Notes under the pieces: generated by a model
Databases searched by the model: none
What the model was told of the DNA's origin: nothing
What the model saw: the letters and a program-made list of their open reading frames with translations, nothing else
Position numbers and translations under genes: made by a program
Shown: piece after piece, positions 1 to 64,000 of the stretch
How positions within the stretch are numbered: position 1 is the first letter of the stretch
How the letters are laid out: every line of letters starts with the position of its first letter
DNA from: a virus
Direction: 5' to 3' (one strand)
Length of the DNA stretch: 64,000 nucleotides
Virus record (IMG/VR): IMGVR_UViG_3300021963_008193
Span: 1 to 64,000 of that record

Positions 1-242
1 AAGCAATCAAAAAAGAAGAAATCAAGGGGACGAAGATTTTGAATGAAATTACTTCAAGTAACCTTGTAAAATCAGAATACGATACTGAAACAAAAAAAAT
101 GGTCGTAGAATTTAAGAACGGATTAAAATATGAATATGATGAGGTTCCTCATCAAGTTTATACTCAGTTTAGAATGTCCGAATCACAAGGAAAATTCTTC
201 AGTACTAACATCACAAAAACTTTTAAATACAAAAAACTGTAA
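1..242 (+). CDS. KTSC-domain protein (5' end truncated by window edge)
   Basis: SSNL..SEYD...MVVEFKNG..YEY..VP..Y..F...ESQGKFF...I is the KTSC pattern. The frame is open from base 3 (AIKKEEIKGTKIL...), so the real start lies upstream of the window. Confidence 0.85.
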   Translation, partial: AIKKEEIKGTKILNEITSSNLVKSEYDTETKKMVVEFKNGLKYEYDEVPHQVYTQFRMSESQGKFFSTNITKTFKYKKL

Positions 243-272
243 TAAATAGGATTACTCAAATATTTATACTTG

Positions 273-2213
273 ATGAGTAATTTAAAGAGCATTTTACAGA
301 GTTTCCAATTAAAAGATGAATTAAATCCTAAAATTTGGGATAAGTCAGGGAATGATGAATATTCAATGAGACCTAAAGTCAGGACTCATCTACTTGAGGT
401 TGCTTATGATTTTATTGACTCTTTAGGAGTTGATGTCGTAGTAAGTGATATCATAATGACAGGTTCATTAGCCAATTACAATTGGTCAAATTATTCTGAT
501 GTTGACATTCATATTATTGCTGATTACGGTCAATTCCCTAAAAATACTCAAGAATTATACGATGAACTTTTTCGTTTAAGAAAGACCGTTTATGGTCTTA
601 AACGTAAAATTACAATTTTTGGTTATGATGTAGAACTTTACGTTGAGGATGATTCGATTAAAAGAGATGTTGAAAGTGCGGGTAGATATTCCATACTAAT
701 GGATGAGTGGGTTATAAAACCACCAAAAGAATCTGTAGATATTAATGTAGGGGAAATTCAAGAGAAAGCCAAAAAATGGATGTCAATTATTGACGGAGTT
801 GAGGAAAATATCCAAGATGAGGATATTGAAACCGCTAAAAAACTAATAGAAAAATACGTTACTAAAATTAGAAAGTTTAGAGAATGTGGTTTAGAAAAAG
901 GTGGTGAATATTCAGATGAAAATCTTGTATTTAAGATACTAAGAAGAAATGGATATTTAGAAAAAATCCGTGAGATGAAAGATAAGTTAGTTGATAAAAA
1001 ACTTTCATTAAAAGAATCAACAACAAATATCGGTGGAACATTTAAAACTGATTTAGAAAACGGTCCTAAAAATCATGGAAGTAGAGCTCTTGGTAATTGG
1101 GAATCAGATAATGCTTGGGATATATTTTCACCGCCAGGAACTGTTGTTAATTCCTACACAGATGGTACGGTAAAGAAAGTTAGAGATACAGGTAAAAATT
1201 CAGGTAAAATATTTGGGACACAAGTATCAATAAAAGGGAATGGAGAATTTCCTGATATATTTTACACCCATCTAAAAAATGTAAAATTACAAAAAGGTGA
1301 TACTGTTAAAGTTGGTGACTATATTGGTGAAATATCTGAATGGGTTGGTCACGAGACTATGACTCACGTACACATTGGGTTACCAAGAGGACACCACTTA
1401 AAAGAATTATTAGTTAATTCTAGTAAAATCTTTACAGGTTCTAGAGATGAAACTCAATCACCTGAAACAGACTCAACGTTTGTTAATAATTTAGAAACAA
1501 TATCATCATCAGGGAAAGAATACAAAAACTTAAAAGGACCTGGTAAAAAAATTCCTTACGACTCTGATGTTGAGAAGATACAGACCACCTTACAATTATT
1601 AGGTTACTCATTACCTAAATGGGGGGTTGATGGACTATTCGGTCCTGAAACAGAATCCGCAGTATTAAAATTTGAGGAGGAAAATAATATCACACCTGAT
1701 GGTATCCTGAATAGTGACGATTTAACTAAAATGAATGAATTGTTATTATCTAAAGGTTTTAAAGACGCCGATTTAAGTAAAGTCCAAAAAATATCTGATT
1801 TTGATAAAATTAATGTGGGTAACGACAAAGAATTTTATGAGTCAATTCTAAATGGTATAGGAGCACCAATCACAGATGAAAATATGAAATTCCTTTACGC
1901 ATGGAGAAAAGGTGAAGGAGGTAAAGCGACCAATAACCCATTCAATACAACTTTTAAATTAAAGAAAGATTCAGGAATGAGTAACTATAATAAAGTTGGG
2001 GTTAAAAATTACTCAACCCCTAACTATGGTATTGAAGCGACTGTTAAAACATTAAGTCTACCATATTACACTTGTATCACAGATGGTTTAAAAAATGACA
2101 TTGGTGCCGATAAATTAAGTCAATGTACATCTTTAAAAACATGGGGTACGGGTGATTTAGTTGCAAAAGTTTTAAGAGGTGGAGATGTGACACCACCAGA
2201 AATTTACGCATAA
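273..2213 (+). CDS. Multidomain protein: Pol-beta-type nucleotidyltransferase + M23 peptidase + peptidoglycan-binding domain + lysozyme-like C-terminus
   Basis: TGSLANYNWSNYSDVDIHII...DVELY (GS/DxD NTase); H..., WDIF, FYTHL, HVHIG (M23); LQLLGY...GVDGLFGPETESAVLKFEEENNITPDGIL (PGBD); AWRKGEGGKATNNPFNTT (lysozyme-like, weaker). ATG at 273. Confidence 0.7.
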   Translation: MSNLKSILQSFQLKDELNPKIWDKSGNDEYSMRPKVRTHLLEVAYDFIDSLGVDVVVSDIIMTGSLANYNWSNYSDVDIHIIADYGQFPKNTQELYDELFRLRKTVYGLKRKITIFGYDVELYVEDDSIKRDVESAGRYSILMDEWVIKPPKESVDINVGEIQEKAKKWMSIIDGVEENIQDEDIETAKKLIEKYVTKIRKFRECGLEKGGEYSDENLVFKILRRNGYLEKIREMKDKLVDKKLSLKESTTNIGGTFKTDLENGPKNHGSRALGNWESDNAWDIFSPPGTVVNSYTDGTVKKVRDTGKNSGKIFGTQVSIKGNGEFPDIFYTHLKNVKLQKGDTVKVGDYIGEISEWVGHETMTHVHIGLPRGHHLKELLVNSSKIFTGSRDETQSPETDSTFVNNLETISSSGKEYKNLKGPGKKIPYDSDVEKIQTTLQLLGYSLPKWGVDGLFGPETESAVLKFEEENNITPDGILNSDDLTKMNELLLSKGFKDADLSKVQKISDFDKINVGNDKEFYESILNGIGAPITDENMKFLYAWRKGEGGKATNNPFNTTFKLKKDSGMSNYNKVGVKNYSTPNYGIEATVKTLSLPYYTCITDGLKNDIGADKLSQCTSLKTWGTGDLVAKVLRGGDVTPPEIYA

Positions 2214-2296
2214 TGGTATTTTTAGAACAAAGAACTTACGAATTGTATTATTCGGTATATTTATAATAAAATAATTTAAAACAAAAAAACATTGAA

Positions 2297-3610
2297 ATGG
2301 GAAATTTAAAACCAATTGGAAGTGAAAAACTACAAGGTATGGATAAGTTGACTCGTATTATGGAAATTGCGAGATACAAAGAAAACATCCCTCAACGAGT
2401 TAATGAAGATACATCATTAGAATTTAAAAAAACATTATCTGATGGTCATACATACCAAATCGTAAAAGAAAAAAACGGTTATGTTATTAAAAAAGGTATT
2501 AATGAATCAACAAGTGATTACGTTGAACCTATGAAAAATAGAAAATTTTATCCATCTTATTCTCAAGCGTTAAAACGATTAAATCTAATCGTTAAAGAAG
2601 TTAACGTTAATGAAGGTTATGAGAAAGGTTTATCTTTATTTACTGAAAGTGAAGACGATAGTGACAGATATATTTTAAAAATGCCGACTGACGAACAAGC
2701 GGCACCTGCTCCTGCTCCTGCACCCGCACCTGCTCCCGCACCCGCTCCTTCACCTGAAGAAGCTCCTGTTGACGATATGGGTATGGAAGATATGGGTATG
2801 GAAGATATGGGTGGTGAAGAGGAACCTCAAGACGATGAACCTGTTACACTTAAAACAATTCAAAAACTTACAGGTAAATTGGCTCAAAAATTAAGAGCAT
2901 TTGGTGCTGATGAAGAAAATGAAATGACTTCAAACGACATTAAATATGTTATTAATTCTGTATTATCCGCACTTGACTTAAACTCATTAGAAGAAGAAGA
3001 CAAAGAAGAAATTATGTCTAAATTTGAAGGTGAAGAAGAAGGTATGGAAGATATGGGTGATATGGGAGGTGAAGAAGAAATGTCTGCAGAACCACCAGCA
3101 TCTCCTGAAGGTGAAATGGCTGAGGATTTTGACGGTCATGATGATTTATCTGATGACGAAAGTGAAGATTTAGTTAGAGGTATTTTTGATATGGAAGAAT
3201 CTGAAGATATGGATGATGAATATCCGAGACACAGAATGAAAGGTAGAAGAATTAAAGACCATAGATTAAAAGATGACGAAGCGTCAAGAATGGAAGAGAT
3301 GATTGAAGGTTTATTTTCAGAATCTAAAGTCGATAATATTCTAAAAAAATATTTTAGAATTGAGGAGAAAGAGAGAGTGTTAATGGAAGAGAAAAGAAAA
3401 AAACAAATCTCCGATTTAGACAAGAATAAAAAAACGGCTCAAAGAATTAAAAGTTTATCTGAAAGTGTTGCACAGGAAATCTCATCAACTAAATTAGTTG
3501 CTAAATATCCAAAAGCAAAACTTATTGGTAAATCAAAAGAAACAAGTAATTTAGTATTTGAAGTTAATAATAGAAAACTTAAAATTACTCCAAAAGGAAG
3601 TATTTTATGA
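2297..3610 (+). CDS. Acidic, low-complexity head-associated hypothetical protein (possible prohead core/internal protein)
   Basis: 437-aa ORF with APAPAP and MEDMG repeats and several [ILF]-x-E-S sites; late motif at 2258-2265; lies in the head module. Confidence 0.55.
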   Translation: MGNLKPIGSEKLQGMDKLTRIMEIARYKENIPQRVNEDTSLEFKKTLSDGHTYQIVKEKNGYVIKKGINESTSDYVEPMKNRKFYPSYSQALKRLNLIVKEVNVNEGYEKGLSLFTESEDDSDRYILKMPTDEQAAPAPAPAPAPAPAPAPSPEEAPVDDMGMEDMGMEDMGGEEEPQDDEPVTLKTIQKLTGKLAQKLRAFGADEENEMTSNDIKYVINSVLSALDLNSLEEEDKEEIMSKFEGEEEGMEDMGDMGGEEEMSAEPPASPEGEMAEDFDGHDDLSDDESEDLVRGIFDMEESEDMDDEYPRHRMKGRRIKDHRLKDDEASRMEEMIEGLFSESKVDNILKKYFRIEEKERVLMEEKRKKQISDLDKNKKTAQRIKSLSESVAQEISSTKLVAKYPKAKLIGKSKETSNLVFEVNNRKLKITPKGSIL

Positions 3611-4017
3611 GTTATTTGATTTATGTAAATGAATTAGGACCGAACTATAAAGGGGATAATATATATGAATTTATTTTCTCCGATAGTTTGGAAGATATAT
3701 GGGGAGATTCTTGGGAATCAAAACCATCTAATGGTTACCCATCACCACCTGATTTAGAACATATCAATAAAGTAGGGGTTTTGAAAAACGATGAAATAAC
3801 ATTATCCGTAATTCAGAATTCCGATTATTTTTCAATGGTTGATGCAATTGATGGAGTTATTGCATTATCTTGGGAAAATGAAACAGAAAAAGTGGACTTT
3901 GAGGTTATAAAACGATTAGTATTTCGTTTTGGAGAAACCGAAGAGTCTGTAAAAAATAAATTATATGAACGAGATATTGTTCTAGAATTTGAAAAGAAAG
4001 TTGTATATGAAAACTAA
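3607..4017 (+). CDS. Hypothetical protein
   Basis: 136-aa ORF with an ATGA overlap with the upstream stop (translational coupling). Confidence 0.7.
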   Translation: MSYLIYVNELGPNYKGDNIYEFIFSDSLEDIWGDSWESKPSNGYPSPPDLEHINKVGVLKNDEITLSVIQNSDYFSMVDAIDGVIALSWENETEKVDFEVIKRLVFRFGETEESVKNKLYERDIVLEFEKKVVYEN

Positions 4018-4966
4018 TAATAAAATTTTACAATTAATCAAACACGGATTTAGTGGAGCTCTTCTTTCAGACTTAAATGAAGGACAAATAAACGCGTTGT
4101 ATAATAGACTATCAGAACAAGTTACACCACTACCCGCAAAACCATCTTATAAAGTTGGTGATAAAGGAGGAACGTTACCCCCAAATGATAAAGGTTACGC
4201 AATTAAGAAAAATCCTAGTGATAATTCGGTAACTGCAACACCAATGGAAGAAGATAATACTTTAGATGTTGTGAATGACCCTGATGCAAGTGCTGATGGA
4301 ATGGGTATGTTTGAAGAAAAAGAACTAAGTGAAAAGTTTGAATCGAAAAAACAACAAAAATATTTCTTCGCTAAATGTGGAGACGGTAAAACTAAAGAAC
4401 AAAAAAAATGGTGTAAAATGGCGGATGAATTCGCAAAAAAGACTAACTTTGGAAAATTACCAAACAAGAAAGAAACAAAAGAAGAATTTAATATGGGTGA
4501 CTATTATAAAAAAGTTGCAAGTGCCGCGGCGGGAGCAACAAAAGAAAATTTAAGTAAAGTTTCACCAAGTCTTAATATGGGTGAAAGTGAAATGGAAAGA
4601 AAAATTATGAGGTTGATTGAGAGACACATTTCACCTAAAATGTCTAAAAAAGATTTTTTAAATTTAGTATCTGAACAAGGAACTAAAGAGAAAGAAAGAA
4701 CTAAAGAGAAAGAAAGAGAAACTACTAAAAAACCTGGTACTCCTTATAGTCCTAAACCAGGACCTAAAAAGGCTCCTAAGGCACATAAAGATGAGATGGG
4801 GGAACAAGCGTCACCGACCATTGCACCACCAAAAATAAAACCTGGGACAAAACAACCATCAACACCTTATAGTCCTAAACCAGGACCTAAAAAGGCACCA
4901 AAAGCGGGTAAGGAAAATTTACCGACATGGATGTCATTCAACTCGATTGGGATAAAACTAAAGTAA
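4007..4966 (+). CDS. Hypothetical Lys/Pro-rich protein with an internal duplication, possible internal head protein
   Basis: ATG at 4007 (MKTNNKIL) preferred over TTG 3989. TPYSPKPGPKKAPKA occurs twice; several x-S-E-Q/E-S sites. Confidence 0.65.
   Translation: MKTNNKILQLIKHGFSGALLSDLNEGQINALYNRLSEQVTPLPAKPSYKVGDKGGTLPPNDKGYAIKKNPSDNSVTATPMEEDNTLDVVNDPDASADGMGMFEEKELSEKFESKKQQKYFFAKCGDGKTKEQKKWCKMADEFAKKTNFGKLPNKKETKEEFNMGDYYKKVASAAAGATKENLSKVSPSLNMGESEMERKIMRLIERHISPKMSKKDFLNLVSEQGTKEKERTKEKERETTKKPGTPYSPKPGPKKAPKAHKDEMGEQASPTIAPPKIKPGTKQPSTPYSPKPGPKKAPKAGKENLPTWMSFNSIGIKLK
4742..4896 (+). repeat. 32-nt exact direct repeat (CCTTATAGTCCTAAACCAGGACCTAAAAAGGC) at 4742 and 4865
   Basis: Read directly from the sequence; encodes PYSPKPGPKKA twice. 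Confidence 0.85.
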
Positions 4967-4967
4967 G

Positions 4968-6305
4968 ATGAGCGCAAATTTGAAAATGGAAAAAATATTT
5001 AAAATCAAAAAAAACTTGGAGAGGAAACTAATGTCTGAAGGATTATCATCAAAAGAACGTTCATTATTAAATGAAATTAAATCATCTTTAAAAGAAGCAC
5101 CGATTGATTACGAAGGTCCTGAAAGAATGGAACCTGGGATTGAAAGAAAAATTACGTCAAAACAAACTCCTTATCATGAACATCCTGCGATGCCAGGTGG
5201 TGATAGAGATTTTATCGAATTAGTTGCGTCTAAACGTTTTAAAGACTCTGTTGATAAGGTTAGACGTTATTTGGGAGACACTACCGCAATCCAAGGAAGA
5301 AACCCTCTTATGAACCTTATGGGAATGGCCATGGGTGGTATACAACAAATTGCAATGATAGAATCTCGTAACAAAGAATATCTTGAGAATTTGGCGGTTA
5401 ATTTAGTTAAGAAAGAAATGGGTATCCCTCAAGGAGCTTTACAGTTTGATGCTAAATTAGTACATGGAGGTATGTCATCTGCAGAAGGTATGAGAACACA
5501 ACCTCAGGAACCTGAGAAAGAGGATATTGAAGACGCATTTAAAGAATCGGAAGAACACTCAGAAGATTTATTAAACTTTGTTGATGCGTTTGAACAATTT
5601 AACTTAGAAAAAGCAAAAAGACGATTCATCAATTCATTAATCCAAGGGGCGGCGTTTAAAGGTGGTCACATGTATGTATTAGTTGCAGATGAAATTAATA
5701 GATTGGACCCAAGATTGTTAAACCTTTATGGTGTTACACAATCATTAATGGAACACTTGTATTGGGTATTTCCTGACATGGAAAATATGGCGGCGTCAGG
5801 TGGTGGACAAATGGGCCAAAGTGAAGTTGATGAAGAAACTGACCCACCAACGGTTAAAGCGAGAGCGGGAACATTCCCATTACTTATTCACGAATTAGTG
5901 AAAGGTGTTTACGAAGTTTTTGGAACTCATGGTTTACCTGATGACCCAAGACAACAAGAAATGGTTATGGGTGCTGAAGATACATTACCTGCTGAGATTT
6001 GGGATTCAAGATTAGGACCTGTATTTTGGGAGAAGTTTGTTTCAACATATCCGATGGAATTGTTTGAGGACGATAAGAAACATATCCAACACTACCTATT
6101 CATGAGATTTTCTAAATTAGATGCTCAAGAGTTCTTTAAAATCGCTAAATTAATTTTACAAGGAGACCCAAGAGGAAATCAATTTATTCAGAGAATGGTT
6201 GATGAAATTGTGTCAGAATTGAAACAACAAGATTACGAAGATAGTATGTCAGGAGATGACGATGATGATTTGGATGATATTGATTTATCTTCTTTAGGAT
6301 TCTAA
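4968..6305 (+). CDS. Hypothetical phage protein upstream of terminase
   Basis: 445-aa ORF with an acidic C-terminus and typical codon usage; followed by a terminator. Confidence 0.75.
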   Translation: MSANLKMEKIFKIKKNLERKLMSEGLSSKERSLLNEIKSSLKEAPIDYEGPERMEPGIERKITSKQTPYHEHPAMPGGDRDFIELVASKRFKDSVDKVRRYLGDTTAIQGRNPLMNLMGMAMGGIQQIAMIESRNKEYLENLAVNLVKKEMGIPQGALQFDAKLVHGGMSSAEGMRTQPQEPEKEDIEDAFKESEEHSEDLLNFVDAFEQFNLEKAKRRFINSLIQGAAFKGGHMYVLVADEINRLDPRLLNLYGVTQSLMEHLYWVFPDMENMAASGGGQMGQSEVDEETDPPTVKARAGTFPLLIHELVKGVYEVFGTHGLPDDPRQQEMVMGAEDTLPAEIWDSRLGPVFWEKFVSTYPMELFEDDKKHIQHYLFMRFSKLDAQEFFKIAKLILQGDPRGNQFIQRMVDEIVSELKQQDYEDSMSGDDDDDLDDIDLSSLGF

Positions 6306-6325
6306 AAAATAACTTAAATTTATGT

Positions 6326-6359
6326 AAAACCCTCATTTATTAATTTAAATGGGGGTTTT
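6326..6359 (+). terminator. Intrinsic terminator-like hairpin
   Basis: AAAACCCTCATTTA...AAATGGGGGTTTT inverted repeat after the 4968-6305 stop. Confidence 0.65.
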
Positions 6360-6382
6360 GATATTTATATAGAAATAGTTTT

Positions 6383-8149
6383 ATGAATTTAACTAAAGAA
6401 CAGTTATTGATGGAGTATGTAAAATGTATGAGGGATACTCCTTATGCGTTAAGAACATATTTACAAACTTACGATAACACTGTTTCTAAATACGTACCGT
6501 TAGAATTATTCCCTGACCAAGTTTCGTTGTTAAACGACTACGAAAATTTTAATGAGAATATCGCATTAAAGTATCGTCAGGCGGGTGTATCAACAGTAAC
6601 CGCCGCGTGGACATCTAAGAAATTAGTATTTGCGAAAAAAGAAAAACCTGAGAAAATCCTAATCATCGCCAACAAACTTGATACGTCATTGGAGATGGCG
6701 AATAAAATAAAGATGTTTGTCGGACAATGGCCTTCATGGACAAACGCGGGATTCTCACCTGAAAAAAACTCACAAAAACATTATAAGTTAACAAATGGTT
6801 GTGAAGTTAAGGCGGTTGCAACATCAAAGGATGCCTTACGTGGTTTTACCCCGACAATTCTAATCTTTGATGAGGCGGCCTTTATTGAGGCGGACAGTGA
6901 TTTCTGGTCAGCATGTATGGCGTCCTTATCCACAGGGGGTAAAGTAATTGTGGTTTCAACACCGAATGGTTATGACCCAATCTATTATGAAATCTACGAC
7001 CAAGCGTTGAGAAATATGAATGATTTTAAAATCACTGAAATGTTTTGGTTCAGAGACCCTCGTTATACTAAAGATTTATACTTAGTCAAAACTGATAATA
7101 TAATCCATTACCTCTTAAATAAAGAAGAATATACACAAGACCAAATTTTAAGTTGGGAACCGATTCCGTTTGAAGATAGGAATTATGAAGACCTTAAAAA
7201 GATTATGGATGATGGTTACAAACCATGTTCTATTTGGTTTGAGGGGATGGTTAAGAAACTTAAATACGATAAACGTAAAGTTTCTCAGGAGTTAGAGTGT
7301 AACTTCTTGGGTTCGGGGGATAACGTATTTGATTCTCTATTAATGGAGAAGGTTAGAGAAAATATGGTTAAAGAACCATCAAACAAAATGATGGGTAATG
7401 CTTTATGGATATGGAAAGAACCTGTGGTCGGTCACAAATATGTTATGGGTATTGACGTATCTCGTGGGGATAGTGAGGATTTTAGTTCGTTTCAAATTAT
7501 TGATTTTGATAGTAGAGAACAAGTTGCAGAATATGTTGGTAAATTACCACCTGATACCATGGCGGAAATTTCTTATAAATGGGCTAACATGTATTCGTGT
7601 TTTGTCGTAATTGATATCACGGGTGGGATGGGAGTATCTACCGCAAGAAAACTACAAGAGATGGGTTATAAAAATTTATACATTGATGGGGTTGATTCCG
7701 CAAACAAATGGAAGTACGACCCAAAGGCGTTAGAAAAAATTCCTGGTATCAATTTTAACAACAAACGAGTACAGATTATCGCATCCTTTGAGGAGGTCAT
7801 GAGACATGAGTTCAGAATCTACAGTTCAAGACTGTATAATGAAATGAATACGTTTGTTTATATCAATGGTAGACCTGACCACCAAAAAGGTCATCATGAT
7901 GACTTAATCATGTCAATCGCAATGGCGACTTATGTTGCCGAATCATCATTTAGTAATTTAACAAAGGTAACAGAACACACAAAGGCGATGATTAATTCAT
8001 GGGCGGTTACGAACAATGAATCAGTTGGTAAAGAGATTGAATTTAATCCTGTCATCCCATACGGTGGTGAAAGAATTAATCAATTCTCAAATAGTAATGT
8101 TGGTAGGGAAGAATACGCCAAGTATGGTTGGTTATTTGGTAATAGATAA
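6383..8149 (+). CDS. terL: Terminase large subunit (T4 gp17-like)
   Basis: Walker A variant KYRQAGVST, Walker B LIFDEAAFI, VSTPNG coupling motif, RNase H-like nuclease GIDVSRGDSED ... HDDLIMS. Confidence 0.95.
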   Translation: MNLTKEQLLMEYVKCMRDTPYALRTYLQTYDNTVSKYVPLELFPDQVSLLNDYENFNENIALKYRQAGVSTVTAAWTSKKLVFAKKEKPEKILIIANKLDTSLEMANKIKMFVGQWPSWTNAGFSPEKNSQKHYKLTNGCEVKAVATSKDALRGFTPTILIFDEAAFIEADSDFWSACMASLSTGGKVIVVSTPNGYDPIYYEIYDQALRNMNDFKITEMFWFRDPRYTKDLYLVKTDNIIHYLLNKEEYTQDQILSWEPIPFEDRNYEDLKKIMDDGYKPCSIWFEGMVKKLKYDKRKVSQELECNFLGSGDNVFDSLLMEKVRENMVKEPSNKMMGNALWIWKEPVVGHKYVMGIDVSRGDSEDFSSFQIIDFDSREQVAEYVGKLPPDTMAEISYKWANMYSCFVVIDITGGMGVSTARKLQEMGYKNLYIDGVDSANKWKYDPKALEKIPGINFNNKRVQIIASFEEVMRHEFRIYSSRLYNEMNTFVYINGRPDHQKGHHDDLIMSIAMATYVAESSFSNLTKVTEHTKAMINSWAVTNNESVGKEIEFNPVIPYGGERINQFSNSNVGREEYAKYGWLFGNR

Positions 8150-8170
8150 TATTTATAAGAAAATAAGATA

Positions 8171-8341
8171 ATGGGATTAGTCAGTAGAAAAAGGTCGGGT
8201 AGAAAATTTAACGGAAGTAAGTTAAACGTTCCAGGGCAAGGTATTAGTTCTGTAAAACCTGGTGGGGATAATAAAATTAACCAACAAGGTAGTTCTGATA
8301 ATAATACAAATAATAATACCAACAACAAGGGGAATTCATAA
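8171..8341 (+). CDS. Small basic protein (56 aa), not in the ORF track
   Basis: MGLVSRKRSGRKFNGSKLNVPGQGISSVKPGGDNKINQQGSSDNNTNNNTNNKGNS*. Own TATTTATA motif at 8150-8157; fills the terL-portal gap on the coding strand. Confidence 0.7.
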   Translation: MGLVSRKRSGRKFNGSKLNVPGQGISSVKPGGDNKINQQGSSDNNTNNNTNNKGNS

Positions 8342-8378
8342 CTATTTAGTTATTCCCGATAAGAATTAAATTAGTAAT

Positions 8379-10199
8379 ATGGAAAATAATAATAATAGTA
8401 ATTTAACGGTATGGCAGAGGTTATCCCACGCGTTTGGACCTAACGCTCTGTTAAATCAGGATTACCCAACATATAAGTTTGATAGAAAAGAACTTTTAAA
8501 AACTCCATCAAAACAGGAGTATGATAAAGAGTTGTTACAAGCACAACAAACTTTTTACTTAGCCAATCAATGGACTAAGATTGAAAGTAACTTATACACT
8601 CAAGCGGTTTATTATGAACCAACAAGATTAGCATCATTCTATGATTATGAATCTATGGAATACACCCCTGAAATTTCTGCGGCGTTAGACATTTATGGTG
8701 AAGAATCAACTACTTCAGATGAGAATGGATATATGTTACAAATCTATTCTGAGTCAAAAAGAATTAAATCAATATTAACTGACTTATTTAACAATGTCTT
8801 AGATATTAACACCAATTTACCTATGTGGACAAGGAATACTTGTAAATATGGGGATAATTTTGTTTACTTAAAATTAGACGCTGAGAAAGGTATTATTGGT
8901 TGTATGCAATTACCAAACATCGAAATTGAACGTTTAGAAAGGGGAATGCCTGCCCAAGCGGCGAAACAAAATATCGAAGAACCTCAAGAAAATAAAGGTT
9001 TGAGATTTAAGTGGAAAGTGAAAGACATGGAATTTAATTCATGGGAAATTGCTCACTTTAGATTATTAGGTGACGACAGAAAACTTCCATACGGAACTTC
9101 TATGTTGGAAAAAGCAAGACGTATTTGGAAACAATTATTGTTATCTGAAGATGCGATGTTAATTTATAGAACATCAAGAGCACCTGAAAGAAGGGTCTTT
9201 AAAGTCTTTGTTGGTAACATGGATGATAAAGACGTTGAACCGTATGTACAACGTGTTGCAAATAAATTCAAGAGAGACCAAGTTGTAGATTCTAAAACGG
9301 GTAACGTTGATATGAGATTTAACCAAATGGCGGTTGACCAAGATTACTTTATCCCTGTTCGTGACCCTGCACAAGCAAATCCTATTGACACTTTACCTGG
9401 GGCACAAAATTTATCGGAAATTGCCGACATTGAGTACATCCAAAAGAAATTATTAACCGCATTACGTATACCAAAAGCATTTTTAGGTTTTGAGGAAGTC
9501 GTGGGAGACGGTAAAAATTTATCTTTAATGGATATCCGTTTTGCGAGAACCATTAATAGAATACAGAAATGTATGATTGCTGAGATGAACAAAATTGCAA
9601 TTATTCATTTATTCTTATTAGGGTTTGAAGATGAGCTATCAAACTTTACATTAGGTTTAACTAACCCGTCTTCACAAGCCGACTTACTTAAAGTTGATTT
9701 ATGGAAAGAAAAAATGTTACTATACAAAGATGCGGTTACCGCGATTGAGGGTATTGCTCCTGTATCTGTATCATGGGCTAAGAAACATATTTTAGGATTC
9801 TCAGATGAAGAAATTAAACTTGATTTACAACAACAACGTATTGAGAAGGCAGCGGGTGCTGAATTAACAAATACCGCAACGATAATAACTCACACAGGAT
9901 TGTTTGATACTGTTGATAAATTGTACGGTAGTAAATCAGGAGGAACTGCTAACGCGGGTGCCGCTCCACCACCACCTCCTGGGGGTGATGAAGGAGGAGC
10001 TCCACCACCGCCACCACCGCCAGGTCCTGAACCAGGTGGAGGTGCGGGAATAACACCTGAATCTTTTGAGAGAGATAACTTAAAGATATTGTTAGAATCT
10101 GACTCATTAACCGATGAAGATTCCTTTATTGATTTATCAAAAGGAAAAAATTCTTTGGGTGAAATGGAAGAGAAATTGAATAAACTTCTAAGAGATTGA
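8379..10199 (+). CDS. Portal protein (T4 gp20-like)
   Basis: PYGTSMLEKARRIWKQL.L.EDAMLIYR..RAPERRVF.VFVGNM, DYFIPVR, IDTLPGAQNL, LRIPKAFL; position after terminase. Confidence 0.95.
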   Translation: MENNNNSNLTVWQRLSHAFGPNALLNQDYPTYKFDRKELLKTPSKQEYDKELLQAQQTFYLANQWTKIESNLYTQAVYYEPTRLASFYDYESMEYTPEISAALDIYGEESTTSDENGYMLQIYSESKRIKSILTDLFNNVLDINTNLPMWTRNTCKYGDNFVYLKLDAEKGIIGCMQLPNIEIERLERGMPAQAAKQNIEEPQENKGLRFKWKVKDMEFNSWEIAHFRLLGDDRKLPYGTSMLEKARRIWKQLLLSEDAMLIYRTSRAPERRVFKVFVGNMDDKDVEPYVQRVANKFKRDQVVDSKTGNVDMRFNQMAVDQDYFIPVRDPAQANPIDTLPGAQNLSEIADIEYIQKKLLTALRIPKAFLGFEEVVGDGKNLSLMDIRFARTINRIQKCMIAEMNKIAIIHLFLLGFEDELSNFTLGLTNPSSQADLLKVDLWKEKMLLYKDAVTAIEGIAPVSVSWAKKHILGFSDEEIKLDLQQQRIEKAAGAELTNTATIITHTGLFDTVDKLYGSKSGGTANAGAAPPPPPGGDEGGAPPPPPPPGPEPGGGAGITPESFERDNLKILLESDSLTDEDSFIDLSKGKNSLGEMEEKLNKLLRD

Positions 10200-10222
10200 T
10201 ATTTATTATAAAAAACAAAGAA

Positions 10223-10939
10223 ATGATTAAGTTTGGTATATTAAAATCTAAGATAGAAAAAGTGTTATTGGAGTCATATTCTAACAACACAATTAAAGAC
10301 GAATTAAAAAAGTTTAAAACTAATGTTCTTGATAATAAGAACGTTAGTAAACTTTTTTACTTATATGATGAGTTGAATTCTAATAAAGGGTTGAGTGAGT
10401 CTGTAGTAAGTGATTACATTAATGAGTGTACTACTATCTATGAAAATACAGTTAATAAAATCAAACCGAATGAATTCCAAAAGATTAAATCGTGGGTTGG
10501 TAATGTTAAAACAAAAAACAATTACGAAAATGTCGATAACTTATTTTCAACAGACGTTCTAACAATTGAATCAAGATTACAAAGTAGAAAAGTAATTTCA
10601 GAATCATTAAAGAAAAATAAACCACTTGAAAAAGAAGTTGTTAATTTACCGTTAAGTACAATGGTTAATGTTGCTAATAAAACAATTACAACATTTATGG
10701 AGGGGTTAAATGAAACTGAGAAAAAAGAATTAATAAATCTTTTATCTGAAGATGAGTCTAAATTAAAAGATAATTTTGATAATATAAAAAATGACGTTAT
10801 CGTTAAGTTAGAAAACTTAAAAGAACATTCAGATGAGTCTACGTTAATTAGAATTAACGAAACCATCCAAAAAGTAACGTCTGAAAAATACGACAAGTTA
10901 TCCTACTTCAAATTAAAAGGTCTTAAGGACACTCTTTAA
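10223..10939 (+). CDS. Hypothetical protein, possible prohead core component
   Basis: ATG at 10223 (MIKFGILK) downstream of the late motif at 10200-10207; helical, with several L-x-E-S sites. Confidence 0.6.
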   Translation: MIKFGILKSKIEKVLLESYSNNTIKDELKKFKTNVLDNKNVSKLFYLYDELNSNKGLSESVVSDYINECTTIYENTVNKIKPNEFQKIKSWVGNVKTKNNYENVDNLFSTDVLTIESRLQSRKVISESLKKNKPLEKEVVNLPLSTMVNVANKTITTFMEGLNETEKKELINLLSEDESKLKDNFDNIKNDVIVKLENLKEHSDESTLIRINETIQKVTSEKYDKLSYFKLKGLKDTL

Positions 10940-11127
10940 TCTTCGTTTGATTTAAAAGTTTTTTGAACGTAGATTGCTTTATTAATTTCGGCTCTTTTTG
11001 TGACTGAAGGTTTAACAAAGGTTTTACGGTTATTTAACTCAGTCATTTGTCTTGTCTTAATGACTTTACTTTTGTACATTTTTAGGGCTCTTTCGATATT
11101 CCCTTTTTCCACTTTGATTATTAGCAT
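10936..11127 (-). CDS. rpsU: Phage-encoded ribosomal protein bS21
   Basis: MLIIKV..GNIERALK.YK.K..K....EL..RK.FVKPSV.KR..I.KA.Y matches Bacteroidota/Flavobacterium-type bS21. Confidence 0.9.
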   Translation of the reverse strand: MLIIKVEKGNIERALKMYKSKVIKTRQMTELNNRKTFVKPSVTKRAEINKAIYVQKTFKSNED

Positions 11128-11221
11128 ATATTACAAATATCTACCGATTTTGATTTATTTTGACTATTGAAACAAATATACCTATTTTTTTGGAAAATAA
11201 ACTATAAAAATATGGAAATTA

Positions 11222-11677
11222 ATGAAAAAGGGGAAAACCTCACAAATCCAAGGGTTCAAAACGGCTAAAGTCATCTACGGGACTGTAGATTCAATTAACT
11301 TCAGGTCACTCTACTTAAACATTCAAACATGGGTTGAACCATTTAAAGATTCTGAGAATTGGAACAGAGTTGTACTAAATCTCAGTAGACAAATTAAACA
11401 CCTTGTCCATGACAGTTTAGACAGATTATTATTCGATGACAAATTTATTGTTGATTTAGATTTACGTTCAAGTGGATTAACTGTCGGAAAAAAGTCATTT
11501 CTAAATTTAGAAATAAACATTTACCTCAAAGAAACTGAAACGGATTTTAAATCTATCAGATTACGAGATTCACTTAAAAAAATGGCTAAAGACATATTCC
11601 AACAAGGATTTGGTGAGAACGAGTATTTCAAATTTTATTTGAGTAAAAAAGGTAAAACTACCGAAATCTATGAATAA
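11222..11677 (+). CDS. Hypothetical protein
   Basis: 151-aa ORF divergent from rpsU. Confidence 0.7.
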   Translation: MKKGKTSQIQGFKTAKVIYGTVDSINFRSLYLNIQTWVEPFKDSENWNRVVLNLSRQIKHLVHDSLDRLLFDDKFIVDLDLRSSGLTVGKKSFLNLEINIYLKETETDFKSIRLRDSLKKMAKDIFQQGFGENEYFKFYLSKKGKTTEIYE

Positions 11678-11714
11678 ACCAACAATCTTTAATATTTATT
11701 ATTAAAAAATAAAG

Positions 11715-12437
11715 ATGAGTTTACAAGTTTTAAAACCTGGCCAATCGGGTAAGGGAATATTGATAGAATACGATGCGGGATACGTATCACCAACAACGGA
11801 GAACAATTCATACATTATGGAATCTAAAACTATGTTAGACCATTCCAAACCGTTTGAGTTTTATGCCGTACTACAAAAATATAATACCCCAAACAGAAAT
11901 GGTAGAATATACCCTGAACGTATATTAAAAAGAGAAGCGGATAATTATAAAAAAATGATTGAGAAGGGGACTTCATTGTCAGAGTTAAATCACCCTGAAT
12001 CTTCATTGATTGATTTAGATAGAGTTTCTCATATTATCACAGAAGTTTGGTGGGACGGACCAACATTAATGGGTAAGTTAAAATTACTTACAAGTCCAGG
12101 ATTCCATGAGAGAGGTATTGTATCAACTAAAGGTGATATGGCGGCAAACTATTTAAGACAAGGTGTAACACTTGGTATCTCATCAAGAGGAGTTGGTTCA
12201 CTAAAAAAAGTAGGGGAACAAAATGAAGTACAGGATGATTTTGAATTAATTTGTTTCGACTTAGTTTCTTCACCTTCGACACCAGGAGCGTATCTTTTCT
12301 TAAATCCTGAAGATAAAAACAACTTTGAGGAGAATCTTGAAGAGGAAAAGAAAATGTCGGTTGAAAGAAATGTTGGAGCGTCGGGAAACAAATCACTTGA
12401 CTTAATGAAGAAATTATCCGATTATTTAGGATATTAA
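11715..12437 (+). CDS. Prohead core protease (T4 gp21-like)
   Basis: NRNGRIYP...SELNHPE...LDRVSHII...GKLKLL...LGISSRGVGSL...DDFEL..FDLVSSPSTPGA. Confidence 0.95.
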   Translation: MSLQVLKPGQSGKGILIEYDAGYVSPTTENNSYIMESKTMLDHSKPFEFYAVLQKYNTPNRNGRIYPERILKREADNYKKMIEKGTSLSELNHPESSLIDLDRVSHIITEVWWDGPTLMGKLKLLTSPGFHERGIVSTKGDMAANYLRQGVTLGISSRGVGSLKKVGEQNEVQDDFELICFDLVSSPSTPGAYLFLNPEDKNNFEENLEEEKKMSVERNVGASGNKSLDLMKKLSDYLGY

Positions 12438-12450
12438 ACAAAAAAACATT

Positions 12451-12663
12451 ATGGACGAAAAGTATTTTATTGCAAAAGTAACAATTGACTCAGTTGATTC
12501 TGAATCAGGAAAAGTTAAAAAATTAAGAGAGGAAAAATTAGTTAGAGGATATAGCCCGACAGATGTTGAGGCAAAAGTAACTAAGGTTTTTGAAACGTAT
12601 TCTCAAGATTGGAGAATTACGGCAATTGTTGAAAGTAAAATTGATGAAGTGATAGAAGATTAA
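12451..12663 (+). CDS. DUF4494-like small protein (Bacteroidota family)
   Basis: YFIAKV......GKVKKLREE.LV.GYS.TDVEAKV......WRITAIVESKI.EV resembles a DUF4494 half-repeat. Confidence 0.55.
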   Translation: MDEKYFIAKVTIDSVDSESGKVKKLREEKLVRGYSPTDVEAKVTKVFETYSQDWRITAIVESKIDEVIED

Positions 12664-12682
12664 AAATTTCAATAATTAAATT

Positions 12683-12712
12683 AAAAGGAGACTCAAAAGG
12701 TCTCCTTTTTTT
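12683..12712 (+). terminator. Rho-independent terminator
   Basis: AAAAGGAGAC-TCAAAAG-GTCTCCTTTTTTT. Confidence 0.85.
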
Positions 12713-12727
12713 ATTTTTCTCATTTTG

Positions 12728-12808
12728 GGTAATATTTATTAAGGAATAAATAATCCACTGTCAAATTAGTTTTATTTAAACTTTTTTGGTAAATGGTAAT
12801 ATTTATTA
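12728..12808 (+). promoter_or_regulatory. Tandem late-promoter motifs (GGTAATATTTATTA x2) ahead of the scaffold-capsid operon
   Basis: Identical 14-mer at 12728-12741 and 12795-12808. Confidence 0.7.
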
Positions 12809-12827
12809 TAAAAATATAAAACGCAAA

Positions 12828-14405
12828 ATGGCAAAAGAAAAATCATTAGTAGAAGATGCAATCATTCAAATGAAAAATTTGGAGGAAGCGGTTGCCGAAA
12901 ATGCAAAAGGAATACTTGCTTCAACAATGAAACAAGAAATCAAAGAATTGGTAAAAGAATCTCTATTCGAACAAGAAGATGAAGATGAGATTGACGCAGA
13001 TGTTGATGCTGACATGGAAGACATGGACGCTGAGGCAGATAACCAAGATATGGACGTTGAAGATGACATGGACATGGACCCTGAAATGATGGGTGATGAC
13101 ATGGAAGAACCAATTGACTTAACTGGCAAATCAGACGAAGAAGTTCTTCGTGTATTTCAGTTGATGGGTCCTGAGGATAATATCGTAGTAACAAAAGATA
13201 CTAACGGTAACATTAACCTTAAAGACAACGAAGCTAATAAAGAATACATGATTGTTGGTGAAAGCGAAGAGGAAATGGAATTTAATGAAATGTGGGATGA
13301 GGAAGAAGAAGAAGACTTCTCATTTGACGATGAAGATGAATCTATTGACGAAATTGTTTCTAAAGTTTTTGGCGAGGACGACTCTGAAGAAATGGACATG
13401 GACATGATGGAAGAAGATGAAATGGACATGGAAGACATGATGGAACAAGAAGATGATGAATTAATGGGTGACGCTGATATCGACAGTGAAGAAGAAATCG
13501 TTTACGAAATTTCTTTTGACGATGATGAAGCAGAATTAGACGAATGGGGACATTCTGAAAACCAATTCATGAAACATCACTTTAACATGGATGACGAAGA
13601 AGACATGGATGACGAAGAAGAAATGGATTTTTCATTTGATGATGAAGAAGATATGGACGAAGAAGACATGGATTTTGAAGCAATGATGGAATCTAAAAAG
13701 TCAATCAAACCAAAAGGAGTTGGAATGGGAAAAGGTCCTAACGTAAAAGTTTACCACGAAAAACCAAATCAAGGAACAGGTTTCAAAACAAAAATGAAAC
13801 AAGGTCCAAAATCGGTTGGAACAGGTAAAGCGAAATTTGAATATAAAGAAGGTGAAAACTCAGGTGACAAACTTGGAAAAAACAAGATGGTCAAAAAAGT
13901 TGAAACCAAAGAAGGAGTTAGAACATTAGGTGCAGGAAGTAGAGCAGGAAGAAAAGGTGGTTTACCAAAACCAAGAGCAGGTTCTGCATTTAACACGGCA
14001 CTTAAAGAAAGTAACTCAAGAGAATTACAAGTTCTTAGAGAAAAGAATGAAGAATACAGAAAAGCGTTAAACATCTTCAGAAATAAATTGAATGAGGTTG
14101 CGGTATTCAACTCAAACTTAGCATACGCTACACGTTTGTTTACAGAACACTCAACATCTAAACAAGAAAAAATCAATATATTAAGAAGATTTGACGGTGT
14201 AGAAACAATCAAAGAATCTAAAGGACTATACAAAGTCATTAAAGATGAACTTTCAACTACAACAAGTCAACCAATGAATGAGTCATTTGAACGTAAAATC
14301 CAAAGCGTTCCTACAACAGGTTCGGCAGTTAACTTAATTGAGTCAAAAACATATGAAAATCCTCAATTCCTTAGAATGAAAGATTTAATGGCTAAAATTA
14401 AATAA
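12828..14405 (+). CDS. Prohead scaffolding protein (T4 gp22-like)
   Basis: Very acidic central region and coiled-coil C-terminus; lies between protease and MCP; ATG at 12828 (MAKEKS). Confidence 0.8.
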   Translation: MAKEKSLVEDAIIQMKNLEEAVAENAKGILASTMKQEIKELVKESLFEQEDEDEIDADVDADMEDMDAEADNQDMDVEDDMDMDPEMMGDDMEEPIDLTGKSDEEVLRVFQLMGPEDNIVVTKDTNGNINLKDNEANKEYMIVGESEEEMEFNEMWDEEEEEDFSFDDEDESIDEIVSKVFGEDDSEEMDMDMMEEDEMDMEDMMEQEDDELMGDADIDSEEEIVYEISFDDDEAELDEWGHSENQFMKHHFNMDDEEDMDDEEEMDFSFDDEEDMDEEDMDFEAMMESKKSIKPKGVGMGKGPNVKVYHEKPNQGTGFKTKMKQGPKSVGTGKAKFEYKEGENSGDKLGKNKMVKKVETKEGVRTLGAGSRAGRKGGLPKPRAGSAFNTALKESNSRELQVLREKNEEYRKALNIFRNKLNEVAVFNSNLAYATRLFTEHSTSKQEKINILRRFDGVETIKESKGLYKVIKDELSTTTSQPMNESFERKIQSVPTTGSAVNLIESKTYENPQFLRMKDLMAKIK

Positions 14406-14438
14406 AAAATAAACTAAAAACAAATAAAAAACCAAAAA

Positions 14439-16340
14439 ATGGGAGCATTATTAGAATCAGGTCTTGTTGGTAACATCGGGTTAAAACACCTTAAAGTTAT
14501 CAAAGAAGATACTATCAACAAATGGGATAAATTAGGATTCCTTGAAGGTCTTAGAGGCCACCTAAAAGAAAACGTAGCACAGTTGTATGAAAACCAAGCG
14601 TCTTTCTTAATCAACGAGGCTACATCAGAAGGGTCATCAGGTTCTTTCGAAACTGTTGTATTCCCTATCGTTAGACGTGTATTCTCTAAATTATTAGCGA
14701 ACGACATCGTATCTGTACAAGCTATGAACTTACCTATCGGTAAATTGTTCTACTTCGTACCTAAAATCCAAGGTTATAATGGAGGTCAAGTTCAAGGACC
14801 AGCAAATGATTACGCAGGTGAATCAGGAGCACATTACGCACCAATTGGAGCACCTAATGGACCAACTGCTGCAGATGGTCAAGCAGGTATTGGTTACGGT
14901 CAAAACTCAACTTACGGTAAGAAAAATCTTTATGATTTATTTTACGAAGGTAACGAAGGTCAATTAGACCCTCCAGGATTATTTGATTACTCTAAAGGTC
15001 AATGGTCAGCAATGACAGTTGATACAACTTTACAAGTTTGGTCAAATGGTAGTTTACAAGACTCTAACGGAACCGATTTTGATAATCAAAACGTTAGAAA
15101 AGTAATTATCTCTATGTGTGGATTCGCATCTGCAGGTTCAGGTAAATTAATCGGACCTGATGGTAATGAGTATGACTCAGAAACTTTCTTAGCTGATTTA
15201 AGAATTTATGCTAACGGTACTGCTAATGATGGTACTTGGTCAGCTGACACAGGATGTCAAGTTGCATTTGGTGCACAAGGTCCAAATTCATTATTGTTTA
15301 GAGTTGTTACTCAACAATACGGACAAGGAATCGTTAATGGTTTAAATAATAGAGCTCAAGCACCTTGGCCTACTAACGGTGGTAACATCGAAGGTGGTGG
15401 TAACGGTGGTTACTTTAACGACATCTGTTCACCAACAGGTTGTATCTATTTAGAAGTTGACTTATCATGTCCAGTATGTGCTGATTGTGGTGGTGGTACT
15501 TTAGATGGTTACACAGGAACTACACTTGGTGCTAATGTTGACCCTAACGCGTTCTCTGCAGTATTTAGACGTTACAAAGAATTAGAATTTGAAGACAAAA
15601 TCGGTGAGGTTTCTTTCGAATTGGATTCTGTAACAGTTTCTGTAACTGAAAGAAAATTAAGAGCACAATGGTCTCCTGAGTTAGCTCAAGACGTTGCGGC
15701 TTTCCATAACATCGACGCTGAGGCTGAGTTAACTGCATTGTTATCTGAGCAAGTTGCAGCTGAGATTGACCGTGAAATTTTACGTGACTTACGTAAAGGA
15801 GCGGCTTGGAATTTACGTTGGGACTACAACGGATGGAGAAGAATCCAAAACACAACTAACTACACTCAAAAAGATTGGAACCAAACATTGATTACTGCAA
15901 TCAATCAGTTGTCAGCACAAATCCACAAATCTACTTTAAGAGGTGGAGCTAACTGGATTGTTGTTTCTTCTGAGGTTTCTGCAATCTTTGATGATTTAGA
16001 ATACTTCCACGTATCTAACGCGTCTCCTGAGCAAGACCAATACAACATGGGTATTGAAAGAGTTGGTACATTAGCTGGTCGTTACCAAGTTTACCGTGAC
16101 CCTTACTTCCCACCAAACCAAGTTTTGATTGGACACAAAGGAACGTCATTGTTAGACACAGGTTACATCTACGCACCATACGTACCATTACAATTAACAC
16201 CTACAATGTATAACCCATTCAACTTCACACCTATCAAAGGTATTATGACAAGATACGCTAAGAAAATGGTTAATAACCGTTTCTACGGACGTATCACTGT
16301 TGATGGAGTACGTACATTTGATTTAAGAGAATTGAGATAA
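14439..16340 (+). CDS. Major capsid protein (T4 gp23-like)
   Basis: PIVRRVF..L.ANDIVSVQAM..P.G.LF, RKLRAQWSPELAQD..AFH.IDAEAEL..LLSEQVAAEIDREIL, YAPYVPL, F.PIKGIMTRYA. Confidence 0.97.
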   Translation: MGALLESGLVGNIGLKHLKVIKEDTINKWDKLGFLEGLRGHLKENVAQLYENQASFLINEATSEGSSGSFETVVFPIVRRVFSKLLANDIVSVQAMNLPIGKLFYFVPKIQGYNGGQVQGPANDYAGESGAHYAPIGAPNGPTAADGQAGIGYGQNSTYGKKNLYDLFYEGNEGQLDPPGLFDYSKGQWSAMTVDTTLQVWSNGSLQDSNGTDFDNQNVRKVIISMCGFASAGSGKLIGPDGNEYDSETFLADLRIYANGTANDGTWSADTGCQVAFGAQGPNSLLFRVVTQQYGQGIVNGLNNRAQAPWPTNGGNIEGGGNGGYFNDICSPTGCIYLEVDLSCPVCADCGGGTLDGYTGTTLGANVDPNAFSAVFRRYKELEFEDKIGEVSFELDSVTVSVTERKLRAQWSPELAQDVAAFHNIDAEAELTALLSEQVAAEIDREILRDLRKGAAWNLRWDYNGWRRIQNTTNYTQKDWNQTLITAINQLSAQIHKSTLRGGANWIVVSSEVSAIFDDLEYFHVSNASPEQDQYNMGIERVGTLAGRYQVYRDPYFPPNQVLIGHKGTSLLDTGYIYAPYVPLQLTPTMYNPFNFTPIKGIMTRYAKKMVNNRFYGRITVDGVRTFDLRELR

Positions 16341-16362
16341 TCAACAACTTAAAATAACCCTC

Positions 16363-16393
16363 AAAAGGAGACAAGAAATTGTCTCCTTTTTTT
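16363..16393 (+). terminator. Rho-independent terminator after MCP
   Basis: AAAAGGAGACAA-GAAA-TTGTCTCCTTTTTTT. Confidence 0.9.
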
Positions 16394-16506
16394 ATTTCAT
16401 ATGTTTTGCTAATTAAATGGTTAGATTTATTCATAACAATATTTATTTTATGGTTAACTATCGTCAATATTATGTTGTTAAATAATACTTATTAAAAAAG
16501 TCATTT

Positions 16507-18642
16507 ATGAAAAAAATACTAATCTTATTATCATTTCTAATTACCTCATCAATATTCTCACAGGTTAGTTACTACACATTTAGTGAAACTACGGGTACAT
16601 ACACATCAATAGTTGCTGGTACACAATTAGTAACAACTACAGGGGGTGCAACCGCTTATGATACTGACGGTAGTTATTTCACCCTACCCGTAGGTTCCCA
16701 ATTTATATTTAATGGTACAACTATAACATCAGTTAATATGACCGCCGATGGTTCGGTTTGGTTAAATCCAAATACTACAACAACAGGTAATAATGTTACA
16801 GGACCAATATCCTCTGCAGGAGTTGCTTCAGGAGTAATATCTGCGATGGGTATGGATTTAAGAAGTACCGCGATTTCAAGTCAAGTATATGAAAGAAGAT
16901 GGCAAGATAACGGTACTGAAGTTATATTCCAATGGCAAAATGTTGCTAGATACTCAACAACAACACCCTTTGTACAAAATGAAAGATTCTCATTTCAAGT
17001 AAGGGTAAATAAATCTACAGGGGTTGTTCGTATCATTTATGGTAATATGACCACAATTACTAGTAGTACTCAATATACACCTATGGTTGGTTTAAGAGGG
17101 TCTGTAAATACTGATTTTAATAATAGAAGATTAACAAATGCAATTCCTGATGCAACACCAAATTGGGGAGCACCGAATGGAACAACTGCAGGTACATCAA
17201 ACGCACATACGGTTAGATTTACATCAACAGGGACCTGTTACCCAACTTCGGGATTAACATTTATATGGACACCACCTGCGGTTCCATCAAATGACGCTTG
17301 TTCTAACGCCTCATTATTAACATTACAATGTCCTGGTTCCACCACAGGAACTATTGGGACGACTATCGGTTCTATAACTACTGATGGGTTACCAAATCCT
17401 TCTTGTGATGCCACAGGAACTATTAGAGATGTGTGGTATTATTTTAATACGGGAAATAATACTGAAATGAACCTTTATGCGTCATTAGGGACCTCAACAT
17501 GGATTGGTGTTGAAATTTATACTACTTGTGGTACATTGGCAACAGGATTAAATACTACATGTGATTTTAATTTAATTTCACCAAATCCAACAAATATAAC
17601 AGGTCTTTTAATGAATACAACATATCGTTTAAGAATTTTTACAAATGTGTCATATGACACTCCAGGAACTTTTACAATATATTTAAATACTGTAAATAAT
17701 ACATCAACACTTTCTTCAATAACAGGAACTGATAACCAAACTGTTTGTCAAAACACTTCAATAACTAATATTACTTATAACACAAAAGGTGCGACAGGTT
17801 CTACCTTTTCAGGATTACCAACGGGAGTGTCGGGAAGTTGGAATAGTAATGTAGTAACGATTACGGGAACTCCATTAGTTTCAGGTACGTTTAATTATGT
17901 TATAACTCTTACGGGTGGTTGCGGTACAGTCACATCAAATGGTGCTATAACCGTCAATCCTACAGTTGTAACTATTTCATCAATAACAGGTAATCCAAAC
18001 ATAATTGCAGGTACAACTGAAAATTACTCAATACCGTCAGACCCAAATGCAACAACATATCAATGGGATTATAGGGAAAGTAGTACATCAAGTTGGGTCA
18101 CTAATGTTTCAAACACTAACTCAGTAAGTATTACTTGGCCAACAACAACAACTGATGGTGAAGTTAAGATTACAGTGTCAAATAGTTGTAATACGGTAAA
18201 TAAAAATTTGTTAATCCATGTTGACGGTATCCTACCTGTTGAATTACTGTATTTTGAAGGTAAACCCGTTTCAAATACTAACTACTTATATTGGTCAACC
18301 GCGTCAGAACATAACTCAGATTATTTTGAAATTCTACACAGTGTGAATGGTGAAGTATGGGAATCTATTGGACAAATTACTTCATCAGGTAATTCAACAA
18401 TCAAAAACGACTATCACTATTATCATAACTCACCCGAACACGTATTTAATTATTACATATTAAAACAAGTTGATTATGATGGTGTGTATAAAACCTATAA
18501 TCCAATTGTGATTAATAACAGAATTAAAGACAAAAAAATTATAAAGTACACTAACATCCTTGGACAAGAAGTGGGACCAAATGAAAATGGTGTTATTTTT
18601 ATCACTTATGAGGATAATTCAGTGATAAAAACCGTAAAATAA
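16507..18642 (+). CDS. Secreted Bacteroidota-type surface protein (Sec signal, Ig/PKD-like domains, T9SS-cargo-like C-terminus)
   Basis: Signal peptide MKKILILLSFLITSSIFS|Q; PSNDAC..A..L motif; LPVELLYFEG...WSTASEHNSDYFEI..S..G...YY.LKQVDYDG; C-terminal IIKYTNILGQEV...GVIFITYED.S..K. Confidence 0.75.
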   Translation: MKKILILLSFLITSSIFSQVSYYTFSETTGTYTSIVAGTQLVTTTGGATAYDTDGSYFTLPVGSQFIFNGTTITSVNMTADGSVWLNPNTTTTGNNVTGPISSAGVASGVISAMGMDLRSTAISSQVYERRWQDNGTEVIFQWQNVARYSTTTPFVQNERFSFQVRVNKSTGVVRIIYGNMTTITSSTQYTPMVGLRGSVNTDFNNRRLTNAIPDATPNWGAPNGTTAGTSNAHTVRFTSTGTCYPTSGLTFIWTPPAVPSNDACSNASLLTLQCPGSTTGTIGTTIGSITTDGLPNPSCDATGTIRDVWYYFNTGNNTEMNLYASLGTSTWIGVEIYTTCGTLATGLNTTCDFNLISPNPTNITGLLMNTTYRLRIFTNVSYDTPGTFTIYLNTVNNTSTLSSITGTDNQTVCQNTSITNITYNTKGATGSTFSGLPTGVSGSWNSNVVTITGTPLVSGTFNYVITLTGGCGTVTSNGAITVNPTVVTISSITGNPNIIAGTTENYSIPSDPNATTYQWDYRESSTSSWVTNVSNTNSVSITWPTTTTDGEVKITVSNSCNTVNKNLLIHVDGILPVELLYFEGKPVSNTNYLYWSTASEHNSDYFEILHSVNGEVWESIGQITSSGNSTIKNDYHYYHNSPEHVFNYYILKQVDYDGVYKTYNPIVINNRIKDKKIIKYTNILGQEVGPNENGVIFITYEDNSVIKTVK

Positions 18643-18656
18643 AAGTATTTATATGT

Positions 18657-19073
18657 ATGAATACTTTAAGAGGATTAATTAAGGAAAATCTTTTATTAGA
18701 AAAACGAATTGGGCAAATCTCGGCCAATTTTGAGATTGTGTTTGGTTTTGATGTAATTACCACTAAACATTCTAAAGATAGAAGTGGTGGTAGAGAAGAA
18801 CTCGAGGGATACAACCAAAGACCTGTCGATAATAAAGAAATTGTTGAGGTTCTTAATATGTTCAAGAAAGACATTGCCGAAAAAATTATCATGGGAGAAA
18901 TAAAAGACCAAGAAAATTTTGTGGTAATTTCAAATCAATGGGAATTAGCCATGGCAATTATCCCTGAAAAAGAATCGAACACTTATTGGAAATTAATAGT
19001 TAGAACAGTATTTAGACAATCAGATACTCATAAGTTCTTATATGGAAGAAACCAAGTGGTTTTGGAAAAATAA
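18657..19073 (+). CDS. Hypothetical protein, RelE/BECR-like RNase fold suspected
   Basis: TKHSKDR...R near the N-terminus and LIVRTVF near the C-terminus resemble BECR toxins; leader MNTLRGLIKENLLLE. Confidence 0.45.
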   Translation: MNTLRGLIKENLLLEKRIGQISANFEIVFGFDVITTKHSKDRSGGREELEGYNQRPVDNKEIVEVLNMFKKDIAEKIIMGEIKDQENFVVISNQWELAMAIIPEKESNTYWKLIVRTVFRQSDTHKFLYGRNQVVLEK

Positions 19074-19150
19074 ATGAGGGTTGTATCTAAATCGTTGCCT
19101 CCCCCATTTCCTGTAATTAATTGTATCTAAATCGTTACCTTCAATCACAG
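19066..19150 (-). ncRNA. Putative small RNA with two stem-loops carrying the same 20-nt loop
   Basis: Minus strand: CUGUGAUUGA[AGGUAACGAUUUAGAUACAA]UUAAUUACAG G AAAUGGGGG[AGGCAACGAUUUAGAUACAA]CCCUCAUUU AUUUUU. Stems pair fully only with G-U wobbles; consensus promoter directly upstream. Confidence 0.65.
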
Positions 19151-19152
19151 TA

Positions 19153-19183
19153 CAAAGATACACATTTTTCGGACATTTACAAA
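19153..19183 (-). promoter_or_regulatory. Bacteroidota primary-sigma promoter (-33 TTTG, 19-nt spacer, -7 TATCTTTG)
   Basis: Minus strand TTTG-taaatgtccgaaaaatgtg-TATCTTTG is an exact match to TTTG-N19-21-TAnnTTTG. Confidence 0.75.
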
Positions 19184-19225
19184 CTTTTTTTATCTAATTC
19201 GGGATATTTATATAAAAAAGTTAAA

Positions 19226-19750
19226 ATGAAAAGATTAATCATAAATGAAAGTGAACGAGAGTTAATTAAACTACTTCATGAATCCGCGATTAAAAAAGAA
19301 AAAAGAAATTTAATTTCCGAGGCTAACGGTCAGTCTAAAGAAGAATACCAAGCATGTATCAAACAAATGGGGTCCCCATCCCCAACTACCTCAGGACAAT
19401 GGAGTATTGGTGGAATTAGGTCATTAAAAGGATATCAATTCTATTCCAACATGAGGGTTAGGAAACCTGATGGAGGAATGACTAACTACTCATGTTCAGG
19501 TAATAAAATAGTTATTGATGGTAAAACCTATACAGTATCAAATGGTACTAAAAAAAGTTATAGTTATTACATTAAACAAGCTCAAACATTGTTAGGTGTT
19601 CCTACAACAGGTATTGTTGATGATAAAACATTAGAAGCCGCTAAGACAAAACTTGGAGGAGGTGCAACACCATCCTCAACAACTGATTCATCATCAACAA
19701 CTACAACAACAACGGTTGCACCTGTTACAACAACAAGTTTAGACCTTTAA
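19226..19750 (+). CDS. Hypothetical protein with degenerate PG-binding motif and Thr/Ser tail
   Basis: ATG at 19226 (MKRLIINESE) after the late motif at 19205-19212; IKQAQTLLGVPTTGIVDDKTLEA. Confidence 0.6.
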   Translation: MKRLIINESERELIKLLHESAIKKEKRNLISEANGQSKEEYQACIKQMGSPSPTTSGQWSIGGIRSLKGYQFYSNMRVRKPDGGMTNYSCSGNKIVIDGKTYTVSNGTKKSYSYYIKQAQTLLGVPTTGIVDDKTLEAAKTKLGGGATPSSTTDSSSTTTTTTVAPVTTTSLDL

Positions 19751-19776
19751 AAAAAAATAATTAAAAACGTAAAACA

Positions 19777-20322
19777 ATGAAAAAACTATATTTTTTAAAC
19801 GAGGAAGAGTCTAATAGAATATTAAATCTTCACAAAAAGGCAGTTAAAAAACAATTTTTAAATGAAGCTGGACCATATCAAGATACTGAGTCTATACCAT
19901 CCTCCCCTACAACACCTGCATCACCAACTACACCCACTACTCCATCAACACCTACTACACCCACAACACCAACTACTCCGTCAACACCTGCGTCACCAAC
20001 AACGTCTACACCAACAACACCAACAGGTTCGTTGACTCAACAGTTACAAACTCTTATAGGTGCAAAGGCGGATGATAAGTTTGGTAAATTGTCATTACAG
20101 GCATTGACTGATAAATTAAAAACCGTCCCAAAACCAAGTACACCAACACCCGCAACAGGAACACCCGCAACAGGAACACCCGCGACAGGAACACCTGCGA
20201 CAGGAACACCTGCGACAGGAACACCTGCGACAGGAACACCCGCAACAGGAACACCCGCAACAGGAACACCCGCAACAGGAACACCTGCGACAGGGACTAA
20301 AATGAATAATACTGATTTATAA
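19777..20322 (+). CDS. Pro/Thr-rich protein with degenerate PG-binding motif and TPATG repeats
   Basis: QQLQTLIGAKADDKFGKLSLQA flanked by TP-rich segments. Confidence 0.65.
   Translation: MKKLYFLNEEESNRILNLHKKAVKKQFLNEAGPYQDTESIPSSPTTPASPTTPTTPSTPTTPTTPTTPSTPASPTTSTPTTPTGSLTQQLQTLIGAKADDKFGKLSLQALTDKLKTVPKPSTPTPATGTPATGTPATGTPATGTPATGTPATGTPATGTPATGTPATGTPATGTKMNNTDL
20146..20295 (+). repeat. 10 x 15-bp tandem repeat ACACCYGCRACAGGR (TPATG)
   Basis: Counted directly; variation only at third codon positions. Confidence 0.95.
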
Positions 20323-20703
20323 TTAAACCACGATACAATCAATAATTCTACTTGCGGTAGAATAGTTGGTGGCTAACGGAACGTCATGGACGTTACAAAT
20401 TCTTAATAACATACTAACATCCACTTGATGTGGATGAACTTCTAAAGGGTCGATGAAGAATATAACTACATCGACTTCTTTATTTATAATCATTGATGCA
20501 ATCTGAGCATCACCACCCATTGGTCCACTGAATACTGTTTGAACTTTCTGTAACCCCGCGTGAATTAAGTGTTTTCCCGTTGTCCCCGTTGCAACAACTT
20601 CAACATTGTTTGAGGTGAAGAACGGTAAACGTTTCATAACAAATGAAACCATATCAGCCTTCTTCCCATCATGAGCAATTAACGCTAATTTAATTTTGTT
20701 CAT
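20323..20703 (-). CDS. mgsA: Methylglyoxal synthase
   Basis: LALIAHDGKK, VATGTTG, SGPMGGDAQI, FFIDPL..HPHQVDV..LLRIC.VH.VPLATN. Confidence 0.93.
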   Translation of the reverse strand: MNKIKLALIAHDGKKADMVSFVMKRLPFFTSNNVEVVATGTTGKHLIHAGLQKVQTVFSGPMGGDAQIASMIINKEVDVVIFFIDPLEVHPHQVDVSMLLRICNVHDVPLATNYSTASRIIDCIVV

Positions 20704-20926
20704 CAACTTCTTCTTTTTTTGATAATACTCGAATACATTTGGAAATCACTTCAGATTCACCTAAAGAATAAACACCTGATTCATGGGCATATTTAACGGC
20801 TTGTACCAATAGATAGATTGAATGGTCTTTATCCATAGTCTGTAATAATACATCCAAATGGTCTTCATTAAGTAATGGGACCGAATTAAATAATTTCCCA
20901 AATAATTGTTGTTCTTCCATTTCCAT
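20690..20926 (-). CDS. Hypothetical protein
   Basis: 78-aa ORF coupled to mgsA. Confidence 0.65.
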   Translation of the reverse strand: MEMEEQQLFGKLFNSVPLLNEDHLDVLLQTMDKDHSIYLLVQAVKYAHESGVYSLGESEVISKCIRVLSKKEEVDEQN

Positions 20927-20965
20927 AGTTTACGATATTTATAAGTATAAGTATTATTTTTCATA

Positions 20966-21928
20966 ATGTTAAGAGATATCGTAAATAAGATAAAGGAGGA
21001 AATCCTTAAAGAAGCCACAGGGGAATCAGGTGCTAGAGGGTCATATGTGGGACCGTTCCAACCAGGTGTTAAGGAATTTAATAAAAATGTTTTAGGACCT
21101 TTTAATATTCCTGTATCAAAATATAATGACGCCATGTTGGAGTATGACAGTTACGATGGTAAAATGGACGAACCAAAAAAACAAATTAAAAAGATTGAGA
21201 GTAAAGCTAAGAAAGAATCCGATTACCTTAAAAAACATCCTAATTTGACCTCAAGTGATGATGATGGTAACAATATTAACCAAACACCTGGAAAGGGTCT
21301 ACAAATGGTCCCTATAAAAGAAAGTGGTACATCAATTAGTGCAGGTCCTTATAACGGACCAATGGAGATAGGATTAAAAAAATGGAAAAAAGAACATTTA
21401 GGACCATTCCAAGAGTTTGTTGATACAGAGTTTAATCATAAGAAAAAACAAAAAACATTAAAGAATAACATAAATACCGTTGTTGGGGTTTGGGAAAAAA
21501 ACGCTGATGGTACTTATGATACTGATGAACATGATGTTCATACTGTTAATGAATGGATTGAAGTAACTGACGATTTAATTGTTGAGGATTTGGGTGTTTG
21601 GTTTGGAACCAAAAAGAAACCTAAAGGTAGTAGTCAACCTAAAGGTCCTTGGGTTAATATATGTAAAAAAGTTGACGGTCATCATCCACCATGTGGTAGA
21701 CCTGAAGCATCTGATAAATCATACCCTAAATGTAGAGCAGCAGGTGTTGCGGGTAAAATGACCGATTCTGAAAAACGTTCTGCTTGTAGTCAAAAAAGAA
21801 AGGCTGAAAAAACACATTCTAAAAGTGGTACAGGTAATTCACCAAAAATGGTTAGTTATAAACCAAGGGAAAAACAAAATGAATCACTTAAAGACTTAAT
21901 AAAGAACGAATTACGAAGATTAATCTAA
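20966..21928 (+). CDS. Hypothetical protein with a basic Cys-containing C-terminal domain (L..WF...WV...CGR...YPKC), as seen in T4-like phage and large-virus proteins
   Basis: DLGVWFG...WVNIC...PCGR...YPKCR...KM...EKRSA...KRKAE; late motif at 20936-20943. Confidence 0.6.
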   Translation: MLRDIVNKIKEEILKEATGESGARGSYVGPFQPGVKEFNKNVLGPFNIPVSKYNDAMLEYDSYDGKMDEPKKQIKKIESKAKKESDYLKKHPNLTSSDDDGNNINQTPGKGLQMVPIKESGTSISAGPYNGPMEIGLKKWKKEHLGPFQEFVDTEFNHKKKQKTLKNNINTVVGVWEKNADGTYDTDEHDVHTVNEWIEVTDDLIVEDLGVWFGTKKKPKGSSQPKGPWVNICKKVDGHHPPCGRPEASDKSYPKCRAAGVAGKMTDSEKRSACSQKRKAEKTHSKSGTGNSPKMVSYKPREKQNESLKDLIKNELRRLI

Positions 21929-22336
21929 ATTCTTAATTCTATCGTGAATATTCTTTAATGAAAATTTAATTTGAGTCATTATCTCGTCCTCATATTCTTT
22001 TCTAATCTTTTCAGTTTTACCATCATACATAGTAGTGATTCTATCCCAATCCCTCTGAGACACTTTAACGTCATAATGATAAACGTGATTAGTAATACTG
22101 ATATTTCTTTCATCTAAAATTACAAATAACCCAAGGTCTTCATTTTTAATATATCTCACCATTGATAATGGGGCGATTAAGAACTTAGAATTAGCATGTG
22201 AAATCATACTACGACATATGGACAAACACAAAGTTTCTGTATCAGAAACTTTTGTTTCGTTTTGTAACCATTTATATTTTGTTTTTAAACGCCATTTTAC
22301 ATATAATCGTCTAAACAACTTTCTTAATTTGAACAT
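21920..22336 (-). CDS. Hypothetical protein (probably early)
   Basis: 138-aa ORF preceded on the minus strand by TAAATTTG (a Bacteroidota -7 element). Confidence 0.65.
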   Translation of the reverse strand: MFKLRKLFRRLYVKWRLKTKYKWLQNETKVSDTETLCLSICRSMISHANSKFLIAPLSMVRYIKNEDLGLFVILDERNISITNHVYHYDVKVSQRDWDRITTMYDGKTEKIRKEYEDEIMTQIKFSLKNIHDRIKNLD

Positions 22337-22375
22337 AATTTTTATTTTAATACAAATTTAGAAAACTTTTTCCAT

Positions 22376-22405
22376 AAAAAAAAGGACCTGAGTCCTTTTT
22401 ATTTT
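22376..22405. terminator. Terminator hairpin with A/T tracts on both sides
   Basis: AAAAAAAAGGAC-CTGA-GTCCTTTTT. Confidence 0.75.
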
Positions 22406-22865
22406 AACAATATGGTGATGAACATCGTTTTTTACCATCTAAACCTGGCATCTTACCTTTACATACTTGGACGGCATAACCATTAGCGTAAGCGGATGGG
22501 TACACTTTAAATTTAGATTTAGCCGCTGACTTACCTCTTGAACATAGTTTTGTACCTGTTTTTTTTCTTCCTTCCATCATAACATTATCCATGTCTTCAG
22601 AATCGTCTTTTTTTGTTTCATTCATCAAGAAATCAAACACTTGGTCAATAGATTCTTTTGCAGTTGCGATATGGTCTTGAGCCCAATCGTGTCCATTTTC
22701 TAAAATCTTTTGAAGTTCGTTTTCATTTTGTTTTAATAACAAACCTGTTTGTCTATGTATTTGTTCTAAATTACTAAAGAACATGTATCTATCATTTTCT
22801 TGTTCTTTAACAACTTTAGAAATTAATCTTGTTAAATCTGATTCACTTACTCTTATTACTTTCAT
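22404..22865 (-). CDS. Hypothetical protein with DUF5872-like YPSAYA domain
   Basis: KLCSRGKSAAKSKFKVYPSAYANGYAVQVCKG; also DWAQDHIATAKE.I.QV..FL; leader MKVIRVSESDLTRLISKVVKEQ. Confidence 0.6.
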   Translation of the reverse strand: MKVIRVSESDLTRLISKVVKEQENDRYMFFSNLEQIHRQTGLLLKQNENELQKILENGHDWAQDHIATAKESIDQVFDFLMNETKKDDSEDMDNVMMEGRKKTGTKLCSRGKSAAKSKFKVYPSAYANGYAVQVCKGKMPGLDGKKRCSSPYC

Positions 22866-22866
22866 T

Positions 22867-23178
22867 TTAATCTTTGATTTTATATGTGTTCATATATGCC
22901 TTTTCAGCATAATCTAAGAATTTATCTCCATAGATACGACATAATCTATTCATTACTAATTGAGGATTCTTTCTCATATAACGAAGGATATCGGCAGGTA
23001 TTTGTTCATCATACTTGCCGAATAATCCTTGTATTTGTTTTTCTCTTGGAATCATTTTTACATGAGGTTCCACAGTGAATTCGGGTTCTCCAATTGTGTC
23101 ATCAAAGTCTTCTTCATTAAGAACTCGTTTAATAATTCTATTTAAATCAGATTCTGTTAATTTTACAACTTTTTTCAT
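22867..23178 (-). CDS. Hypothetical protein with conserved leader
   Basis: MKKVVKLTESDLNRIIKRVLNEE, paralogous to the N-terminus of the next gene. Confidence 0.7.
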   Translation of the reverse strand: MKKVVKLTESDLNRIIKRVLNEEDFDDTIGEPEFTVEPHVKMIPREKQIQGLFGKYDEQIPADILRYMRKNPQLVMNRLCRIYGDKFLDYAEKAYMNTYKIKD

Positions 23179-23180
23179 AG

Positions 23181-23396
23181 TTAAGAATTTAAACCGTTCA
23201 TTCCTCCTAAAGCAACCGCGTCTAACAATACTACTGCTTTACCTTGGTCATTTAACCACGTTGGGTGTGGTGGTGTTATAGACACAGTGTTTCCACTACA
23301 GTCTAAGACACATACGTTATATTCAGTTCCTGCAGATATCGGAGCTAATGCTTCCTCAACGTTGGGGAACAAAAATGATGGATTTATATTTGACAT
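23181..23396 (-). CDS. Small hypothetical protein (possible structural)
   Basis: 71-aa ORF packed in the operon with 2- and 14-nt gaps to its neighbours. Confidence 0.6.
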   Translation of the reverse strand: MSNINPSFLFPNVEEALAPISAGTEYNVCVLDCSGNTVSITPPHPTWLNDQGKAVVLLDAVALGGMNGLNS

Positions 23397-23410
23397 AATT
23401 TTGTTTTTTT

Positions 23411-26400
23411 TTAATAGTAATAGTTTATTATTTCGTAAGCCTCTACACCTCCTGTAGTAAATATCGGACCGTTAGCCAATACATTATCAATATTTGTTTT
23501 AGTCATTGTACGTGTTGTAACATACTCAGTAACTCCTGTTCTAACGTATAATATAGTGCTAAGTAATTGTCCACAATCTTCACAACTATTGTAACTTGTA
23601 AAATCAGTTGCGGTAAATAATGAGAAATTAAGTGCGTTTACAAATGGTGATTCACTTGACCAAGTCACTCCTGTATTTGATGAACTTTGTCCTGCACAAA
23701 TATCGTTATCTAAATTATCTTCATCGTTTGAGGTTATTAACAATATTACATTTGCGTCACAAGTTAATGGTGATGTTGGGACTGTTATGTTTGGTCCTGA
23801 ATAGATAGCTGATTGGTTATTTATTCTAAAATTTGTTATATATCCTTTGAATATACCATCATTATCGGTTTGATTACCAATAACCAAAGGGTATGTGTTT
23901 GCTAAGTCAATACTATAAGGTTCTTCAGATACGACACGTAGACCATCAACATATACACTCCATAAATGTTGTGACCCATTAAAGTATCTTGTTATTGCGA
24001 AATGAATCCATTTATTTTCTAAATCAGTTAAATTAAGACCTAAATTATATGTTTGACCATCACCAATCCAAAGAAGTCCTCCACCTTCAAAGGAAATTTG
24101 AAGTACGTTAGTCCCACCACCATAAGTACCTATTGAGAACGGTCTTGCTGGCGTATTTACCTCACCTCCCCAATATTGGAACCATTCTATAGTTAAATCC
24201 CATTCACCTGCTCCCCCAAATCCAAATTGACCAGCTGAGTTATCAACTTGGACCATAGTATTATTATCACCACCAAAGTACATACTACCACCGATACCAC
24301 CACTTTGAGTTAATTGTGGTGTTGTTATTACTCCATTGTCAAGACCACACACTGCAGCTCTATTATTTACGTTTGCTTTGATTATACCTAATTGAGTATC
24401 ATTGGTTGGTAAATAGATATTTGACAATGAATTATCACAAGTAATAAATGAATGTAACTCATATTCTTCTCCGATGAACAATTCTAATAGTCGGTCATAA
24501 GGACTATTAAATCTACCACCTACTAATAATCTTCCTGAAGATAGTAATAAAGTTTTATTTACGTAATCATCATCTAAATCAAAAGTAAACGTCTCATCTA
24601 AAGTACCATTTGAATTTAATCTTACTAAATATGGGATATTATTATGAGCACTATTATTATCTTCATAATCGTTAAATTGTCCACCAAGCATAATTTTACC
24701 ATTTGGTAAAAGAGAAGCTGACAATACTGCCCCATCAAATCCCCCATTATTATCCCAATTACGAGTTGTAAATGTTTCATCAATAACATATTGTCTATTA
24801 ACTTTAACTAATCTAACAATATTTTGAGGAATCCAAGTATTATTATAATCTCGAAGGTATCCTCCATCGGCACCACCAATAATAACTAACTTACCGTCAG
24901 GTTGTGTTAATATTTGATTCACTCTTGGTCTACTTCCAGTGTCAACGTTAAATCCATCACCAAAGTCAGGTAATATTTCACCTGTTGGGGACAATTTAAC
25001 AATACCACCTACGTTAGTTCCGTTATACCAATTAAACCAACCCCCAACAACAATGTTTTCGGTGTAAGTTACGGGTCCATTTTCATTATAAAAAGGGGTG
25101 TTTCTAATTGATTCGATATTGATTGTAAATACATCATCTCCGTCAAATCCATCTCCCATAACAAATGTTCTATCAGGAGTACCATTAGAATTTAATCTAA
25201 CAATTTGAGGACAGTAGAAATCATAGTAATAACTAAAACCACCACCTACAACAATTTTACCGTCTTTTTGGATAGCAATAGCTCTAACTATACCATTAAA
25301 TTCACTATTAAAGGTAAATCCTGAGTCGATAGTTCCATCAGAATTTAATCTAATTATACGTCCAGCATTATATCCGTCATAATTTGTGAAATTACCACCT
25401 ACTAATATTTTACCATCGGGTTGTAAAGCAATTGCTCTAATATAATTATTGAATTGTCCTAAGTAGAATGTTTCGTCTAAACTTCCGTCAGGATTTATTC
25501 TCATAAAATTACCGACAGGAACCTCAAGATAGTCATTAAAATTACCACCAACTAATATCTTACCATCAGGTTGTTCTACCATTGTATAAACTAAACTACC
25601 GTCAAACCCTGTGTTACGGAAACCTCCATTTAAAACACCTTCAGGACTTACCTTAGTTAAACCTAATGAACATAAATCTTCATAACTTTCGGAGTTTATA
25701 TCTCCTAAATTAACAAAACTATAAATCTCAGGAGTTCCACCTGAAATAAATTCATAAGGTCCATATGAGTAGTAATTAAATAAAACCTTAACAGGATTGT
25801 CACCTGTAGGTATTAATAACGCGGTTGGTCCATAAATTGCTTTATGAATTAATGGATAAGTACTTTCCATTTCTGTACAAGAATTTGCTCCATAAATTAA
25901 ACCATTTGAGTCTACCGCTTCCTCACAAGAAGAATAAGGTGCGTAATTAATTGAAGGTAAATAATCCCAAATAGGGTAAGGGACATTCCAATTCTCGTCT
26001 GTTTTTATCTGAGCGGCGAACTTACTAAAAGTTCTACCATCCGCGTCATAAATCATATCGATATATAAAATGTCACCAACCTCATATTTTTTATCAACAA
26101 CCCAGAATGTCATACCATCGTCAATATAAGGAAAATAACAATCCTCAACTGTAACTAATTTATAGTTATCTATGTAAGCGTCGCCACAATAACTGTAAGA
26201 GTTAACCTCCACATATTCAATAAGATTGGACGGGTAACTATAATCAATGTAACCACAAACAGTCACCGATGGATTTCGTAGACTTTGGAAACTATGAACT
26301 GATTCGAATTCTAAAGGAGTCATTGACCCTACCACATAGGTAATTCTTTCGTCCATTAATGGTCGTGCACATGCTACAACATTATATGTATATGGGTATA

Positions 26401-27856
26401 CTGAAATTGAGTTATGTAATCTACCGAAGTAGTTAAGTGGGTATACCGTTGGGTCTGCGTTACCAAAAAAACCACCAATTAAAATATTATCATCTTCTAA
26501 AATGGTGATATACTCAACACCACTATTTAAAATGTCATCATAAGAAAAACTATAATCAAATGAACAATCAGAATGAAATCTAACCAACTCATCTATAGGA
26601 AGTCTATTATTATTGTTATCATAATAGTTATTAAAGTAGCCACCAACTAATATTTTACCATCAGATTGTATTGCTAATGAGTGTACTTGATTATCTAATC
26701 CGTAACCAAATAAAGTATCTAACGTACCATTAGAACTTAATCTAACAATGTGACCACTAAATAAATCATTATTGTCAAATAAATAAAAATACCCACCAAC
26801 AATAATTTTACCGTCTGATTGTAATGCAATTGTCATAACCTCAGTATCAAATCCATTCCCTGTTTGGAATGTTGTATCTAAAGTACCATCAGAATTTAAT
26901 CTTGTAATATAATTTTGAGTACTAAACCCATAAGTTGTAAAGTAACCCCCTACCAATATTTTACCATCTGATTGTAATTCAATTACATTTACATAACAAT
27001 CATCGGGACCACTAAATGCAACATCACCATCACCAATTAAGAATGAACTATCAATACTACCATTAGAGTTTAATCTAATGATACGATATGCGTCTATATT
27101 ATTATATTGTGTAAATTCACCACCAACTATTATTTTACCATCAGGTTGTACGTGAATATCGTAAACATTCCCGTTAAATCCATCACCAATATTAAATGTT
27201 GTATCTCTACTACCATCAGAATTCAATCTAATTATACTATTAAAAGTATCACAGTCACCGTCTCTATCAAATCGTGTAAAAGCACCACCCACTAATATCT
27301 TTCCGTCAGGTTGTATCTCAAGTGTGTAAACAGTATCATCAAAACCTCCACCATAACAATCCTCATTATATGAGATATCAAATGATTCGTCAATTGTACC
27401 GTCAGTGTTTAGTCTTATTAAACGATTATTTCTGTAAGAGTCACCATTATAATAGTAGTTAACAAATCCTCCACCAATTACATATCTTCCATCGGAATCC
27501 ACCGCAATATGATATACCGCACCGTCAAATCCATCTACTCCAAAACCACCACCCGCAGGGAATGAATAATCAACTGTACCTGCGGTAAATGGTAAATCAA
27601 TACCTTGAGGAACTGTTAATGAACGTCTATTGGATACCGTTTGAGTTTGAGTTGTTGCAGTTATAAAAACAGGTTCTGAATTTTTAGTTCTAGACGGACC
27701 ATTTTGAGGTGTTTTATTAATGGTTACAGGACCCTCAATAATAGGTGAAGACATGTTTAAGGTTTGTGTGGAACCACTAAGATTTGTTTTAATCAAGTCT
27801 AATGTAGTAAATTCGGTATTACCACCCCATCCGTTAAATTTTGATTTGTTAGTCAT
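23411..27856 (-). CDS. Large delta-60-repeat (beta-propeller) protein with C-terminal LamG/concanavalin-like domain; putative virion adhesin
   Basis: About 14 copies of V..IA.QxDGKILVGG.F...I.RLNSDG.LD.TF in two clusters; LTIEWF...NKWIHFAITR...VYVDG...GYITNFRI (LamG). Likely start 27856 (MTNKSKF). Confidence 0.85.
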   Translation of the reverse strand: MTNKSKFNGWGGNTEFTTLDLIKTNLSGSTQTLNMSSPIIEGPVTINKTPQNGPSRTKNSEPVFITATTQTQTVSNRRSLTVPQGIDLPFTAGTVDYSFPAGGGFGVDGFDGAVYHIAVDSDGRYVIGGGFVNYYYNGDSYRNNRLIRLNTDGTIDESFDISYNEDCYGGGFDDTVYTLEIQPDGKILVGGAFTRFDRDGDCDTFNSIIRLNSDGSRDTTFNIGDGFNGNVYDIHVQPDGKIIVGGEFTQYNNIDAYRIIRLNSNGSIDSSFLIGDGDVAFSGPDDCYVNVIELQSDGKILVGGYFTTYGFSTQNYITRLNSDGTLDTTFQTGNGFDTEVMTIALQSDGKIIVGGYFYLFDNNDLFSGHIVRLSSNGTLDTLFGYGLDNQVHSLAIQSDGKILVGGYFNNYYDNNNNRLPIDELVRFHSDCSFDYSFSYDDILNSGVEYITILEDDNILIGGFFGNADPTVYPLNYFGRLHNSISVYPYTYNVVACARPLMDERITYVVGSMTPLEFESVHSFQSLRNPSVTVCGYIDYSYPSNLIEYVEVNSYSYCGDAYIDNYKLVTVEDCYFPYIDDGMTFWVVDKKYEVGDILYIDMIYDADGRTFSKFAAQIKTDENWNVPYPIWDYLPSINYAPYSSCEEAVDSNGLIYGANSCTEMESTYPLIHKAIYGPTALLIPTGDNPVKVLFNYYSYGPYEFISGGTPEIYSFVNLGDINSESYEDLCSLGLTKVSPEGVLNGGFRNTGFDGSLVYTMVEQPDGKILVGGNFNDYLEVPVGNFMRINPDGSLDETFYLGQFNNYIRAIALQPDGKILVGGNFTNYDGYNAGRIIRLNSDGTIDSGFTFNSEFNGIVRAIAIQKDGKIVVGGGFSYYYDFYCPQIVRLNSNGTPDRTFVMGDGFDGDDVFTINIESIRNTPFYNENGPVTYTENIVVGGWFNWYNGTNVGGIVKLSPTGEILPDFGDGFNVDTGSRPRVNQILTQPDGKLVIIGGADGGYLRDYNNTWIPQNIVRLVKVNRQYVIDETFTTRNWDNNGGFDGAVLSASLLPNGKIMLGGQFNDYEDNNSAHNNIPYLVRLNSNGTLDETFTFDLDDDYVNKTLLLSSGRLLVGGRFNSPYDRLLELFIGEEYELHSFITCDNSLSNIYLPTNDTQLGIIKANVNNRAAVCGLDNGVITTPQLTQSGGIGGSMYFGGDNNTMVQVDNSAGQFGFGGAGEWDLTIEWFQYWGGEVNTPARPFSIGTYGGGTNVLQISFEGGGLLWIGDGQTYNLGLNLTDLENKWIHFAITRYFNGSQHLWSVYVDGLRVVSEEPYSIDLANTYPLVIGNQTDNDGIFKGYITNFRINNQSAIYSGPNITVPTSPLTCDANVILLITSNDEDNLDNDICAGQSSSNTGVTWSSESPFVNALNFSLFTATDFTSYNSCEDCGQLLSTILYVRTGVTEYVTTRTMTKTNIDNVLANGPIFTTGGVEAYEIINYYY

Positions 27857-27893
27857 TTTACTTTTTTTATTTATAAATATCAATTTATTATGA

Positions 27894-29366
27894 TTACTTC
27901 ACATTAACAATCTGAAATTTTATTTGTCTTTTGTAGGTATTAATCTCACCCGAACTTTCTACCTTAATATCAATGAAATATTCATTAGGTATTTTATCTC
28001 TTGTATCGAACATAAAATAGTATTCGTTTGGAGTTCTATTTATTTTAGTCCAATCTTGAACTTGTACTTCTGTTTGACCTTCTCGTACATAAACACGATA
28101 ATACGCGTCCACTTTTTGTAAAAGTTTTTGAGTTGAGTAAGCTTGTTTAATGATAACACCAACTTTTCTAATATCGGTATTTAATATTTTTTCATCTTGT
28201 TTAATACCGTAATAATCAAACCCATAAATTTTTGGGTCGACAGATGTTGTCCCGATTTGAAGGGAATTTTTATATGGGTAAAGTGTGAAGTCATTAAGTA
28301 TTGGTGGAACATTAAATCCGTTAATATTCAAGTTATACCATCTATCTGAAAATGTGCAAGGTGTTTTGTAACCTGATAAAGGAGGGACAACAACTTCATA
28401 TATTCCTTTTGTTCTTTGACATGTTGGTAAATTAGTTAACCCAGGAATTACGGTCCCTGAGGAATCTAAAATATCTACCTTTGGTAAATCGTCTAAATTA
28501 ACAGGTTGTCCATTATCATATAGGTAAAGATATAGTTTGTTAACATGACCTAATGTGAATAGATTTCTATCATCATCAATTACGTCATTATAATTAGACT
28601 CTAAAAATGGTTCATAAAATGTTTGGGTATGTCTTGTAAAGAATTGTACCTCATAAGCATCTGTTAACCCCATTAGATTCTCAACTTGAGGTTTATAAGC
28701 TATCCCCCAACCTGAAACATTAGTTAACGTACCTTTTAAGATATCATTAATTTCGTCTGTCATATCAAAACTAACATTTTCATTACCAAATTCGAAATGT
28801 TGAGTTGCAACTACAGTTAATGCACTAAATGGGACAACCCCTAAATTTTTATTATTATAAATTCCTGGTTCTGTCCACACACCGATAGTTGTTGTTTGAT
28901 ACCAATTGGATGGTCTATCAGAAAAGTTTTTATCTAAATCACTATATTCATAAATCAAGTCAGCAAAATCATAACCAACGCCCTCATCCCAATATTGAGG
29001 CTGAGTCACATCATCATCAATGTAGGGAATTCTAAATAAGATTAAATCAAATGAAGTTGCTCTCATTCTTGTCTGAGAGGTTTTAGTGTTTAGTAACTCA
29101 ACATTAAAAAATGCCGTATTGGTCATTCTTAACGTATGTTTTACTGTGTCGGAACAGGTAGTATCGATACTAATAGTCCCATCATAAACCTTCTCCATTA
29201 ATAATGAAAGGTCTAAATTGAATATAAAACGACTATACCCATTTGGATATTCAGAACTTGCCAAAGAACCATAAAAAAGTTCTGTCACAGGGTTTCTTCC
29301 TGTGTTGGTAAAACTGTTAGATATTATCGTGTTATTCTTACTGAAATACGAATTATTTATTGACAT
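27894..29366 (-). CDS. Virion structural protein (baseplate/tail-associated, hypothetical)
   Basis: KNNTI...SRFIF.LDL...WDEG.GYD...F.RHTQTFYEPFLE pattern seen in large-phage structural genes; late motif upstream. Confidence 0.55.
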   Translation of the reverse strand: MSINNSYFSKNNTIISNSFTNTGRNPVTELFYGSLASSEYPNGYSRFIFNLDLSLLMEKVYDGTISIDTTCSDTVKHTLRMTNTAFFNVELLNTKTSQTRMRATSFDLILFRIPYIDDDVTQPQYWDEGVGYDFADLIYEYSDLDKNFSDRPSNWYQTTTIGVWTEPGIYNNKNLGVVPFSALTVVATQHFEFGNENVSFDMTDEINDILKGTLTNVSGWGIAYKPQVENLMGLTDAYEVQFFTRHTQTFYEPFLESNYNDVIDDDRNLFTLGHVNKLYLYLYDNGQPVNLDDLPKVDILDSSGTVIPGLTNLPTCQRTKGIYEVVVPPLSGYKTPCTFSDRWYNLNINGFNVPPILNDFTLYPYKNSLQIGTTSVDPKIYGFDYYGIKQDEKILNTDIRKVGVIIKQAYSTQKLLQKVDAYYRVYVREGQTEVQVQDWTKINRTPNEYYFMFDTRDKIPNEYFIDIKVESSGEINTYKRQIKFQIVNVK

Positions 29367-29387
29367 CAATGCTTTATTACATAAATA

Positions 29388-30959
29388 TCAATTAATTCGG
29401 ATATTTTGATTTAAGATTGAATTTTCAGCGTCAGCAAGTATTTGGTCTATCTCAGTAGTCGTCTGTCCATTACCCGCAGCGACAGGGACAGGAGGCATTG
29501 TTGCTATTTGGTGGACGTGACCTTTAACATAAGAAAAGATTTTTCTTAACAATATCATCAATTGGTCACCTCTAACTGTTGGGTATGTTTGATTAGAAAT
29601 ACTTTTCTCATCACCAATGAATTTATCTTGAGGTATACCGTATAATGTTTGTTGTAAATTAATTTGACCTTTTGGTCCTGTGGAATCCTGAGATAACAAA
29701 TATATCCTTTGACCACCTAAAATTCCGTAAGTTATTGATGATGGGTCAAATTCTGCAGGAGTTACAGTTTCTGTTTTAACATCTGCTTGAGGGCCTATCA
29801 AAGGTTTACCATTTTTGTTTTCAGATACTAAAAAGAATCCACTTTCTAATTTACCTTTGGTTAATTTAATTTTAGTATAGAATCTAAGATAATTAGCCAA
29901 TTCCGCGACTTCGTTAGATGTTGTTGAGGATGAAAATTTATGACCTTTTTCATATGTTAACTTTGATGGGGTAACGATAAAAGGATACACGTCATTTGAA
30001 AAGTTTTGTTGATTATTAACAGTATAACCTGTTATATCTAAACGACCTTCAAGTAACGCACCTGCGAATTTATTTATTAAATAAACCGCTTCATCAAATG
30101 AAACACTTGTAAAAGTTATTTCCTCTAATGGACCTGTGTAATTAGTACCTATCGATAGATTAGTAATTGTTTTAGGTTTAAAATTTGCAGTGGTAACCAT
30201 AGTGGAATTAGGAATGATGTTATATAAACCAACAGAACCATTAAATACATCCTGAGTATTTTCAAGAGTGTCTATATTCCACATAACCATTTTTTTAACA
30301 ACTTTAATTACCTCTTGTAATTTTGTCTTTGTTTCAGGTTCACCTAATATTTTTGTTTGAGTAAAATTAGATAATTGTAAAAATGACCTAAATTGATTAC
30401 CAACAGGTAATTGACTTGTTTTTAAAGACTTAGTTTTACCCGCTCTAATTAAAACTTCATTTTCCTTAACCACAACATCGGCACTACCTCTACCTAAAAG
30501 AGAATTATCTCCAGGTTCAGGAAAAACACCATAACTATTTTTATCTCGATAAGTACCGTCAGTATTTCTAATACTTAAACCTTCTTTAATTCTTTCTCCT
30601 GAAGCCAAAAATTTCTTTGCTCCCTGATAGTACTCAAAAGGTGTTAACATTGGAGATGAAAACGGTCCTTGAATATAAAATTGGTTTCTATATGGGAAGT
30701 TTTTATCTTGGTATATAATGTGAACGTATTCGTCTTTCTTTGGGACCTGATTAAAGTAAAAAGGTAACAACGGTAAAAACACTAAAGGGTCTTTACTCGT
30801 CCATCTATCAGTTAATTCATTCCAATTATCAACGGATTTAATAATTGAATCATAATCTTTAGTTTCAGGAATTACACGAAGTCTACCTAACATCATAGGG
30901 TCTTGGTCGTCATAGACAATTCCTGGAAATATTATTTGTGCGTGATTAACTAAATTCAT
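29388..30959 (-). CDS. Baseplate hub/spike protein (gp5/VgrG-like OB fold, no lysozyme domain)
   Basis: [17 protein letters not shown]...PLLP...[11 protein letters not shown] (OB fold); C-terminal VRGDQL...HVH metal-binding tip motif. Confidence 0.75.
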
Positions 30960-31168
30960 TTTTTAACTCTTGAGTTGTATTCTTTTAAAATTGTATCGTA
31001 ACTTAATTCTAATTTATCTAAATGATGTGTTAATTTAAGTAACGTTTCTTTAGTTAAATTAAAATCTTCCTGTATAAAGTCCATAACAAAAACCAAATCT
31101 TTATTCGATTGTGTTTTATAATCTTTTAATATTTTAAGTGCTTTTTCAGCTTCTTCTTTTTTAGTCAT
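30956..31168 (-). CDS. Small coiled-coil hypothetical protein
   Basis: 70-aa ORF coupled to both neighbours. Confidence 0.6.
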
Positions 31169-31170
31169 TA

Positions 31171-33081
31171 TTACATTTTTTTACCGAATGCACTTGTCGG
31201 AACTGTAAGTCCCGCAGGTGTTATACTTAATGCCCCAACCGCGATTTGTACTTTACCATTTTCCGCTTCCTCATTCGCCATTGCTTTCATTTGGGCTAAT
31301 TTACTTAGGACTTCTAAATTTGGACTCCCATCAGGCATAGGTCCTGTAGGTATACCTAATTTTTGCATTTCCTCAATTGCACCGATAAACGCTCTCGATT
31401 CTGAATAACCATCCATTAACTGAGAAGCGAATAATAAAGGTAGAGGAATACTGTTTAATCCAAATCCTGACGTTGCAATTTTTAACAACCAAAGTAATTC
31501 ATCAACAACACTTTTACACTTTCTCCAATCACTTATGAATTGTGCAACGACTAATAACAATTGTATTAATTTTAGAATCATTGTAATTCTTTTATCTCCT
31601 TGTTCTTTGGCGATATCCATTATAACTTGTTGTAGTAAATTTTTAATGTCTTTCTTAATAAGTTCAAACAATTCTTTAACGAATAGTCCACCAATTTTCG
31701 ATACTAAATTAATAACAAAACTTTTAAACGATTTTGCAAATGTGACATAAGAATTTACTTGGTCTACTACTGTTTGTCCTAAAGCCTTTAACATTGTAAA
31801 GATGGGTAATAAAATTTTTGGACCAAGTAACGCACCAATTAAACCTTGTACAATTAATTTAACAAAGTTCAAATCCACCGCGGCTTGTATATTACCCGTT
31901 ATTGCTAACCCCGACCATTCAGGGTTCTCAGTCATCGCATTTGTTAAATTATCTGCAGCGTTAACCAAATCGGTATCAGGGACGTACAATAAATTATTTA
32001 TCGAATCAACAATAGAATCTGCATCGACAGGTAATTTAACATTATCACAATTTTCATATTCAACAACGCCGTTTTTAATATTAGTAACTTTTAAATCAAT
32101 GTTTCTTAAATCAATGTCAGTAAACTCGAAAAAAGCATCGTCCACACCATCCAACTCAGCAACTTTAGCGACCCCACTAACATCTATTTCAGTTTTATTA
32201 TCAAAACAAAGACCCAAAATTCTTTGGAGTATTAATTCAAATTTAGTCGCGTCTTCGGCTTGAACTAAACCTACACTAGCCTTTATTGAAACCGCACCTG
32301 ATAATGAATTCATTATTGATGCCATAATATTATGAAAATCAACAATTTTAATTGTTTTATAATAATCAACTAAAAATTCACCAACCTTGTTAATGTTATT
32401 AACTCGGTTAGGTAGTGTGACTTTATACCAAGGTCCTGATTGACCAATATTATCAAACTCAACATATTGTATATCAAATAAATCTTGACCTGATTGACCA
32501 ATATATAATTGACCATTATCAACAGAATATGGTTGACCACTTTCAATACGTTTAAATAATTCTTTATTTAAAGAAAACGGATATGTTTGAACTTGTATTG
32601 GGTCCTTTTCATATAAAGATTTACCAACCTCATCTGTTGGGTCTTTAGTTAAGATATTAGCAATATCTATTGATGGGATTTTAATGTATAAAGTTTGTGC
32701 ATTAAACATTTGTTGTTGGTCACAACCAACCGCGTTTAAAGATTCATCAAGTAAAATCTCCGCAATCTTAGGTTCAATATTTTTTAAAGTTTGTATTAAT
32801 AATTTCTTAACGTATTTGATAGAATTACTACCTTTACCACCAGTTACATTATTAATATCTAAAAGTTCCTCAAACTGACTTTTGATTTGTTTCTCAAAAC
32901 GTTTTGTTTGGTCTTTTATATTGTTTAAAGTTTCAGTAACATTCGCCTTTTTTTCATCGAAACTTTCACCTGCCTTTTTTTTTGCAGAACTATATTGGTC
33001 CTTTAAATCGGTATATGCCTTTGTTGCAGATACCTTTTCTTGGACTTTTTTGTAATCGACATTTAAATCTAAAGACGCCAT
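31171..33081 (-). CDS. Baseplate/tail-associated hypothetical protein
   Basis: 636-aa helical protein ending GIPTGPMPDGSPN...GKVQIAV...ITPAG; adjacent to the gp5-like gene. Confidence 0.5.
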   Translation of the reverse strand: MASLDLNVDYKKVQEKVSATKAYTDLKDQYSSAKKKAGESFDEKKANVTETLNNIKDQTKRFEKQIKSQFEELLDINNVTGGKGSNSIKYVKKLLIQTLKNIEPKIAEILLDESLNAVGCDQQQMFNAQTLYIKIPSIDIANILTKDPTDEVGKSLYEKDPIQVQTYPFSLNKELFKRIESGQPYSVDNGQLYIGQSGQDLFDIQYVEFDNIGQSGPWYKVTLPNRVNNINKVGEFLVDYYKTIKIVDFHNIMASIMNSLSGAVSIKASVGLVQAEDATKFELILQRILGLCFDNKTEIDVSGVAKVAELDGVDDAFFEFTDIDLRNIDLKVTNIKNGVVEYENCDNVKLPVDADSIVDSINNLLYVPDTDLVNAADNLTNAMTENPEWSGLAITGNIQAAVDLNFVKLIVQGLIGALLGPKILLPIFTMLKALGQTVVDQVNSYVTFAKSFKSFVINLVSKIGGLFVKELFELIKKDIKNLLQQVIMDIAKEQGDKRITMILKLIQLLLVVAQFISDWRKCKSVVDELLWLLKIATSGFGLNSIPLPLLFASQLMDGYSESRAFIGAIEEMQKLGIPTGPMPDGSPNLEVLSKLAQMKAMANEEAENGKVQIAVGALSITPAGLTVPTSAFGKKM

Positions 33082-33083
33082 AT

Positions 33084-33455
33084 TTATTTTTTCATTTTAT
33101 AGGTATCGTCTTTTGCAATATCTCGTTCTATTAAATTCTGAATAATGTCATCATCCATATTTAAATCTGATATTGAAAAGGCTTCTGTTGATGAACTTGA
33201 TTTTTCCCATATTGATGATTGTATCTTAGAAAGTGACAATTTCTTCTCAACACAGTCGTTAATAATTTTTTGTTGTTTCTCAATCACAGGACCTATAAGA
33301 GTCATATCTTCAGGTTCTTTCATCATAGCTAACATTTTATTCTGTATTCTTATAGCAGTATTTCTTTGTTCTACAAGTTCATTGTAAATTTCCTGTAATA
33401 AAGAAAGTATAGATTCCTTACTTAAATTAATTTCTTTTTTTGTTGGTCTTCCCAT
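33084..33455 (-). CDS. Hypothetical helical protein (small terminase-like is possible)
   Basis: 123 aa; late motif 3 nt from the ATG; two-helix pattern loosely like T4 gp16. Confidence 0.4.
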   Translation of the reverse strand: MGRPTKKEINLSKESILSLLQEIYNELVEQRNTAIRIQNKMLAMMKEPEDMTLIGPVIEKQQKIINDCVEKKLSLSKIQSSIWEKSSSSTEAFSISDLNMDDDIIQNLIERDIAKDDTYKMKK

Positions 33456-33480
33456 AACGATAAATATTAGTCCTTAATTT

Positions 33481-34230
33481 TTATTTTGACATTTTCTCAA
33501 CCAAGTTCAAATAGATAACTCGGTATTTCTTCATTGAAGAACGAATTTCTTTCGTTGATAGATTTGTCATTTCACGTAATGACAATAGAATTATATTTTT
33601 ATTAAACTTATTATTTGAATTTCCAATAAATATATTTTCATAATTTTCAAATAAATCATGTAATGCGTGACCTAATTTTATTTCATTTTCATTTAGGTTC
33701 TCCTGCTCAAGAAAAGAATCCAATTCCTGTAAAAAGTTTTTAATTACTTGAGATGGGTCAACATAATCATTATCTATTAAGTATGAAAAATCAGGGTTAT
33801 TCTCTAAATTCGATGAAATATCTTCGTAGGATATTTTTCTATTTATTTCTTTTTGGTCTTTAATTATTTGACCCATCAAATAATTCTTACAGATGGTTCC
33901 AAAATAAGAATAAGCCTTCTTTTCTTTAGAAGGTTTAAACTTATCAATTTTGGTCATCAAAAACGAATGGGTGTCGGTATGGATTTCATAGAAGTCCATA
34001 TCTTTACGATACAATTTATACCTTCTAATAATTGAAGATATCATTTTATCTAACGGTTTTCGTAGAAAATCATTGTAGATTTTATTTTTTTCGTCCCACG
34101 ATTCGGTAGTTAAAAATCGTACTACCGCTAATTCTTCTTGAACGTCAAAATAATTTGCTTGTTTTGGTTTTCTCCCTTTTCGTTTTAAATCTGTATCCGT
34201 ATTCCCTGATATAGTCAGTTCCTCACTCAT
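33481..34230 (-). CDS. Late-transcription sigma factor (T4 gp55-like)
   Basis: NYF...E.AV...L.KM...II..YK...D...FL..KI.KFKPSK.KKAYSYFGTICKNYL corresponds to the gp55 region-2 motif FxPxK...AFxYFT. Confidence 0.75.
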   Translation of the reverse strand: MSEELTISGNTDTDLKRKGRKPKQANYFDVQEELAVVRFLTTESWDEKNKIYNDFLRKPLDKMISSIIRRYKLYRKDMDFYEIHTDTHSFLMTKIDKFKPSKEKKAYSYFGTICKNYLMGQIIKDQKEINRKISYEDISSNLENNPDFSYLIDNDYVDPSQVIKNFLQELDSFLEQENLNENEIKLGHALHDLFENYENIFIGNSNNKFNKNIILLSLREMTNLSTKEIRSSMKKYRVIYLNLVEKMSK

Positions 34231-35033
34231 TAAACAGTTTGGGGTTCGTATTTTATGGCTCTATCATTAATAAAGAAATACTCTTTCTTAGCCGACTCAA
34301 CCCAAAATCTAACTTCTTCTTCAGTTAAAACTTCTTCACCATTTTTGTAATTCCAAAAAATAGACCCTTCACGTAAATTAAGATGTTTATAACCAATTTT
34401 AGGAATTGACATTATTTTAACTGAATTATGTGTCATCCTTAAGAAGAACTCATAACCAAATGTCAATTTGAATGATGGTTTTAATAAACCAAAATCAACG
34501 AATGAAGATTTTTTAATAACCATTCCTGAGATTTGGAAGTTTTGATACGTCTGAAGAGTATCATTACTTAGTATTCCCATTTCAGCTGCAATATTTAATG
34601 CAAACGTTGCTTCGTTAGTGAATCCTGCAAATTGACCTTTCTCATCTGTGTCAATAACAACAGGTAAAAATGCGTCAACATCAGGGTATGAGTTCGAATA
34701 TTTAACCACATTATTGAACCATATACTTGAATACTCATCATCAAATTCAAAAAGAGAGACCCACTTAGATTCCGATGACCTAACACCATGGTTTACTTGT
34801 TCTGCGAAGTTTGGGGTTTTAGTCCAAACAATTTTATTTACTTTTAAAGTCCCAAAATCATAGTCACCCAAAAACTCAACCAATGACGTTTCATCAGTAT
34901 GAACTATTACTAATTCATTAACTTGAGTTTTTTGGTTTTTAAGTGAGGTAATTGCCTTTTCAAAGTATTCGGCAAAACCGTTAGTTTTAGATGATTTAAT
35001 TGGTAGTATTACTGATACATCAAATTTTTCCAT
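34230..35033 (-). CDS. Glycosyltransferase family 2
   Basis: VSVILPI...AITSL.NQ...ELVIV...N.GV...WVSLFEFDDEY. Confidence 0.8.
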   Translation of the reverse strand: MEKFDVSVILPIKSSKTNGFAEYFEKAITSLKNQKTQVNELVIVHTDETSLVEFLGDYDFGTLKVNKIVWTKTPNFAEQVNHGVRSSESKWVSLFEFDDEYSSIWFNNVVKYSNSYPDVDAFLPVVIDTDEKGQFAGFTNEATFALNIAAEMGILSNDTLQTYQNFQISGMVIKKSSFVDFGLLKPSFKLTFGYEFFLRMTHNSVKIMSIPKIGYKHLNLREGSIFWNYKNGEEVLTEEEVRFWVESAKKEYFFINDRAIKYEPQTV

Positions 35034-35054
35034 TGTATATAATTTTTTAATTTT

Positions 35055-36113
35055 TTATTCTGTTGGTTCTAGTTTATTTAATTGTTCTTCAAAAGACACT
35101 AATCTTGTTTGGAGATATCCACCAAAAAGAGAATCGACTTCTTTATCAAATTCTTCTTTAGAACTTAATTCATTTACAGTTTCCGACATTGATTCAAACA
35201 TCTTCTCGTTGATATTATCCTCTAACCAATTTTGTAAGAAATCTGCCGCGAAATCAACTACTTGGTTTTTATTGTTAATCCAAAGACCATTATCTTCATT
35301 AATCCAATGAGGTAAAAGATTAGGAACCAAACCTAAAACAGGGACACCTGATATCATCGATTCTAATGGGAATGTACCATAAGCACTTGTCTCATCAATC
35401 CAAATAGAAAGAAAACAATCTTGTAATGCTTCTGAAAATTGTTTTTCACTCAATCCTTTCATATCTCTGAAAGTAATCCATCTGTATTGAGGAAATTTAA
35501 TGTAAAAACTTTTAATAATGTTCGCAGTATCTCTCTGTTCTCTTGAGTGGATAGCAATCATTGGTTTTGCTGGTAGAGTTTGTTTTTTAAAATCCTCAGA
35601 AATATATGGACGTAAAATATCAATACTTGAACTTCTCATAAGATTTGAGATGTGTTCTTTTTGGTGTTCGGAAGTTGTGATACATTTATGGAAACCTAAT
35701 TGTGACCACGTTTGACCTGGTTGTAGAGTTTCTAACATATGGTCATATGATTGACATAAGACAATTTTTGCACATGGTAATTTTGTAATTTGACTCATAA
35801 CAAATCCGTACAATTCAGGGATGATAATAAAATCATCAGGAGAAACCTCCAAGTTTTGACCCTCAATTGACCTATGAGGTAATTCCATATATTCCTTACC
35901 TAACCATCCTTCTACACCAACGTAGTCAGGTTTTTCATGTAACATTATAGGATTATAACCTTGTCTTGATAATGATAAACCTAAACGGTAAATATACGAC
36001 ACTGAAGCCTTTGCGTTACCTTTAGTATCTTGAACTAAGAGATAAAGTTTTGATTTTTTATTTCTTAGATTCTCTATTGATTGTTCTAATTTTTTAATTT
36101 GTTCTTGATTCAT
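35055..36113 (-). CDS. Glycosyltransferase (GT-B/GT4-like)
   Basis: IIPE..., and C-terminal DETSAYGTFPLESMISGVPVLG (variant of E.FG...EAM..G.PV). Confidence 0.7.
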   Translation of the reverse strand: MNQEQIKKLEQSIENLRNKKSKLYLLVQDTKGNAKASVSYIYRLGLSLSRQGYNPIMLHEKPDYVGVEGWLGKEYMELPHRSIEGQNLEVSPDDFIIIPELYGFVMSQITKLPCAKIVLCQSYDHMLETLQPGQTWSQLGFHKCITTSEHQKEHISNLMRSSSIDILRPYISEDFKKQTLPAKPMIAIHSREQRDTANIIKSFYIKFPQYRWITFRDMKGLSEKQFSEALQDCFLSIWIDETSAYGTFPLESMISGVPVLGLVPNLLPHWINEDNGLWINNKNQVVDFAADFLQNWLEDNINEKMFESMSETVNELSSKEEFDKEVDSLFGGYLQTRLVSFEEQLNKLEPTE

Positions 36114-36117
36114 ATTC

Positions 36118-36387
36118 TTAGTATTTATTTAATAATTTTTTATTTAACAAACTGTTAAAGGCCAATTTAAAAGGAATTGATAATTCATTACTTTTCATTG
36201 CCAAGGTTTCATCCACCTCTTCATTCTCAGTCATTATGACATCGACAAGGACTTTAATCATATCGTATTTAACAACACTTATGTGATTTTCAGACATTCC
36301 AGTATAATCCTCAGGTTGTTTAATCGTTGTAAATTCCTCAATTTTATCTAAGTCTAGATAATAATGGTCTCCTAATATTTTTAACAT
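36118..36387 (-). CDS. Hypothetical protein
   Basis: 89-aa ORF within the operon. Confidence 0.65.
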   Translation of the reverse strand: MLKILGDHYYLDLDKIEEFTTIKQPEDYTGMSENHISVVKYDMIKVLVDVIMTENEEVDETLAMKSNELSIPFKLAFNSLLNKKLLNKY

Positions 36388-36983
36388 TACACGAGTTCTT
36401 TTAATTTATCCCCCAACTCTTTAATTGACTTAATTGTATGGGTGGTATTTATGGTTTTATTATATTCCGTCTCATACTTTATAATCAATTTATTTGACGG
36501 ATAATCTAATAATAAAGCAGGGTTTGAAGTAAGTAAAAGGTCTATTTCATCCCACATAGAATTAATTGTATAATTACTATAGAATTTTACTTTTTCTAAT
36601 TGACATCCAAACTTAGACAAGAAGAATAATGATGCGGGTTTTGATTTCCCTATTTCATCAGATACGATGATTAAATCATGATTATCTCTTAAATCAACAT
36701 ATACCTCATTTAAATCATTAAACGTACTATATTCAGTTGATTGAGAGTGACCAAAAATCTCCATTGGGAATTCCTCATACAAGAATGAAAACATTTCTTC
36801 ATCGTTTTGGAATTTAAAATGGGACTTTAAATCTAAACTATTAACAGGTAATGACATCTCATAAACAAATTCGTTCTCAGTTTCAATACCATCAGTTTTG
36901 TCAATTAAAAATTTCTGATAAGTTTGTTCAATCTTACCAAGGGTATTTCTAAGAACCCCATTTATCTCAATCCCAATTCTCAT
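36387..36983 (-). CDS. HAD-fold 5'(3')-nucleotidase-like protein with degenerate catalytic motif
   Basis: MRIGIEINGVLRN aligns to IGIDIDGVL.D; later YN...I motif. The DxD is replaced by ExN. Confidence 0.55.
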   Translation of the reverse strand: MRIGIEINGVLRNTLGKIEQTYQKFLIDKTDGIETENEFVYEMSLPVNSLDLKSHFKFQNDEEMFSFLYEEFPMEIFGHSQSTEYSTFNDLNEVYVDLRDNHDLIIVSDEIGKSKPASLFFLSKFGCQLEKVKFYSNYTINSMWDEIDLLLTSNPALLLDYPSNKLIIKYETEYNKTINTTHTIKSIKELGDKLKELV

Positions 36984-37717
36984 TGCTCCTCGTATTTTTC
37001 TAATATGCTACTGATTAATGGGTTTCTTACAATATCATTTTTATCTTTAAACTCAAAGGTTGAGATATTCTTAGAGTCTCTAAATTTTTCAATTGCATCC
37101 CATAAACCACTGTGTGTTTTATTCTTGTATTTATCAGATTGTTCAACATCTCCCGAAATAAAGAATTTACTATTGAAACCAATTCTTGTCAATAAAAGTT
37201 TCATTTGACTTGGTGAGGCATTTTGACCCTCCTCAAAAATTAATATTGAATTATCAATATTCATACCTCTCATGTAAGCCAATGCAAACACCTCAATAAC
37301 ATCAAGGTCTTTTAATTTTTCACGAGCTTCTTTACCAATAATTTTATTCATTAAGTAATAAGAAGGGAAAATATATGGGTCCAATTTCTCCTCAACATTT
37401 CCTGGTAATGAACCTAATTTTTCTTCAGCTTCAACCGCAGGTCTAACGATGATAATTTTTTCGTAAGGTGTTGTTGGGTCTGAGATTAAGTCGATTGCTG
37501 CTTTCATGGTAATGTAACTTTTACCAACTCCCGCGGGACCTGAACAAATCGTTATCTCACTTGAGATTAAAGTATCGTAATACTTTTTTTGGTTATTGGT
37601 TAAGAATTTTTCTTTAGTTTTTTTCTTAACAATTTCCATAATCAAATCTTTTCTGTTAACGTGTTTTCTTGGTTCTTCAGAATTTTGAGTTTGATTTGTT
37701 TTTTTTCTTTGTGTCAT
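36980..37717 (-). CDS. phoH: PhoH-family ATPase
   Basis: NQKKY, GPAGVGKSY, IIIVRPAVEA.EKLGSLPG...EK..PY, LAYMRG, EGQN, LLTRIG, GDVEQSD, DIVRNPLI. Confidence 0.93.
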   Translation of the reverse strand: MTQRKKTNQTQNSEEPRKHVNRKDLIMEIVKKKTKEKFLTNNQKKYYDTLISSEITICSGPAGVGKSYITMKAAIDLISDPTTPYEKIIIVRPAVEAEEKLGSLPGNVEEKLDPYIFPSYYLMNKIIGKEAREKLKDLDVIEVFALAYMRGMNIDNSILIFEEGQNASPSQMKLLLTRIGFNSKFFISGDVEQSDKYKNKTHSGLWDAIEKFRDSKNISTFEFKDKNDIVRNPLISSILEKYEEQ

Positions 37718-37774
37718 AGACGTTTTTAATATAAATTTATGTCATCATAAATAATTGTAAACTCCTAATGTATT

Positions 37775-39295
37775 TTAGTGAATACGTATAAGATGATTAA
37801 CTAATCTATTAAGGTTTTGATAAAAAAATGGTAACAATGTTTGAGAATAGTCATGTCTTTCCCCTATCATGTTTTTCTCATCTTTACCTCTTGACTGACT
37901 TTCAAAATGATACGAAACTAAACTACCGTCAAAATAATTTTCATATCCCATTAAGAGACATTTTGCGTTAAGTTCTACATCTTCAAAACAAGTTGTATAA
38001 TTCTCATTATAACTCCCACATTTTTCAAAAACATTTTTTCTAATCATCATTAACGCTGCCGTATTACCAAATACTTTTTTAAATGATACAGGATGGTTAT
38101 AATATGATTTTATATTATCGTGACCTAAAATAATTTGTTGTCGACTATTAACTCCTGCGAACACACCCCCATGTTGTACGGTATTATCTTCAAAATGTAA
38201 TCTACAACCAACAGTTCCTGTTTTAGGGTGTTCTTTCATGATTTTTAACATACCATAAATGACGTTGTTTAATATTTTAATATCATTATTACAAAACAAC
38301 AAAAATTCATATTTGTTATCTATATGATTTTTGACAACATCATTATTTATTTTAGCGAAATTATAATAATCGTATTCAATTAGAGTTATTTGTACCTTTG
38401 TTGAGTTTTCGGTTATATAATTTTTTATTTCGGAAATCTCGTCCTCGTTTGACCCAGTATCTGCAACGAAAATATGATAAAGTTGCGAGTTGGAATGTTC
38501 TATAAATGAATCTATACATTGTTTTAATAAATTAACTTTCCCTTTTGTCGGGATTATTACTGCAACACTACCAACATTTTTAATTGGTTTTTCTTTAATT
38601 TCGGGAGTATATATTTTATTCGGTAATAAGTCTAATGGTAATTTTTCTTTCCATTTATTTAAAAATTTATCCTTACTTTCCCAAAATTCTTGGTTTGGTT
38701 GACCTACCGATTTATGAGTTATTTCAAATGAAGATGTTACACCAATTTTTACATTATCTAAATAATTTGGAATACAAAACCCATGGTCGTAAAAATGGAA
38801 CTTTCCATAAGATTCATCAAAAGTATGTTTGATTTTTGTTTTGTCAAATGATATAAACAAACCATCAATTGTTACTACGGGAATTAAAAAAGGTAGTTTA
38901 GGGGAATATTGACTTAACCATTTTTTTTGGTTTTCAGGATGGTGATACACTTGTCCCACCATTGTTTGTTTCATTTTTTCCCAATAAACTCCTGATTCGG
39001 GAAAATAACATGAACCAGCCTTTCCAATTATACCGAATTCGGGGTTAATGGAAAAATCCTCTAATAGTTTTTTACCCCAATTCTTCTCAAGTTTTATATC
39101 GTTATGACAACAAACTATTATATCATGAGAGGACTCTTCAATACCCTTATTATATAATTCCGATAATGAATATTGGTTGTTATTATTATATTCAATGATT
39201 TGAACATCGGGTAAACCAACTGTCTGTAATAAGTGTCGTTGGAAATTGGAATTATATTCGAAATCCTTATGAGTTGAGTATATTATCGTTATCAT
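37775..39295 (-). CDS. Two-domain glycosyltransferase family 2
   Basis: YNKGI...CCHNDI...IDGLF...FHFYD, then VIIPT...NFAKINN...LFCNNDI...FEDVELN...HFESQSRG. Confidence 0.85.
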   Translation of the reverse strand: MITIIYSTHKDFEYNSNFQRHLLQTVGLPDVQIIEYNNNNQYSLSELYNKGIEESSHDIIVCCHNDIKLEKNWGKKLLEDFSINPEFGIIGKAGSCYFPESGVYWEKMKQTMVGQVYHHPENQKKWLSQYSPKLPFLIPVVTIDGLFISFDKTKIKHTFDESYGKFHFYDHGFCIPNYLDNVKIGVTSSFEITHKSVGQPNQEFWESKDKFLNKWKEKLPLDLLPNKIYTPEIKEKPIKNVGSVAVIIPTKGKVNLLKQCIDSFIEHSNSQLYHIFVADTGSNEDEISEIKNYITENSTKVQITLIEYDYYNFAKINNDVVKNHIDNKYEFLLFCNNDIKILNNVIYGMLKIMKEHPKTGTVGCRLHFEDNTVQHGGVFAGVNSRQQIILGHDNIKSYYNHPVSFKKVFGNTAALMMIRKNVFEKCGSYNENYTTCFEDVELNAKCLLMGYENYFDGSLVSYHFESQSRGKDEKNMIGERHDYSQTLLPFFYQNLNRLVNHLIRIH

Positions 39296-40010
39296 ATAAA
39301 AAGTTCATTGCGGTTAAATCTTCAACCTCGTTAAAATTATGTGCCTCGAAATCTTTCATAGTTCGTCTATGTTCTAACAATGGAGTGTCGGCTCTACCTC
39401 GATTACATTTTTGTGTAAATTCTTCTTTAGTTTTACCAAAGTAATGATTTAATTGGGCAATATCATCATCACCATTTTCATTAAATGGTCCCATAAACAA
39501 TCTTTTATTTGTGTCTGTTGATGGTTTATTAAAAGGATTATGAACATCCATTATAATATTACTTGATAATTTAATAATGGATTTAACATGATTGTTAATA
39601 GATTTTTGACGTTTTGTAAATCGTTTAAGAACACTGTATTCGTTATTTACTCGTTGATGACCATTGTCACCAAATAAAACCCAGTTAACACCTATTGAGT
39701 GATAATCTAAATAATCTGAGATAAAATCTTTAACATTTTGATGTTTTTTTAAAACTAAAAATTCATCAATATCAAAAAATGCCGCCCAATCATATTTTGT
39801 ATAATTGTTTTGAATAAAATGGTGATAAGCTTCTCGTTGTTTATTAACACCGTCAAAATCTATTGTAATAACGTTAGGTTCGTCAATAGAACACCTCCAA
39901 TCATTTTGATAAATAATAATATCATCAAAACCAAGTTTTTTATTATAATTTATCCATTCTTGGATATACATATCCTCGTTTTTTGCTATACAAACTAATG
40001 CAACCTTCAT
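39267..40010 (-). CDS. Glycosyltransferase (GT92 / GT2_4-like)
   Basis: VCIAKNE..YI.EWI.Y...LGFD.I.IY.N...WAAFFDIDEFL...LNHY..K..EEF. Start 40010 (MKVALV). Confidence 0.8.
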   Translation of the reverse strand: MKVALVCIAKNEDMYIQEWINYNKKLGFDDIIIYQNDWRCSIDEPNVITIDFDGVNKQREAYHHFIQNNYTKYDWAAFFDIDEFLVLKKHQNVKDFISDYLDYHSIGVNWVLFGDNGHQRVNNEYSVLKRFTKRQKSINNHVKSIIKLSSNIIMDVHNPFNKPSTDTNKRLFMGPFNENGDDDIAQLNHYFGKTKEEFTQKCNRGRADTPLLEHRRTMKDFEAHNFNEVEDLTAMNFLYDNDNILNS

Positions 40011-40014
40011 AATG

Positions 40015-40563
40015 TTATATTTTAACCCACCATTGTTGTCCACCAACAACATTTATTTTATCCCCAAATATTTCATCAACGGCTTGCATTACCCCTGGCC
40101 AACCGATAACATAATCGTCCCCACATAATACTCCACCTTTTTTCACTTTAGGTAACCAATTTTTAATATCTTCAATAACAAATTCATATTCGTGGGAGGC
40201 ATCAATATAAACAATATCGAAATATTCATCACTATAGTTTTTAGATTCAGAAATTGAATCATTTTTAATAAGTTCTATTTTATCTAAAATTGGTTTTAAA
40301 TTTTCCAAAGTAATACCATGGTAGTTAATTGTTTTATCGTGTTCAGTAGACCCCTCAAAATGGTCAATTGCTTTATATTCGTATTCAAGGTTTTCATTAA
40401 TTAATATAGTATTCCACATTGAAGTCCCTCGACCTTGGTAAACACCTATTTCGGCAATTTTTATTTTTTGATTGGTATTAATCAAAGGTAAAATTGTTTT
40501 AAGTAATTCACCTTGTTCAGATTCCGAAGACCATCCTTCGATATTATGATAAAAATGCTCCAT
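40015..40563 (-). CDS. Class I SAM-dependent methyltransferase (Methyltransf_24-like)
   Basis: AEIGVYQGRGT...IDHF...DIVYIDASHEYE.V..DI..W.PKVKKGG.L.GDDY. Confidence 0.85.
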   Translation of the reverse strand: MEHFYHNIEGWSSESEQGELLKTILPLINTNQKIKIAEIGVYQGRGTSMWNTILINENLEYEYKAIDHFEGSTEHDKTINYHGITLENLKPILDKIELIKNDSISESKNYSDEYFDIVYIDASHEYEFVIEDIKNWLPKVKKGGVLCGDDYVIGWPGVMQAVDEIFGDKINVVGGQQWWVKI

Positions 40564-40564
40564 A

Positions 40565-41155
40565 TTATATTCCTGTTGAACCGAACCCATTATCTCCTCG
40601 GTCTTTTTCGTTTATTTTATTTTTTTGTACTAAATTAACCCATTTACCATTAACAACAGGACAAAGGACTGCTTGTCCTATTTTCATACCTTTAGTGATT
40701 GTTACAGGATGATTATTCGTATTAAAAATAATTCCTTTAACTTCACCCGTATAACCATTATCAACAGTCCCTGGAGAATTTAAAATCATTAGTCCTTGAT
40801 TAATAGCTAAACCGCTTTTTGACCTAACTTGAATTTCGTATCCGTCTTTAATGTCAAATGACAATCCTGTCGGAACTAACGCTCTCCCAAATGAGGGGAT
40901 AATTACCTCCTCAATAGCATGTAAATCAAACCCCGAATCTGTTTCGTAATTATATTTTGGTGTATACGCTTCAGGATTTAATTTGATAAACCCTAAATCT
41001 AATTGTGGCGTATAGTTCTCCATTTCCTCTTCTAATGATTTCATATCAAGACCATGTTCTTGTAATATTTTGTCATAGTCTAACTCAGAATCATCGGTTT
41101 GTAATAGATATTCTTGTAGTTTTTCTGATTGTTCTTTTAGTGAATCTAAATTCAT
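40565..41155 (-). CDS. dut: Trimeric dUTPase
   Basis: SGFDL, QVRSKSGLA, NSPGTVDNGYTGEV, IGQ, RGDNGFGSTG. Confidence 0.95.
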   Translation of the reverse strand: MNLDSLKEQSEKLQEYLLQTDDSELDYDKILQEHGLDMKSLEEEMENYTPQLDLGFIKLNPEAYTPKYNYETDSGFDLHAIEEVIIPSFGRALVPTGLSFDIKDGYEIQVRSKSGLAINQGLMILNSPGTVDNGYTGEVKGIIFNTNNHPVTITKGMKIGQAVLCPVVNGKWVNLVQKNKINEKDRGDNGFGSTGI

Positions 41156-41865
41156 TATTCTAATTCTTTTAATTTTTTAATAACATCAATTAATACTTGA
41201 ACATCTCGTTCACAGTATTCAGATATTTCTTTTAACATACTCTTTTCCCAATAACATTCGTGAACTTTATCTCCTGTAACATCTCCGTCCTTAGGTGATG
41301 GAACTTCCATACAAGTACACATTAAGTCTAAAGAACCAATTGATGTGTAGGACCCGTATTGCCAAATTTCTTTGGTATCGATAGCCTTAATTTCCCATGG
41401 TTTTGTGTCGTAAGACGGTAAAATTGATGGTGGTAATAAACCATTAACAATCATACGTTTTGCCAACATAGGGATATCAAAATTCTTCAAGTTATGACCA
41501 CATAAAAAGAAGTCTAATTTACCGCATCTTTCAAGTAGTTTCTGAACACCTTTTAATAAAGTTTTTTCATCATCGTCAGAAAATGTTTGTGATTTAGTTT
41601 CTCCGTTATCCATAACGAATGCGACACTAACACAAACTATTTTAGCGAACTCGGGAACAAGTGCCGCTCTTCTTTTAAACATATAATTTTTAGAATCAAT
41701 GTCTACCGACGCGTCTTCAGGGAATCTTTTTTGGAACCAATCAAAATATTTATCAAATTGATTTGCAATTTCAGGATTGAAGTTTTGACATGAGTCATAG
41801 TCAGGACATGCTCCAACCGTCTCAATGTCCAAAAATAAAATTTTGGTAATAGGTATTTTAATCAT
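41155..41865 (-). CDS. PolB-type 3'-5' exonuclease (DNA_pol_B_exo2-like)
   Basis: LFLDIET, GHNLKNFDIP, SLD, YCERDV (ExoI-III motifs). Confidence 0.85.
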   Translation of the reverse strand: MIKIPITKILFLDIETVGACPDYDSCQNFNPEIANQFDKYFDWFQKRFPEDASVDIDSKNYMFKRRAALVPEFAKIVCVSVAFVMDNGETKSQTFSDDDEKTLLKGVQKLLERCGKLDFFLCGHNLKNFDIPMLAKRMIVNGLLPPSILPSYDTKPWEIKAIDTKEIWQYGSYTSIGSLDLMCTCMEVPSPKDGDVTGDKVHECYWEKSMLKEISEYCERDVQVLIDVIKKLKELE

Positions 41866-41868
41866 AAA

Positions 41869-43086
41869 TTATTTAATTAAAGATTTGTAAAATTCTGCTC
41901 TTGTTTTAGTTACAACTCTAAGGTCATAAGTGTCTTTAACAGTTTCATAAAGACGTTCACCCATATCAGTAATCAAATTAGGGTTGTTAACCAATTTCTT
42001 AATAAACTTACTCCAATCTCCATGGTTTCTATTTTCTTGGACCAACATAGCATTACCATCAACAAATTCACCATTTTTTAAACAGTGTTTAAGGTCGATA
42101 GTATAAGGACCAACCTCAGAAGCAATTATCGCTTTTTTATAGAACCCCGCCTCAATAACTTTAAGTTGAGACTTCATTCTATTAAAGATATGATTTTTAA
42201 TTGGTGCTAATGAAATGTCGAATTTAGAATAATTCATTGCGTATGATGTAACGGGTTTTGTCCAAACCCGTTGGTATGGTAATGAAATTCCTGAATCATA
42301 ATTACTTTCTTTAAATTCCATTAGGAAGTTTTTATAATCGTTACCAATTATCTTATAGTTGTCTGTGAAAATTTCTTCATATTTCGACCAAACAGTTTCT
42401 TCAGGTTTAATAGGTCTTTGATTCTTTTCACCTGTCTGTTTATTAATCTCGGTGATTGTTCCTCTCGTATCAAAACCACACAAAACATATTGTATTTTTT
42501 GAGTTAGGTCATTATTTTTAGAAACAAAACCATTCAATAATTTTAAATCGTGTAAGTGAGAAGAACCTCCTAACCAACCAATTCTAATTCTATCAGACTC
42601 CTCTGAAGGTTGTTTAAACTGAGATTCATTTGGGTCTATTGCGTTAGGTAATACTATTACGTTTTTATTAACTTTACGGATTTCATTAGCAAATAAAACT
42701 GTTGTAGTTGTAACATAATCAGCTTCTCGTAAATTAGCAACAATTTTTTCGTGTATCTTGTCTTGAACAATGATACTATGTATTGGGTGTTCCATAGTTG
42801 GTAACCAATAATCATCAATATCTACAATAGTTATAATTCCCATAGATTTTAGGTTCTTAATAATCATTGGGGTGTGTTCATATATGTTTCCAATATTTCT
42901 ATGGACATGAACTATTTGATACTGTTTCCAATAATTTGGGTCATTAATCCTCGGCTCATAATCGATATCTACATGGAAGTCATCATTATACATGTTTTGT
43001 AACATTACGTGAGGGTCCACAGAACGAAATTTACCCACACCTGTTTTATCTGAAGGGAGTACTAATACTTTAATCTTTTGTGTCAT
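41869..43086 (-). CDS. Glycosyltransferase (GT-B/GT4-like, phage type)
   Basis: G.G.FR...PH, DIDDYW, IGWLGGSSH..DL, DISLAPI....FN..KS.LKVIEAG...KAIIAS. Confidence 0.85.
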   Translation of the reverse strand: MTQKIKVLVLPSDKTGVGKFRSVDPHVMLQNMYNDDFHVDIDYEPRINDPNYWKQYQIVHVHRNIGNIYEHTPMIIKNLKSMGIITIVDIDDYWLPTMEHPIHSIIVQDKIHEKIVANLREADYVTTTTVLFANEIRKVNKNVIVLPNAIDPNESQFKQPSEESDRIRIGWLGGSSHLHDLKLLNGFVSKNNDLTQKIQYVLCGFDTRGTITEINKQTGEKNQRPIKPEETVWSKYEEIFTDNYKIIGNDYKNFLMEFKESNYDSGISLPYQRVWTKPVTSYAMNYSKFDISLAPIKNHIFNRMKSQLKVIEAGFYKKAIIASEVGPYTIDLKHCLKNGEFVDGNAMLVQENRNHGDWSKFIKKLVNNPNLITDMGERLYETVKDTYDLRVVTKTRAEFYKSLIK

Positions 43087-43142
43087 AGTTTTCTTTTATT
43101 AAAAAAATATAACACGAAAAGGATAGATTATCAACTGTACTA

Positions 43143-43171
43143 AATAAAAAATCCCCACCGTTAAGTGAGGA
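43143..43171 (-). terminator. Rho-independent terminator (minus strand)
   Basis: Minus strand TCCTCAC-TTAACG-GTGGGGA followed by TTTTTATTT. Confidence 0.7.
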
Positions 43172-43191
43172 CCATATTTTTGTTTTTAAAA

Positions 43192-43770
43192 TTATTGTAC
43201 TTTTCTAATTTTAGTTACCTTACCTTCAAATATGTGTTTACCTACTTTAAATGAGATAGTTTCATTTGATTTACTAGTTGATTCTGTTAATAAACCATTT
43301 TCAGATAAAACTTCTTCAACCACTTCTCTCATCATCTGTCTCATCATTTTCATATCGATAGAAGATGACTGTTGTTGTGTTTGAGGTTGTTGTTTTGTTT
43401 GAGTGGGATTACTACCCGTATTCATTAATCTACTTGCTTTCTCAACTAAGTCATTTGATAACGATGGTCCCGTCATTGAATCAGGTTGACTAATAGGGTG
43501 TTCAATCATTAACATTTTAATCTCATCAGGTAATTTTGACGACATGATTCTTTCTTTAGATGATGATTGAGGCATTGGGTTCATTGGGATGTTACTTTCT
43601 TGTAAAATGTCGGATGGTAAATTATAATTTGCCGTTGGAGCCGAATAATCTTCTACCATTGGTGCGGTTAATACATTTCCTTGAACACCATTTCTTGGCA
43701 TTTCACCGTGTTTTTCCATAATTTTTTTAGATACCATTAACCTTTGTATCAATTCATTTTCGTTTGTCAT
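43192..43770 (-). CDS. Hypothetical protein
   Basis: 192 aa; SKLPDEIK..M.E.PI motif; C-terminal F.VG.HIFEGKV. Confidence 0.65.
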   Translation of the reverse strand: MTNENELIQRLMVSKKIMEKHGEMPRNGVQGNVLTAPMVEDYSAPTANYNLPSDILQESNIPMNPMPQSSSKERIMSSKLPDEIKMLMIEHPISQPDSMTGPSLSNDLVEKASRLMNTGSNPTQTKQQPQTQQQSSSIDMKMMRQMMREVVEEVLSENGLLTESTSKSNETISFKVGKHIFEGKVTKIRKVQ

Positions 43771-44207
43771 ATTTCATTATTTTCTTCAGGTGTATTTTCT
43801 TCAGGTGATGTTTCCTCAGGTGTGTTATCGAAAACCGCATTAATAATTATTCTATTCATACTTCTATCACCATTTGGGTTATACCCAGGTCTTAGTTCAT
43901 TAAATGATTCTCCTGATGGTTTGAAAGAAAGAATTTTATCAACTCTAAACATTCTCCATCCTGGTAAAGGTTGTTCACCTTTATAAGCGGTATGAGAAGA
44001 ACCTTCATCATCCCAAGCTCGTAAAACAGGGTTATCCGATTTACTATACCCAAGACATACAGGTTCAACTGACCTTAATCCTCGACCTCCTGGTTCATCC
44101 CCGTCATAATAAATCACTATTTTTTGTTTTTTCTTAATAGCATCAACAATAGAATCGATAGACGCTACCTCTAAAATAAGTGATTTAGTAATGTTGTAAA
44201 GTTTCAT
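43767..44207 (-). CDS. Stand-alone WYL-domain protein
   Basis: AI..K..I.IYY.......R.VEP..LG......LRAW......WRMFRVDKI. Confidence 0.8.
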   Translation of the reverse strand: MKLYNITKSLILEVASIDSIVDAIKKKQKIVIYYDGDEPGGRGLRSVEPVCLGYSKSDNPVLRAWDDEGSSHTAYKGEQPLPGWRMFRVDKILSFKPSGESFNELRPGYNPNGDRSMNRIIINAVFDNTPEETSPEENTPEENNEI

Positions 44208-44503
44208 CACGCTGAAGGTGTTGTGTAAGGGTTTGTTGGTTTATATTCATTAATAACGGTTTCTGCCTTTCTCTCAAGAATGTCTTGAATTGCTCCTGCC
44301 GATTGATTATATACATCTAAATCACCACCTGTTCCTTTACCTTTAGTATCACCATCAGCAATAGCATCAGGGTTAACAGATGAATATTCATATGCGGTTT
44401 GTTTATAATCGTTTTTAGGGATTAGTTTCGCTCTCTCCGCTTCTGCGATTGCGGACAAATCATTTTTTGGTTGTTCAAAATTTAAAGGTTCAATTGTTGC
44501 CAT
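44207..44503 (-). CDS. Hypothetical protein
   Basis: 98-aa ORF coupled to its neighbours. Confidence 0.6.
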   Translation of the reverse strand: MATIEPLNFEQPKNDLSAIAEAERAKLIPKNDYKQTAYEYSSVNPDAIADGDTKGKGTGGDLDVYNQSAGAIQDILERKAETVINEYKPTNPYTTPSA

Positions 44504-44504
44504 C

Positions 44505-44975
44505 TTAAATTATTTTTTTCATTATGTCGTTTATTCTTCTCAAGCTTTCGGTAACCTGTAAATCGTAATCACCAATACTTGTTTTATGACTTTTACTTGG
44601 TCTATTCATATCCGTAATACCATCTTTTTCATGTGTTTGGATGAATTGATTTGGTAGTACTTCTGATTTATTTTGTTTAGTTGTGTGGATACCATCTCTC
44701 ATGGTCCCCAAAGTATTATGAACCCAATTCTTTACGTAGTGACCACCATTTAAAATATAGGGTAATTCGTTTTCATGACCGTCAAAACTATCAAACCAAT
44801 TCTTCATTCGTTTTAATTGTTGGTAACTAACTTCACGAGTATCTCTTAAATCCTTGTTGCGTTTGTAACCTTCAGTGTTTTCATCGGCACCATGTGCAGA
44901 ATCAAAACATTGACCTAAATAGTTTAACACATCTTCAGGTAAGGGAACTTTATGTCCGTATAAATCCTTATTCAC
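44505..44975 (-). CDS. Hypothetical phage protein
   Basis: G.KR...L.....VSY.QLKRMKNWFD...L.GG....WV, a helical domain pattern seen in phage head-region genes. Confidence 0.55.
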   Translation of the reverse strand: MNKDLYGHKVPLPEDVLNYLGQCFDSAHGADENTEGYKRNKDLRDTREVSYQQLKRMKNWFDSFDGHENELPYILNGGHYVKNWVHNTLGTMRDGIHTTKQNKSEVLPNQFIQTHEKDGITDMNRPSKSHKTSIGDYDLQVTESLRRINDIMKKII

Positions 44976-45810
44976 TTGTCTTTAATATACTGATTAATTT
45001 ATTAATACTAATACCTTCTTTATCCGCCAATTTTTTAATTGACTGTAAGTTCTTAACTAGTATTTTACTAACACTATTATTTTCATTCTCTCGTCTAACA
45101 ACATCAGAATTCTCTTTTGATTTTTTAGAAAGAATATCCTCTACCATCTTAATCATTTGTTGTTTTTCCTGTTCCTCAATACTTTCTTTTTCCGATAGAC
45201 GTTGTCTTAATTTACCGTTTTTCTTTTTCGCTTTAGGTAATTTGCCTAATTCCTTAGCTCTATGAACTGAATTTTCAACACCCATTTTTTTAAGAGTTTT
45301 AACGGTGTTGTTAAAATCCATGTCTTGAGTTTCCTCAAAACCAAATGCGTCCGAATAATCAATTTCTGATACTACATTTTCATCCTCTTCTTCACTTTCA
45401 CCGTAGTACACTCTAAACCCTCTTGTAATTGGGTCATTAGAAAATCTTGACATTGTTACCGTTTGGTCCATAGTCTTTCTTGGGTGTAACGCCTGATTTA
45501 GGTATGGTGTTCTCGCACTTAAAAAACCTCCATCGGCATCAATTAATTCATCGATTTCGCCAGACTTAGTAACATCGTCTAACTCCTTATCAATTTCTTT
45601 TTTTGAAACTTTTTTCTTAGAAGTTAAAAACTTATTCATAATATTTTTAACATTTTTTGAATCCTTCTTTTTGAAATCTTTTTTATCATCTTTCTTTCTT
45701 GATTCGGTTAATGTGTCGGCAACAGAGTAATATAAAGAGATTTTGTCACCTTTATCCTTAAGAAAAAAGTAACAATTGTTATTGAAGTATTCTTTATTAA
45801 AATTAATCAT
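44968..45810 (-). CDS. Hypothetical Lys/Glu-rich protein
   Basis: 280-aa ORF; late motif at 45823-45830. Confidence 0.65.
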   Translation of the reverse strand: MINFNKEYFNNNCYFFLKDKGDKISLYYSVADTLTESRKKDDKKDFKKKDSKNVKNIMNKFLTSKKKVSKKEIDKELDDVTKSGEIDELIDADGGFLSARTPYLNQALHPRKTMDQTVTMSRFSNDPITRGFRVYYGESEEEDENVVSEIDYSDAFGFEETQDMDFNNTVKTLKKMGVENSVHRAKELGKLPKAKKKNGKLRQRLSEKESIEEQEKQQMIKMVEDILSKKSKENSDVVRRENENNSVSKILVKNLQSIKKLADKEGISINKLISILKTSE

Positions 45811-45822
45811 GTCTTTTTTATC

Positions 45823-45851
45823 AATAAATACTTCGTTTTAATGTATTTATC
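45823..45851. promoter_or_regulatory. Back-to-back late-promoter motifs at the divergence point
   Basis: GTATTTATT on the minus strand (45823-45831) and GTATTTATC on the plus strand (45843-45851), each pointing at its own gene. Confidence 0.75.
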
Positions 45852-45861
45852 ATAAAAAAAG

Positions 45862-48675
45862 ATGCCGAGTCAAAATATAAATCAATACGTGTATCCTAAC
45901 CTATTTCCAAAACTTGCTTTGGAAAGTCACGACATGTCTTTAACATCGGATGAGTTAGGTTTTAATCAAGAGGTTGTTTTTTCACCTTATTTGATTGCAC
46001 AGACTTATGGTAACCGACTTCCTTTTTACTTTGATATTAATAATAGTGAAACGGTACAAAATCTAAATTTAACTTATAAAAATTATAATCGAAATAATAT
46101 TTTTGTTTCTCAGAACTATTATAACCCCGATAAAAAAGACTTAACTTGTTTTACAGGGATGAGTTCTTGTGACATTGGATTAACAGGAATAGATAATGGT
46201 TTAGTTACTCAAATGACGGGTCAGACTATTACATTCACTAATGGTTTATTACCTGACACATTAAAATTTGATAGGTTAAGTTTTGACAGAAGATTAAAAT
46301 TATTTCAAGTAACTGGAAACACATCAAACAATATTAGATTCTCAGGGTTCGATAAAACCATTCTATATGAGGTTGTAAGTAAATACAGTCCTTATGAAGG
46401 TAAATACCATGAATTATATGGTGGGTTTTATCAAGGATTTTATAAGTTATTTGGTTATGATTATGAAATTTTTCCTGAAAGAATGAACAAAGGATGGGCG
46501 GTTGAGATGATTCTAAAACCAAGACTATTCAATGAATATACACCATTACCAAACGAAACAACCTTAAATGATTTGTACCCTGGTAATAAAAATACTTTCT
46601 TTTATTTCGGGACTCGAGCGGAAAATAAATTCTATCATCATGCTGATGGTACTCCAAATTGTTTTACAGGTTATACAAGAGTTACGTCTCCTTTAACAGG
46701 TTTAAGTACTTGTGCATGTTGTAATAAAACAATCACAGATAGTCGTTGTATCTATGTTTACCCTCCAAGGTCTGTTGATGGTAAACATGACCCACATATT
46801 AATTACGGTTGTAAATTATGTAATGGTGATAAAACAAAAAGTTTAACATGTGGTTGTAATTGTGGTGATTATGGTTGTGAGGATTGTGGATGGGAATGTC
46901 AAACACATGTTTGTCCTCCTGAACCATCACCTACACCAACCCCAACACCGAGCCCAACGCCTACAAGTGACGGGTGCATCCCAAAACCTGTGTGCACACC
47001 AACATGTACAACATGTGATACTTGTACAGATTGTATTGATTGTGCATCTACAGGTTATACTTCAGTCGAAGATACTTGTGAAAAAGACCCGTTATATGAC
47101 GCAATGTCAAACGCGTTATCTTTTAGACTTTGTGGTGACCCAAAAAACCCACAAATTGGTGTAAAAGTTTTAAGGTTTACAGGTGATTGTACAACAACAG
47201 GTTCTTGTTCTACATCAGGAATAACATATACAACAGGTTATACGGTAACTGAATATTGTACACCACCAATTTATCCAAGATGTCAAAAAGAAAATCCTGC
47301 TTGGTTAGAACAAGAACATTGGTTCCAACTTGATGCGGTATGGGAGAGATATACATGGTTGGATTACTGCGATTTAAATTATAGGGGTGGTTTAGGTGAC
47401 ATAACAAAAGAATTTTATCTTGAGTCATTAGCCAATAATACTACTTCATTAGTAACTGCACAATATACTCATTCAGGAACAACTCCACCACAACAAATCG
47501 AACTTGTTAATTTAAACGAGAAATGGTTACTTGATAAACATTATAGAAAAGGTAGATTAAAATTTTACATTAACGGTAAAATTTTCCATACGTTGGAGGA
47601 TTTTGAAGAACTTATTCCAAGAGCGTTAAACACTGATAAAGAAAAACAGGTTGGTGTTCCGTTTAATGTATCGTGGGGAGGTGGTACTCAAGGACTAAGA
47701 GAGAATTTAACGTTCTCATCTATGACATTACCATACGGACCTTATATTCAAGACCCTGAATGTCTCCCAATTAATGATTTAACAGGTACAACATTTAACG
47801 GTTTAAAAACAAATATTCAAATAGAACAAAACTTTGCTGGTAACTTTGAAGGTGGAATTTCCCAATTCAGAATGTATGTGGAACCATTATCAGCACCTGA
47901 AGTAAAACACAACTTTAAATTATTAAAGAATATCTTTAGGATGTTTAATCCTGATTGTCCTGATTGTTCGACTGATGTTTGTTTAACTGATGATTTCACT
48001 TATGACATTGTTGAAAACCCACAACAATTAGGAAGAATACACATTCCTGATAACAGAGATAACAAATATTTGATTGAGAATAAATTAACTTTAAAACCAT
48101 CATTACTAACCTCAAAAAATTGGGAGGACAATATTTGGTGGGGAAACCAAGGTCAGACACCTATGTGTGTTGGATATGCTTGGGCTCATTGGATTGAGGA
48201 TGGCCCAATTACTCACAAGTCAAAAACTCGACCTGTTGTTTCACCAATTCTAATTTATAAAGAAGCGCAAAAACTTGATGAATGGGTTGGGGAAAATTAT
48301 GATGGAACATCTGTTAGAGGTGGTGCGAAATATTTAAAAAAGACAGGAAAGATATCATCATATCTTTGGACATTCGACCTTAATGTTATGATTAATACTG
48401 TTTTAACAGTTGGTCCTGTTGTAGTTGGTACTAATTGGTATAACACCATGTTTTATCCTGACCGTAATGGTCTATTAAGAGTTGGTGGTAGAGTTGCAGG
48501 AGGTCATGCTTATGAAATAAATGGTGTTGACACGGTTAAACAATTATTTAGAATCAAAAATAGTTGGGGTAGAACTTGGGGTCAACAAGGACACGCATAT
48601 ATATCGTTCTCTGATATGAGAAGATTAATTAACGAAAACGGTGAGGTTTGTTTAGCCGTTGAAAATAGATTTTAA
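45862..48675 (+). CDS. Cys-rich LamG-like structural protein fused to a C-terminal papain-like (C1) cysteine peptidase
   Basis: NQGQTPMCVGYA (Q, C), GGHAY (H), IKNSWG..WG..G.AYIS (N); G.LKFYING and F.GGISQFRMY..PL (LamG-like); many CxxC/CxC motifs. Confidence 0.8.
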   Translation: MPSQNINQYVYPNLFPKLALESHDMSLTSDELGFNQEVVFSPYLIAQTYGNRLPFYFDINNSETVQNLNLTYKNYNRNNIFVSQNYYNPDKKDLTCFTGMSSCDIGLTGIDNGLVTQMTGQTITFTNGLLPDTLKFDRLSFDRRLKLFQVTGNTSNNIRFSGFDKTILYEVVSKYSPYEGKYHELYGGFYQGFYKLFGYDYEIFPERMNKGWAVEMILKPRLFNEYTPLPNETTLNDLYPGNKNTFFYFGTRAENKFYHHADGTPNCFTGYTRVTSPLTGLSTCACCNKTITDSRCIYVYPPRSVDGKHDPHINYGCKLCNGDKTKSLTCGCNCGDYGCEDCGWECQTHVCPPEPSPTPTPTPSPTPTSDGCIPKPVCTPTCTTCDTCTDCIDCASTGYTSVEDTCEKDPLYDAMSNALSFRLCGDPKNPQIGVKVLRFTGDCTTTGSCSTSGITYTTGYTVTEYCTPPIYPRCQKENPAWLEQEHWFQLDAVWERYTWLDYCDLNYRGGLGDITKEFYLESLANNTTSLVTAQYTHSGTTPPQQIELVNLNEKWLLDKHYRKGRLKFYINGKIFHTLEDFEELIPRALNTDKEKQVGVPFNVSWGGGTQGLRENLTFSSMTLPYGPYIQDPECLPINDLTGTTFNGLKTNIQIEQNFAGNFEGGISQFRMYVEPLSAPEVKHNFKLLKNIFRMFNPDCPDCSTDVCLTDDFTYDIVENPQQLGRIHIPDNRDNKYLIENKLTLKPSLLTSKNWEDNIWWGNQGQTPMCVGYAWAHWIEDGPITHKSKTRPVVSPILIYKEAQKLDEWVGENYDGTSVRGGAKYLKKTGKISSYLWTFDLNVMINTVLTVGPVVVGTNWYNTMFYPDRNGLLRVGGRVAGGHAYEINGVDTVKQLFRIKNSWGRTWGQQGHAYISFSDMRRLINENGEVCLAVENRF

Positions 48676-48678
48676 AAA

Positions 48679-50220
48679 ATGAGTCAAAGTATTATTATAC
48701 GAAGTATTAACTACGATGGAGAAATGGCAAACATCCTCTTCAACCCATACGGGGAAGAAACTGTTTTTAACTTAGGGGACCATAACCTCCCATTCGTATT
48801 TAACCCTTCATTATTAGAACCACCAAAAGATGTTTATGGTACATACACTATTTTAGTATTAGGTTCCGATTGCCCAAATTTTTTAAATGTCCCAAGACCT
48901 ACACCTACACCTACACCAACTCCGAGCGTTACTAAAACATCAACACCTACTGTTACCCCAACAATTACCCCAACACCTACATTTGACCCTTGTAAAGTTC
49001 CAACTCAAACACCAACAGTAACTACAAGTCCAACGGTAACACCAACAATGACCATGACACCTAGTCAAACTTGTACTAATCCTTGTGGATGTCCTGAACC
49101 AAGTAAAACACCTAAACCTCGTAAAACACCTACACCTACACCAAGTGCCACAAGTGGGTACTGTTATCCTACTCCAACACCTACACAGACAATAACTCCA
49201 ACAAATACTATAACACCTACACATACTGCGACGCCGACTATAACACCAAGTACATCACCATTAACATGTGATTTTACTTATGAAATTTTAGATGTGACAA
49301 ATACCCCAACTCCAACCCCAACAATTACACCTACAATATCATTAACTCCCACAATGACCCCAACTAACACCATTACACCAACCCCTACGGAAAGTCTTAC
49401 ACCAACCCCTACAGTTACACCTACTGAATCATTAACACCAACTCCAACACCTACCATTACTCCAACCAATACCCTAACACCAACACCAACAATAACACCT
49501 ACGGAATCATTAACACCAACGCCAACACCAACAATAACTCCTACGGAATCATTAACACCAACACCAACACCAACAATAACCCTCACACCAACCTCAACCT
49601 TAACCCCAACACCTACGCCTACACCATATAGAAATTTCTTAATTACAAATTTAGATACTGATGGTTGTGTTGTTTCATCTATTGGAGCTAATTTCAGTAC
49701 GATGTTTAATTTCTCTTATCCAATTATAAATGGACAAAGTGGTAACGGATTCTTGTATTCAAACATTGTAGGAGACTATATGACTTTTACAATAACAGGA
49801 GGTACTGTTAATGGTGTTAATGTTTATGAGAATGGTATATTGACTAGCGGATTTACAGGATTTGACCCAGTAACGTACACCTACTATCTAACTCAAACTA
49901 TTGGTGATAATGATTTATTGTACGTTGAGGTATTTAACCCTTTAAATCCACCGAGTCCAACCCCAACAATAACCCCTACAATTACACCAACTCAAACAAT
50001 AACCCCTACAATTACCTCAACTCAAACATTAACCCCAACACCTACCTCGACTCAAACATTAACTCCAACACCTACCGAAACTTTAACCCCTACCCCGACT
50101 ATCACACCAACTGAAACATTAACTCCGACTCCAACTCCGACCGATACAGGAAGTTATCTATTACAAGCAAATGGATTCTTCGTTTTACAGGCGGATGGGT
50201 CAAAGATTATAATAACATAA
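48679..50220 (+). CDS. Mucin-like Pro/Thr-rich fibre/adaptor protein
   Basis: N-terminal Ig-like domain, long TPTPTITPT tracts, C-terminal [20 protein letters not shown]. Confidence 0.75.
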
Positions 50221-50242
50221 AGTATTTATAAAATAAAAAGAA

Positions 50243-50878
50243 ATGCCGAATTTACCGATATCCTCATTACCCGAATTAACCGCAATCACCTCAACTGCAG
50301 AATATGTTGTTGAGCTTTCAGGTACAACTTATAAAATAAAACAAGGAACATTATCACCTTTACCAACTGTTTATGGTTTATATTCTCAAACCGCAAATAG
50401 TGTAACGGTTAGTGCAACAACGGTTGAGTCGACATTAATTGATGGTGGTGTTGGTACGTTAACAGTGCCTGCAAACGGATTTAAAATTGGTGATAGTTTT
50501 AGGGCCGATTTTGGCGGGTTAATATCCGCTAAAAATAATGATACAATTAGAATTAGAGTTAAAACAGGGTCGGTCATCCTTGCTGATAGCGGACCTCAAA
50601 CTATGGTATCATCAACAAATGATGTTTGGCAATTTTCAATAAATTTTACGGTTAGGACTATAGGTGGACCAGGAGTTGCTTCAATGGTATCGTTAGGAGT
50701 ATTCCATACAGAAAAACAATCAAACGGTACTCCAAGAGGTTTTGCGTTTAATACAGTAAATAATACAACATTTGATACCACCGTTTCAAATACTTTAAAT
50801 GTTACTGTTGAGTTTAGTAGTAACAGTGGTTTAAACTCAATTTACTCAGATATATTCGTTTTAAATAAAATTTATTAA
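50243..50878 (+). CDS. Fibre/tip protein with N-terminal ISxLP motif
   Basis: MPNLPISSLP; beta-rich C-terminal domain; own late motif at 50223-50230. Confidence 0.6.
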   Translation: MPNLPISSLPELTAITSTAEYVVELSGTTYKIKQGTLSPLPTVYGLYSQTANSVTVSATTVESTLIDGGVGTLTVPANGFKIGDSFRADFGGLISAKNNDTIRIRVKTGSVILADSGPQTMVSSTNDVWQFSINFTVRTIGGPGVASMVSLGVFHTEKQSNGTPRGFAFNTVNNTTFDTTVSNTLNVTVEFSSNSGLNSIYSDIFVLNKIY

Positions 50879-51153
50879 TGAGCACTGTTTTACAAATATT
50901 ATCTAATAACTATAGTGGACAGTCCGCTGATATAACCTTTTATCCTTGTTCAGGTGGGATTATTAATATAGGAACCGTTACGTTACCCTACAACTATTAT
51001 AGTGATGATTTTACAGGATTGTATTCGATATATATACCTCATTATGATAAAACATGTGAAGTTGATGTCCCGTGTACCTCAACGTTATATCTGACAAATG
51101 AATCAGGAAATAGACTTATTTCTGAGAATGGGTTCTATATAATCGTAGAATAA
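50878..51153 (+). CDS. Short adaptor, paralogue of 48679-50220 without the PT stalk
   Basis: I.S.NY.G..A.I.F.P.....N.G...LP....... G.Y.I...C...VP shared; C-terminal YLTNESGNRLISENGFYIIVE. Confidence 0.7.
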   Translation: MSTVLQILSNNYSGQSADITFYPCSGGIINIGTVTLPYNYYSDDFTGLYSIYIPHYDKTCEVDVPCTSTLYLTNESGNRLISENGFYIIVE

Positions 51154-51177
51154 AGTATTTATAAATAAAAAAAGAAA

Positions 51178-54100
51178 ATGCCTAATATTAAAATATCACA
51201 ACTTCCTTATGTCGGTAAAACGGGTTATACCTCTAACGACATAGTTCCTTTTGTTAGTTACATAAATCCAACGGGTACTACAAGTGAAACTAAAATAGAT
51301 GACATAAAAGATTATGTTTTAGACAATTCATTTGTACAAAACGTAATTAAAGTTGGTAAAGGTGGTGATGTTGATTTTACATCTTTAAATGATGCAATAC
51401 AATCAATTACAGGTTCCTCAGATAGTAATAGGTTTACAATTCAAGTCGGACCTGGAGTATATGTTGAACCTCCAATGAGTTTAATTGGTAAAGAATACGT
51501 TAGTATAGTTGGTGATGATATATATTCGGTTGTTATTGTACCTGATAATCCATCAAATACTATAATACGACTAGGTAATACGAGTTATATCTCATTTTTA
51601 ACAATTAGTGGTGCAACTTCAGGGGTCGGTATTTCGTGTGATAACTTAGGAGGTTTTGCTTTAGTACATAAAATATCAATGTACGATAATGATGTACAAA
51701 TTACTGTAATCTCAACAGTTGATAATACACAATTTTATGGGGAATATATAGATTTAAATGGGTACTATAGTTACGGTGTATATGTAATTGCACAGTCAAA
51801 TTACCAAGCATTTGCTAATTTAGAAAATCACTTTAACTTCCCATCAGGAAACCCGACAATTGCAAACTTTTGTCAAGGACAAAATTCTGTTTTGAGTTTT
51901 GATAGTGGTAGTGCGATTGGTGTTGGAGTACCTGGGTCAGTAGCCTTTTGGCTTGAAGACAGTTCTCAAATGACAATGTCCAATTCTAATATTGTAGGTT
52001 GGGATGTCGCAATTAGAATTGCAAATAATGGGGGTCCATCAACATTTGATATTGATGGGGTTAGTATACGTGACTCGGTTACATATGATTTATCGGTTGA
52101 CCACATTGATACTCAAGGAACTATACAAGGTAGTTTATCTCACCAGTTAATTAGTAACGTTTCAGAAAACGTTTATTGGGGTTTTTTAGACCATACGGAT
52201 GGTGAGTTTGATATTACAAGAAAACTTTCAGTAACATTTAAAGACGGAACACACACTGATTTATCGACCTTAATTTTTGAAGGGGGTACAATGGGTGTTC
52301 TTGAGGGTGGTGTTATTACAATAGTAAGTGGACTTACTTTTAGTATTTCTGAGGGGTATGGATATTTGGAAAGTATTATTGATAATGGTATTATCAAAAG
52401 ATACGATTGGTTAGATACTCAACACACATTATTACCAAAACAAAACCAATACATTTATATTAATAATAACGGAATTTTATCTAATTCAGGTACAAGACCA
52501 AACTCAATTTACAATATTGTACTTGGTAGAGTTGTAACAAATTCTACTAATATAATAATGATTGACGCAAGTCCATTACAAGCATCGCATACTTCAAACT
52601 TATATGGTAATTTATTTAGAAACGCATTAGGACCAATTTATGACTCAGGCTCAATTGTAACTGAAAATAATACCGTTTACCATTTAGATGTTACAGGTGG
52701 GGATTATTACTACTCAACAAATGAATACTTACCAAGTGGTGGAACTGATATTACATTTACAATGTATTATGGTGATGGCACTACAGGTTGGACAACCTCG
52801 GCAACAACTGAAGTCGTTAATGGATGGGATGATGGTAGCGGAACTATTGCTCCATTACCTACAACAGGATTTACAAAACATACATTATATGTTGTTGGTG
52901 AAGGAATAAATGAACAATACTTTTTAGTTTTAGGTCAAGAGAAATATACAAGTTTAATTGAAACTGAAAATGGTTTATTACCGATTCCACCGACTTACTT
53001 TGAGGACTCGGTGACTCAGATTGCGTCTATTTATATACAACAAGGACAACCAAGTATTGTTCAGATTGAGGATATTAGACCTGTAATTGGTTTTAAAGCA
53101 GGTGGAGTAAACGCATCTTCATTACACGCCAATTTATTAGGATTGAGTGCGGATGACCACACACAATATCTTTTAGTTGATGGTGGTAGAGCTATGGAAG
53201 GTGACCTTGATATGGGTGGTAACGACATACTAAATGTTGATAGGATTCTAAGTGATAACGTAACATCAACAAGTGTATCTGCAACAACTTATTATAATTT
53301 ACCTATTGACCCTGATACATATGTTACAGGTTTTACATATAATAACAACGTTTTCACGGTAAAACAAAACAATGGTCAACCTGATTTGACCGCGGTTATT
53401 AATTCAGTAACAGGATGGACAGTTAATGGTAATTTAACCGTAACAGGTGATACATCAGTACAAGGATTAACCGCAACAACAATCTCCGCAACAACTTATC
53501 AGAACTTGCCTGTTGACCCTAATACATTTGTTACGGCATTTACCTACAATAACAATGTTTTCACTTTAAAACAAAATAATGGACAACCTGATTTAAGTAC
53601 AACAATTAATACTGTGACGGGGTTAACAGTTAATGGTGATTTAACTGTAACAGGAAATACATCAATGAAGTCAGTTACTGCGACAACAGTAAGTGCATCA
53701 ACCGTAACTATACAATCAACAAATGTTCCACCAACTCCAACCGTTTCAACACCATTCATTGACAATTATGATAGGGTAACTTTATCCCCAGGAGGGACAC
53801 CATCTTTAACGTATACGAATACAAATACAGGTGGAGGAAATTCTACAATAGTAACAAATTATTTAAACTTAAATAATGGAACTCCTGCGGGTCAGTCGTA
53901 CACAACGGTCCCACTTTCAGGATTTGGTTCACCATTTAACCCAACGTTATCTAGTAATAACCCATTATCCACAATTGAATGGACTTTCAATTTAAGGACT
54001 AATAGAGCCGCAATATTTGCGGGATTTGGGGCTTCCTCATACGGTGGAGCGGTAGTGTTAGTAGGGTCAAACACTAACTTACAAAGTGCGGGTAGTGGTT

Positions 54101-55071
54101 ACGCATTAGTCTATGGTACGACAGGTACACGAAATTGGAAACTTGTTAAATATAATAATGGTCTTGCGGGAACTCAAACAGATATCATTACTGGTGGACT
54201 TTTCTCAGGTAACACAAATTATGTCAGTGCTAGAATTTTATATACACCATCAACAAATACTTGGTCGTATTATTTTAGAGATGATGGACCAACTGCTTGG
54301 GCGGACCCAACCACAACTAATACATTAATAGGTTCTGCAGTTGATAGCACATACACCTCAACACTTATGAGTGTTTTTGGAGTATTTTTTAACTACTCCA
54401 CCGCGGCATCACAAAATTTACAATTTGATAATTTAAGGGTACAACAAAGTATAACCCCTAGTGCATCTACCGTAGATTCGGTAGTGGTAAAAAATTATGT
54501 AGGTAGTGAGGTCTTCAAAGTAAAAGATGACGGTACAACAACTATGTCAGGGACTGTAACTTCATCAATAGGGTTCTTTGGTTCTTTTTCAGGTACTCAC
54601 TTAGGTAATGGAAGTTCCTTAACTTTAGGTCAATCAGGTGTAATGGTTACAGGTACGACCGCGTTAACTGTTACAAATGCAACAACCGCGTTGACTTTAA
54701 TTCCAGGTTTATCAACAACAATTACAGTTTCGGGTCAAACCATGGTTTATATACAAACAAACGGTGGAGTCAATACTACTGCAACAACATCTACGGGTGG
54801 TTCGGCCTTAGATATTGGAATTTTAGTTGATGGTGCGGTATTAGCCGCAGGGGGGTATCAGAGAATATACGCCGACAACCCAACGGCAAATGCAACAGTT
54901 ACCAACTGGGTAGCCAATTGGAATACTTCGGTACTACTTACTTTAGCGGCGGGTTCACATACTATTGAGGTAGATGCCGTTTATGTTGCAGGTTCTACCG
55001 CAACTGTTAGTGGTGGTAGTGGGGCAATAAAACAAGGTACATTATCAGTAATGGTTTTAAAAAGTAATTAA
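51178..55071 (+). CDS. Long tail-fibre/tailspike-like protein (pectin-lyase-like N-region, repeats, lectin-like C-region)
   Basis: MPNIKISQLP; VGKGGDVDFTSLNDAI...TIQVGPGVYVE (beta-helix start); HANLLGL.ADDHTQY; tandem repeat; own late motif at 51156. Confidence 0.7.
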   Translation: MPNIKISQLPYVGKTGYTSNDIVPFVSYINPTGTTSETKIDDIKDYVLDNSFVQNVIKVGKGGDVDFTSLNDAIQSITGSSDSNRFTIQVGPGVYVEPPMSLIGKEYVSIVGDDIYSVVIVPDNPSNTIIRLGNTSYISFLTISGATSGVGISCDNLGGFALVHKISMYDNDVQITVISTVDNTQFYGEYIDLNGYYSYGVYVIAQSNYQAFANLENHFNFPSGNPTIANFCQGQNSVLSFDSGSAIGVGVPGSVAFWLEDSSQMTMSNSNIVGWDVAIRIANNGGPSTFDIDGVSIRDSVTYDLSVDHIDTQGTIQGSLSHQLISNVSENVYWGFLDHTDGEFDITRKLSVTFKDGTHTDLSTLIFEGGTMGVLEGGVITIVSGLTFSISEGYGYLESIIDNGIIKRYDWLDTQHTLLPKQNQYIYINNNGILSNSGTRPNSIYNIVLGRVVTNSTNIIMIDASPLQASHTSNLYGNLFRNALGPIYDSGSIVTENNTVYHLDVTGGDYYYSTNEYLPSGGTDITFTMYYGDGTTGWTTSATTEVVNGWDDGSGTIAPLPTTGFTKHTLYVVGEGINEQYFLVLGQEKYTSLIETENGLLPIPPTYFEDSVTQIASIYIQQGQPSIVQIEDIRPVIGFKAGGVNASSLHANLLGLSADDHTQYLLVDGGRAMEGDLDMGGNDILNVDRILSDNVTSTSVSATTYYNLPIDPDTYVTGFTYNNNVFTVKQNNGQPDLTAVINSVTGWTVNGNLTVTGDTSVQGLTATTISATTYQNLPVDPNTFVTAFTYNNNVFTLKQNNGQPDLSTTINTVTGLTVNGDLTVTGNTSMKSVTATTVSASTVTIQSTNVPPTPTVSTPFIDNYDRVTLSPGGTPSLTYTNTNTGGGNSTIVTNYLNLNNGTPAGQSYTTVPLSGFGSPFNPTLSSNNPLSTIEWTFNLRTNRAAIFAGFGASSYGGAVVLVGSNTNLQSAGSGYALVYGTTGTRNWKLVKYNNGLAGTQTDIITGGLFSGNTNYVSARILYTPSTNTWSYYFRDDGPTAWADPTTTNTLIGSAVDSTYTSTLMSVFGVFFNYSTAASQNLQFDNLRVQQSITPSASTVDSVVVKNYVGSEVFKVKDDGTTTMSGTVTSSIGFFGSFSGTHLGNGSSLTLGQSGVMVTGTTALTVTNATTALTLIPGLSTTITVSGQTMVYIQTNGGVNTTATTSTGGSALDIGILVDGAVLAAGGYQRIYADNPTANATVTNWVANWNTSVLLTLAAGSHTIEVDAVYVAGSTATVSGGSGAIKQGTLSVMVLKSN
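53278..53700 (+). repeat. Two tandem ~69-aa repeats (SATTY.NLP.DP.T.VT.FTYNNNVFT.KQNNGQPDL...IN.VTG.TVNG.LTVTG)
   Basis: Visible in both protein and DNA; ~207-nt period. Confidence 0.85.
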
Positions 55072-55072
55072 T

Positions 55073-55444
55073 ATGAATTATACAGATTGGAACGGATTAA
55101 TAATAACCCTTTTTCAAAATGGGTCTGAATTAAATAAAAATTTAATTATGAGGGTCGACATTGAGAAGATGAATAATTTAATAGTTAAAACGTTATTAAT
55201 TGATGTTTTATCTATGATGACATCCGAAAATTTAAAAACACAAACTAACTCAGATTTAACCTCAAATTGTAACAATTGGGATGAGATGAGTTTGTCTTTA
55301 TTTTTAGATAATGTTTTATATGGAAATATTATTTTAAATAGAATAGAATTTACAAGTAACTTGATAGACTCAAATGATTTTTTATATAATAAATTTATAG
55401 AATTATCAGGGATAGTAATAAGTGATACTCAAATAACAAATTAA
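55073..55444 (+). CDS. Hypothetical protein (possible fibre chaperone)
   Basis: 123-aa ORF directly after the fibre gene. Confidence 0.5.
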   Translation: MNYTDWNGLIITLFQNGSELNKNLIMRVDIEKMNNLIVKTLLIDVLSMMTSENLKTQTNSDLTSNCNNWDEMSLSLFLDNVLYGNIILNRIEFTSNLIDSNDFLYNKFIELSGIVISDTQITN

Positions 55445-55481
55445 ATTTATGTGTTAAGAACACCATTTTTACTATTAAATA

Positions 55482-58400
55482 ATGATTGAAATAACAGGGG
55501 CAACGGGCTCAGGGCCATATGATATTATTATATGTGACATTACGTTGACATATTGTTACCCCGTTGCTTATTCTGTCTCAATTCCACCAACATATTACGC
55601 AACAATTCCATCTGAACTTGAGGGGGTTACTCAAGTTGCGGTTCAATTAATTGATTCTTTAGGTTGTCCTTGCGTTCAGATATGTGATTGTCCAATACCG
55701 TCAGTTACACCAACGTTAACACCTACGGTTACGCCGACAATGATTGTTGAATGCAATTGTATTACATTTGAAAACACTTTATCGGACCCACAAGATTATA
55801 CATATACAAATTGTGATGGAACTGTGATTTACGGTTCTATTTATGGTGAAACTTCACTTTATGTTTGTGGTAAATTACCAAGTACAAATAGTGAATATGT
55901 TAATATAACAATCTCTTCATTTTGTGTTGGAGGTTCTTGTCCTCCACCAACACAAACACCAACACCAAGTATCACCCCAACAAATAGTTTACCACCAATT
56001 ACTGGTATTTTTGAAGACTGTTGTGACCCAACAAATATAATGGCTATTACAACAATACCATTTAGTTTTTATCCTTTATCAGGAGTTTATTACGTTGAGA
56101 GTTCAGGATTTAATGGTTGTGTGAATTTATTAACAACAACATTCTATGATAATGTTTATACTTATGTTGACGCAACAACCTTTATTGATTGTATGGATTG
56201 TCAAATATCATACCCATGCTCAACTCCTACACCAACAATGACCCCAACTAATACCACAACCCCTACATTTACACCGACAAATACCCCAACAATGACAGAA
56301 AGTCCTACACCGACACTTACTCAAACTATTTCACCAACAATAACTCCTACAAATACAATTACCCCAACGTTAACTCCTACAATAACCCCAACAAATACAT
56401 TAACCGTTACTCCAACTAATACAATTACTCCAACTAATACTATCACACCTACAAATACGATTACACCAACTAATACTATCACACCAACCCATACAATTAC
56501 CCCAACAAATACTATCACACCTACAAATACTATCACACCTACAGTAACTCCAAGTATTTCATTGACACCTACTCAAACAGTGACACAAACCCCAACTCAA
56601 ACCATAACCCCTACTATTTCATTAACACCAACTAAAACTGTAACACCAACAATAACTGCGACTATTTCATTAACACCAACTAAAACTGTAACACCAACAA
56701 TTTCATTAACACCAACTAATACTATTACCCCAACAATAACTCCTACAAATACGATTACGCCTACTCAGACTATTACACCTACAAATACTATTACACCAAC
56801 TCAGACTATTACACCAACTCAAACTGTAACACCATCAATAACACCTACAATATCATTATCACCTAGAAATACCTCAACGCCTACTCAAACTATTACTCCA
56901 ACCGTTACTCCGACAATTTCGTTAACACCAACGATTTCGTTAACGCCAACACAAACCCCAACTAAAACTACGACCCCTACAATTTCGTTAACACCAACAC
57001 AAACTCCGACTAAAACTACAACCCCTACAATTTCATTAACCCCGACACAAACTATAACGCCAACAGTTACCCCTACAATTTCACTAACTCCAACTATTTC
57101 ATTAACTCCGACAAGAACAATTACACCAACTGTAACCCCAACTATTTCATTAACTCCAACTAATACAAATACTCCAACAATAACACCTGCTCGTACATCA
57201 ACCCCAACTCAAACAATTACCCCAACAAATACTTTAACACCTACTAATACAGGTACTCCTGGTGTTTCTGTAACTCCTACAATTTCATTAACTCCAACAC
57301 AAACTATAACACCGACAGTTACTCCTACAATTTCATTAACTCCAACACAAACTATAACACCGACAGTTACCCCTACAATTTCATTAACTCCAACACAAAC
57401 TATAACACCGACAGTTACCCCTACAATTTCATTAAGTCCAACAATATCACTAACACCTACGATTTCATTAACTCCAACCAATACCCCAACTAAAACTGTT
57501 ACACCAAGTATCACATTGACACCGACAAATACAAATACTCCGACAATGACAATTACACCAACTGTTACACCTACAATTTCATTAACTCCAACTAATACAA
57601 ATACACCGACTCAAACACCAACTAAAACTACAACACCAACTATCTCATTAACACCTACAATATCCTTAACGCCAACGATTTCGTTAACTCCAACTCAGAC
57701 TATAACTCAAACAGTAACACCTACGATTTCATTAACTCCAACAATATCCTTAACGCCAACTAACACTCAGACACCAACTAACACGCCTGCACGTACATCA
57801 ACCCCAACACAAACATTAACTCCAACAGTGACTCCAACAATATCCTTAACGCCAACGATTTCATTAACACCAACAATTTCATTAACCCCTACTCAAACAA
57901 TAACGCCAACTAATAAATCACACCGACAGTTACACCTACAATTTCATTAACACCAACTAATACGGGAACACCAGGAAATTCTGCAACACCAACACAAACA
58001 TTAACCCCTACCCAAACTCCGACTAAAACCGTGACACCAACGATTTCATTAACACCGACTCAAACATCTACAGTAACTATTACTCCAACAATTTCATTAA
58101 CACCAACACAAACTCCGACTAAAACTGTTACACCAACAATATCATTAACTCCAACCCAAACAATTACCCCAACTGTTACACCGACAATTTCATTAACCCC
58201 TACAATATCGTTAACTCCAACCCAAACAATTACCCCAACTGTTACACCTACAATTTCATTAACTCCAACTAATACAAATACACCGACTCAAACACCAACT
58301 AAAACTACAACACCAACTATCTCATTAACACCTACAATATCCTTAACCCCAACTAGAACTATTACGCCTACAATATCGTTAACACCGACTCAAACACCAA

Positions 58401-59281
58401 CTAAAACTACAACACCTACAATTTCGTTAACTCCAACGATTTCATTAACTCCTACAATTTCGTTAACTCCAACGATTTCATTAACTCCAACTATAACCCC
58501 AACACCAACTATAACTCAAACACCAACAAAAACAGTAACACCAAGTGTTAGTAATAAACCTACTGACACACCTGCGGTAACTCCTACAATTTCGTTAACA
58601 CCAACCATAACACCAACAAAAACTGTTACTCCGACCATAACACCAACAAAAACTGTTACTCCGACCATAACACCAACAAAAACTGTTACTCCGACCATAA
58701 CACCAACTCCAAGTGCAACATGTCTTACTTATCGTTTAACGGCGGGTAAAACTAATGCCACTTTCACATTCACACCTTGTTGTGGGGAACCAACAACATC
58801 ACCTGTAACACTTGTAAGTACTGATAGTATTGACGTTTGCTCAACAACATTACCAACAACTGCAAATCCTGGAGCAACGATAGTTGGACTGAATACCCCA
58901 TGTACATTATGTAATGATGCGATAGTGGCGATTAATTATAGAACGTCTAATAGTGGAACAACCACAAGCCAAACAGGAACTTTAAGTTACACATTAAATG
59001 GGGGGTCACCTATAGTGATAAGTTCAATACTACGGTCAAATTTAGGGACAAATTATGTTGGTTTTACTCCTATTACATGTAATTATGGTGACGTTTTAGT
59101 ATTTAATTTTTCAGCAAATGTTGGTGGGGATAATTCATGGGGTGTTGGTAACTTAGGACCATATAATAATATTGGATGTTTTACGGCAAACGATTACACC
59201 TATACCGTGACATCAACAGGTCTTACTAATCTATACTTCAACATTACTTCCCAAAATACCATATGGGGGGCAACTTGTTAA
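55482..59281 (+). CDS. Very long mucin-like Pro/Thr protein with Cys-rich ends, split by a 1-nt frameshift near 57915 (ORFs 55482-57950 and 58031-59281)
   Basis: The repeat register [19 protein letters not shown] continues in the -1 frame from 57917; AAT AA ATC is where AAT ACA ATC is expected. Restored length about 1266 aa. Confidence 0.7.
56222..58715 (+). repeat. Degenerate tandem repeats encoding TPTISL / TPTQTI / TPTNTI / TPTKTV
   Basis: About 2.5 kb of A/C-rich, nearly G-free low-complexity sequence with near-exact blocks (e.g. 48-nt x3 at ~57272-57435, 30-nt x3 at ~58605-58707). Confidence 0.9.
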
Positions 59282-59340
59282 TTTAAGTAATCTATTTATT
59301 TTAAACGAAAACAAATTACTTTTTTCATAAAAAAAGAAGT

Positions 59341-60588
59341 ATGAGAATATTTGTGCAAATCGCATCCTACAGGGACCCCCAATTATTACCGACAATAAAA
59401 AATATGTTTGAAAATGCTAAGAAACCTAAAAATTTGGTTTTAAGTATTTGTAGACAATATCATCCTGAAGATGGTTTTGATAATCTTGATGAATACAGAG
59501 ATGATGATAGATTTAGAATTATTGATATTTTATATTCGGAATCAAAAGGAGTATGTTGGGCAAGAAATTTAACACAACAACAATATCAAGGTGAGGAATA
59601 CACTTTACAGATTGACTCTCATATGAGATTTGAAAAGAATTGGGACGATACCCTAATAAAAATGATTAAACAACTTCAAAAGAAAGGATTTGAGAAACCA
59701 TTATTAACAGGTTATGTTTCTTCTTTTGACCCCGATAATGACCCGCAAGGAAGAATCCAAGAACCATGGAGAATGGTATTTGATAGATTTATTCCTGAAG
59801 GTGCGGTTTTCTTTTTACCTGAAACAATACCAGGGTGGAAAGAAATGAAAGAACCTGTAACCGCAAGATTTTATTCTGCTCACTTCGCGTTTACAATAGG
59901 TAAATTCAGTGAAGAGGTTCAACACGACCCTGAATTTTATTTTCATGGTGAAGAAATTTCAATTGCCGCAAGAGCTTACACTCATGGGTATGATTTATTC
60001 CACCCACATAAAGTAGTGATTTGGCACGAATATACTCGTAAAGGTAGGACCAAGCAATGGGATGATGATAAAGAATGGGTTAAGAAAAATGATGTGTCTC
60101 ATGCCAAAAATAGACAACTATTCGGAATGGATGATGAGGAAGTTACATTAGAATTTGGTAAATACGGTTTTGGAACTGAAAGAACATTAAAAGAATATGA
60201 AATTTATTCAGGGTTGAGGTTTTCAAGAAGAGCGGTTCAACAATATACTTTAGATAAATTATACCCACCAAACCCTCAGGTTTTTGATACTGAAGAAGAA
60301 TGGGAAAATAGTTTTGCGAGTATCTTTAAACATTGTATCGATGTTGGATTTTACCAAGTCCCTGAAAAAGATTATGAGTTTTGGGTAGTAGCGTTCCATG
60401 ACGAAAATGACGAAACCATTTTTAGAAAAGATGCTGACATACATGAGATTAATCGAATGATGACAGACCCTGATGGGTATTGTAAAGTATGGAGAGATTT
60501 CCAAACAACACATAAACCAAAATATTGGGTAATATGGCCTTATAGTACATCAAAAGGTTGGTGTGAAAGATTAACAGGAAATTTATAA
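59341..60588 (+). CDS. GT60-like polypeptide/hydroxyproline N-acetylglucosaminyltransferase (Pfam GlcNAc family)
   Basis: IFVQIASYRDP.L..TI, ICRQ, SKGVCWAR, Y.GE.Y.LQIDSHMRF..NWD, SAHFAF, F.GEEI...AR..THGYD.F.P....WH.Y. Confidence 0.85.
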   Translation: MRIFVQIASYRDPQLLPTIKNMFENAKKPKNLVLSICRQYHPEDGFDNLDEYRDDDRFRIIDILYSESKGVCWARNLTQQQYQGEEYTLQIDSHMRFEKNWDDTLIKMIKQLQKKGFEKPLLTGYVSSFDPDNDPQGRIQEPWRMVFDRFIPEGAVFFLPETIPGWKEMKEPVTARFYSAHFAFTIGKFSEEVQHDPEFYFHGEEISIAARAYTHGYDLFHPHKVVIWHEYTRKGRTKQWDDDKEWVKKNDVSHAKNRQLFGMDDEEVTLEFGKYGFGTERTLKEYEIYSGLRFSRRAVQQYTLDKLYPPNPQVFDTEEEWENSFASIFKHCIDVGFYQVPEKDYEFWVVAFHDENDETIFRKDADIHEINRMMTDPDGYCKVWRDFQTTHKPKYWVIWPYSTSKGWCERLTGNL

Positions 60589-60592
60589 TTAT

Positions 60593-61264
60593 ATGAACAC
60601 ATTTAATTTACCAGAGTTAGAAACTCTAATTTACGAAAAAACAAATAGTTTTATTATCATTGGGGCCTTTGATGGGGAAAGTCATGATAATTTTTTTACT
60701 AAAATACAAGAAAAACCAAATAAAAATAACAATACGATAATTTTTGTAGAGCCCGTAGAAAAGTACTACAACGAGTTAACAAAAAAAGTTAGTTCATTGG
60801 TTAATTATAACGTTATATGTGAGAACACGGCAATTTCAGATAAAGTTGAGTCTATTGAAATGGTTTCTGTTAAACCTAATTTATTGGATAAATACGGTTG
60901 GTATATAGAAGGGTGTGCGTGTGTTGTTGAGAACAATACCCCGTTAAATATCTACATGAAAGAGGTAGAGGAAATCGACATTGATAGAGAAGAAATTACA
61001 ACTATTACGTTTAATGATTTATTATTTAAACATGGTTTACCTACCATCGATTTTTTACAAATTGATACTGAAGGTTATGATGAAAGAATTTTAAATACCA
61101 TTAATTTTGAATCATTGAACATCAAATTTATAAAATTTGAAAGACATTATTTAAGTGAAGGATTCATCGAGGTCTTTATAAATAAATTAGAGGTACTTGA
61201 TTATTCATATTATTGGGACAATGATAATTACTACTTTGTTAAAAATTCAATTATTAATGGCTAA
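60593..61264 (+). CDS. FkbM-family methyltransferase
   Basis: IIGAFDG..HD, FVEP, AIS, IDFLQIDTEGYD..IL. Confidence 0.85.
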   Translation: MNTFNLPELETLIYEKTNSFIIIGAFDGESHDNFFTKIQEKPNKNNNTIIFVEPVEKYYNELTKKVSSLVNYNVICENTAISDKVESIEMVSVKPNLLDKYGWYIEGCACVVENNTPLNIYMKEVEEIDIDREEITTITFNDLLFKHGLPTIDFLQIDTEGYDERILNTINFESLNIKFIKFERHYLSEGFIEVFINKLEVLDYSYYWDNDNYYFVKNSIING

Positions 61265-62834
61265 TATATCTTTTTACGGTTCACATAACTCTTCCGTTGT
61301 TGTTGAGAACAATGGTAAAATATTAACGGTTATTGAAGTTGAGCGTTTTTTAAACGTTAAAAATGCGGGGTATGGACAATATCTAACTTCCAATACAAGA
61401 TTCTTTTTAATAAATGAAATTTTAAAATATATTAAGAACGAATATGGTATAAGTGAATTTGAAACTTGTTACTACTCTAATACAGATACAATTGAAGGCC
61501 CTACTAAGGTTCATTATGAAAAAATGATACCCGCTAAAAATTATGTAAATGTTTTACACCATCTGTCTCACGCGGCTTGTGCGTTTTACCAATCAAAATA
61601 TAATGAAGGGTTAATTGTTTCATTTGATGGTGGTGGTAGTGATGGGTTTTTTAACATATATCACGCAAAGAATCGAGATGAAATTATTTTAATTGATAAA
61701 TTTAATATTGATTTAGGGTTTGCATATATGTCATTTGGTGATTACTTAAACGATATAAGACAGGAGCCTGCATTAAACATTGGTAATTTAGTTTATTCAG
61801 GTAAAATAATGGGATTATGTTCTTATGGTACAATTAACGAAATGTGGTTACCTTATTTTGAGAAATATTATAGAGCAAAACCTGATGGTTTAAATTATTT
61901 AGAATTATTAAATCAATTAGGTGAAGAAACTGGTTTAATATTTAATCGTAATGATAGGTTAACAGGTCAAACATCTTGGGACGTTGCTAAGACTTCACAA
62001 ATCGCTTTTGAAAATGTTTTTATGGAGATAATAACTCCATTCTTAGAAATGTTTCCTAAATTACCTTTATTATTAACGGGGGGTTGTGCTTTAAATATTT
62101 TACTAAATACAAAATTATATCATGAATTAGAAAGAGATGTATTTGTCCCGCCAAATCCAAATGACTGTGGGATGGCTTCAGGTATGATTTTATTACATAT
62201 GAAACCTAAAGAGGTTATTGATTTAACGTATTCAGGGATTCCAATTTTAGATAAAAATACATTAATGATGATTTCCGAAAATCAATATAATACCACCCCA
62301 ATAGATACCGACACAGTTGTTAATGATTTAGTTTCAGGTAAAATTATTGGTGTTGTTAGAGGAAACTCGGAGCATGGACCAAGAGCTTTGGGGAATAGAA
62401 GTATAATTTGTGACCCATCTCACCCTGATATGAAAGACATACTAAATACCAAAGTTAAAAATAGAGAGTGGTATCGACCATTCGCACCTGTTTGTAGATT
62501 AGAAGATGTTTCTAAATACTTTAAATTTAGTGGTGAAAGTAGATGGATGAGTTTTTGTCCTGAAGTACGAGAGGAATGGAGGGAAAAATTAACCTCAATA
62601 ACACATATTGATGGGACCGCTAGAGTTCAAACAGTAACCAAAGAAGAAAATGAATGGTTATATAATTTAATAACCGAATTTGAAAAGGTTTCAGGAATTG
62701 GGGTTCTTCTAAACACATCATTTAACGTTAATGGTAAACCAATATTATCAACCTATAAAGACGCGTTACATGTATTTAAAACCACACAAATGGATAAACT
62801 AATATTGGAAGATTATTACATAATTAACAAATGA
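61257..62834 (+). CDS. O-carbamoyltransferase (NodU/CmcH/TobZ family)
   Basis: GSHNSS, EVERF...K, HHLSHAA.AFY.S, SFDGGG, GKIMGL..YG, GGCALN, ND.G...G, EHGPRALGNRSI, K.REWYRPFAP, HIDGTARVQTV, LLNTSFN..G.P. Start 61257. Confidence 0.93.
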   Translation: MANISFYGSHNSSVVVENNGKILTVIEVERFLNVKNAGYGQYLTSNTRFFLINEILKYIKNEYGISEFETCYYSNTDTIEGPTKVHYEKMIPAKNYVNVLHHLSHAACAFYQSKYNEGLIVSFDGGGSDGFFNIYHAKNRDEIILIDKFNIDLGFAYMSFGDYLNDIRQEPALNIGNLVYSGKIMGLCSYGTINEMWLPYFEKYYRAKPDGLNYLELLNQLGEETGLIFNRNDRLTGQTSWDVAKTSQIAFENVFMEIITPFLEMFPKLPLLLTGGCALNILLNTKLYHELERDVFVPPNPNDCGMASGMILLHMKPKEVIDLTYSGIPILDKNTLMMISENQYNTTPIDTDTVVNDLVSGKIIGVVRGNSEHGPRALGNRSIICDPSHPDMKDILNTKVKNREWYRPFAPVCRLEDVSKYFKFSGESRWMSFCPEVREEWREKLTSITHIDGTARVQTVTKEENEWLYNLITEFEKVSGIGVLLNTSFNVNGKPILSTYKDALHVFKTTQMDKLILEDYYIINK

Positions 62835-63724
62835 AAAATACAAAACTAGTTACATCGTTTTACACCGAAATAGACGGACACCCATTTTACGGACATGCCG
62901 AGCAATCAAGACACGAAAGATATTTACATTCTATGAGAGTTCTAAATAACATGGGGATTGAGATTGTCTGTTATTGCAATGATACTCAATTAGAGTTATT
63001 AACAGAGTATGTAAGTGAATTCAATCTAAATAACATTACATTAAAAGTTTCTAATTTATCTGATTCACTATTTGCTAGTCGAATGAAAGATATTAAAGAA
63101 AAAACTAATAATTTTAAATTTTATCATGAAGTTGATTGGAACAAACTTTTTTTATTAGAAAAGGAATATGATGAAAGTTATGACTATCTGTATTGGATTG
63201 ATGCTGGGTTATCTCACCATGGAATATTTCCTAAAAAATATAATCCGAATTCTCATTTGGCAACAGGGATGTCAAGTGACTTTAACACATATTCATTTAC
63301 AAATCTGTTTACTAAGGAATTATTCGGAGGAATAAATAACTTTGTCGGAGACAAATTACTTAGTTTAGACAATGAATTAAAATTCCATAACATTTACGAA
63401 CTAAATGAAGTTCTTGAGGGTAATTTTACATTTGATTCATTATCCGTTGGGGGAATAATCGGAGGTCATGTGAGTAAGATTAAATGGTTAATTGATAAGT
63501 TTAATTTAATGGGTGAGAAGTCGTTAAGTAAAAATGTAATTTTAAATCACGAAGCAATAATTTCATTTATCAAGGAAGAAACCCCTGAGAATTTCGAAAG
63601 ATTTATTTTCCAAACATGGTATCATGAAGATACTGAAGGTATGGATGATTATATAATAAAAGAACAAATACACTTTAGTCATTTTTTTGATATGATTAAT
63701 GAAAAACATATAACAAATAATTAA
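62831..63724 (+). CDS. HtrL/YibB (WlaTC)-like glycosyltransferase
   Basis: LVTSFY, K...L, YDYLYWIDAGLSH, VGGIIGG, E.I.S. Confidence 0.6.
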   Translation: MKNTKLVTSFYTEIDGHPFYGHAEQSRHERYLHSMRVLNNMGIEIVCYCNDTQLELLTEYVSEFNLNNITLKVSNLSDSLFASRMKDIKEKTNNFKFYHEVDWNKLFLLEKEYDESYDYLYWIDAGLSHHGIFPKKYNPNSHLATGMSSDFNTYSFTNLFTKELFGGINNFVGDKLLSLDNELKFHNIYELNEVLEGNFTFDSLSVGGIIGGHVSKIKWLIDKFNLMGEKSLSKNVILNHEAIISFIKEETPENFERFIFQTWYHEDTEGMDDYIIKEQIHFSHFFDMINEKHITNN

Positions 63725-63725
63725 C

Positions 63726-64000
63726 ATGGATAATTTTTTTGATAAGTCATTACATTTTTTAGGGAAAACTAACAATACCATAACCGCATTAAACATTGGG
63801 TCAATGGACGGTGTGATGTTCGATGAAATGATTGGGTATACTCAAATGTATAATTTTAAAGTTCTATATGTTGAACCAATACCTTATTTATTTGACAGAT
63901 TAAAAAGTAATATTGGTGACGGAGGGTTATTTGAAAATAGTGCAATATCTGACTACGATGGTGAGATTGAGATGATGACAATTGATAGAGAAGTTATTGA
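63726..64000 (+). CDS. Second FkbM-family methyltransferase (3' end truncated)
   Basis: MDNFF...LNIGSMDGVMFD...LYVEPIPYLFDRLK.N......ENSAISD.DGEIEM; the frame runs off the window. Confidence 0.8.
   Translation, partial: MDNFFDKSLHFLGKTNNTITALNIGSMDGVMFDEMIGYTQMYNFKVLYVEPIPYLFDRLKSNIGDGGLFENSAISDYDGEIEMMTIDREVI

Follow-up and report, generated by a model that had tools for sequence, protein, structure and literature searches.

A minus-strand RNA gene with one loop on two stems

The window analysed here, a 64,000-nucleotide stretch of viral DNA (positions 1 to 64,000 of IMG/VR record IMGVR_UViG_3300021963_008193), carries a 20-nt direct repeat at 19081-19100 and 19121-19140, with a spacing of 40 nt and one mismatch, beside the gene of a 138-aa protein. 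A first-pass annotation had reported the same repeat, which raises the question of what this region encodes and on which partner it acts. Analysis of the sequence indicates that the minus strand of this large Bacteroidota phage carries, at positions 19064-19150, a small RNA gene without an Rfam entry: cmscan against Rfam returns only tRNAs and chance matches for window positions 18000-20500 at E <= 10, and likewise for seven related loci at E <= 0.1.

Folding of minus-strand positions 19060-19152 by RNAfold returns exactly two hairpins (-23.5 kcal/mol, z -4.61; 0 of 200 shuffles as good), compared with z -1.11 for the plus strand of the same region, and so reproduces the structure drawn in the first-pass annotation, in which unrelated stems present the same 20-nt loop. 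Hairpin 1, supported by the fold and by covariation in the family, and a seed of covariance model R1, consists of a 5' stem CUGUGAUUGA (19150-19141), a loop AGGUAACGAUUUAGAUACAA (19140-19121) and a 3' stem UUAAUUACAG (19120-19111). Hairpin 2, supported by the fold and the putative terminator stem as well, consists of a 5' stem AAAUGGGGG (19109-19101), a loop AGGCAACGAUUUAGAUACAA (19100-19081) and a 3' stem CCCUCAUUU (19080-19072), and matches model R1 with 56.5 bits (E 3.6e-14). A U-rich tail, AUUUUUCC, follows at 19071-19064 (minus strand, read from sequence).

The promoter TTTG-N19-TATCTTTG that had been claimed upstream of stem 1 on the minus strand is present at 19183-19153: a -33 element TTTG (19183-19180), read from sequence, is followed after 19 nt by a -7 box (19160-19153) that fits the Bacteroidota sigma-A consensus TAnnTTTG, which occupies positions -12 to -5 (PMC9723704). 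Placement of this box predicts transcription from about 19148, which is 2 nt inside stem 1 as drawn; because of this predicted start, the stem of 10 bp originally described, correct as the pairing in the fold, is probably 8 bp in the transcript. The statement that no open reading frame follows the promoter was mistaken, as there is one of 41 aa (19038-19163, minus strand) with a GTG start inside the -7 box. It was rejected as a coding gene because it is not conserved, the nearest relative having a 1-nt indel in the linker.

A family of constant loops on variable stems

Variable stems with a constant loop are the defining property of an entire RNA family and not a peculiarity of this locus. The near-invariant loop RGGNAACGAUUNAGAUACAA is found on dozens of differing, covarying stems, with one to four hairpins per gene, and the unit of function is a hairpin whose stem is arbitrary and whose loop is this 20-nt sequence. 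A scan of viral contigs for an exact 16-mer gave 69 loci, with a clean division between about 55 distinct hairpin units, whose stems differ, and about 25 coding matches by chance. Such an exact-match search in part imposes the invariance of the loop, and loci reached through the protein still retain 14-16 of 16 loop-core bases. Model R1 recovers family hairpins at E values from 1e-5 to 1e-14.

Across 33 hairpin units from different phages, all ten stem pairs covary, with 128 double-change cells versus 53.5 in shuffles (0 of 500 reach 128) and 40-64 in slid controls. The G-U pairs that had been taken as a sign of the minus strand are likewise a feature of relatives (34 G-U versus 11 A-C), and the 5' arm is rich in G. 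In 15 of 20 distinct multi-hairpin arrays, and in five of five stand-alone single hairpins, the first stem is preceded at 1-11 nt by an exact TAnnTTTG; most relatives have TTTG 18-20 nt upstream of the -7 box, and most multi-hairpin arrays have a T-run after their last hairpin. The proposal of a stand-alone minus-strand small RNA gene is thus borne out by a promoter, covarying stems, a G-U bias and a U-tail that are kept in relatives.

Some single hairpins have their own promoter and others lie inside phage tRNA arrays. In the five tRNA-array cases (L009, L016, L025, L057 and L058), the hairpin is on the tRNA strand and adjoins an annotated tRNA gene; it lies 2 nt before the next tRNA in L016 and L058, and is 1 nt from the tRNAs on either side in L057. 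The stable RNAs C and D of phage T4 are small RNAs of unknown function in a phage tRNA array, presumably freed by tRNA processing enzymes. The five tRNA-array hairpins resemble them in location, and the copy in the window differs from them in lying outside any tRNA array.

These observations bear on whether there is a functional RNA at all. The repeats might instead be a DNA-level element, such as operator or iteron repeats or a bidirectional terminator, given their spacing of 40 bp (about four helical turns) and a third, degenerate copy (12 of 14 nt of the loop core; 19188..19201, plus strand) that is found 67 bp further along, immediately upstream of the -33 element. The window holds five occurrences of the 14-mer loop core with up to two mismatches versus 0.97 expected; no stem was seen around the third copy, which may be a relic or a chance match. 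A DNA element is hardly credible in view of stem covariation with strand-specific G-U pairs, repeat spacings that range from 32 to 127 nt between phages, a promoter directly upstream and a U-run directly downstream, and the agreement of hairpin orientation with tRNA orientation within the tRNA arrays.

The same design, with large, single-stranded, conserved loops on stable stems, would suit a trans-acting antisense RNA whose two loops are seeds for host or phage mRNA, p138 (the 138-aa protein) either serving it as a chaperone or being a neighbour unrelated to it. Avidity would gain from two or more seeds per RNA, and a constant loop with free stems fits a conserved target. In the 75-kb record, however, the locus itself is the only place with complements of the loop, apart from near-matches at chance level; complementarity to rRNA is also at chance, and seeds are rarely 16/16 identical over phages this divergent unless their target is itself highly conserved. 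We consider this explanation improbable.

The family is large and undescribed, and belongs to aquatic Bacteroidota phages. It is abundant in lake and marine viromes. A blastn search of GenBank phages with 4 kb gave nothing relevant, a two-copy loop pattern had no match in the genomes of 185,579 species, and a search for related loci with alignment A5 found no relatives.

A convergent protein with a predicted RelE/RegB-like fold

The gene convergent with the RNA (18657..19073, plus strand) encodes p138, which belongs to no known family and has a predicted fold like that of RelE/RegB-type ribonucleases. Searches of p138 and 62 relatives against Pfam and PHROGs assigned no family, and sequence searches of the PDB gave no match; the only trace in these otherwise empty searches is DUF4258 (E 1.8, one member), which is also the nearest named Atlas cluster (score 0.78, a lead only). 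The protein family comprises about 110 clusters at 50% identity.

The AF2 model of p138 (pLDDT 87.5) begins with a helix at residues 4-12. Of the top 30 VIA-align rows, about 24 belong to RelE, HigB, YoeB, YafQ, BrnT, ParE, CdiA-CT, colicin E5 or RegB, all at Z <= 6.0: rows for RelE, HigB, BrnT, ParE, CdiA-CT, colicin E5 and RegB have Z 4.3-6.0, among them RelE at 5.5-5.8, HigB2 at 5.2, ParE at 4.9-5.0, BrnT at 4.8 (rmsd 2.5 over 65 residues) and RegB 2hx6 at 4.3 (rmsd 4.4, 95 residues aligned), with YoeB at 3.9-4.2. Foldseek against the PDB also places HigB2 and YoeB in its top rows, with a best E of 0.22, and gives nothing at E <= 0.001 for either model. These comparisons suggest a RelE/RegB-like fold, weakly assigned, and a probable endoribonuclease.

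RegB of phage T4 has a RelE/YoeB-like fold with an additional first helix, uses H48 and His68 as catalytic residues, and is stimulated by ribosomal protein S1 (PMC3014915; also a note in the T4 record). Like RegB (PDB 2HX6), p138 is a small basic phage protein, and in its predicted model an additional helix at the N-terminus precedes what may be a RelE/YoeB-type fold. Comparison of profile A3 with T4 RegB by hhalign places H38, D41 and R42 of p138 on H48, D51 and R52 of RegB, in a weak match of 16 columns (E 0.05, probability 1%); H38 is present in at least 90% of the 62 relatives, and no conserved histidine was seen at the place of His68, a region that the alignment stops short of. A further likeness is that an S1-domain gene adjoins some p138-like genes: in two lineages the p138-like gene stands tail-to-tail with a multi-S1-domain gene, and no S1 domain was found in 75 kb of the window's phage. 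The two proteins differ in that there is no significant sequence relationship between them (no Pfam match; the hhalign E of 0.05), that RegB has no known RNA partner, and that RegB cuts Shine-Dalgarno GGAG sites, which the host lineage of the p138 phage largely lacks.

A mobile two-gene module

The RNA and the convergent 138-aa gene are a mobile two-gene module. A search that started from the RNA found a convergent, directly adjacent p138 homologue (39-84% identity) at 18 of 20 distinct multi-hairpin arrays. Among 16 loci, the genes that flank the pair belong to at least ten unrelated groups; these neighbours differ between loci, and the pair therefore moves as one.

The link is not obligatory. 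A protein-first sample contains a large clade at 64-67% identity without an adjacent RNA, one phage of which retains a lone hairpin at a distance of 25 kb. In two arrays a 227-aa ORF occupies the place of p138, and hairpins also occur in records without a p138-like gene by a broad profile, two of these records being 64% and 73% complete. The only tblastn match of p138 among GenBank phages, LR745206.1 (an uncultured 635-kb phage), has no adjacent RNA, and profile patterns find no p138 relatives in the genomes of 185,579 species.

In the window, the last stem of the RNA overlaps the stop codon of p138, with an overlap into the coding region of about 10 nt; the U-tail and the last 2 nt of stem 2 are antisense to its final codons and to the stop codon itself. 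The RNA would be fully complementary to any read-through transcript from p138 toward the next gene (19223-19750, plus strand).

With the two genes convergent and the end of stem 2 and the U-tail over the stop codon, the RNA might be a cis-antisense regulator that forms a duplex with the 3' end of p138 mRNA, or with read-through mRNA, leading to cleavage or termination in the manner of type I systems; between p138 and the gene at 19223-19750 the plus strand has no good terminator or promoter. Such a role is very improbable. It leaves unexplained why the loop is conserved amid drifting stems and why hairpins occur in tRNA arrays and as unlinked mini-genes, and the coding overlap is only about 10 nt. 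Type I toxin-antitoxin systems, in which an antisense RNA lies over the mRNA of a small hydrophobic toxin, differ both from this 3' overlap and from p138, with its 138 aa and predicted soluble alpha/beta structure.

Sister clades of the p138 family have other convergent, promoter-driven RNAs, and some clades have none. One alternative RNA has two hairpins, each with GUCAGAAUAC in its loop (fold z -4.6), and a second is about 150-200 nt long. Loop types differ by protein clade (AACGAUUNAGAUACAA versus GUCAGAAUAC), and RNA type tracks the protein clade with 8 changes on the tree versus 32.6 in shuffles, a pattern that can reflect shared descent instead of co-evolution.

The loop may act instead on a conserved partner other than p138 (a host protein, ribosome, RNase, RNA polymerase or defence nuclease) or on the nucleases of competing phages, with p138 nearby because it belongs to the same pathway. 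The loop is near invariant though p138 falls to 39% identity; single hairpins occur with their own promoter, in tRNA arrays or in records without a detectable p138-like gene; and the phage also encodes bS21 and would therefore interfere with translation. Against this stand the movement of the RNA/p138 pair as a module among unrelated neighbours, the presence of different RNAs at the same place in sister protein clades, and the incompleteness of the hairpin-only records. Nothing in hosts is visibly mimicked, because neither the two-copy loop array nor p138 relatives were found in the 185,579 species' genomes, and likeness to rRNA is at chance level: the suggestion that the loop mimics the 16S 790-loop is not supported by comparison with shuffled loops, 750 of 1000 of which score as high or higher against E. 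coli 16S+23S+5S, the best stretch in common being the 8-mer UUAGAUAC (16S 787-795). On balance, a partner other than p138 seems fairly unlikely.

A putative multivalent antidote

The reading that we favour, at a little less than an even chance, is that the RNA acts on the phage's own RegB/RelE-like nuclease as a multivalent decoy or antidote. We infer transcription of the RNA, in which a host sigma-A promoter would drive an RNA of about 85 nt as an independent transcription unit, ended by its own second hairpin and U-run. Each loop would be a high-affinity recognition site or pseudo-substrate for p138, and the multivalent RNA would titrate or time the nuclease, as type III RNA antitoxins do, in a differently built form; the contact between RNA and protein and the nuclease activity of p138 are what we infer here. 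The bivalent protein sponge or decoy put forward in the first-pass annotation is still the best reading; its likeliest partner is the phage's convergent 138-aa RegB/RelE-like gene, which had not been linked to the RNA, and not a host defence protein.

The closest parallels are the type III toxin-antitoxin systems (ToxIN, CptIN and TenpIN/AbiQ), in which a small repetitive noncoding RNA is likewise coupled to a small endoribonuclease-type protein, with several protein-binding units per transcript (the binding being proposed here) and RNA and protein families in cognate sets. Type III systems are bicistronic operons with one promoter, the repeats upstream of the toxin and a Rho-independent terminator between them (PMC5086642), whereas the RNA in the window is on the opposite strand, convergent, with a promoter of its own. 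Type III antitoxins are tandem near-identical repeats that fold as pseudoknots, in contrast to an RNA in which only the 20-nt loop is repeated and the stems are unrelated; their toxins, which the RNA binds and inhibits directly, have a MazF/Kid/CcdB-like fold and process their own antitoxin RNA, whereas the structural matches of p138 are mostly rows of RelE/ParE/BECR type, all at Z <= 6.0; and they are bacterial defence or plasmid modules, whereas the RNA/p138 module was found in phage contigs only.

RNA anti-CRISPRs are small repetitive RNAs made by phages, each of which supplies a protein with its RNA ligand and thereby neutralises it. The pseudo-ToxI of phage PhiTE (PMC3475682) is a phage small repetitive RNA that also neutralises a protein by offering an RNA ligand, as is proposed here. 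Both mimic a host RNA repeat and target host systems, whereas the RNA in the window has no host counterpart in the 185,579 genomes and its candidate partner is phage-encoded.

It is possible, if rather doubtful, that the decoy or antidote belongs to a new class of protein-RNA module, in which a RegB/RelE-fold endoribonuclease is checked or targeted by a convergent RNA that shows its recognition sequence on several loops, the RNA partner having been exchanged at least three times. A review of RegB asks whether an anti-RegB partner exists (PMC3014915); if this proposal is true, the RNA would be a candidate for the 'anti-RegB'-type partner asked for in the T4 literature, and the first RNA antidote for a nuclease of the RelE superfamily.

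The design rule of the family is simple and unusual, any stem with one constant loop in one to four copies, and it is tied to an uncharacterised protein family. To our knowledge, phage small RNAs in Bacteroidota, whose hosts lack Hfq and ProQ, are almost unknown. If the RNA controls a RegB/RelE-like nuclease, RNA antitoxin logic would reach a different toxin fold as well as lytic phages, the antidote question for T4 RegB would have a first answer, and the loops that differ by protein clade would provide ready-made orthogonal RNA-protein pairs. If the loop instead binds a host factor, it would be a compact, conserved handle on a step of host takeover.

Structure and predicted transcription of the small RNA

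The small RNA lies in the intergenic gap between the plus-strand genes 18657-19073, which encodes p138, a 138-aa protein, and 19223-19750. The first-pass annotation had described here a 20-nt direct repeat with one mismatch, two minus-strand hairpins and a promoter of the form TTTG-N19-TATCTTTG, and all three are borne out. The repeat occupies 19081-19100 and 19121-19140; on the minus strand, a TTTG -33 element (19183-19180) is followed after 19 nt by the -7 box TATCTTTG (19160-19153), and hairpin 1 (5' stem CUGUGAUUGA, loop AGGUAACGAUUUAGAUACAA, 3' stem UUAAUUACAG) is joined by a single G to hairpin 2 (5' stem AAAUGGGGG, loop AGGCAACGAUUUAGAUACAA, 3' stem CCCUCAUUU), directly 3' of which stands the tail AUUUUUCC. 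RNAfold returns exactly the two drawn hairpins for the minus strand (-23.5 kcal/mol; z -4.61; 0/200 shuffles as good), and the plus strand of the same region folds no better than its shuffles (z -1.11). The flavobacterial sigma-A -7 box, TAnnTTTG, is located at -12 to -5 (PMC9723704), so that transcription is predicted to start at approximately 19148; the predicted RNA extending from this start to the U-run measures approximately 85 nt and retains both hairpins on folding. The U-tail and the last part of stem 2 run into the 3' end of the p138 gene, overlapping its stop codon and final codons, and cis-antisense control of p138 or of a downstream mRNA is quite improbable as the function of the RNA.

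The claim that no ORF follows the promoter stands only in part: a 41-aa ORF can be drawn at the RNA, but the linker differs by a 1-nt indel in the closest relative, whose neighbouring protein is 84% identical, so the ORF is not conserved and a coding reading is rejected. A degenerate, stemless third copy of the loop core (TTTTATCTAATTCG, 12/14, 19188-19201, plus strand) stands immediately upstream of the RNA promoter; it could be the remnant of a hairpin or have arisen by chance.

A family of hairpins with one loop and many stems

An RNA-first scan of IMG/VR contigs for exact matches to the 16-nt loop core yielded 69 loci, which were sorted by printing and folding their sequence contexts. Approximately 25 core matches are chance occurrences inside coding sequence without a stem; in approximately 55 distinct units the core lies in the loop of a hairpin, and the flanking stems are very different in sequence. 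In a gapless alignment of 33 hairpin units, 10/10 stem pairs show changes in both arms, the paired cells amount to 81%, and double-change cells number 128 versus 53.5 ± 5.8 in shuffles (0/500 reach 128) and 40-64 in every slid control. The conserved loop on differing stems first noticed in the window holds across the family. Pairs in this alignment include 34 G-U versus 11 A-C (A-C being G-U on the other strand) and 87 G-C versus 4 C-G, both of which identify the window's minus strand as the folded strand, as had been proposed from the window's own G-U pairs.

The loops share the consensus R-G-G-N-AACGAUU-N-AGAUACAA, nearly all variation falling at the two N positions; this invariance is partly an artefact of the exact-match search, yet copies reached solely by way of the neighbouring protein, and second copies of an array, keep 14-16 of 16 core bases. 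A covariance model of the family recovers units at E 1e-5 to 1e-14, and nothing in Rfam 15 resembles the RNA, in keeping with its description as unannotated. The suggestion of 16S rRNA mimicry was rejected: the loop and 16S have an 8-mer, UUAGAUAC, in common, and 750/1000 shuffled loops do as well.

Genes of the family contain one to four hairpins. The first stem is preceded, at a distance of 1-11 nt, by an exact TAnnTTTG in 15/20 distinct multi-hairpin arrays and 5/5 stand-alone single-hairpin genes, usually with TTTG 18-20 nt further upstream, and most multi-hairpin arrays end in a G+C-rich hairpin and a T-run. Five loci (three contexts) have a single hairpin within a phage tRNA array, on the same strand as the tRNAs and, in L016, L057 and L058, 1-2 nt from its tRNA neighbours. 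This placement independently supports both an RNA-level function on this strand and the single hairpin as the functional unit; a role purely at the DNA level is hardly credible.

Arrays with 69-nt spacing (L013:1487-1510, L050, L046, L074-L081) carry a middle hairpin between the two loop hairpins, whose loop has a different conserved form, nCGAAAnAAnC (e.g. GUUAG-AACGAAACAAUC-CUAAC). L086:1840-2060 (minus strand; approximately 70.3 kb in record G010), L004 and L059 contain runs of tiny promoter-hairpin-terminator mini-genes, each with TTTG-N20-TAnnTTTG; a single one of them shows the conserved loop. In these phages, several tiny RNAs are apparently encoded one after another close to tRNA genes. 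In the minus-strand tRNA array of L025, ARAGORN makes odd calls at 8770-8843, 9669-9745 and 10000-10072 (a 4-base anticodon, ttag; a 2-base anticodon; and a 'tRNA-Pyl' with a CUA anticodon), which might represent suppressor tRNAs or point to recoded stop codons.

Phage context and distribution

The window belongs to an IMG/VR fragment of 75 kb with a completeness of 26%. It does encode bS21, as the first-pass annotation stated (10963-11118, minus strand; Pfam S21, 42.4 bits), and together with the large terminase subunit gene (6383-8149, plus strand) this fits the bS21 phages of Bacteroidota described previously (PMC9723584), an account in which the small RNA goes unmentioned. A search of 185,579 prokaryote species, one genome per species, turned up neither the two-copy RNA pattern nor relatives of p138, and the sole GenBank phage with a p138 relative is LR745206.1, an unannotated 635-kb metagenomic phage. 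Elsewhere in the window, a 181-aa ORF (19777-20322, plus strand) consists mostly of PT-rich and PATGT repeats, and a 127-aa ORF (20323-20706, minus strand) has an MGS-like domain (Pfam 2.7e-16), unusual for a phage.

Linkage of the RNA to p138

In the RNA-first set, a p138 homologue (39-84% identity) is convergent with and directly adjoins 18/20 distinct multi-hairpin arrays. The two exceptions (L018:1380-2063 and L070:350-1033, plus strand) have a convergent 227-aa ORF (MKKYIPSQEEIE...) in its place; at these loci the start of the gene beyond the RNA closely resembles that of the window's 19223 gene. In a set of 16 diverse loci, the outer neighbours of the RNA-p138 pair fall into at least ten unrelated groups on each side, which indicates that the pair moves as a module and that its adjacency is not merely conserved gene order.

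The RNA and p138 do not always go together. In a protein-first sample, an entire clade (64-67% identity, 15 loci) has no adjacent RNA, and in one phage of this clade the hairpin stands apart, as a mini-gene 25 kb from the p138-like gene. A broad profile detected no p138-like gene in records with single hairpins only, two of which are 64% and 73% complete, and a third hairpin-only record has a distant p138 relative elsewhere. Binding of the loop to some other conserved partner would account for hairpins in those phages where no p138-like gene is detected, as well as for the extreme loop conservation; this is the main rival to a loop recognized by p138, and a doubtful one.

Predicted fold of p138

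Pfam, PHROG and PDB sequence searches with p138 and 62 relatives gave no match. An AF2 model from a deeper alignment (pLDDT 87.5) was compared with all 48,161 chains by VIA-align; no match reached Z 8, and the top of the list is nearly all one fold class: CdiA-CT of Y. kristensenii (Z 6.0), RelE (5.5-5.8), PrpT (5.3), HigB2 (5.2), colicin E5 (5.0), ParE (4.9-5.0), BrnT (4.8; rmsd 2.5 over 65 residues), YafQ (4.3), T4 RegB (4.3; 95 residues aligned) and YoeB (3.9-4.2). The best Foldseek rows are HigB2 and YoeB (E 0.2-0.3), and the nearest named ESM Atlas cluster, a lead only, is a viral DUF4258 cluster (0.78).

Alignment of the family profile with T4 RegB by hhalign covers 16 columns only (E 0.05, probability 1%), placing F31...T36-x-H38-x-x-D41-R42 of p138 on F41...S46-x-H48-x-x-D51-R52 of RegB. 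H48 is one of the two catalytic histidines of RegB (PMC3014915), and H38 is kept in at least 90% of the 62 relatives; an extra N-terminal helix, present in RegB, is also predicted in the p138 model. In two divergent lineages, both without the small RNA, a protein of 363-365 aa with S1 domains (Pfam E 4e-22) is encoded tail-to-tail with the p138-like gene across a common terminator (L175:1651-2742 in LR745206.1 and L128:1961-3058, both minus strand; L129), and ribosomal protein S1 stimulates RegB up to 100-fold (PMC3014915). The leads from fold, motif, helix and S1 gene are each weak but mutually consistent, and p138 probably has a RelE/RegB-type ribonuclease fold.

A possible decoy

The best, though tentative, reading is that the loops are the recognition sequence of p138: each loop would offer the protein this putative sequence, and the RNA, as a multivalent decoy or antidote, would titrate or time the putative nuclease. 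On this reading the earlier proposal of a type III antitoxin-like decoy survives as to the way of working, but the pair departs from the defining features of type III systems, namely one operon with the repeats upstream, tandem identical repeats and a MazF/Kid-like toxin fold (PMC5086642): the window RNA and p138 do not form such an operon, the RNA does not consist of identical repeats in tandem, and the structural matches of the p138 model, all at Z 6.0 or below, point to RelE-type proteins and not to MazF/Kid. A review of T4 itself suggests a possible unknown anti-RegB partner (PMC3014915). A trans-antisense RNA with the loops as seeds is unlikely; like the cis-antisense and DNA-level readings, it is less likely than either the decoy or another binding partner.

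Other RNAs beside related proteins

A profile search of 1.84 billion representatives assigned 111 clusters to the p138 family, and loci retrieved for its distant subfamilies present three situations: a twin-loop RNA, an RNA of approximately 150-200 nt, or none. The twin-loop RNA is promoter-driven and convergent, with GUCAGAAUAC in both loops and unrelated stems (fold z -4.6); at L163:2186-2258 (plus strand), TAnnTTTG precedes a hairpin GUUCU/AGAAC and a terminator hairpin CCACG/CGUGG. At this locus and at L149, L156/L174, L167, L171, L142 and L145 it is convergent with a distinct p138-like clade, and the proteins of this subfamily reach E ~1e-10 against the core profile and E ~1e-34 against the broad one. 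An RNA-first scan for the GUCAGAAUAC motif pair placed a p138-like gene beside 6/7 distinct RNAs, one approximately 1 kb off; none was detected for the twin-loop RNA of L155, or within the stretch retrieved for the versions in L152/L162/L165/L170 and L154/L158/L161.

The third convergent RNA, also promoter-driven and with a strong terminator, adjoins two separate p138-like clades, one another distant subfamily and one nested in the core family (L195-L199, ~1120-1400; L088-L091, ~1905-2110; minus strand). Its conserved core is GGGUYGAACYGAGA..ACCC..CAACUCRGCGG.AUG..GACGAA, and Rfam contains no match; some stretches have a loose, putative likeness to the AACGAUUNAGAUACAA loop. In L088/L089 the strand that encodes the RNA also has a sigma-factor-like gene upstream, as is the case beside the twin-loop RNA of L142/L143/L155/L171.

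No RNA accompanies the most distant p138-like clade (27 rows). A tree of 74 proteins requires 8 changes of RNA type versus 32.6 in shuffles, and shared descent accounts for much of this clustering. The recurrence of a p138-like gene with a convergent small RNA, the RNAs themselves being exchanged, argues for a functional pair.

Follow-up and report, generated by a model that had tools for sequence, protein, structure and literature searches.

The 64,000-nt DNA stretch analysed here (hereafter the window) derives from a large uncultured T4-type phage, which, judging from its genes, probably glycosylates, within the host cell, fibre-like proteins of its own. This reading follows from three elements standing in a row, namely a gene for a Thr/Pro-repeat protein, a gene for a soluble relative of mucin-initiating glycosyltransferases, and a set of genes for sugar-extending and sugar-decorating enzymes (Table 1). 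More specifically, we consider it fairly likely that the phage cassette encodes a mucin-type O-glycosylation that takes place in the cytoplasm and modifies the Thr/Pro tracts of the phage's structural proteins. In the literature we found no published description of a pairing of GT60 with Pro/Thr genes.

Table 1. Features of the window (positions in nt)
Feature	Position	Strand	Remarks
181-aa protein	19777..20322	+	mostly (S/T)P-rich and (TPATG)n tracts, 142 tract residues
937-aa protein	45862..48675	+	53-residue Pro/Thr linker, C-terminal papain-like peptidase
513-aa protein	48679..50220	+	359-residue Pro/Thr tract; further likely acceptor (candidate)
Thr/Pro-repeat protein gene	55482..59281	+	1,266 aa once frame restored; likely acceptor (candidate)
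One-base gap in contig	57911..57916	+	breaks the Thr/Pro reading frame, leaving ORFs of 822 and 416 aa
TATTTAT promoter-like motif	59293..59299	+	48 nt upstream of GT60 start; putative function
Soluble GT60-family (PF11397) glycosyltransferase	59341..60588	+	415 aa; proposed initiating polypeptide HexNAc-transferase
FkbM-family methyltransferase	60593..61264	+	PF05050 at 1.1e-10, 42 bits, cut-off 22.7; variable cassette
NodU/CmcH-type carbamoyltransferase	61257..62834	+	PF16861 at 6.9e-64, PF02543 at 6.2e-22; variable cassette
297-aa protein (p297)	62831..63724	+	remote HtrL-like paralogue, WIDAGL motif; possibly glycosyltransferase-like
790-aa tandem-GT gene, start	63726..64000	+	extends to contig position 66098, 2.1 kb beyond window end

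The GT60 enzyme and the Thr/Pro-rich proteins

The assignment to GT60, proposed earlier from the sequence alone, was borne out by the PF11397 profile (E 3e-72, 244.5 bits, cut-off 21) and by the motifs IASYRD (residues 7–12), DSH (92–94) and GEE (203–205). Residues D92 and H94 (D92-x-H94), E204, E205 and H229 were invariant across 43 homologues. The protein consists of a catalytic GT-A domain (about residues 1–330) followed by a beta-rich C-terminal domain (about 332–415), and since its first beta-strand begins at residue 3, it lacks a signal peptide or membrane anchor. Its nearest structures are mucin-type initiating polypeptide transferases, in agreement with the kinship suggested by the sequence-only reading. 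The TATTTAT motif upstream of the gene occurs 48 times in the window, and 16 of these sites lie 5–80 nt upstream of a gene start on the same strand, about 10-fold above expectation. Besides GT60, the terminase gene and the fibre genes at 45862, 50243 and 51178 are among those preceded in this way, which suggests that GT60 may be expressed late, together with structural genes.

Under translation table 11, the Thr/Pro gene of the window as given falls apart into an 822-aa ORF (55482-57950) and a 416-aa ORF (58031-59281). At the frame slip the contig reads ACT AAT AAA TC, whereas ACT AAT ACA ATC would fit the repeat. Two public runs supplied Logan contigs (X1, 535 nt, depth 18, covering 57641-58174; X2, 451 nt, depth 8.4, covering 57725-58174) that were identical to the window except for one added C behind 57915, which yields a single 3,801-nt ORF of 1,266 aa. 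By this comparison the gap reflects either misassembly or a minor variant, and the assembled contig may itself derive from the sample behind X1 or X2. The previously claimed length of about 1266 aa thus holds with the added C, and the tract, put earlier at about 830 aa, measures 867 aa (residues 232–1098, about 56175-58777). It is composed of 42.6% Thr, 17.6% Pro, 10% Ile and 6.9% Ser, and holds 369 Thr, 60 Ser and 136 TPT motifs. The tract is flanked by N-terminal Cys-rich modules (residues 1–231, 15 Cys, about 55482-56174), which 36 of 80 related loci also keep ahead of GT60, and by a C-terminal domain (last 167 aa, 8 Cys, about 58778-59281). The protein had no Pfam match, and its sole PHROG match, to phrog_15511 (a family of unknown function), lies within the repeats. 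The one indication that it may belong to the virion comes from its fibre-like neighbour genes. The spacer to the GT60 gene (59282-59340) was counted at 59 nt, as had been stated.

The Thr/Pro tracts claimed for three other proteins were also present, all of them candidate substrates. The 513-aa protein resembles weakly, in its N-terminal 60 aa and a C-terminal hairpin, a tract-less 91-aa protein encoded at 50878-51153, while the 937-aa protein matched phrog_16701 (1.5e-54) and PF00112 (2.4e-5).

Downstream genes and their variation among relatives

The genes that follow GT60 are tightly packed, and the FkbM and NodU/CmcH assignments of the operon described earlier were upheld. The carbamoyltransferase likely starts at the ATG at 61257, not at the longest-ORF start 61197, as homologues align from about residue 19–24; it scored 173 bits against the NodU equivalog, below the cut-off of 1000. 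The HtrL-like assignment held in part. The p297 protein had no Pfam, PHROG or NCBIfam match and paired weakly (E 5e-4) with the HtrL domain of the next gene, and because most of the 790-aa gene lies beyond position 64000, the clear HtrL match (PF09612 at 3.7e-16) is largely outside the window. This 790-aa protein comprises an FkbM methyltransferase domain (residues 25–201), an HtrL_YibB domain (235–487) and a GT-A-like domain with an invariant EDD (about 525–790). Its residues 235–790 (556 aa) make up a conserved tandem-GT partner of GT60, which is predicted to fold as two GT-A domains (AF2 pLDDT about 90). The best Foldseek matches in the PDB were the bifunctional tandem GT-A enzymes Mimivirus R699, LARGE1, LH3, K4CP and COLGALT1; these matches concern the domains alone, with TM about 0.2 and a large global rmsd. 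To our knowledge, no activity is known for HtrL_YibB proteins.

For comparison, 80 related loci with GT60 proteins 75–93% identical were fetched, of which 63 were distinct and 60 evaluable for the upstream gene. An ORF on the same strand, holding 40 or more Pro/Thr-tract residues and ending fewer than 400 nt before GT60, was found in 48 of these 60, with tracts of 43 to more than 1,794 residues, against a Pro/Thr-rich share of 3.3–4.3% of all genes in complete genomes. Most of the other 12 loci have such a gene within a few kb. Several of the upstream proteins have no non-tract domain in common with the rest. As most of the 80 loci come from close relatives, the synteny is partly inherited and not independent.

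On the 3′ side, the relatives have a variable cassette, then the tandem GT (core kept in 77 of 80), then a Pro/Thr-tailed protein of up to 1,909 aa. The cassette between GT60 and the tandem-GT gene is hypervariable, with 98 protein clusters at 50% identity, and its families include GT25, GT10, GT11, GT34, GT2 and GT7, the methyltransferases FkbM, TylF and CmcI, as well as DegT, nucleotidyltransferase and GNAT. By sequence comparison, the carbamoyltransferase and the small FkbM protein are members of this cassette that are not conserved in the closest relatives. The small FkbM gene had no close homologue at the same position in the 80 loci, of which 23 hold p297 homologues (24–30% identity). 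Carbamoyltransferase copies 54–66% identical adjoin GT60 in the loci L114, L120 and L122.

GT60 and Pro/Thr tracts in other genomes

The cultured Xanthomonas jumbo phage XacN1, whose host is a gammaproteobacterium, and phage RAS14 carry the module in like order (XacN1 ORF334-ORF330), with GT60 (ORF334; 45–48% identity), carbamoyltransferase (ORF333; 45%), a p297 homologue (ORF332; 27–28%) and the tandem GT (39–41%). They differ in that their Pro/Thr genes do not lie beside it. XacN1 virions show at least two periodic-acid-Schiff-positive glycoprotein bands, not assigned to proteins, for which ORF334 was proposed to be responsible; that report made no link to Pro/Thr tracts (PMC5852040). Xoo-sp13 and Stenotrophomonas CM1 also carry the module, and the carbamoyltransferase is common to our phage and XacN1-like phages.

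Genome-wide, GT60 presence tracks Pro/Thr-tract content in a comparison of four genomes with three. Among the GT60-positive genomes, the 75-kb fragment studied here has Pro/Thr-rich ORFs in 5 genes, G001 has 11 such ORFs, G002 14 and XacN1 19 (15 genes). Of the phages that lack GT60 but come closest by major capsid protein, Flavobacterium phage immuto has 2 marginal ones, Microcystis phage Mel-JY01 none, and LR756508 none in its first 400 kb.

The pairing also appears in unrelated lineages. A marine crAss-like contig (GT60 at 49% identity) has (TP)n-linker proteins on the flanks of GT60, one of them bearing a crAss muzzle-protein domain. In Gemmatimonadota, a PqqD-domain protein with a Pro/Thr tail is encoded 49–130 nt upstream of GT60, and in a Vicinamibacterales MAG the gene for a Tat-signal protein with a Pro/Thr-rich C-terminus ends 3 nt upstream. 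Many bacterial MAGs likewise have the tandem-GT core beside GT60 (33 of 85 loci). Other bacterial GT60 homologues lie in protein or peptide contexts, namely a T6SS cluster and a C39-peptidase ABC exporter; the GT60-bearing Bacteroidota and Burkholderiaceae isolate genomes had no adjacent Pro/Thr protein. The genomic association that the sequence-only reading had named as its point of possible failure was found in the 48 loci, in the crAss-like contig and in both bacterial groups, and at genome scale in XacN1.

Proposed route, alternatives and known systems

We propose that, late in infection, the soluble GT60 would transfer the first HexNAc, by family precedent most likely GlcNAc, from a UDP-sugar to Thr, or perhaps also Ser, in the Thr/Pro tracts of fibre-like proteins that the phage itself encodes. 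The 1,266-aa protein is the chief candidate acceptor; the Pro/Thr-tailed protein encoded immediately behind the cassette and those at 48679, 45862 and 19777 could serve as well. The primer would then be extended by the tandem-GT-A protein (HtrL-like and GT-A domains) and decorated by the strain-variable enzymes encoded between GT60 and the tandem GT, in this phage presumably two FkbM O-methyltransferase domains, the carbamoyltransferase and the remote HtrL-like protein. If so, virion appendages would carry long, densely glycosylated stalks or linkers, with a glycan that differs even among closely related phages. Rigidity, protease shielding and receptor binding, the purposes put forward in the sequence-only reading, are hypothetical. 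Against glycosylation of the tracts, Pro/Thr linkers also occur in many proteins of organisms without GT60 and hence do not require it.

An unlikely alternative is that the targets of GT60 and its partners are other proteins, of phage or host, and not, or not mainly, the Pro/Thr tracts, these being plain linkers and the adjacency a matter of gene order in a fibre module. In its favour, the module persists in XacN1 and RAS14 with no adjacent Pro/Thr gene, the T6SS and peptide-exporter homologues have no such neighbour, and one clade supplies much of the synteny. Against it, GT60 and Pro/Thr genes are found together repeatedly, in unrelated lineages as well as with flanking proteins that are not related, GT60 presence follows tract content across genomes, and the family precedent is Thr in Pro/Thr-rich mucin-like domains, onto which protist GT60 enzymes transfer alpha-GlcNAc.

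We hold it improbable that the cassette serves, during infection, to make or change a glycan of the host envelope (LPS, capsule or S-layer), for instance to block superinfection, a role like that proposed by Aravind and co-workers for glycosyltransferase clusters of jumbo cyanophages (PMC7824862). Such a role would suit GT25 and HtrL_YibB, families whose names come from LPS loci, and the resemblance of the hypervariable cassettes to O-antigen loci; but neither the 25 cassette Pfam families listed, of 28, nor the operon in the window includes a lipid-carrier-initiating transferase, a flippase, a polymerase or a membrane protein, the initiating enzyme is soluble with a fold nearest to polypeptide transferases, and the locus lies within the fibre gene block behind a motif common to structural genes. 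Glycan hypermodification of phage DNA, as in the glucosyl-hmC of T-even phages or the bulky, oligosaccharide-like thymidine modification of YerA41 (PMC9023294), seems highly improbable. The cassette does abut a DNA polymerase gene here and lies near polymerase and RNase H genes in XacN1, and the GT-A domain of the 790-aa protein faintly matches phrog_842 (T-even HMC glucosyltransferase, E 0.0057). Yet the sole thymidylate-synthase-family gene of complete relatives passes the NCBIfam equivalog cut-offs for true thymidylate synthase (338 vs 325; 315 vs 108) and so gives no sign of a hydroxymethyl-pyrimidine route, the nearest structures and bacterial contexts of GT60 are protein-directed, and the Pro/Thr association would be left without explanation.

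Glycosylation of the Pro/Thr tracts, the reading we prefer, has its closest counterparts in protists. Dictyostelium pp-alphaGlcNAcT2/GntB and Trypanosoma cruzi OGNT, which start mucin-type O-glycans, also belong to PF11397, and they have in common with the phage enzyme the DxH plus distal-His metal site and the presumed acceptors, Thr in Pro/Thr-rich mucin-like tracts. They are Golgi type II membrane proteins, whereas the phage enzyme is soluble, begins with its catalytic domain, is predicted to act in the bacterial cytoplasm and has an extra beta-rich C-terminal domain of about 85 aa. Gnt1, which adds GlcNAc to hydroxyproline-143 of Skp1, is likewise a soluble cytoplasmic GT60, but it depends on a prolyl 4-hydroxylase and on one site in Skp1, whereas the candidate acceptors here are long repeats. 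A search of three complete relatives and XacN1 gave no PF13640-type (2OG-FeII_Oxy_3) prolyl-hydroxylase domain, which makes the Skp1-type route mentioned in the sequence-only reading unlikely; GT60 identity, fold, operon and genomic association were supported. The GT27 polypeptide GalNAc-transferases of animals and Toxoplasma belong to another CAZy family, with only 11–15% identity, and their ricin-type lectin domain was not recognised in the phage protein.

Among phages, mycobacteriophages encode glycosyltransferases next to their structural genes, and these enzymes attach glycans to virion proteins while still in the host cytoplasm (Freeman et al. 2023, as cited in PMC12619734). The glycans are carried by short extensions at the C-termini of capsid and tail-tube subunits, the enzymes are of other families, and neither mucin-like repeat proteins nor GT60 are known to take part. 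Chloroviruses and Mimivirus, too, encode their own glycan machinery, as the present phage probably does, but these are eukaryotic viruses with eukaryotic hosts.

The Thr/Pro-repeat gene and the adjacent GT60 glycosyltransferase

The sequence-only reading had placed a ~1266-aa Thr/Pro-repeat protein directly before a GT60 gene. Translation with table 11 gave two ORFs, both rich in TPTxxx repeats, and the last residues of the 822-aa ORF were out of repeat register: the contig DNA reads ACT AAT AAA TCA, whereas ACT AAT ACA ATC would be expected from the repeats. Separately assembled contigs from two public runs (spanning 57641-58174 and 57725-58174), among which the source sample may be included, have an extra C behind position 57915 and are otherwise identical. 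The extra C restores the frame, so the true form of the gene is the single 1,266-aa ORF that had been proposed, and the window copy is broken either by a misassembly or by a minor variant. Of the residues in the main tract (232-1098), 43% are Thr and 18% are Pro; the tract contains 369 Thr and 136 TPT motifs, and Cys-rich terminal parts lie on both sides of it. The predicted 59-nt spacer before the GT60 gene was also confirmed, and it contains TATTTAT. This motif occurs 48 times in the window, often as (A/G)TATTTAT(A/T) (for example at 6362, 12733, 16440, 45844, 50223, 51156, and 59293), and 16 of the occurrences each precede a gene start by 9-67 nt, a ~10-fold enrichment. The genes preceded by this candidate promoter element include those of the terminase, several fibres and GT60, suggesting late co-expression.

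The 415-aa protein scored 244.5 bits with PF11397, whose cut-off is 21; the match (E 3e-72) spanned positions 94-350 and 2-43 of the profile and established the GT60 identity assigned from sequence, and the ASYRD, DSH, and GEE motifs noted earlier were all found. Residues D92-S-H94, H229, and E204/E205 were unchanged in all 43 homologues compared, the most distant of which is 36% identical. The protein has the DxH motif and distal His (predicted Mn2+ site) and the GEE-type acidic motif of the GT60 family, and its AF2 model adopted a GT-A fold (pLDDT 95.4). Neither the protein nor a 43-sequence profile returned a real match when searched against PDB sequences, and the link to GT27 came from fold search only.

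The catalytic beta-strand of GT60 begins at residue 3, without an N-terminal hydrophobic segment, leader or anchor, so its action must be cytoplasmic. The protist GntB/OGNT pp-alphaGlcNAc-transferases possess a type II membrane anchor and a stem and belong to the secretory pathway, whereas the phage enzyme has neither; its predicted topology puts it outside this subgroup, although it may work in the same manner. In the Skp1-Gnt1 pathway, the hydroxyproline acceptor is made by a partner prolyl 4-hydroxylase, whereas no PF13640 prolyl hydroxylase was matched in XacN1, a cultured Xanthomonas jumbo phage, in three relatives with complete or near-complete genomes, or in the contig of the window. 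This makes hydroxyproline of the Skp1 type an unlikely acceptor and favours Thr/Ser. GT60 enzymes transfer alpha-GlcNAc from UDP-GlcNAc, with retention, to a hydroxyl of a polypeptide; for the phage enzyme, gene context is what speaks for a polypeptide as the probable acceptor.

More than 7,000 GT60 protein clusters (90% identity) were matched in public data. Public data also include giant proteins of 1,000-2,500 aa (P0122-P0134 and P0143), each with as many as four or five GT60 domains. A scan of IMG/VR with the distant homologue P0147 gave only three loci, 25% identical.

Tailoring genes, tandem transferase and the locus in related phages

The four genes directly 3′ of GT60 are closely packed, with gaps of 1-4 nt or overlaps of 4-8 nt, and the table shows their order together with that of the genes that follow.

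Features of the window and of related loci (genes after GT60 in their order; profile cut-offs in brackets)
Feature	Position	Strand	Details
Portal	8379-10199		
Major capsid protein	14439-16340		633 aa; best gp23-profile match at residues 381-618
Gene directly 3′ of capsid gene	16507-18642		711 aa; T9SS-associated galactose-binding-like and PKD-like domains
Second glycosyltransferase gene group	34230-43086	-	Interspersed with other genes
Faint galactosyltransferase match, same group	37775-39295	-	
phrog_7162 match, same group	41869-43086	-	
Thr/Pro-repeat gene	55482-59281	+	1,266 aa
First ORF, table 11	55482-57950		822 aa
Second ORF, table 11	58031-59281		416 aa
GT60	59341-60588	+	415 aa
FkbM methyltransferase	60593-61264		PF05050 42.3 bits (22.7)
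NodU/CmcH-type carbamoyltransferase			PF02543 78.9 bits (24) and PF16861 214.9 bits (27); both domains above threshold
297-aa protein	62831-63724		
790-aa FkbM + HtrL_YibB + GT-A protein	from 63726, past window end		
FkbM domain of 790-aa protein	residues 25-201		PF05050 60.8 bits (22.7)
HtrL_YibB domain of 790-aa protein	residues 235-487		PF09612 60 bits (24.1)
186-aa protein			Pro/Thr/poly-Thr tail
Family-B DNA polymerase			
Thymidylate synthase, complete relative	G001:C1:5332-7607	-	Profile match in three separated pieces
PqqD-domain protein, Gemmatimonadaceae MAG	L127 7314-7952		~210 aa
T6SS cluster, Cupriavidus sp. OV096	L159 2837-12124		TssF, TssG, TssA, fimbrial/MrkD-like protein, GT60, ClpV
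Exporter locus, Sphingobacterium zeae	L151 2881-9311		

An operon of GT60 with FkbM methyltransferases, a carbamoyltransferase and an HtrL-like gene had been described from the sequence. The FkbM and carbamoyltransferase parts stood, with scores above the thresholds. The HtrL part held for the 790-aa protein, which runs past the window edge; the 297-aa protein, at most a candidate HtrL relative, had no profile or family match, and its pairwise E value to the HtrL_YibB domain was 5e-4. Against the NCBIfam HtrL equivalog, the 790-aa protein scored 56.6, below the cut-off of 264.9. Similarly, the carbamoyltransferase reached 173.5 bits with the NodU equivalog NF041651, under the cut-off of 1000; its profile scores place it within the NodU/CmcH family without making it an orthologue of NodU.

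The 790-aa protein was modelled over residues 235-790 as two GT-A-like domains (pLDDT ~90) in which the WxD(A)G and EDD motifs are invariant. The best PDB matches of this part were tandem GT-A enzymes: Mimivirus R699, LARGE1, LH3, COLGALT1, K4CP, and heparosan synthase (E ~1e-10, at the domain level only). The modelled fold and these matches fit an extending role for this tandem transferase, which is possibly bifunctional. The FkbM domain of the same protein was folded poorly by AF2 (pLDDT < 35), because most aligned homologues are devoid of that domain.

Relatives were represented by the best 80 of 332 IMG/VR loci, with GT60 75-93% identical, including contigs of 272-322 kb that are 91-100% complete (CheckV). 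Analysis of these loci revealed a kept order of Pro/Thr protein, GT60, a variable cassette (0.6-7 kb), tandem transferase, Pro/Thr-tailed protein, and DNA polymerase; the tandem-transferase core (residues 235-790) was present in 77 of the 80 loci and the Pro/Thr-tailed protein in 73. The expected synteny of GT60 with Pro/Thr-repeat genes was borne out: a co-oriented Pro/Thr-rich ORF ended ≤400 nt upstream of GT60 in 48 of the 60 distinct loci whose upstream sequence was long enough, against a genome-wide share of Pro/Thr-rich genes of 3.3-4.3%. Most of the other 12 loci had a Pro/Thr-rich ORF within a few kb. The shortest upstream tract had 43 residues and the longest more than 1,794. The proteins bearing them are modular, with shuffled Cys-rich modules common to most, and several groups are alike in the tract alone. 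Contigs frequently ended just upstream of GT60, as a long repeat at that point would cause.

The cassettes of these relatives comprise 98 protein clusters at 50% identity, including glycosyltransferases (GT25, GT10, GT11, GT34, GT2, GT7, and PLOD-type), sugar O-methyltransferases (FkbM, TylF, and CmcI), and acetyltransferases; enzymes of sugar-nucleotide metabolism are few. The window carbamoyltransferase had no counterpart among the best 80 loci; it adjoins GT60 in the more distant contigs L114, L120, and L122 (54-66%). Even phages with ~80% identical GT60 differ in their cassettes, and this suggests that the virion surface is under strong diversifying selection.

Phage genome, host, and homologous modules elsewhere

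The window (GC 29-37%) takes up the first 64 kb of an IMG/VR contig of 74,965 bp, ~26% complete by CheckV, and contains T4-type genes for the terminase, the portal (gp20), and the major capsid protein (gp23). GT60 homologues (58-81% identity) came from contigs in Bacteroidota MAG bins (Saprospiraceae, Cytophagaceae, and Chitinophagia), and the closest cultured phages by capsid infect Flavobacterium and Microcystis, which makes a Bacteroidota host plausible. The capsid protein may have a long N-terminal extension or insertion relative to T4 gp23. The portal has an unusual poly-Pro/Gly stretch (AAPPPPPGGDEGGAPPPPPPPGPEPGGG) in its C-terminal region, followed by an acidic tail; it was rejected as a Pro/Thr gene since this stretch is not a Thr/Pro tract.

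Among phage-collection records, this GT60 was found only in the jumbo phages XacN1, Xoo-sp13, CM1, and RAS14 (45-48% identity). XacN1 and RAS14 carry the module in the same order as the window, with GT60, carbamoyltransferase (45%), a homologue of the 297-aa protein (27-28%), and tandem transferase (39-41%). XacN1 has 15 Pro/Thr-rich genes, and the tracts occur in large proteins adjoining tail sheath genes. Its virions showed at least two Schiff-positive bands, to which no protein identity was assigned; the authors suggested that phage glycosyltransferases, including ORF334, which is the GT60, cause the staining, and Pro/Thr tracts go unmentioned (PMC5852040). Since XacN1 carries the homologous module, these bands are indirect evidence for virion glycosylation by such a system. 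In the three capsid-nearest phages without PF11397, Pro/Thr-rich ORFs numbered 2 (marginal), 0, and 0 in 160, 190, and 400 kb. GT60 presence goes with Pro/Thr-tract content in this comparison of four genomes with three from few lineages, which is suggestive, not statistical.

One marine contig, whose GT60 is 49% identical, has two (TP)n-linker proteins flanking this gene, one of them with a crAss muzzle-protein domain, indicating a virion protein. In Gemmatimonadota, a PqqD-domain, Pro/Thr-tailed protein was found 49-130 nt upstream of GT60, and in a Vicinamibacterales MAG the GT60 gene lies 3 nt behind the end of the gene for a Tat-signal protein whose C-terminus is rich in Pro/Thr. The GT60 and tandem-transferase pair was present in 33 of 85 distant loci from several phyla. 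In the Gemmatimonadota proteins of loci L127, L124, and L129, a RiPP-recognition-type PqqD domain is combined with a hydrophobic segment and a tail rich in Pro/Thr.

Burkholderiaceae and relatives have a shorter GT60 homologue (43-47%, ~first 310 residues) within a type VI secretion (T6SS) cluster, as in L159, with similar arrangements at L158, L163, L171, L180, L135, and L148. A Pro/Thr tract in the T6SS fimbrial-like protein was rejected, because the apparent tract lies 5′ of the real start codon, and no pairing is claimed; the scan of high-GC bacterial loci for P/T/S-rich ORFs gave mostly out-of-frame artefacts. In the Bacteroidota isolates Sphingobacterium zeae (L151) and Chitinophaga oryziterrae (L185), a C39-peptidase ABC exporter and two unknown-family proteins precede a full-length GT60 (41-42%), an arrangement that resembles loci for glycosylated bacteriocins.

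A possible glycosylation route and its alternatives

In the mechanism we propose, GT60 would place HexNAc on Thr of the tracts, the tandem transferase would lengthen this primer, and the cassette enzymes would add strain-specific sugars, methyl and carbamoyl groups, so that appendages would carry stalks or linkers in an extended, glycosylated form. The strongest competing explanation is glycosylation by these enzymes of proteins other than the Pro/Thr tracts. The T6SS and C39-exporter settings of GT60 are protein or peptide contexts, and no Pro/Thr neighbour of GT60 was found at the Burkholderiaceae T6SS or Sphingobacterium/Chitinophaga exporter loci; on the other side stands the recurrent Pro/Thr-rich ORF upstream of GT60 in the related phages.

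Synthesis of a host-envelope glycan by the cassette is disfavoured, since lipid-carrier, flippase, and polymerase genes are absent from the window operon and from the cassette families listed, and the initiator is soluble. Glycosylation of phage DNA is likewise disfavoured: the check, which covered thymidylate-synthase-family genes only, showed by curated cut-offs that the sole such gene of the relatives is a true thymidylate synthase, and this alternative would leave the Pro/Thr association without explanation.

Returning to glycosylation of the tracts, we consider it possible, at slightly below an even chance, that GT60 and the HtrL/GT-A tandem transferase constitute a widespread prokaryotic cytoplasmic module O-glycosylating Thr/Pro tracts. 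As parts of this reading, freshwater jumbo, crAss-like, and XacN1-like phages may make mucin-like fibres with the module, the hypervariable cassette may diversify the glycan into an arms-race surface comparable to O-antigens, and Gemmatimonadota and Acidobacteriota may apply the same module to Pro/Thr-tailed proteins. Mucin-type initiation by GT60 and GT27 is known in eukaryotes, and virion glycosylation is known in mycobacteriophages. Literature searches on GT60 with phage and on mucin-like or threonine-rich phage proteins found no GT60-Pro/Thr-repeat link in phages. If true, the reading would provide a prokaryotic and viral counterpart to eukaryotic mucin-type O-glycosylation and extend such glycosylation beyond eukaryotic secretory pathways, and a very abundant aquatic jumbo phage group would bear hundreds of O-glycans per appendage protein. 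The selection might come from host recognition, from resistance to proteases or grazers, or from adhesion to polysaccharide matrices. The hypothesis is open to direct testing, because the cultured XacN1 combines a homologous module, many Pro/Thr-tract genes, and Schiff-stained virion proteins, and the enzymes could serve as soluble tools for mucin-like glycoproteins in bacteria. The aquatic jumbo ‘moraphages’, placed outside the T4 group, encode several glycosyltransferases; GT60 and Pro/Thr proteins go unmentioned in that paper, and no tie to the window lineage is established (PMC12619734).

The second group of glycosyltransferase genes in the window may contribute to the cassette glycan or to another one. 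In G001, a 322-kb complete relative (loci L088, L090, and L092), the split profile match of the thymidylate synthase gene suggests an intron or inserted element, as in T4 td.
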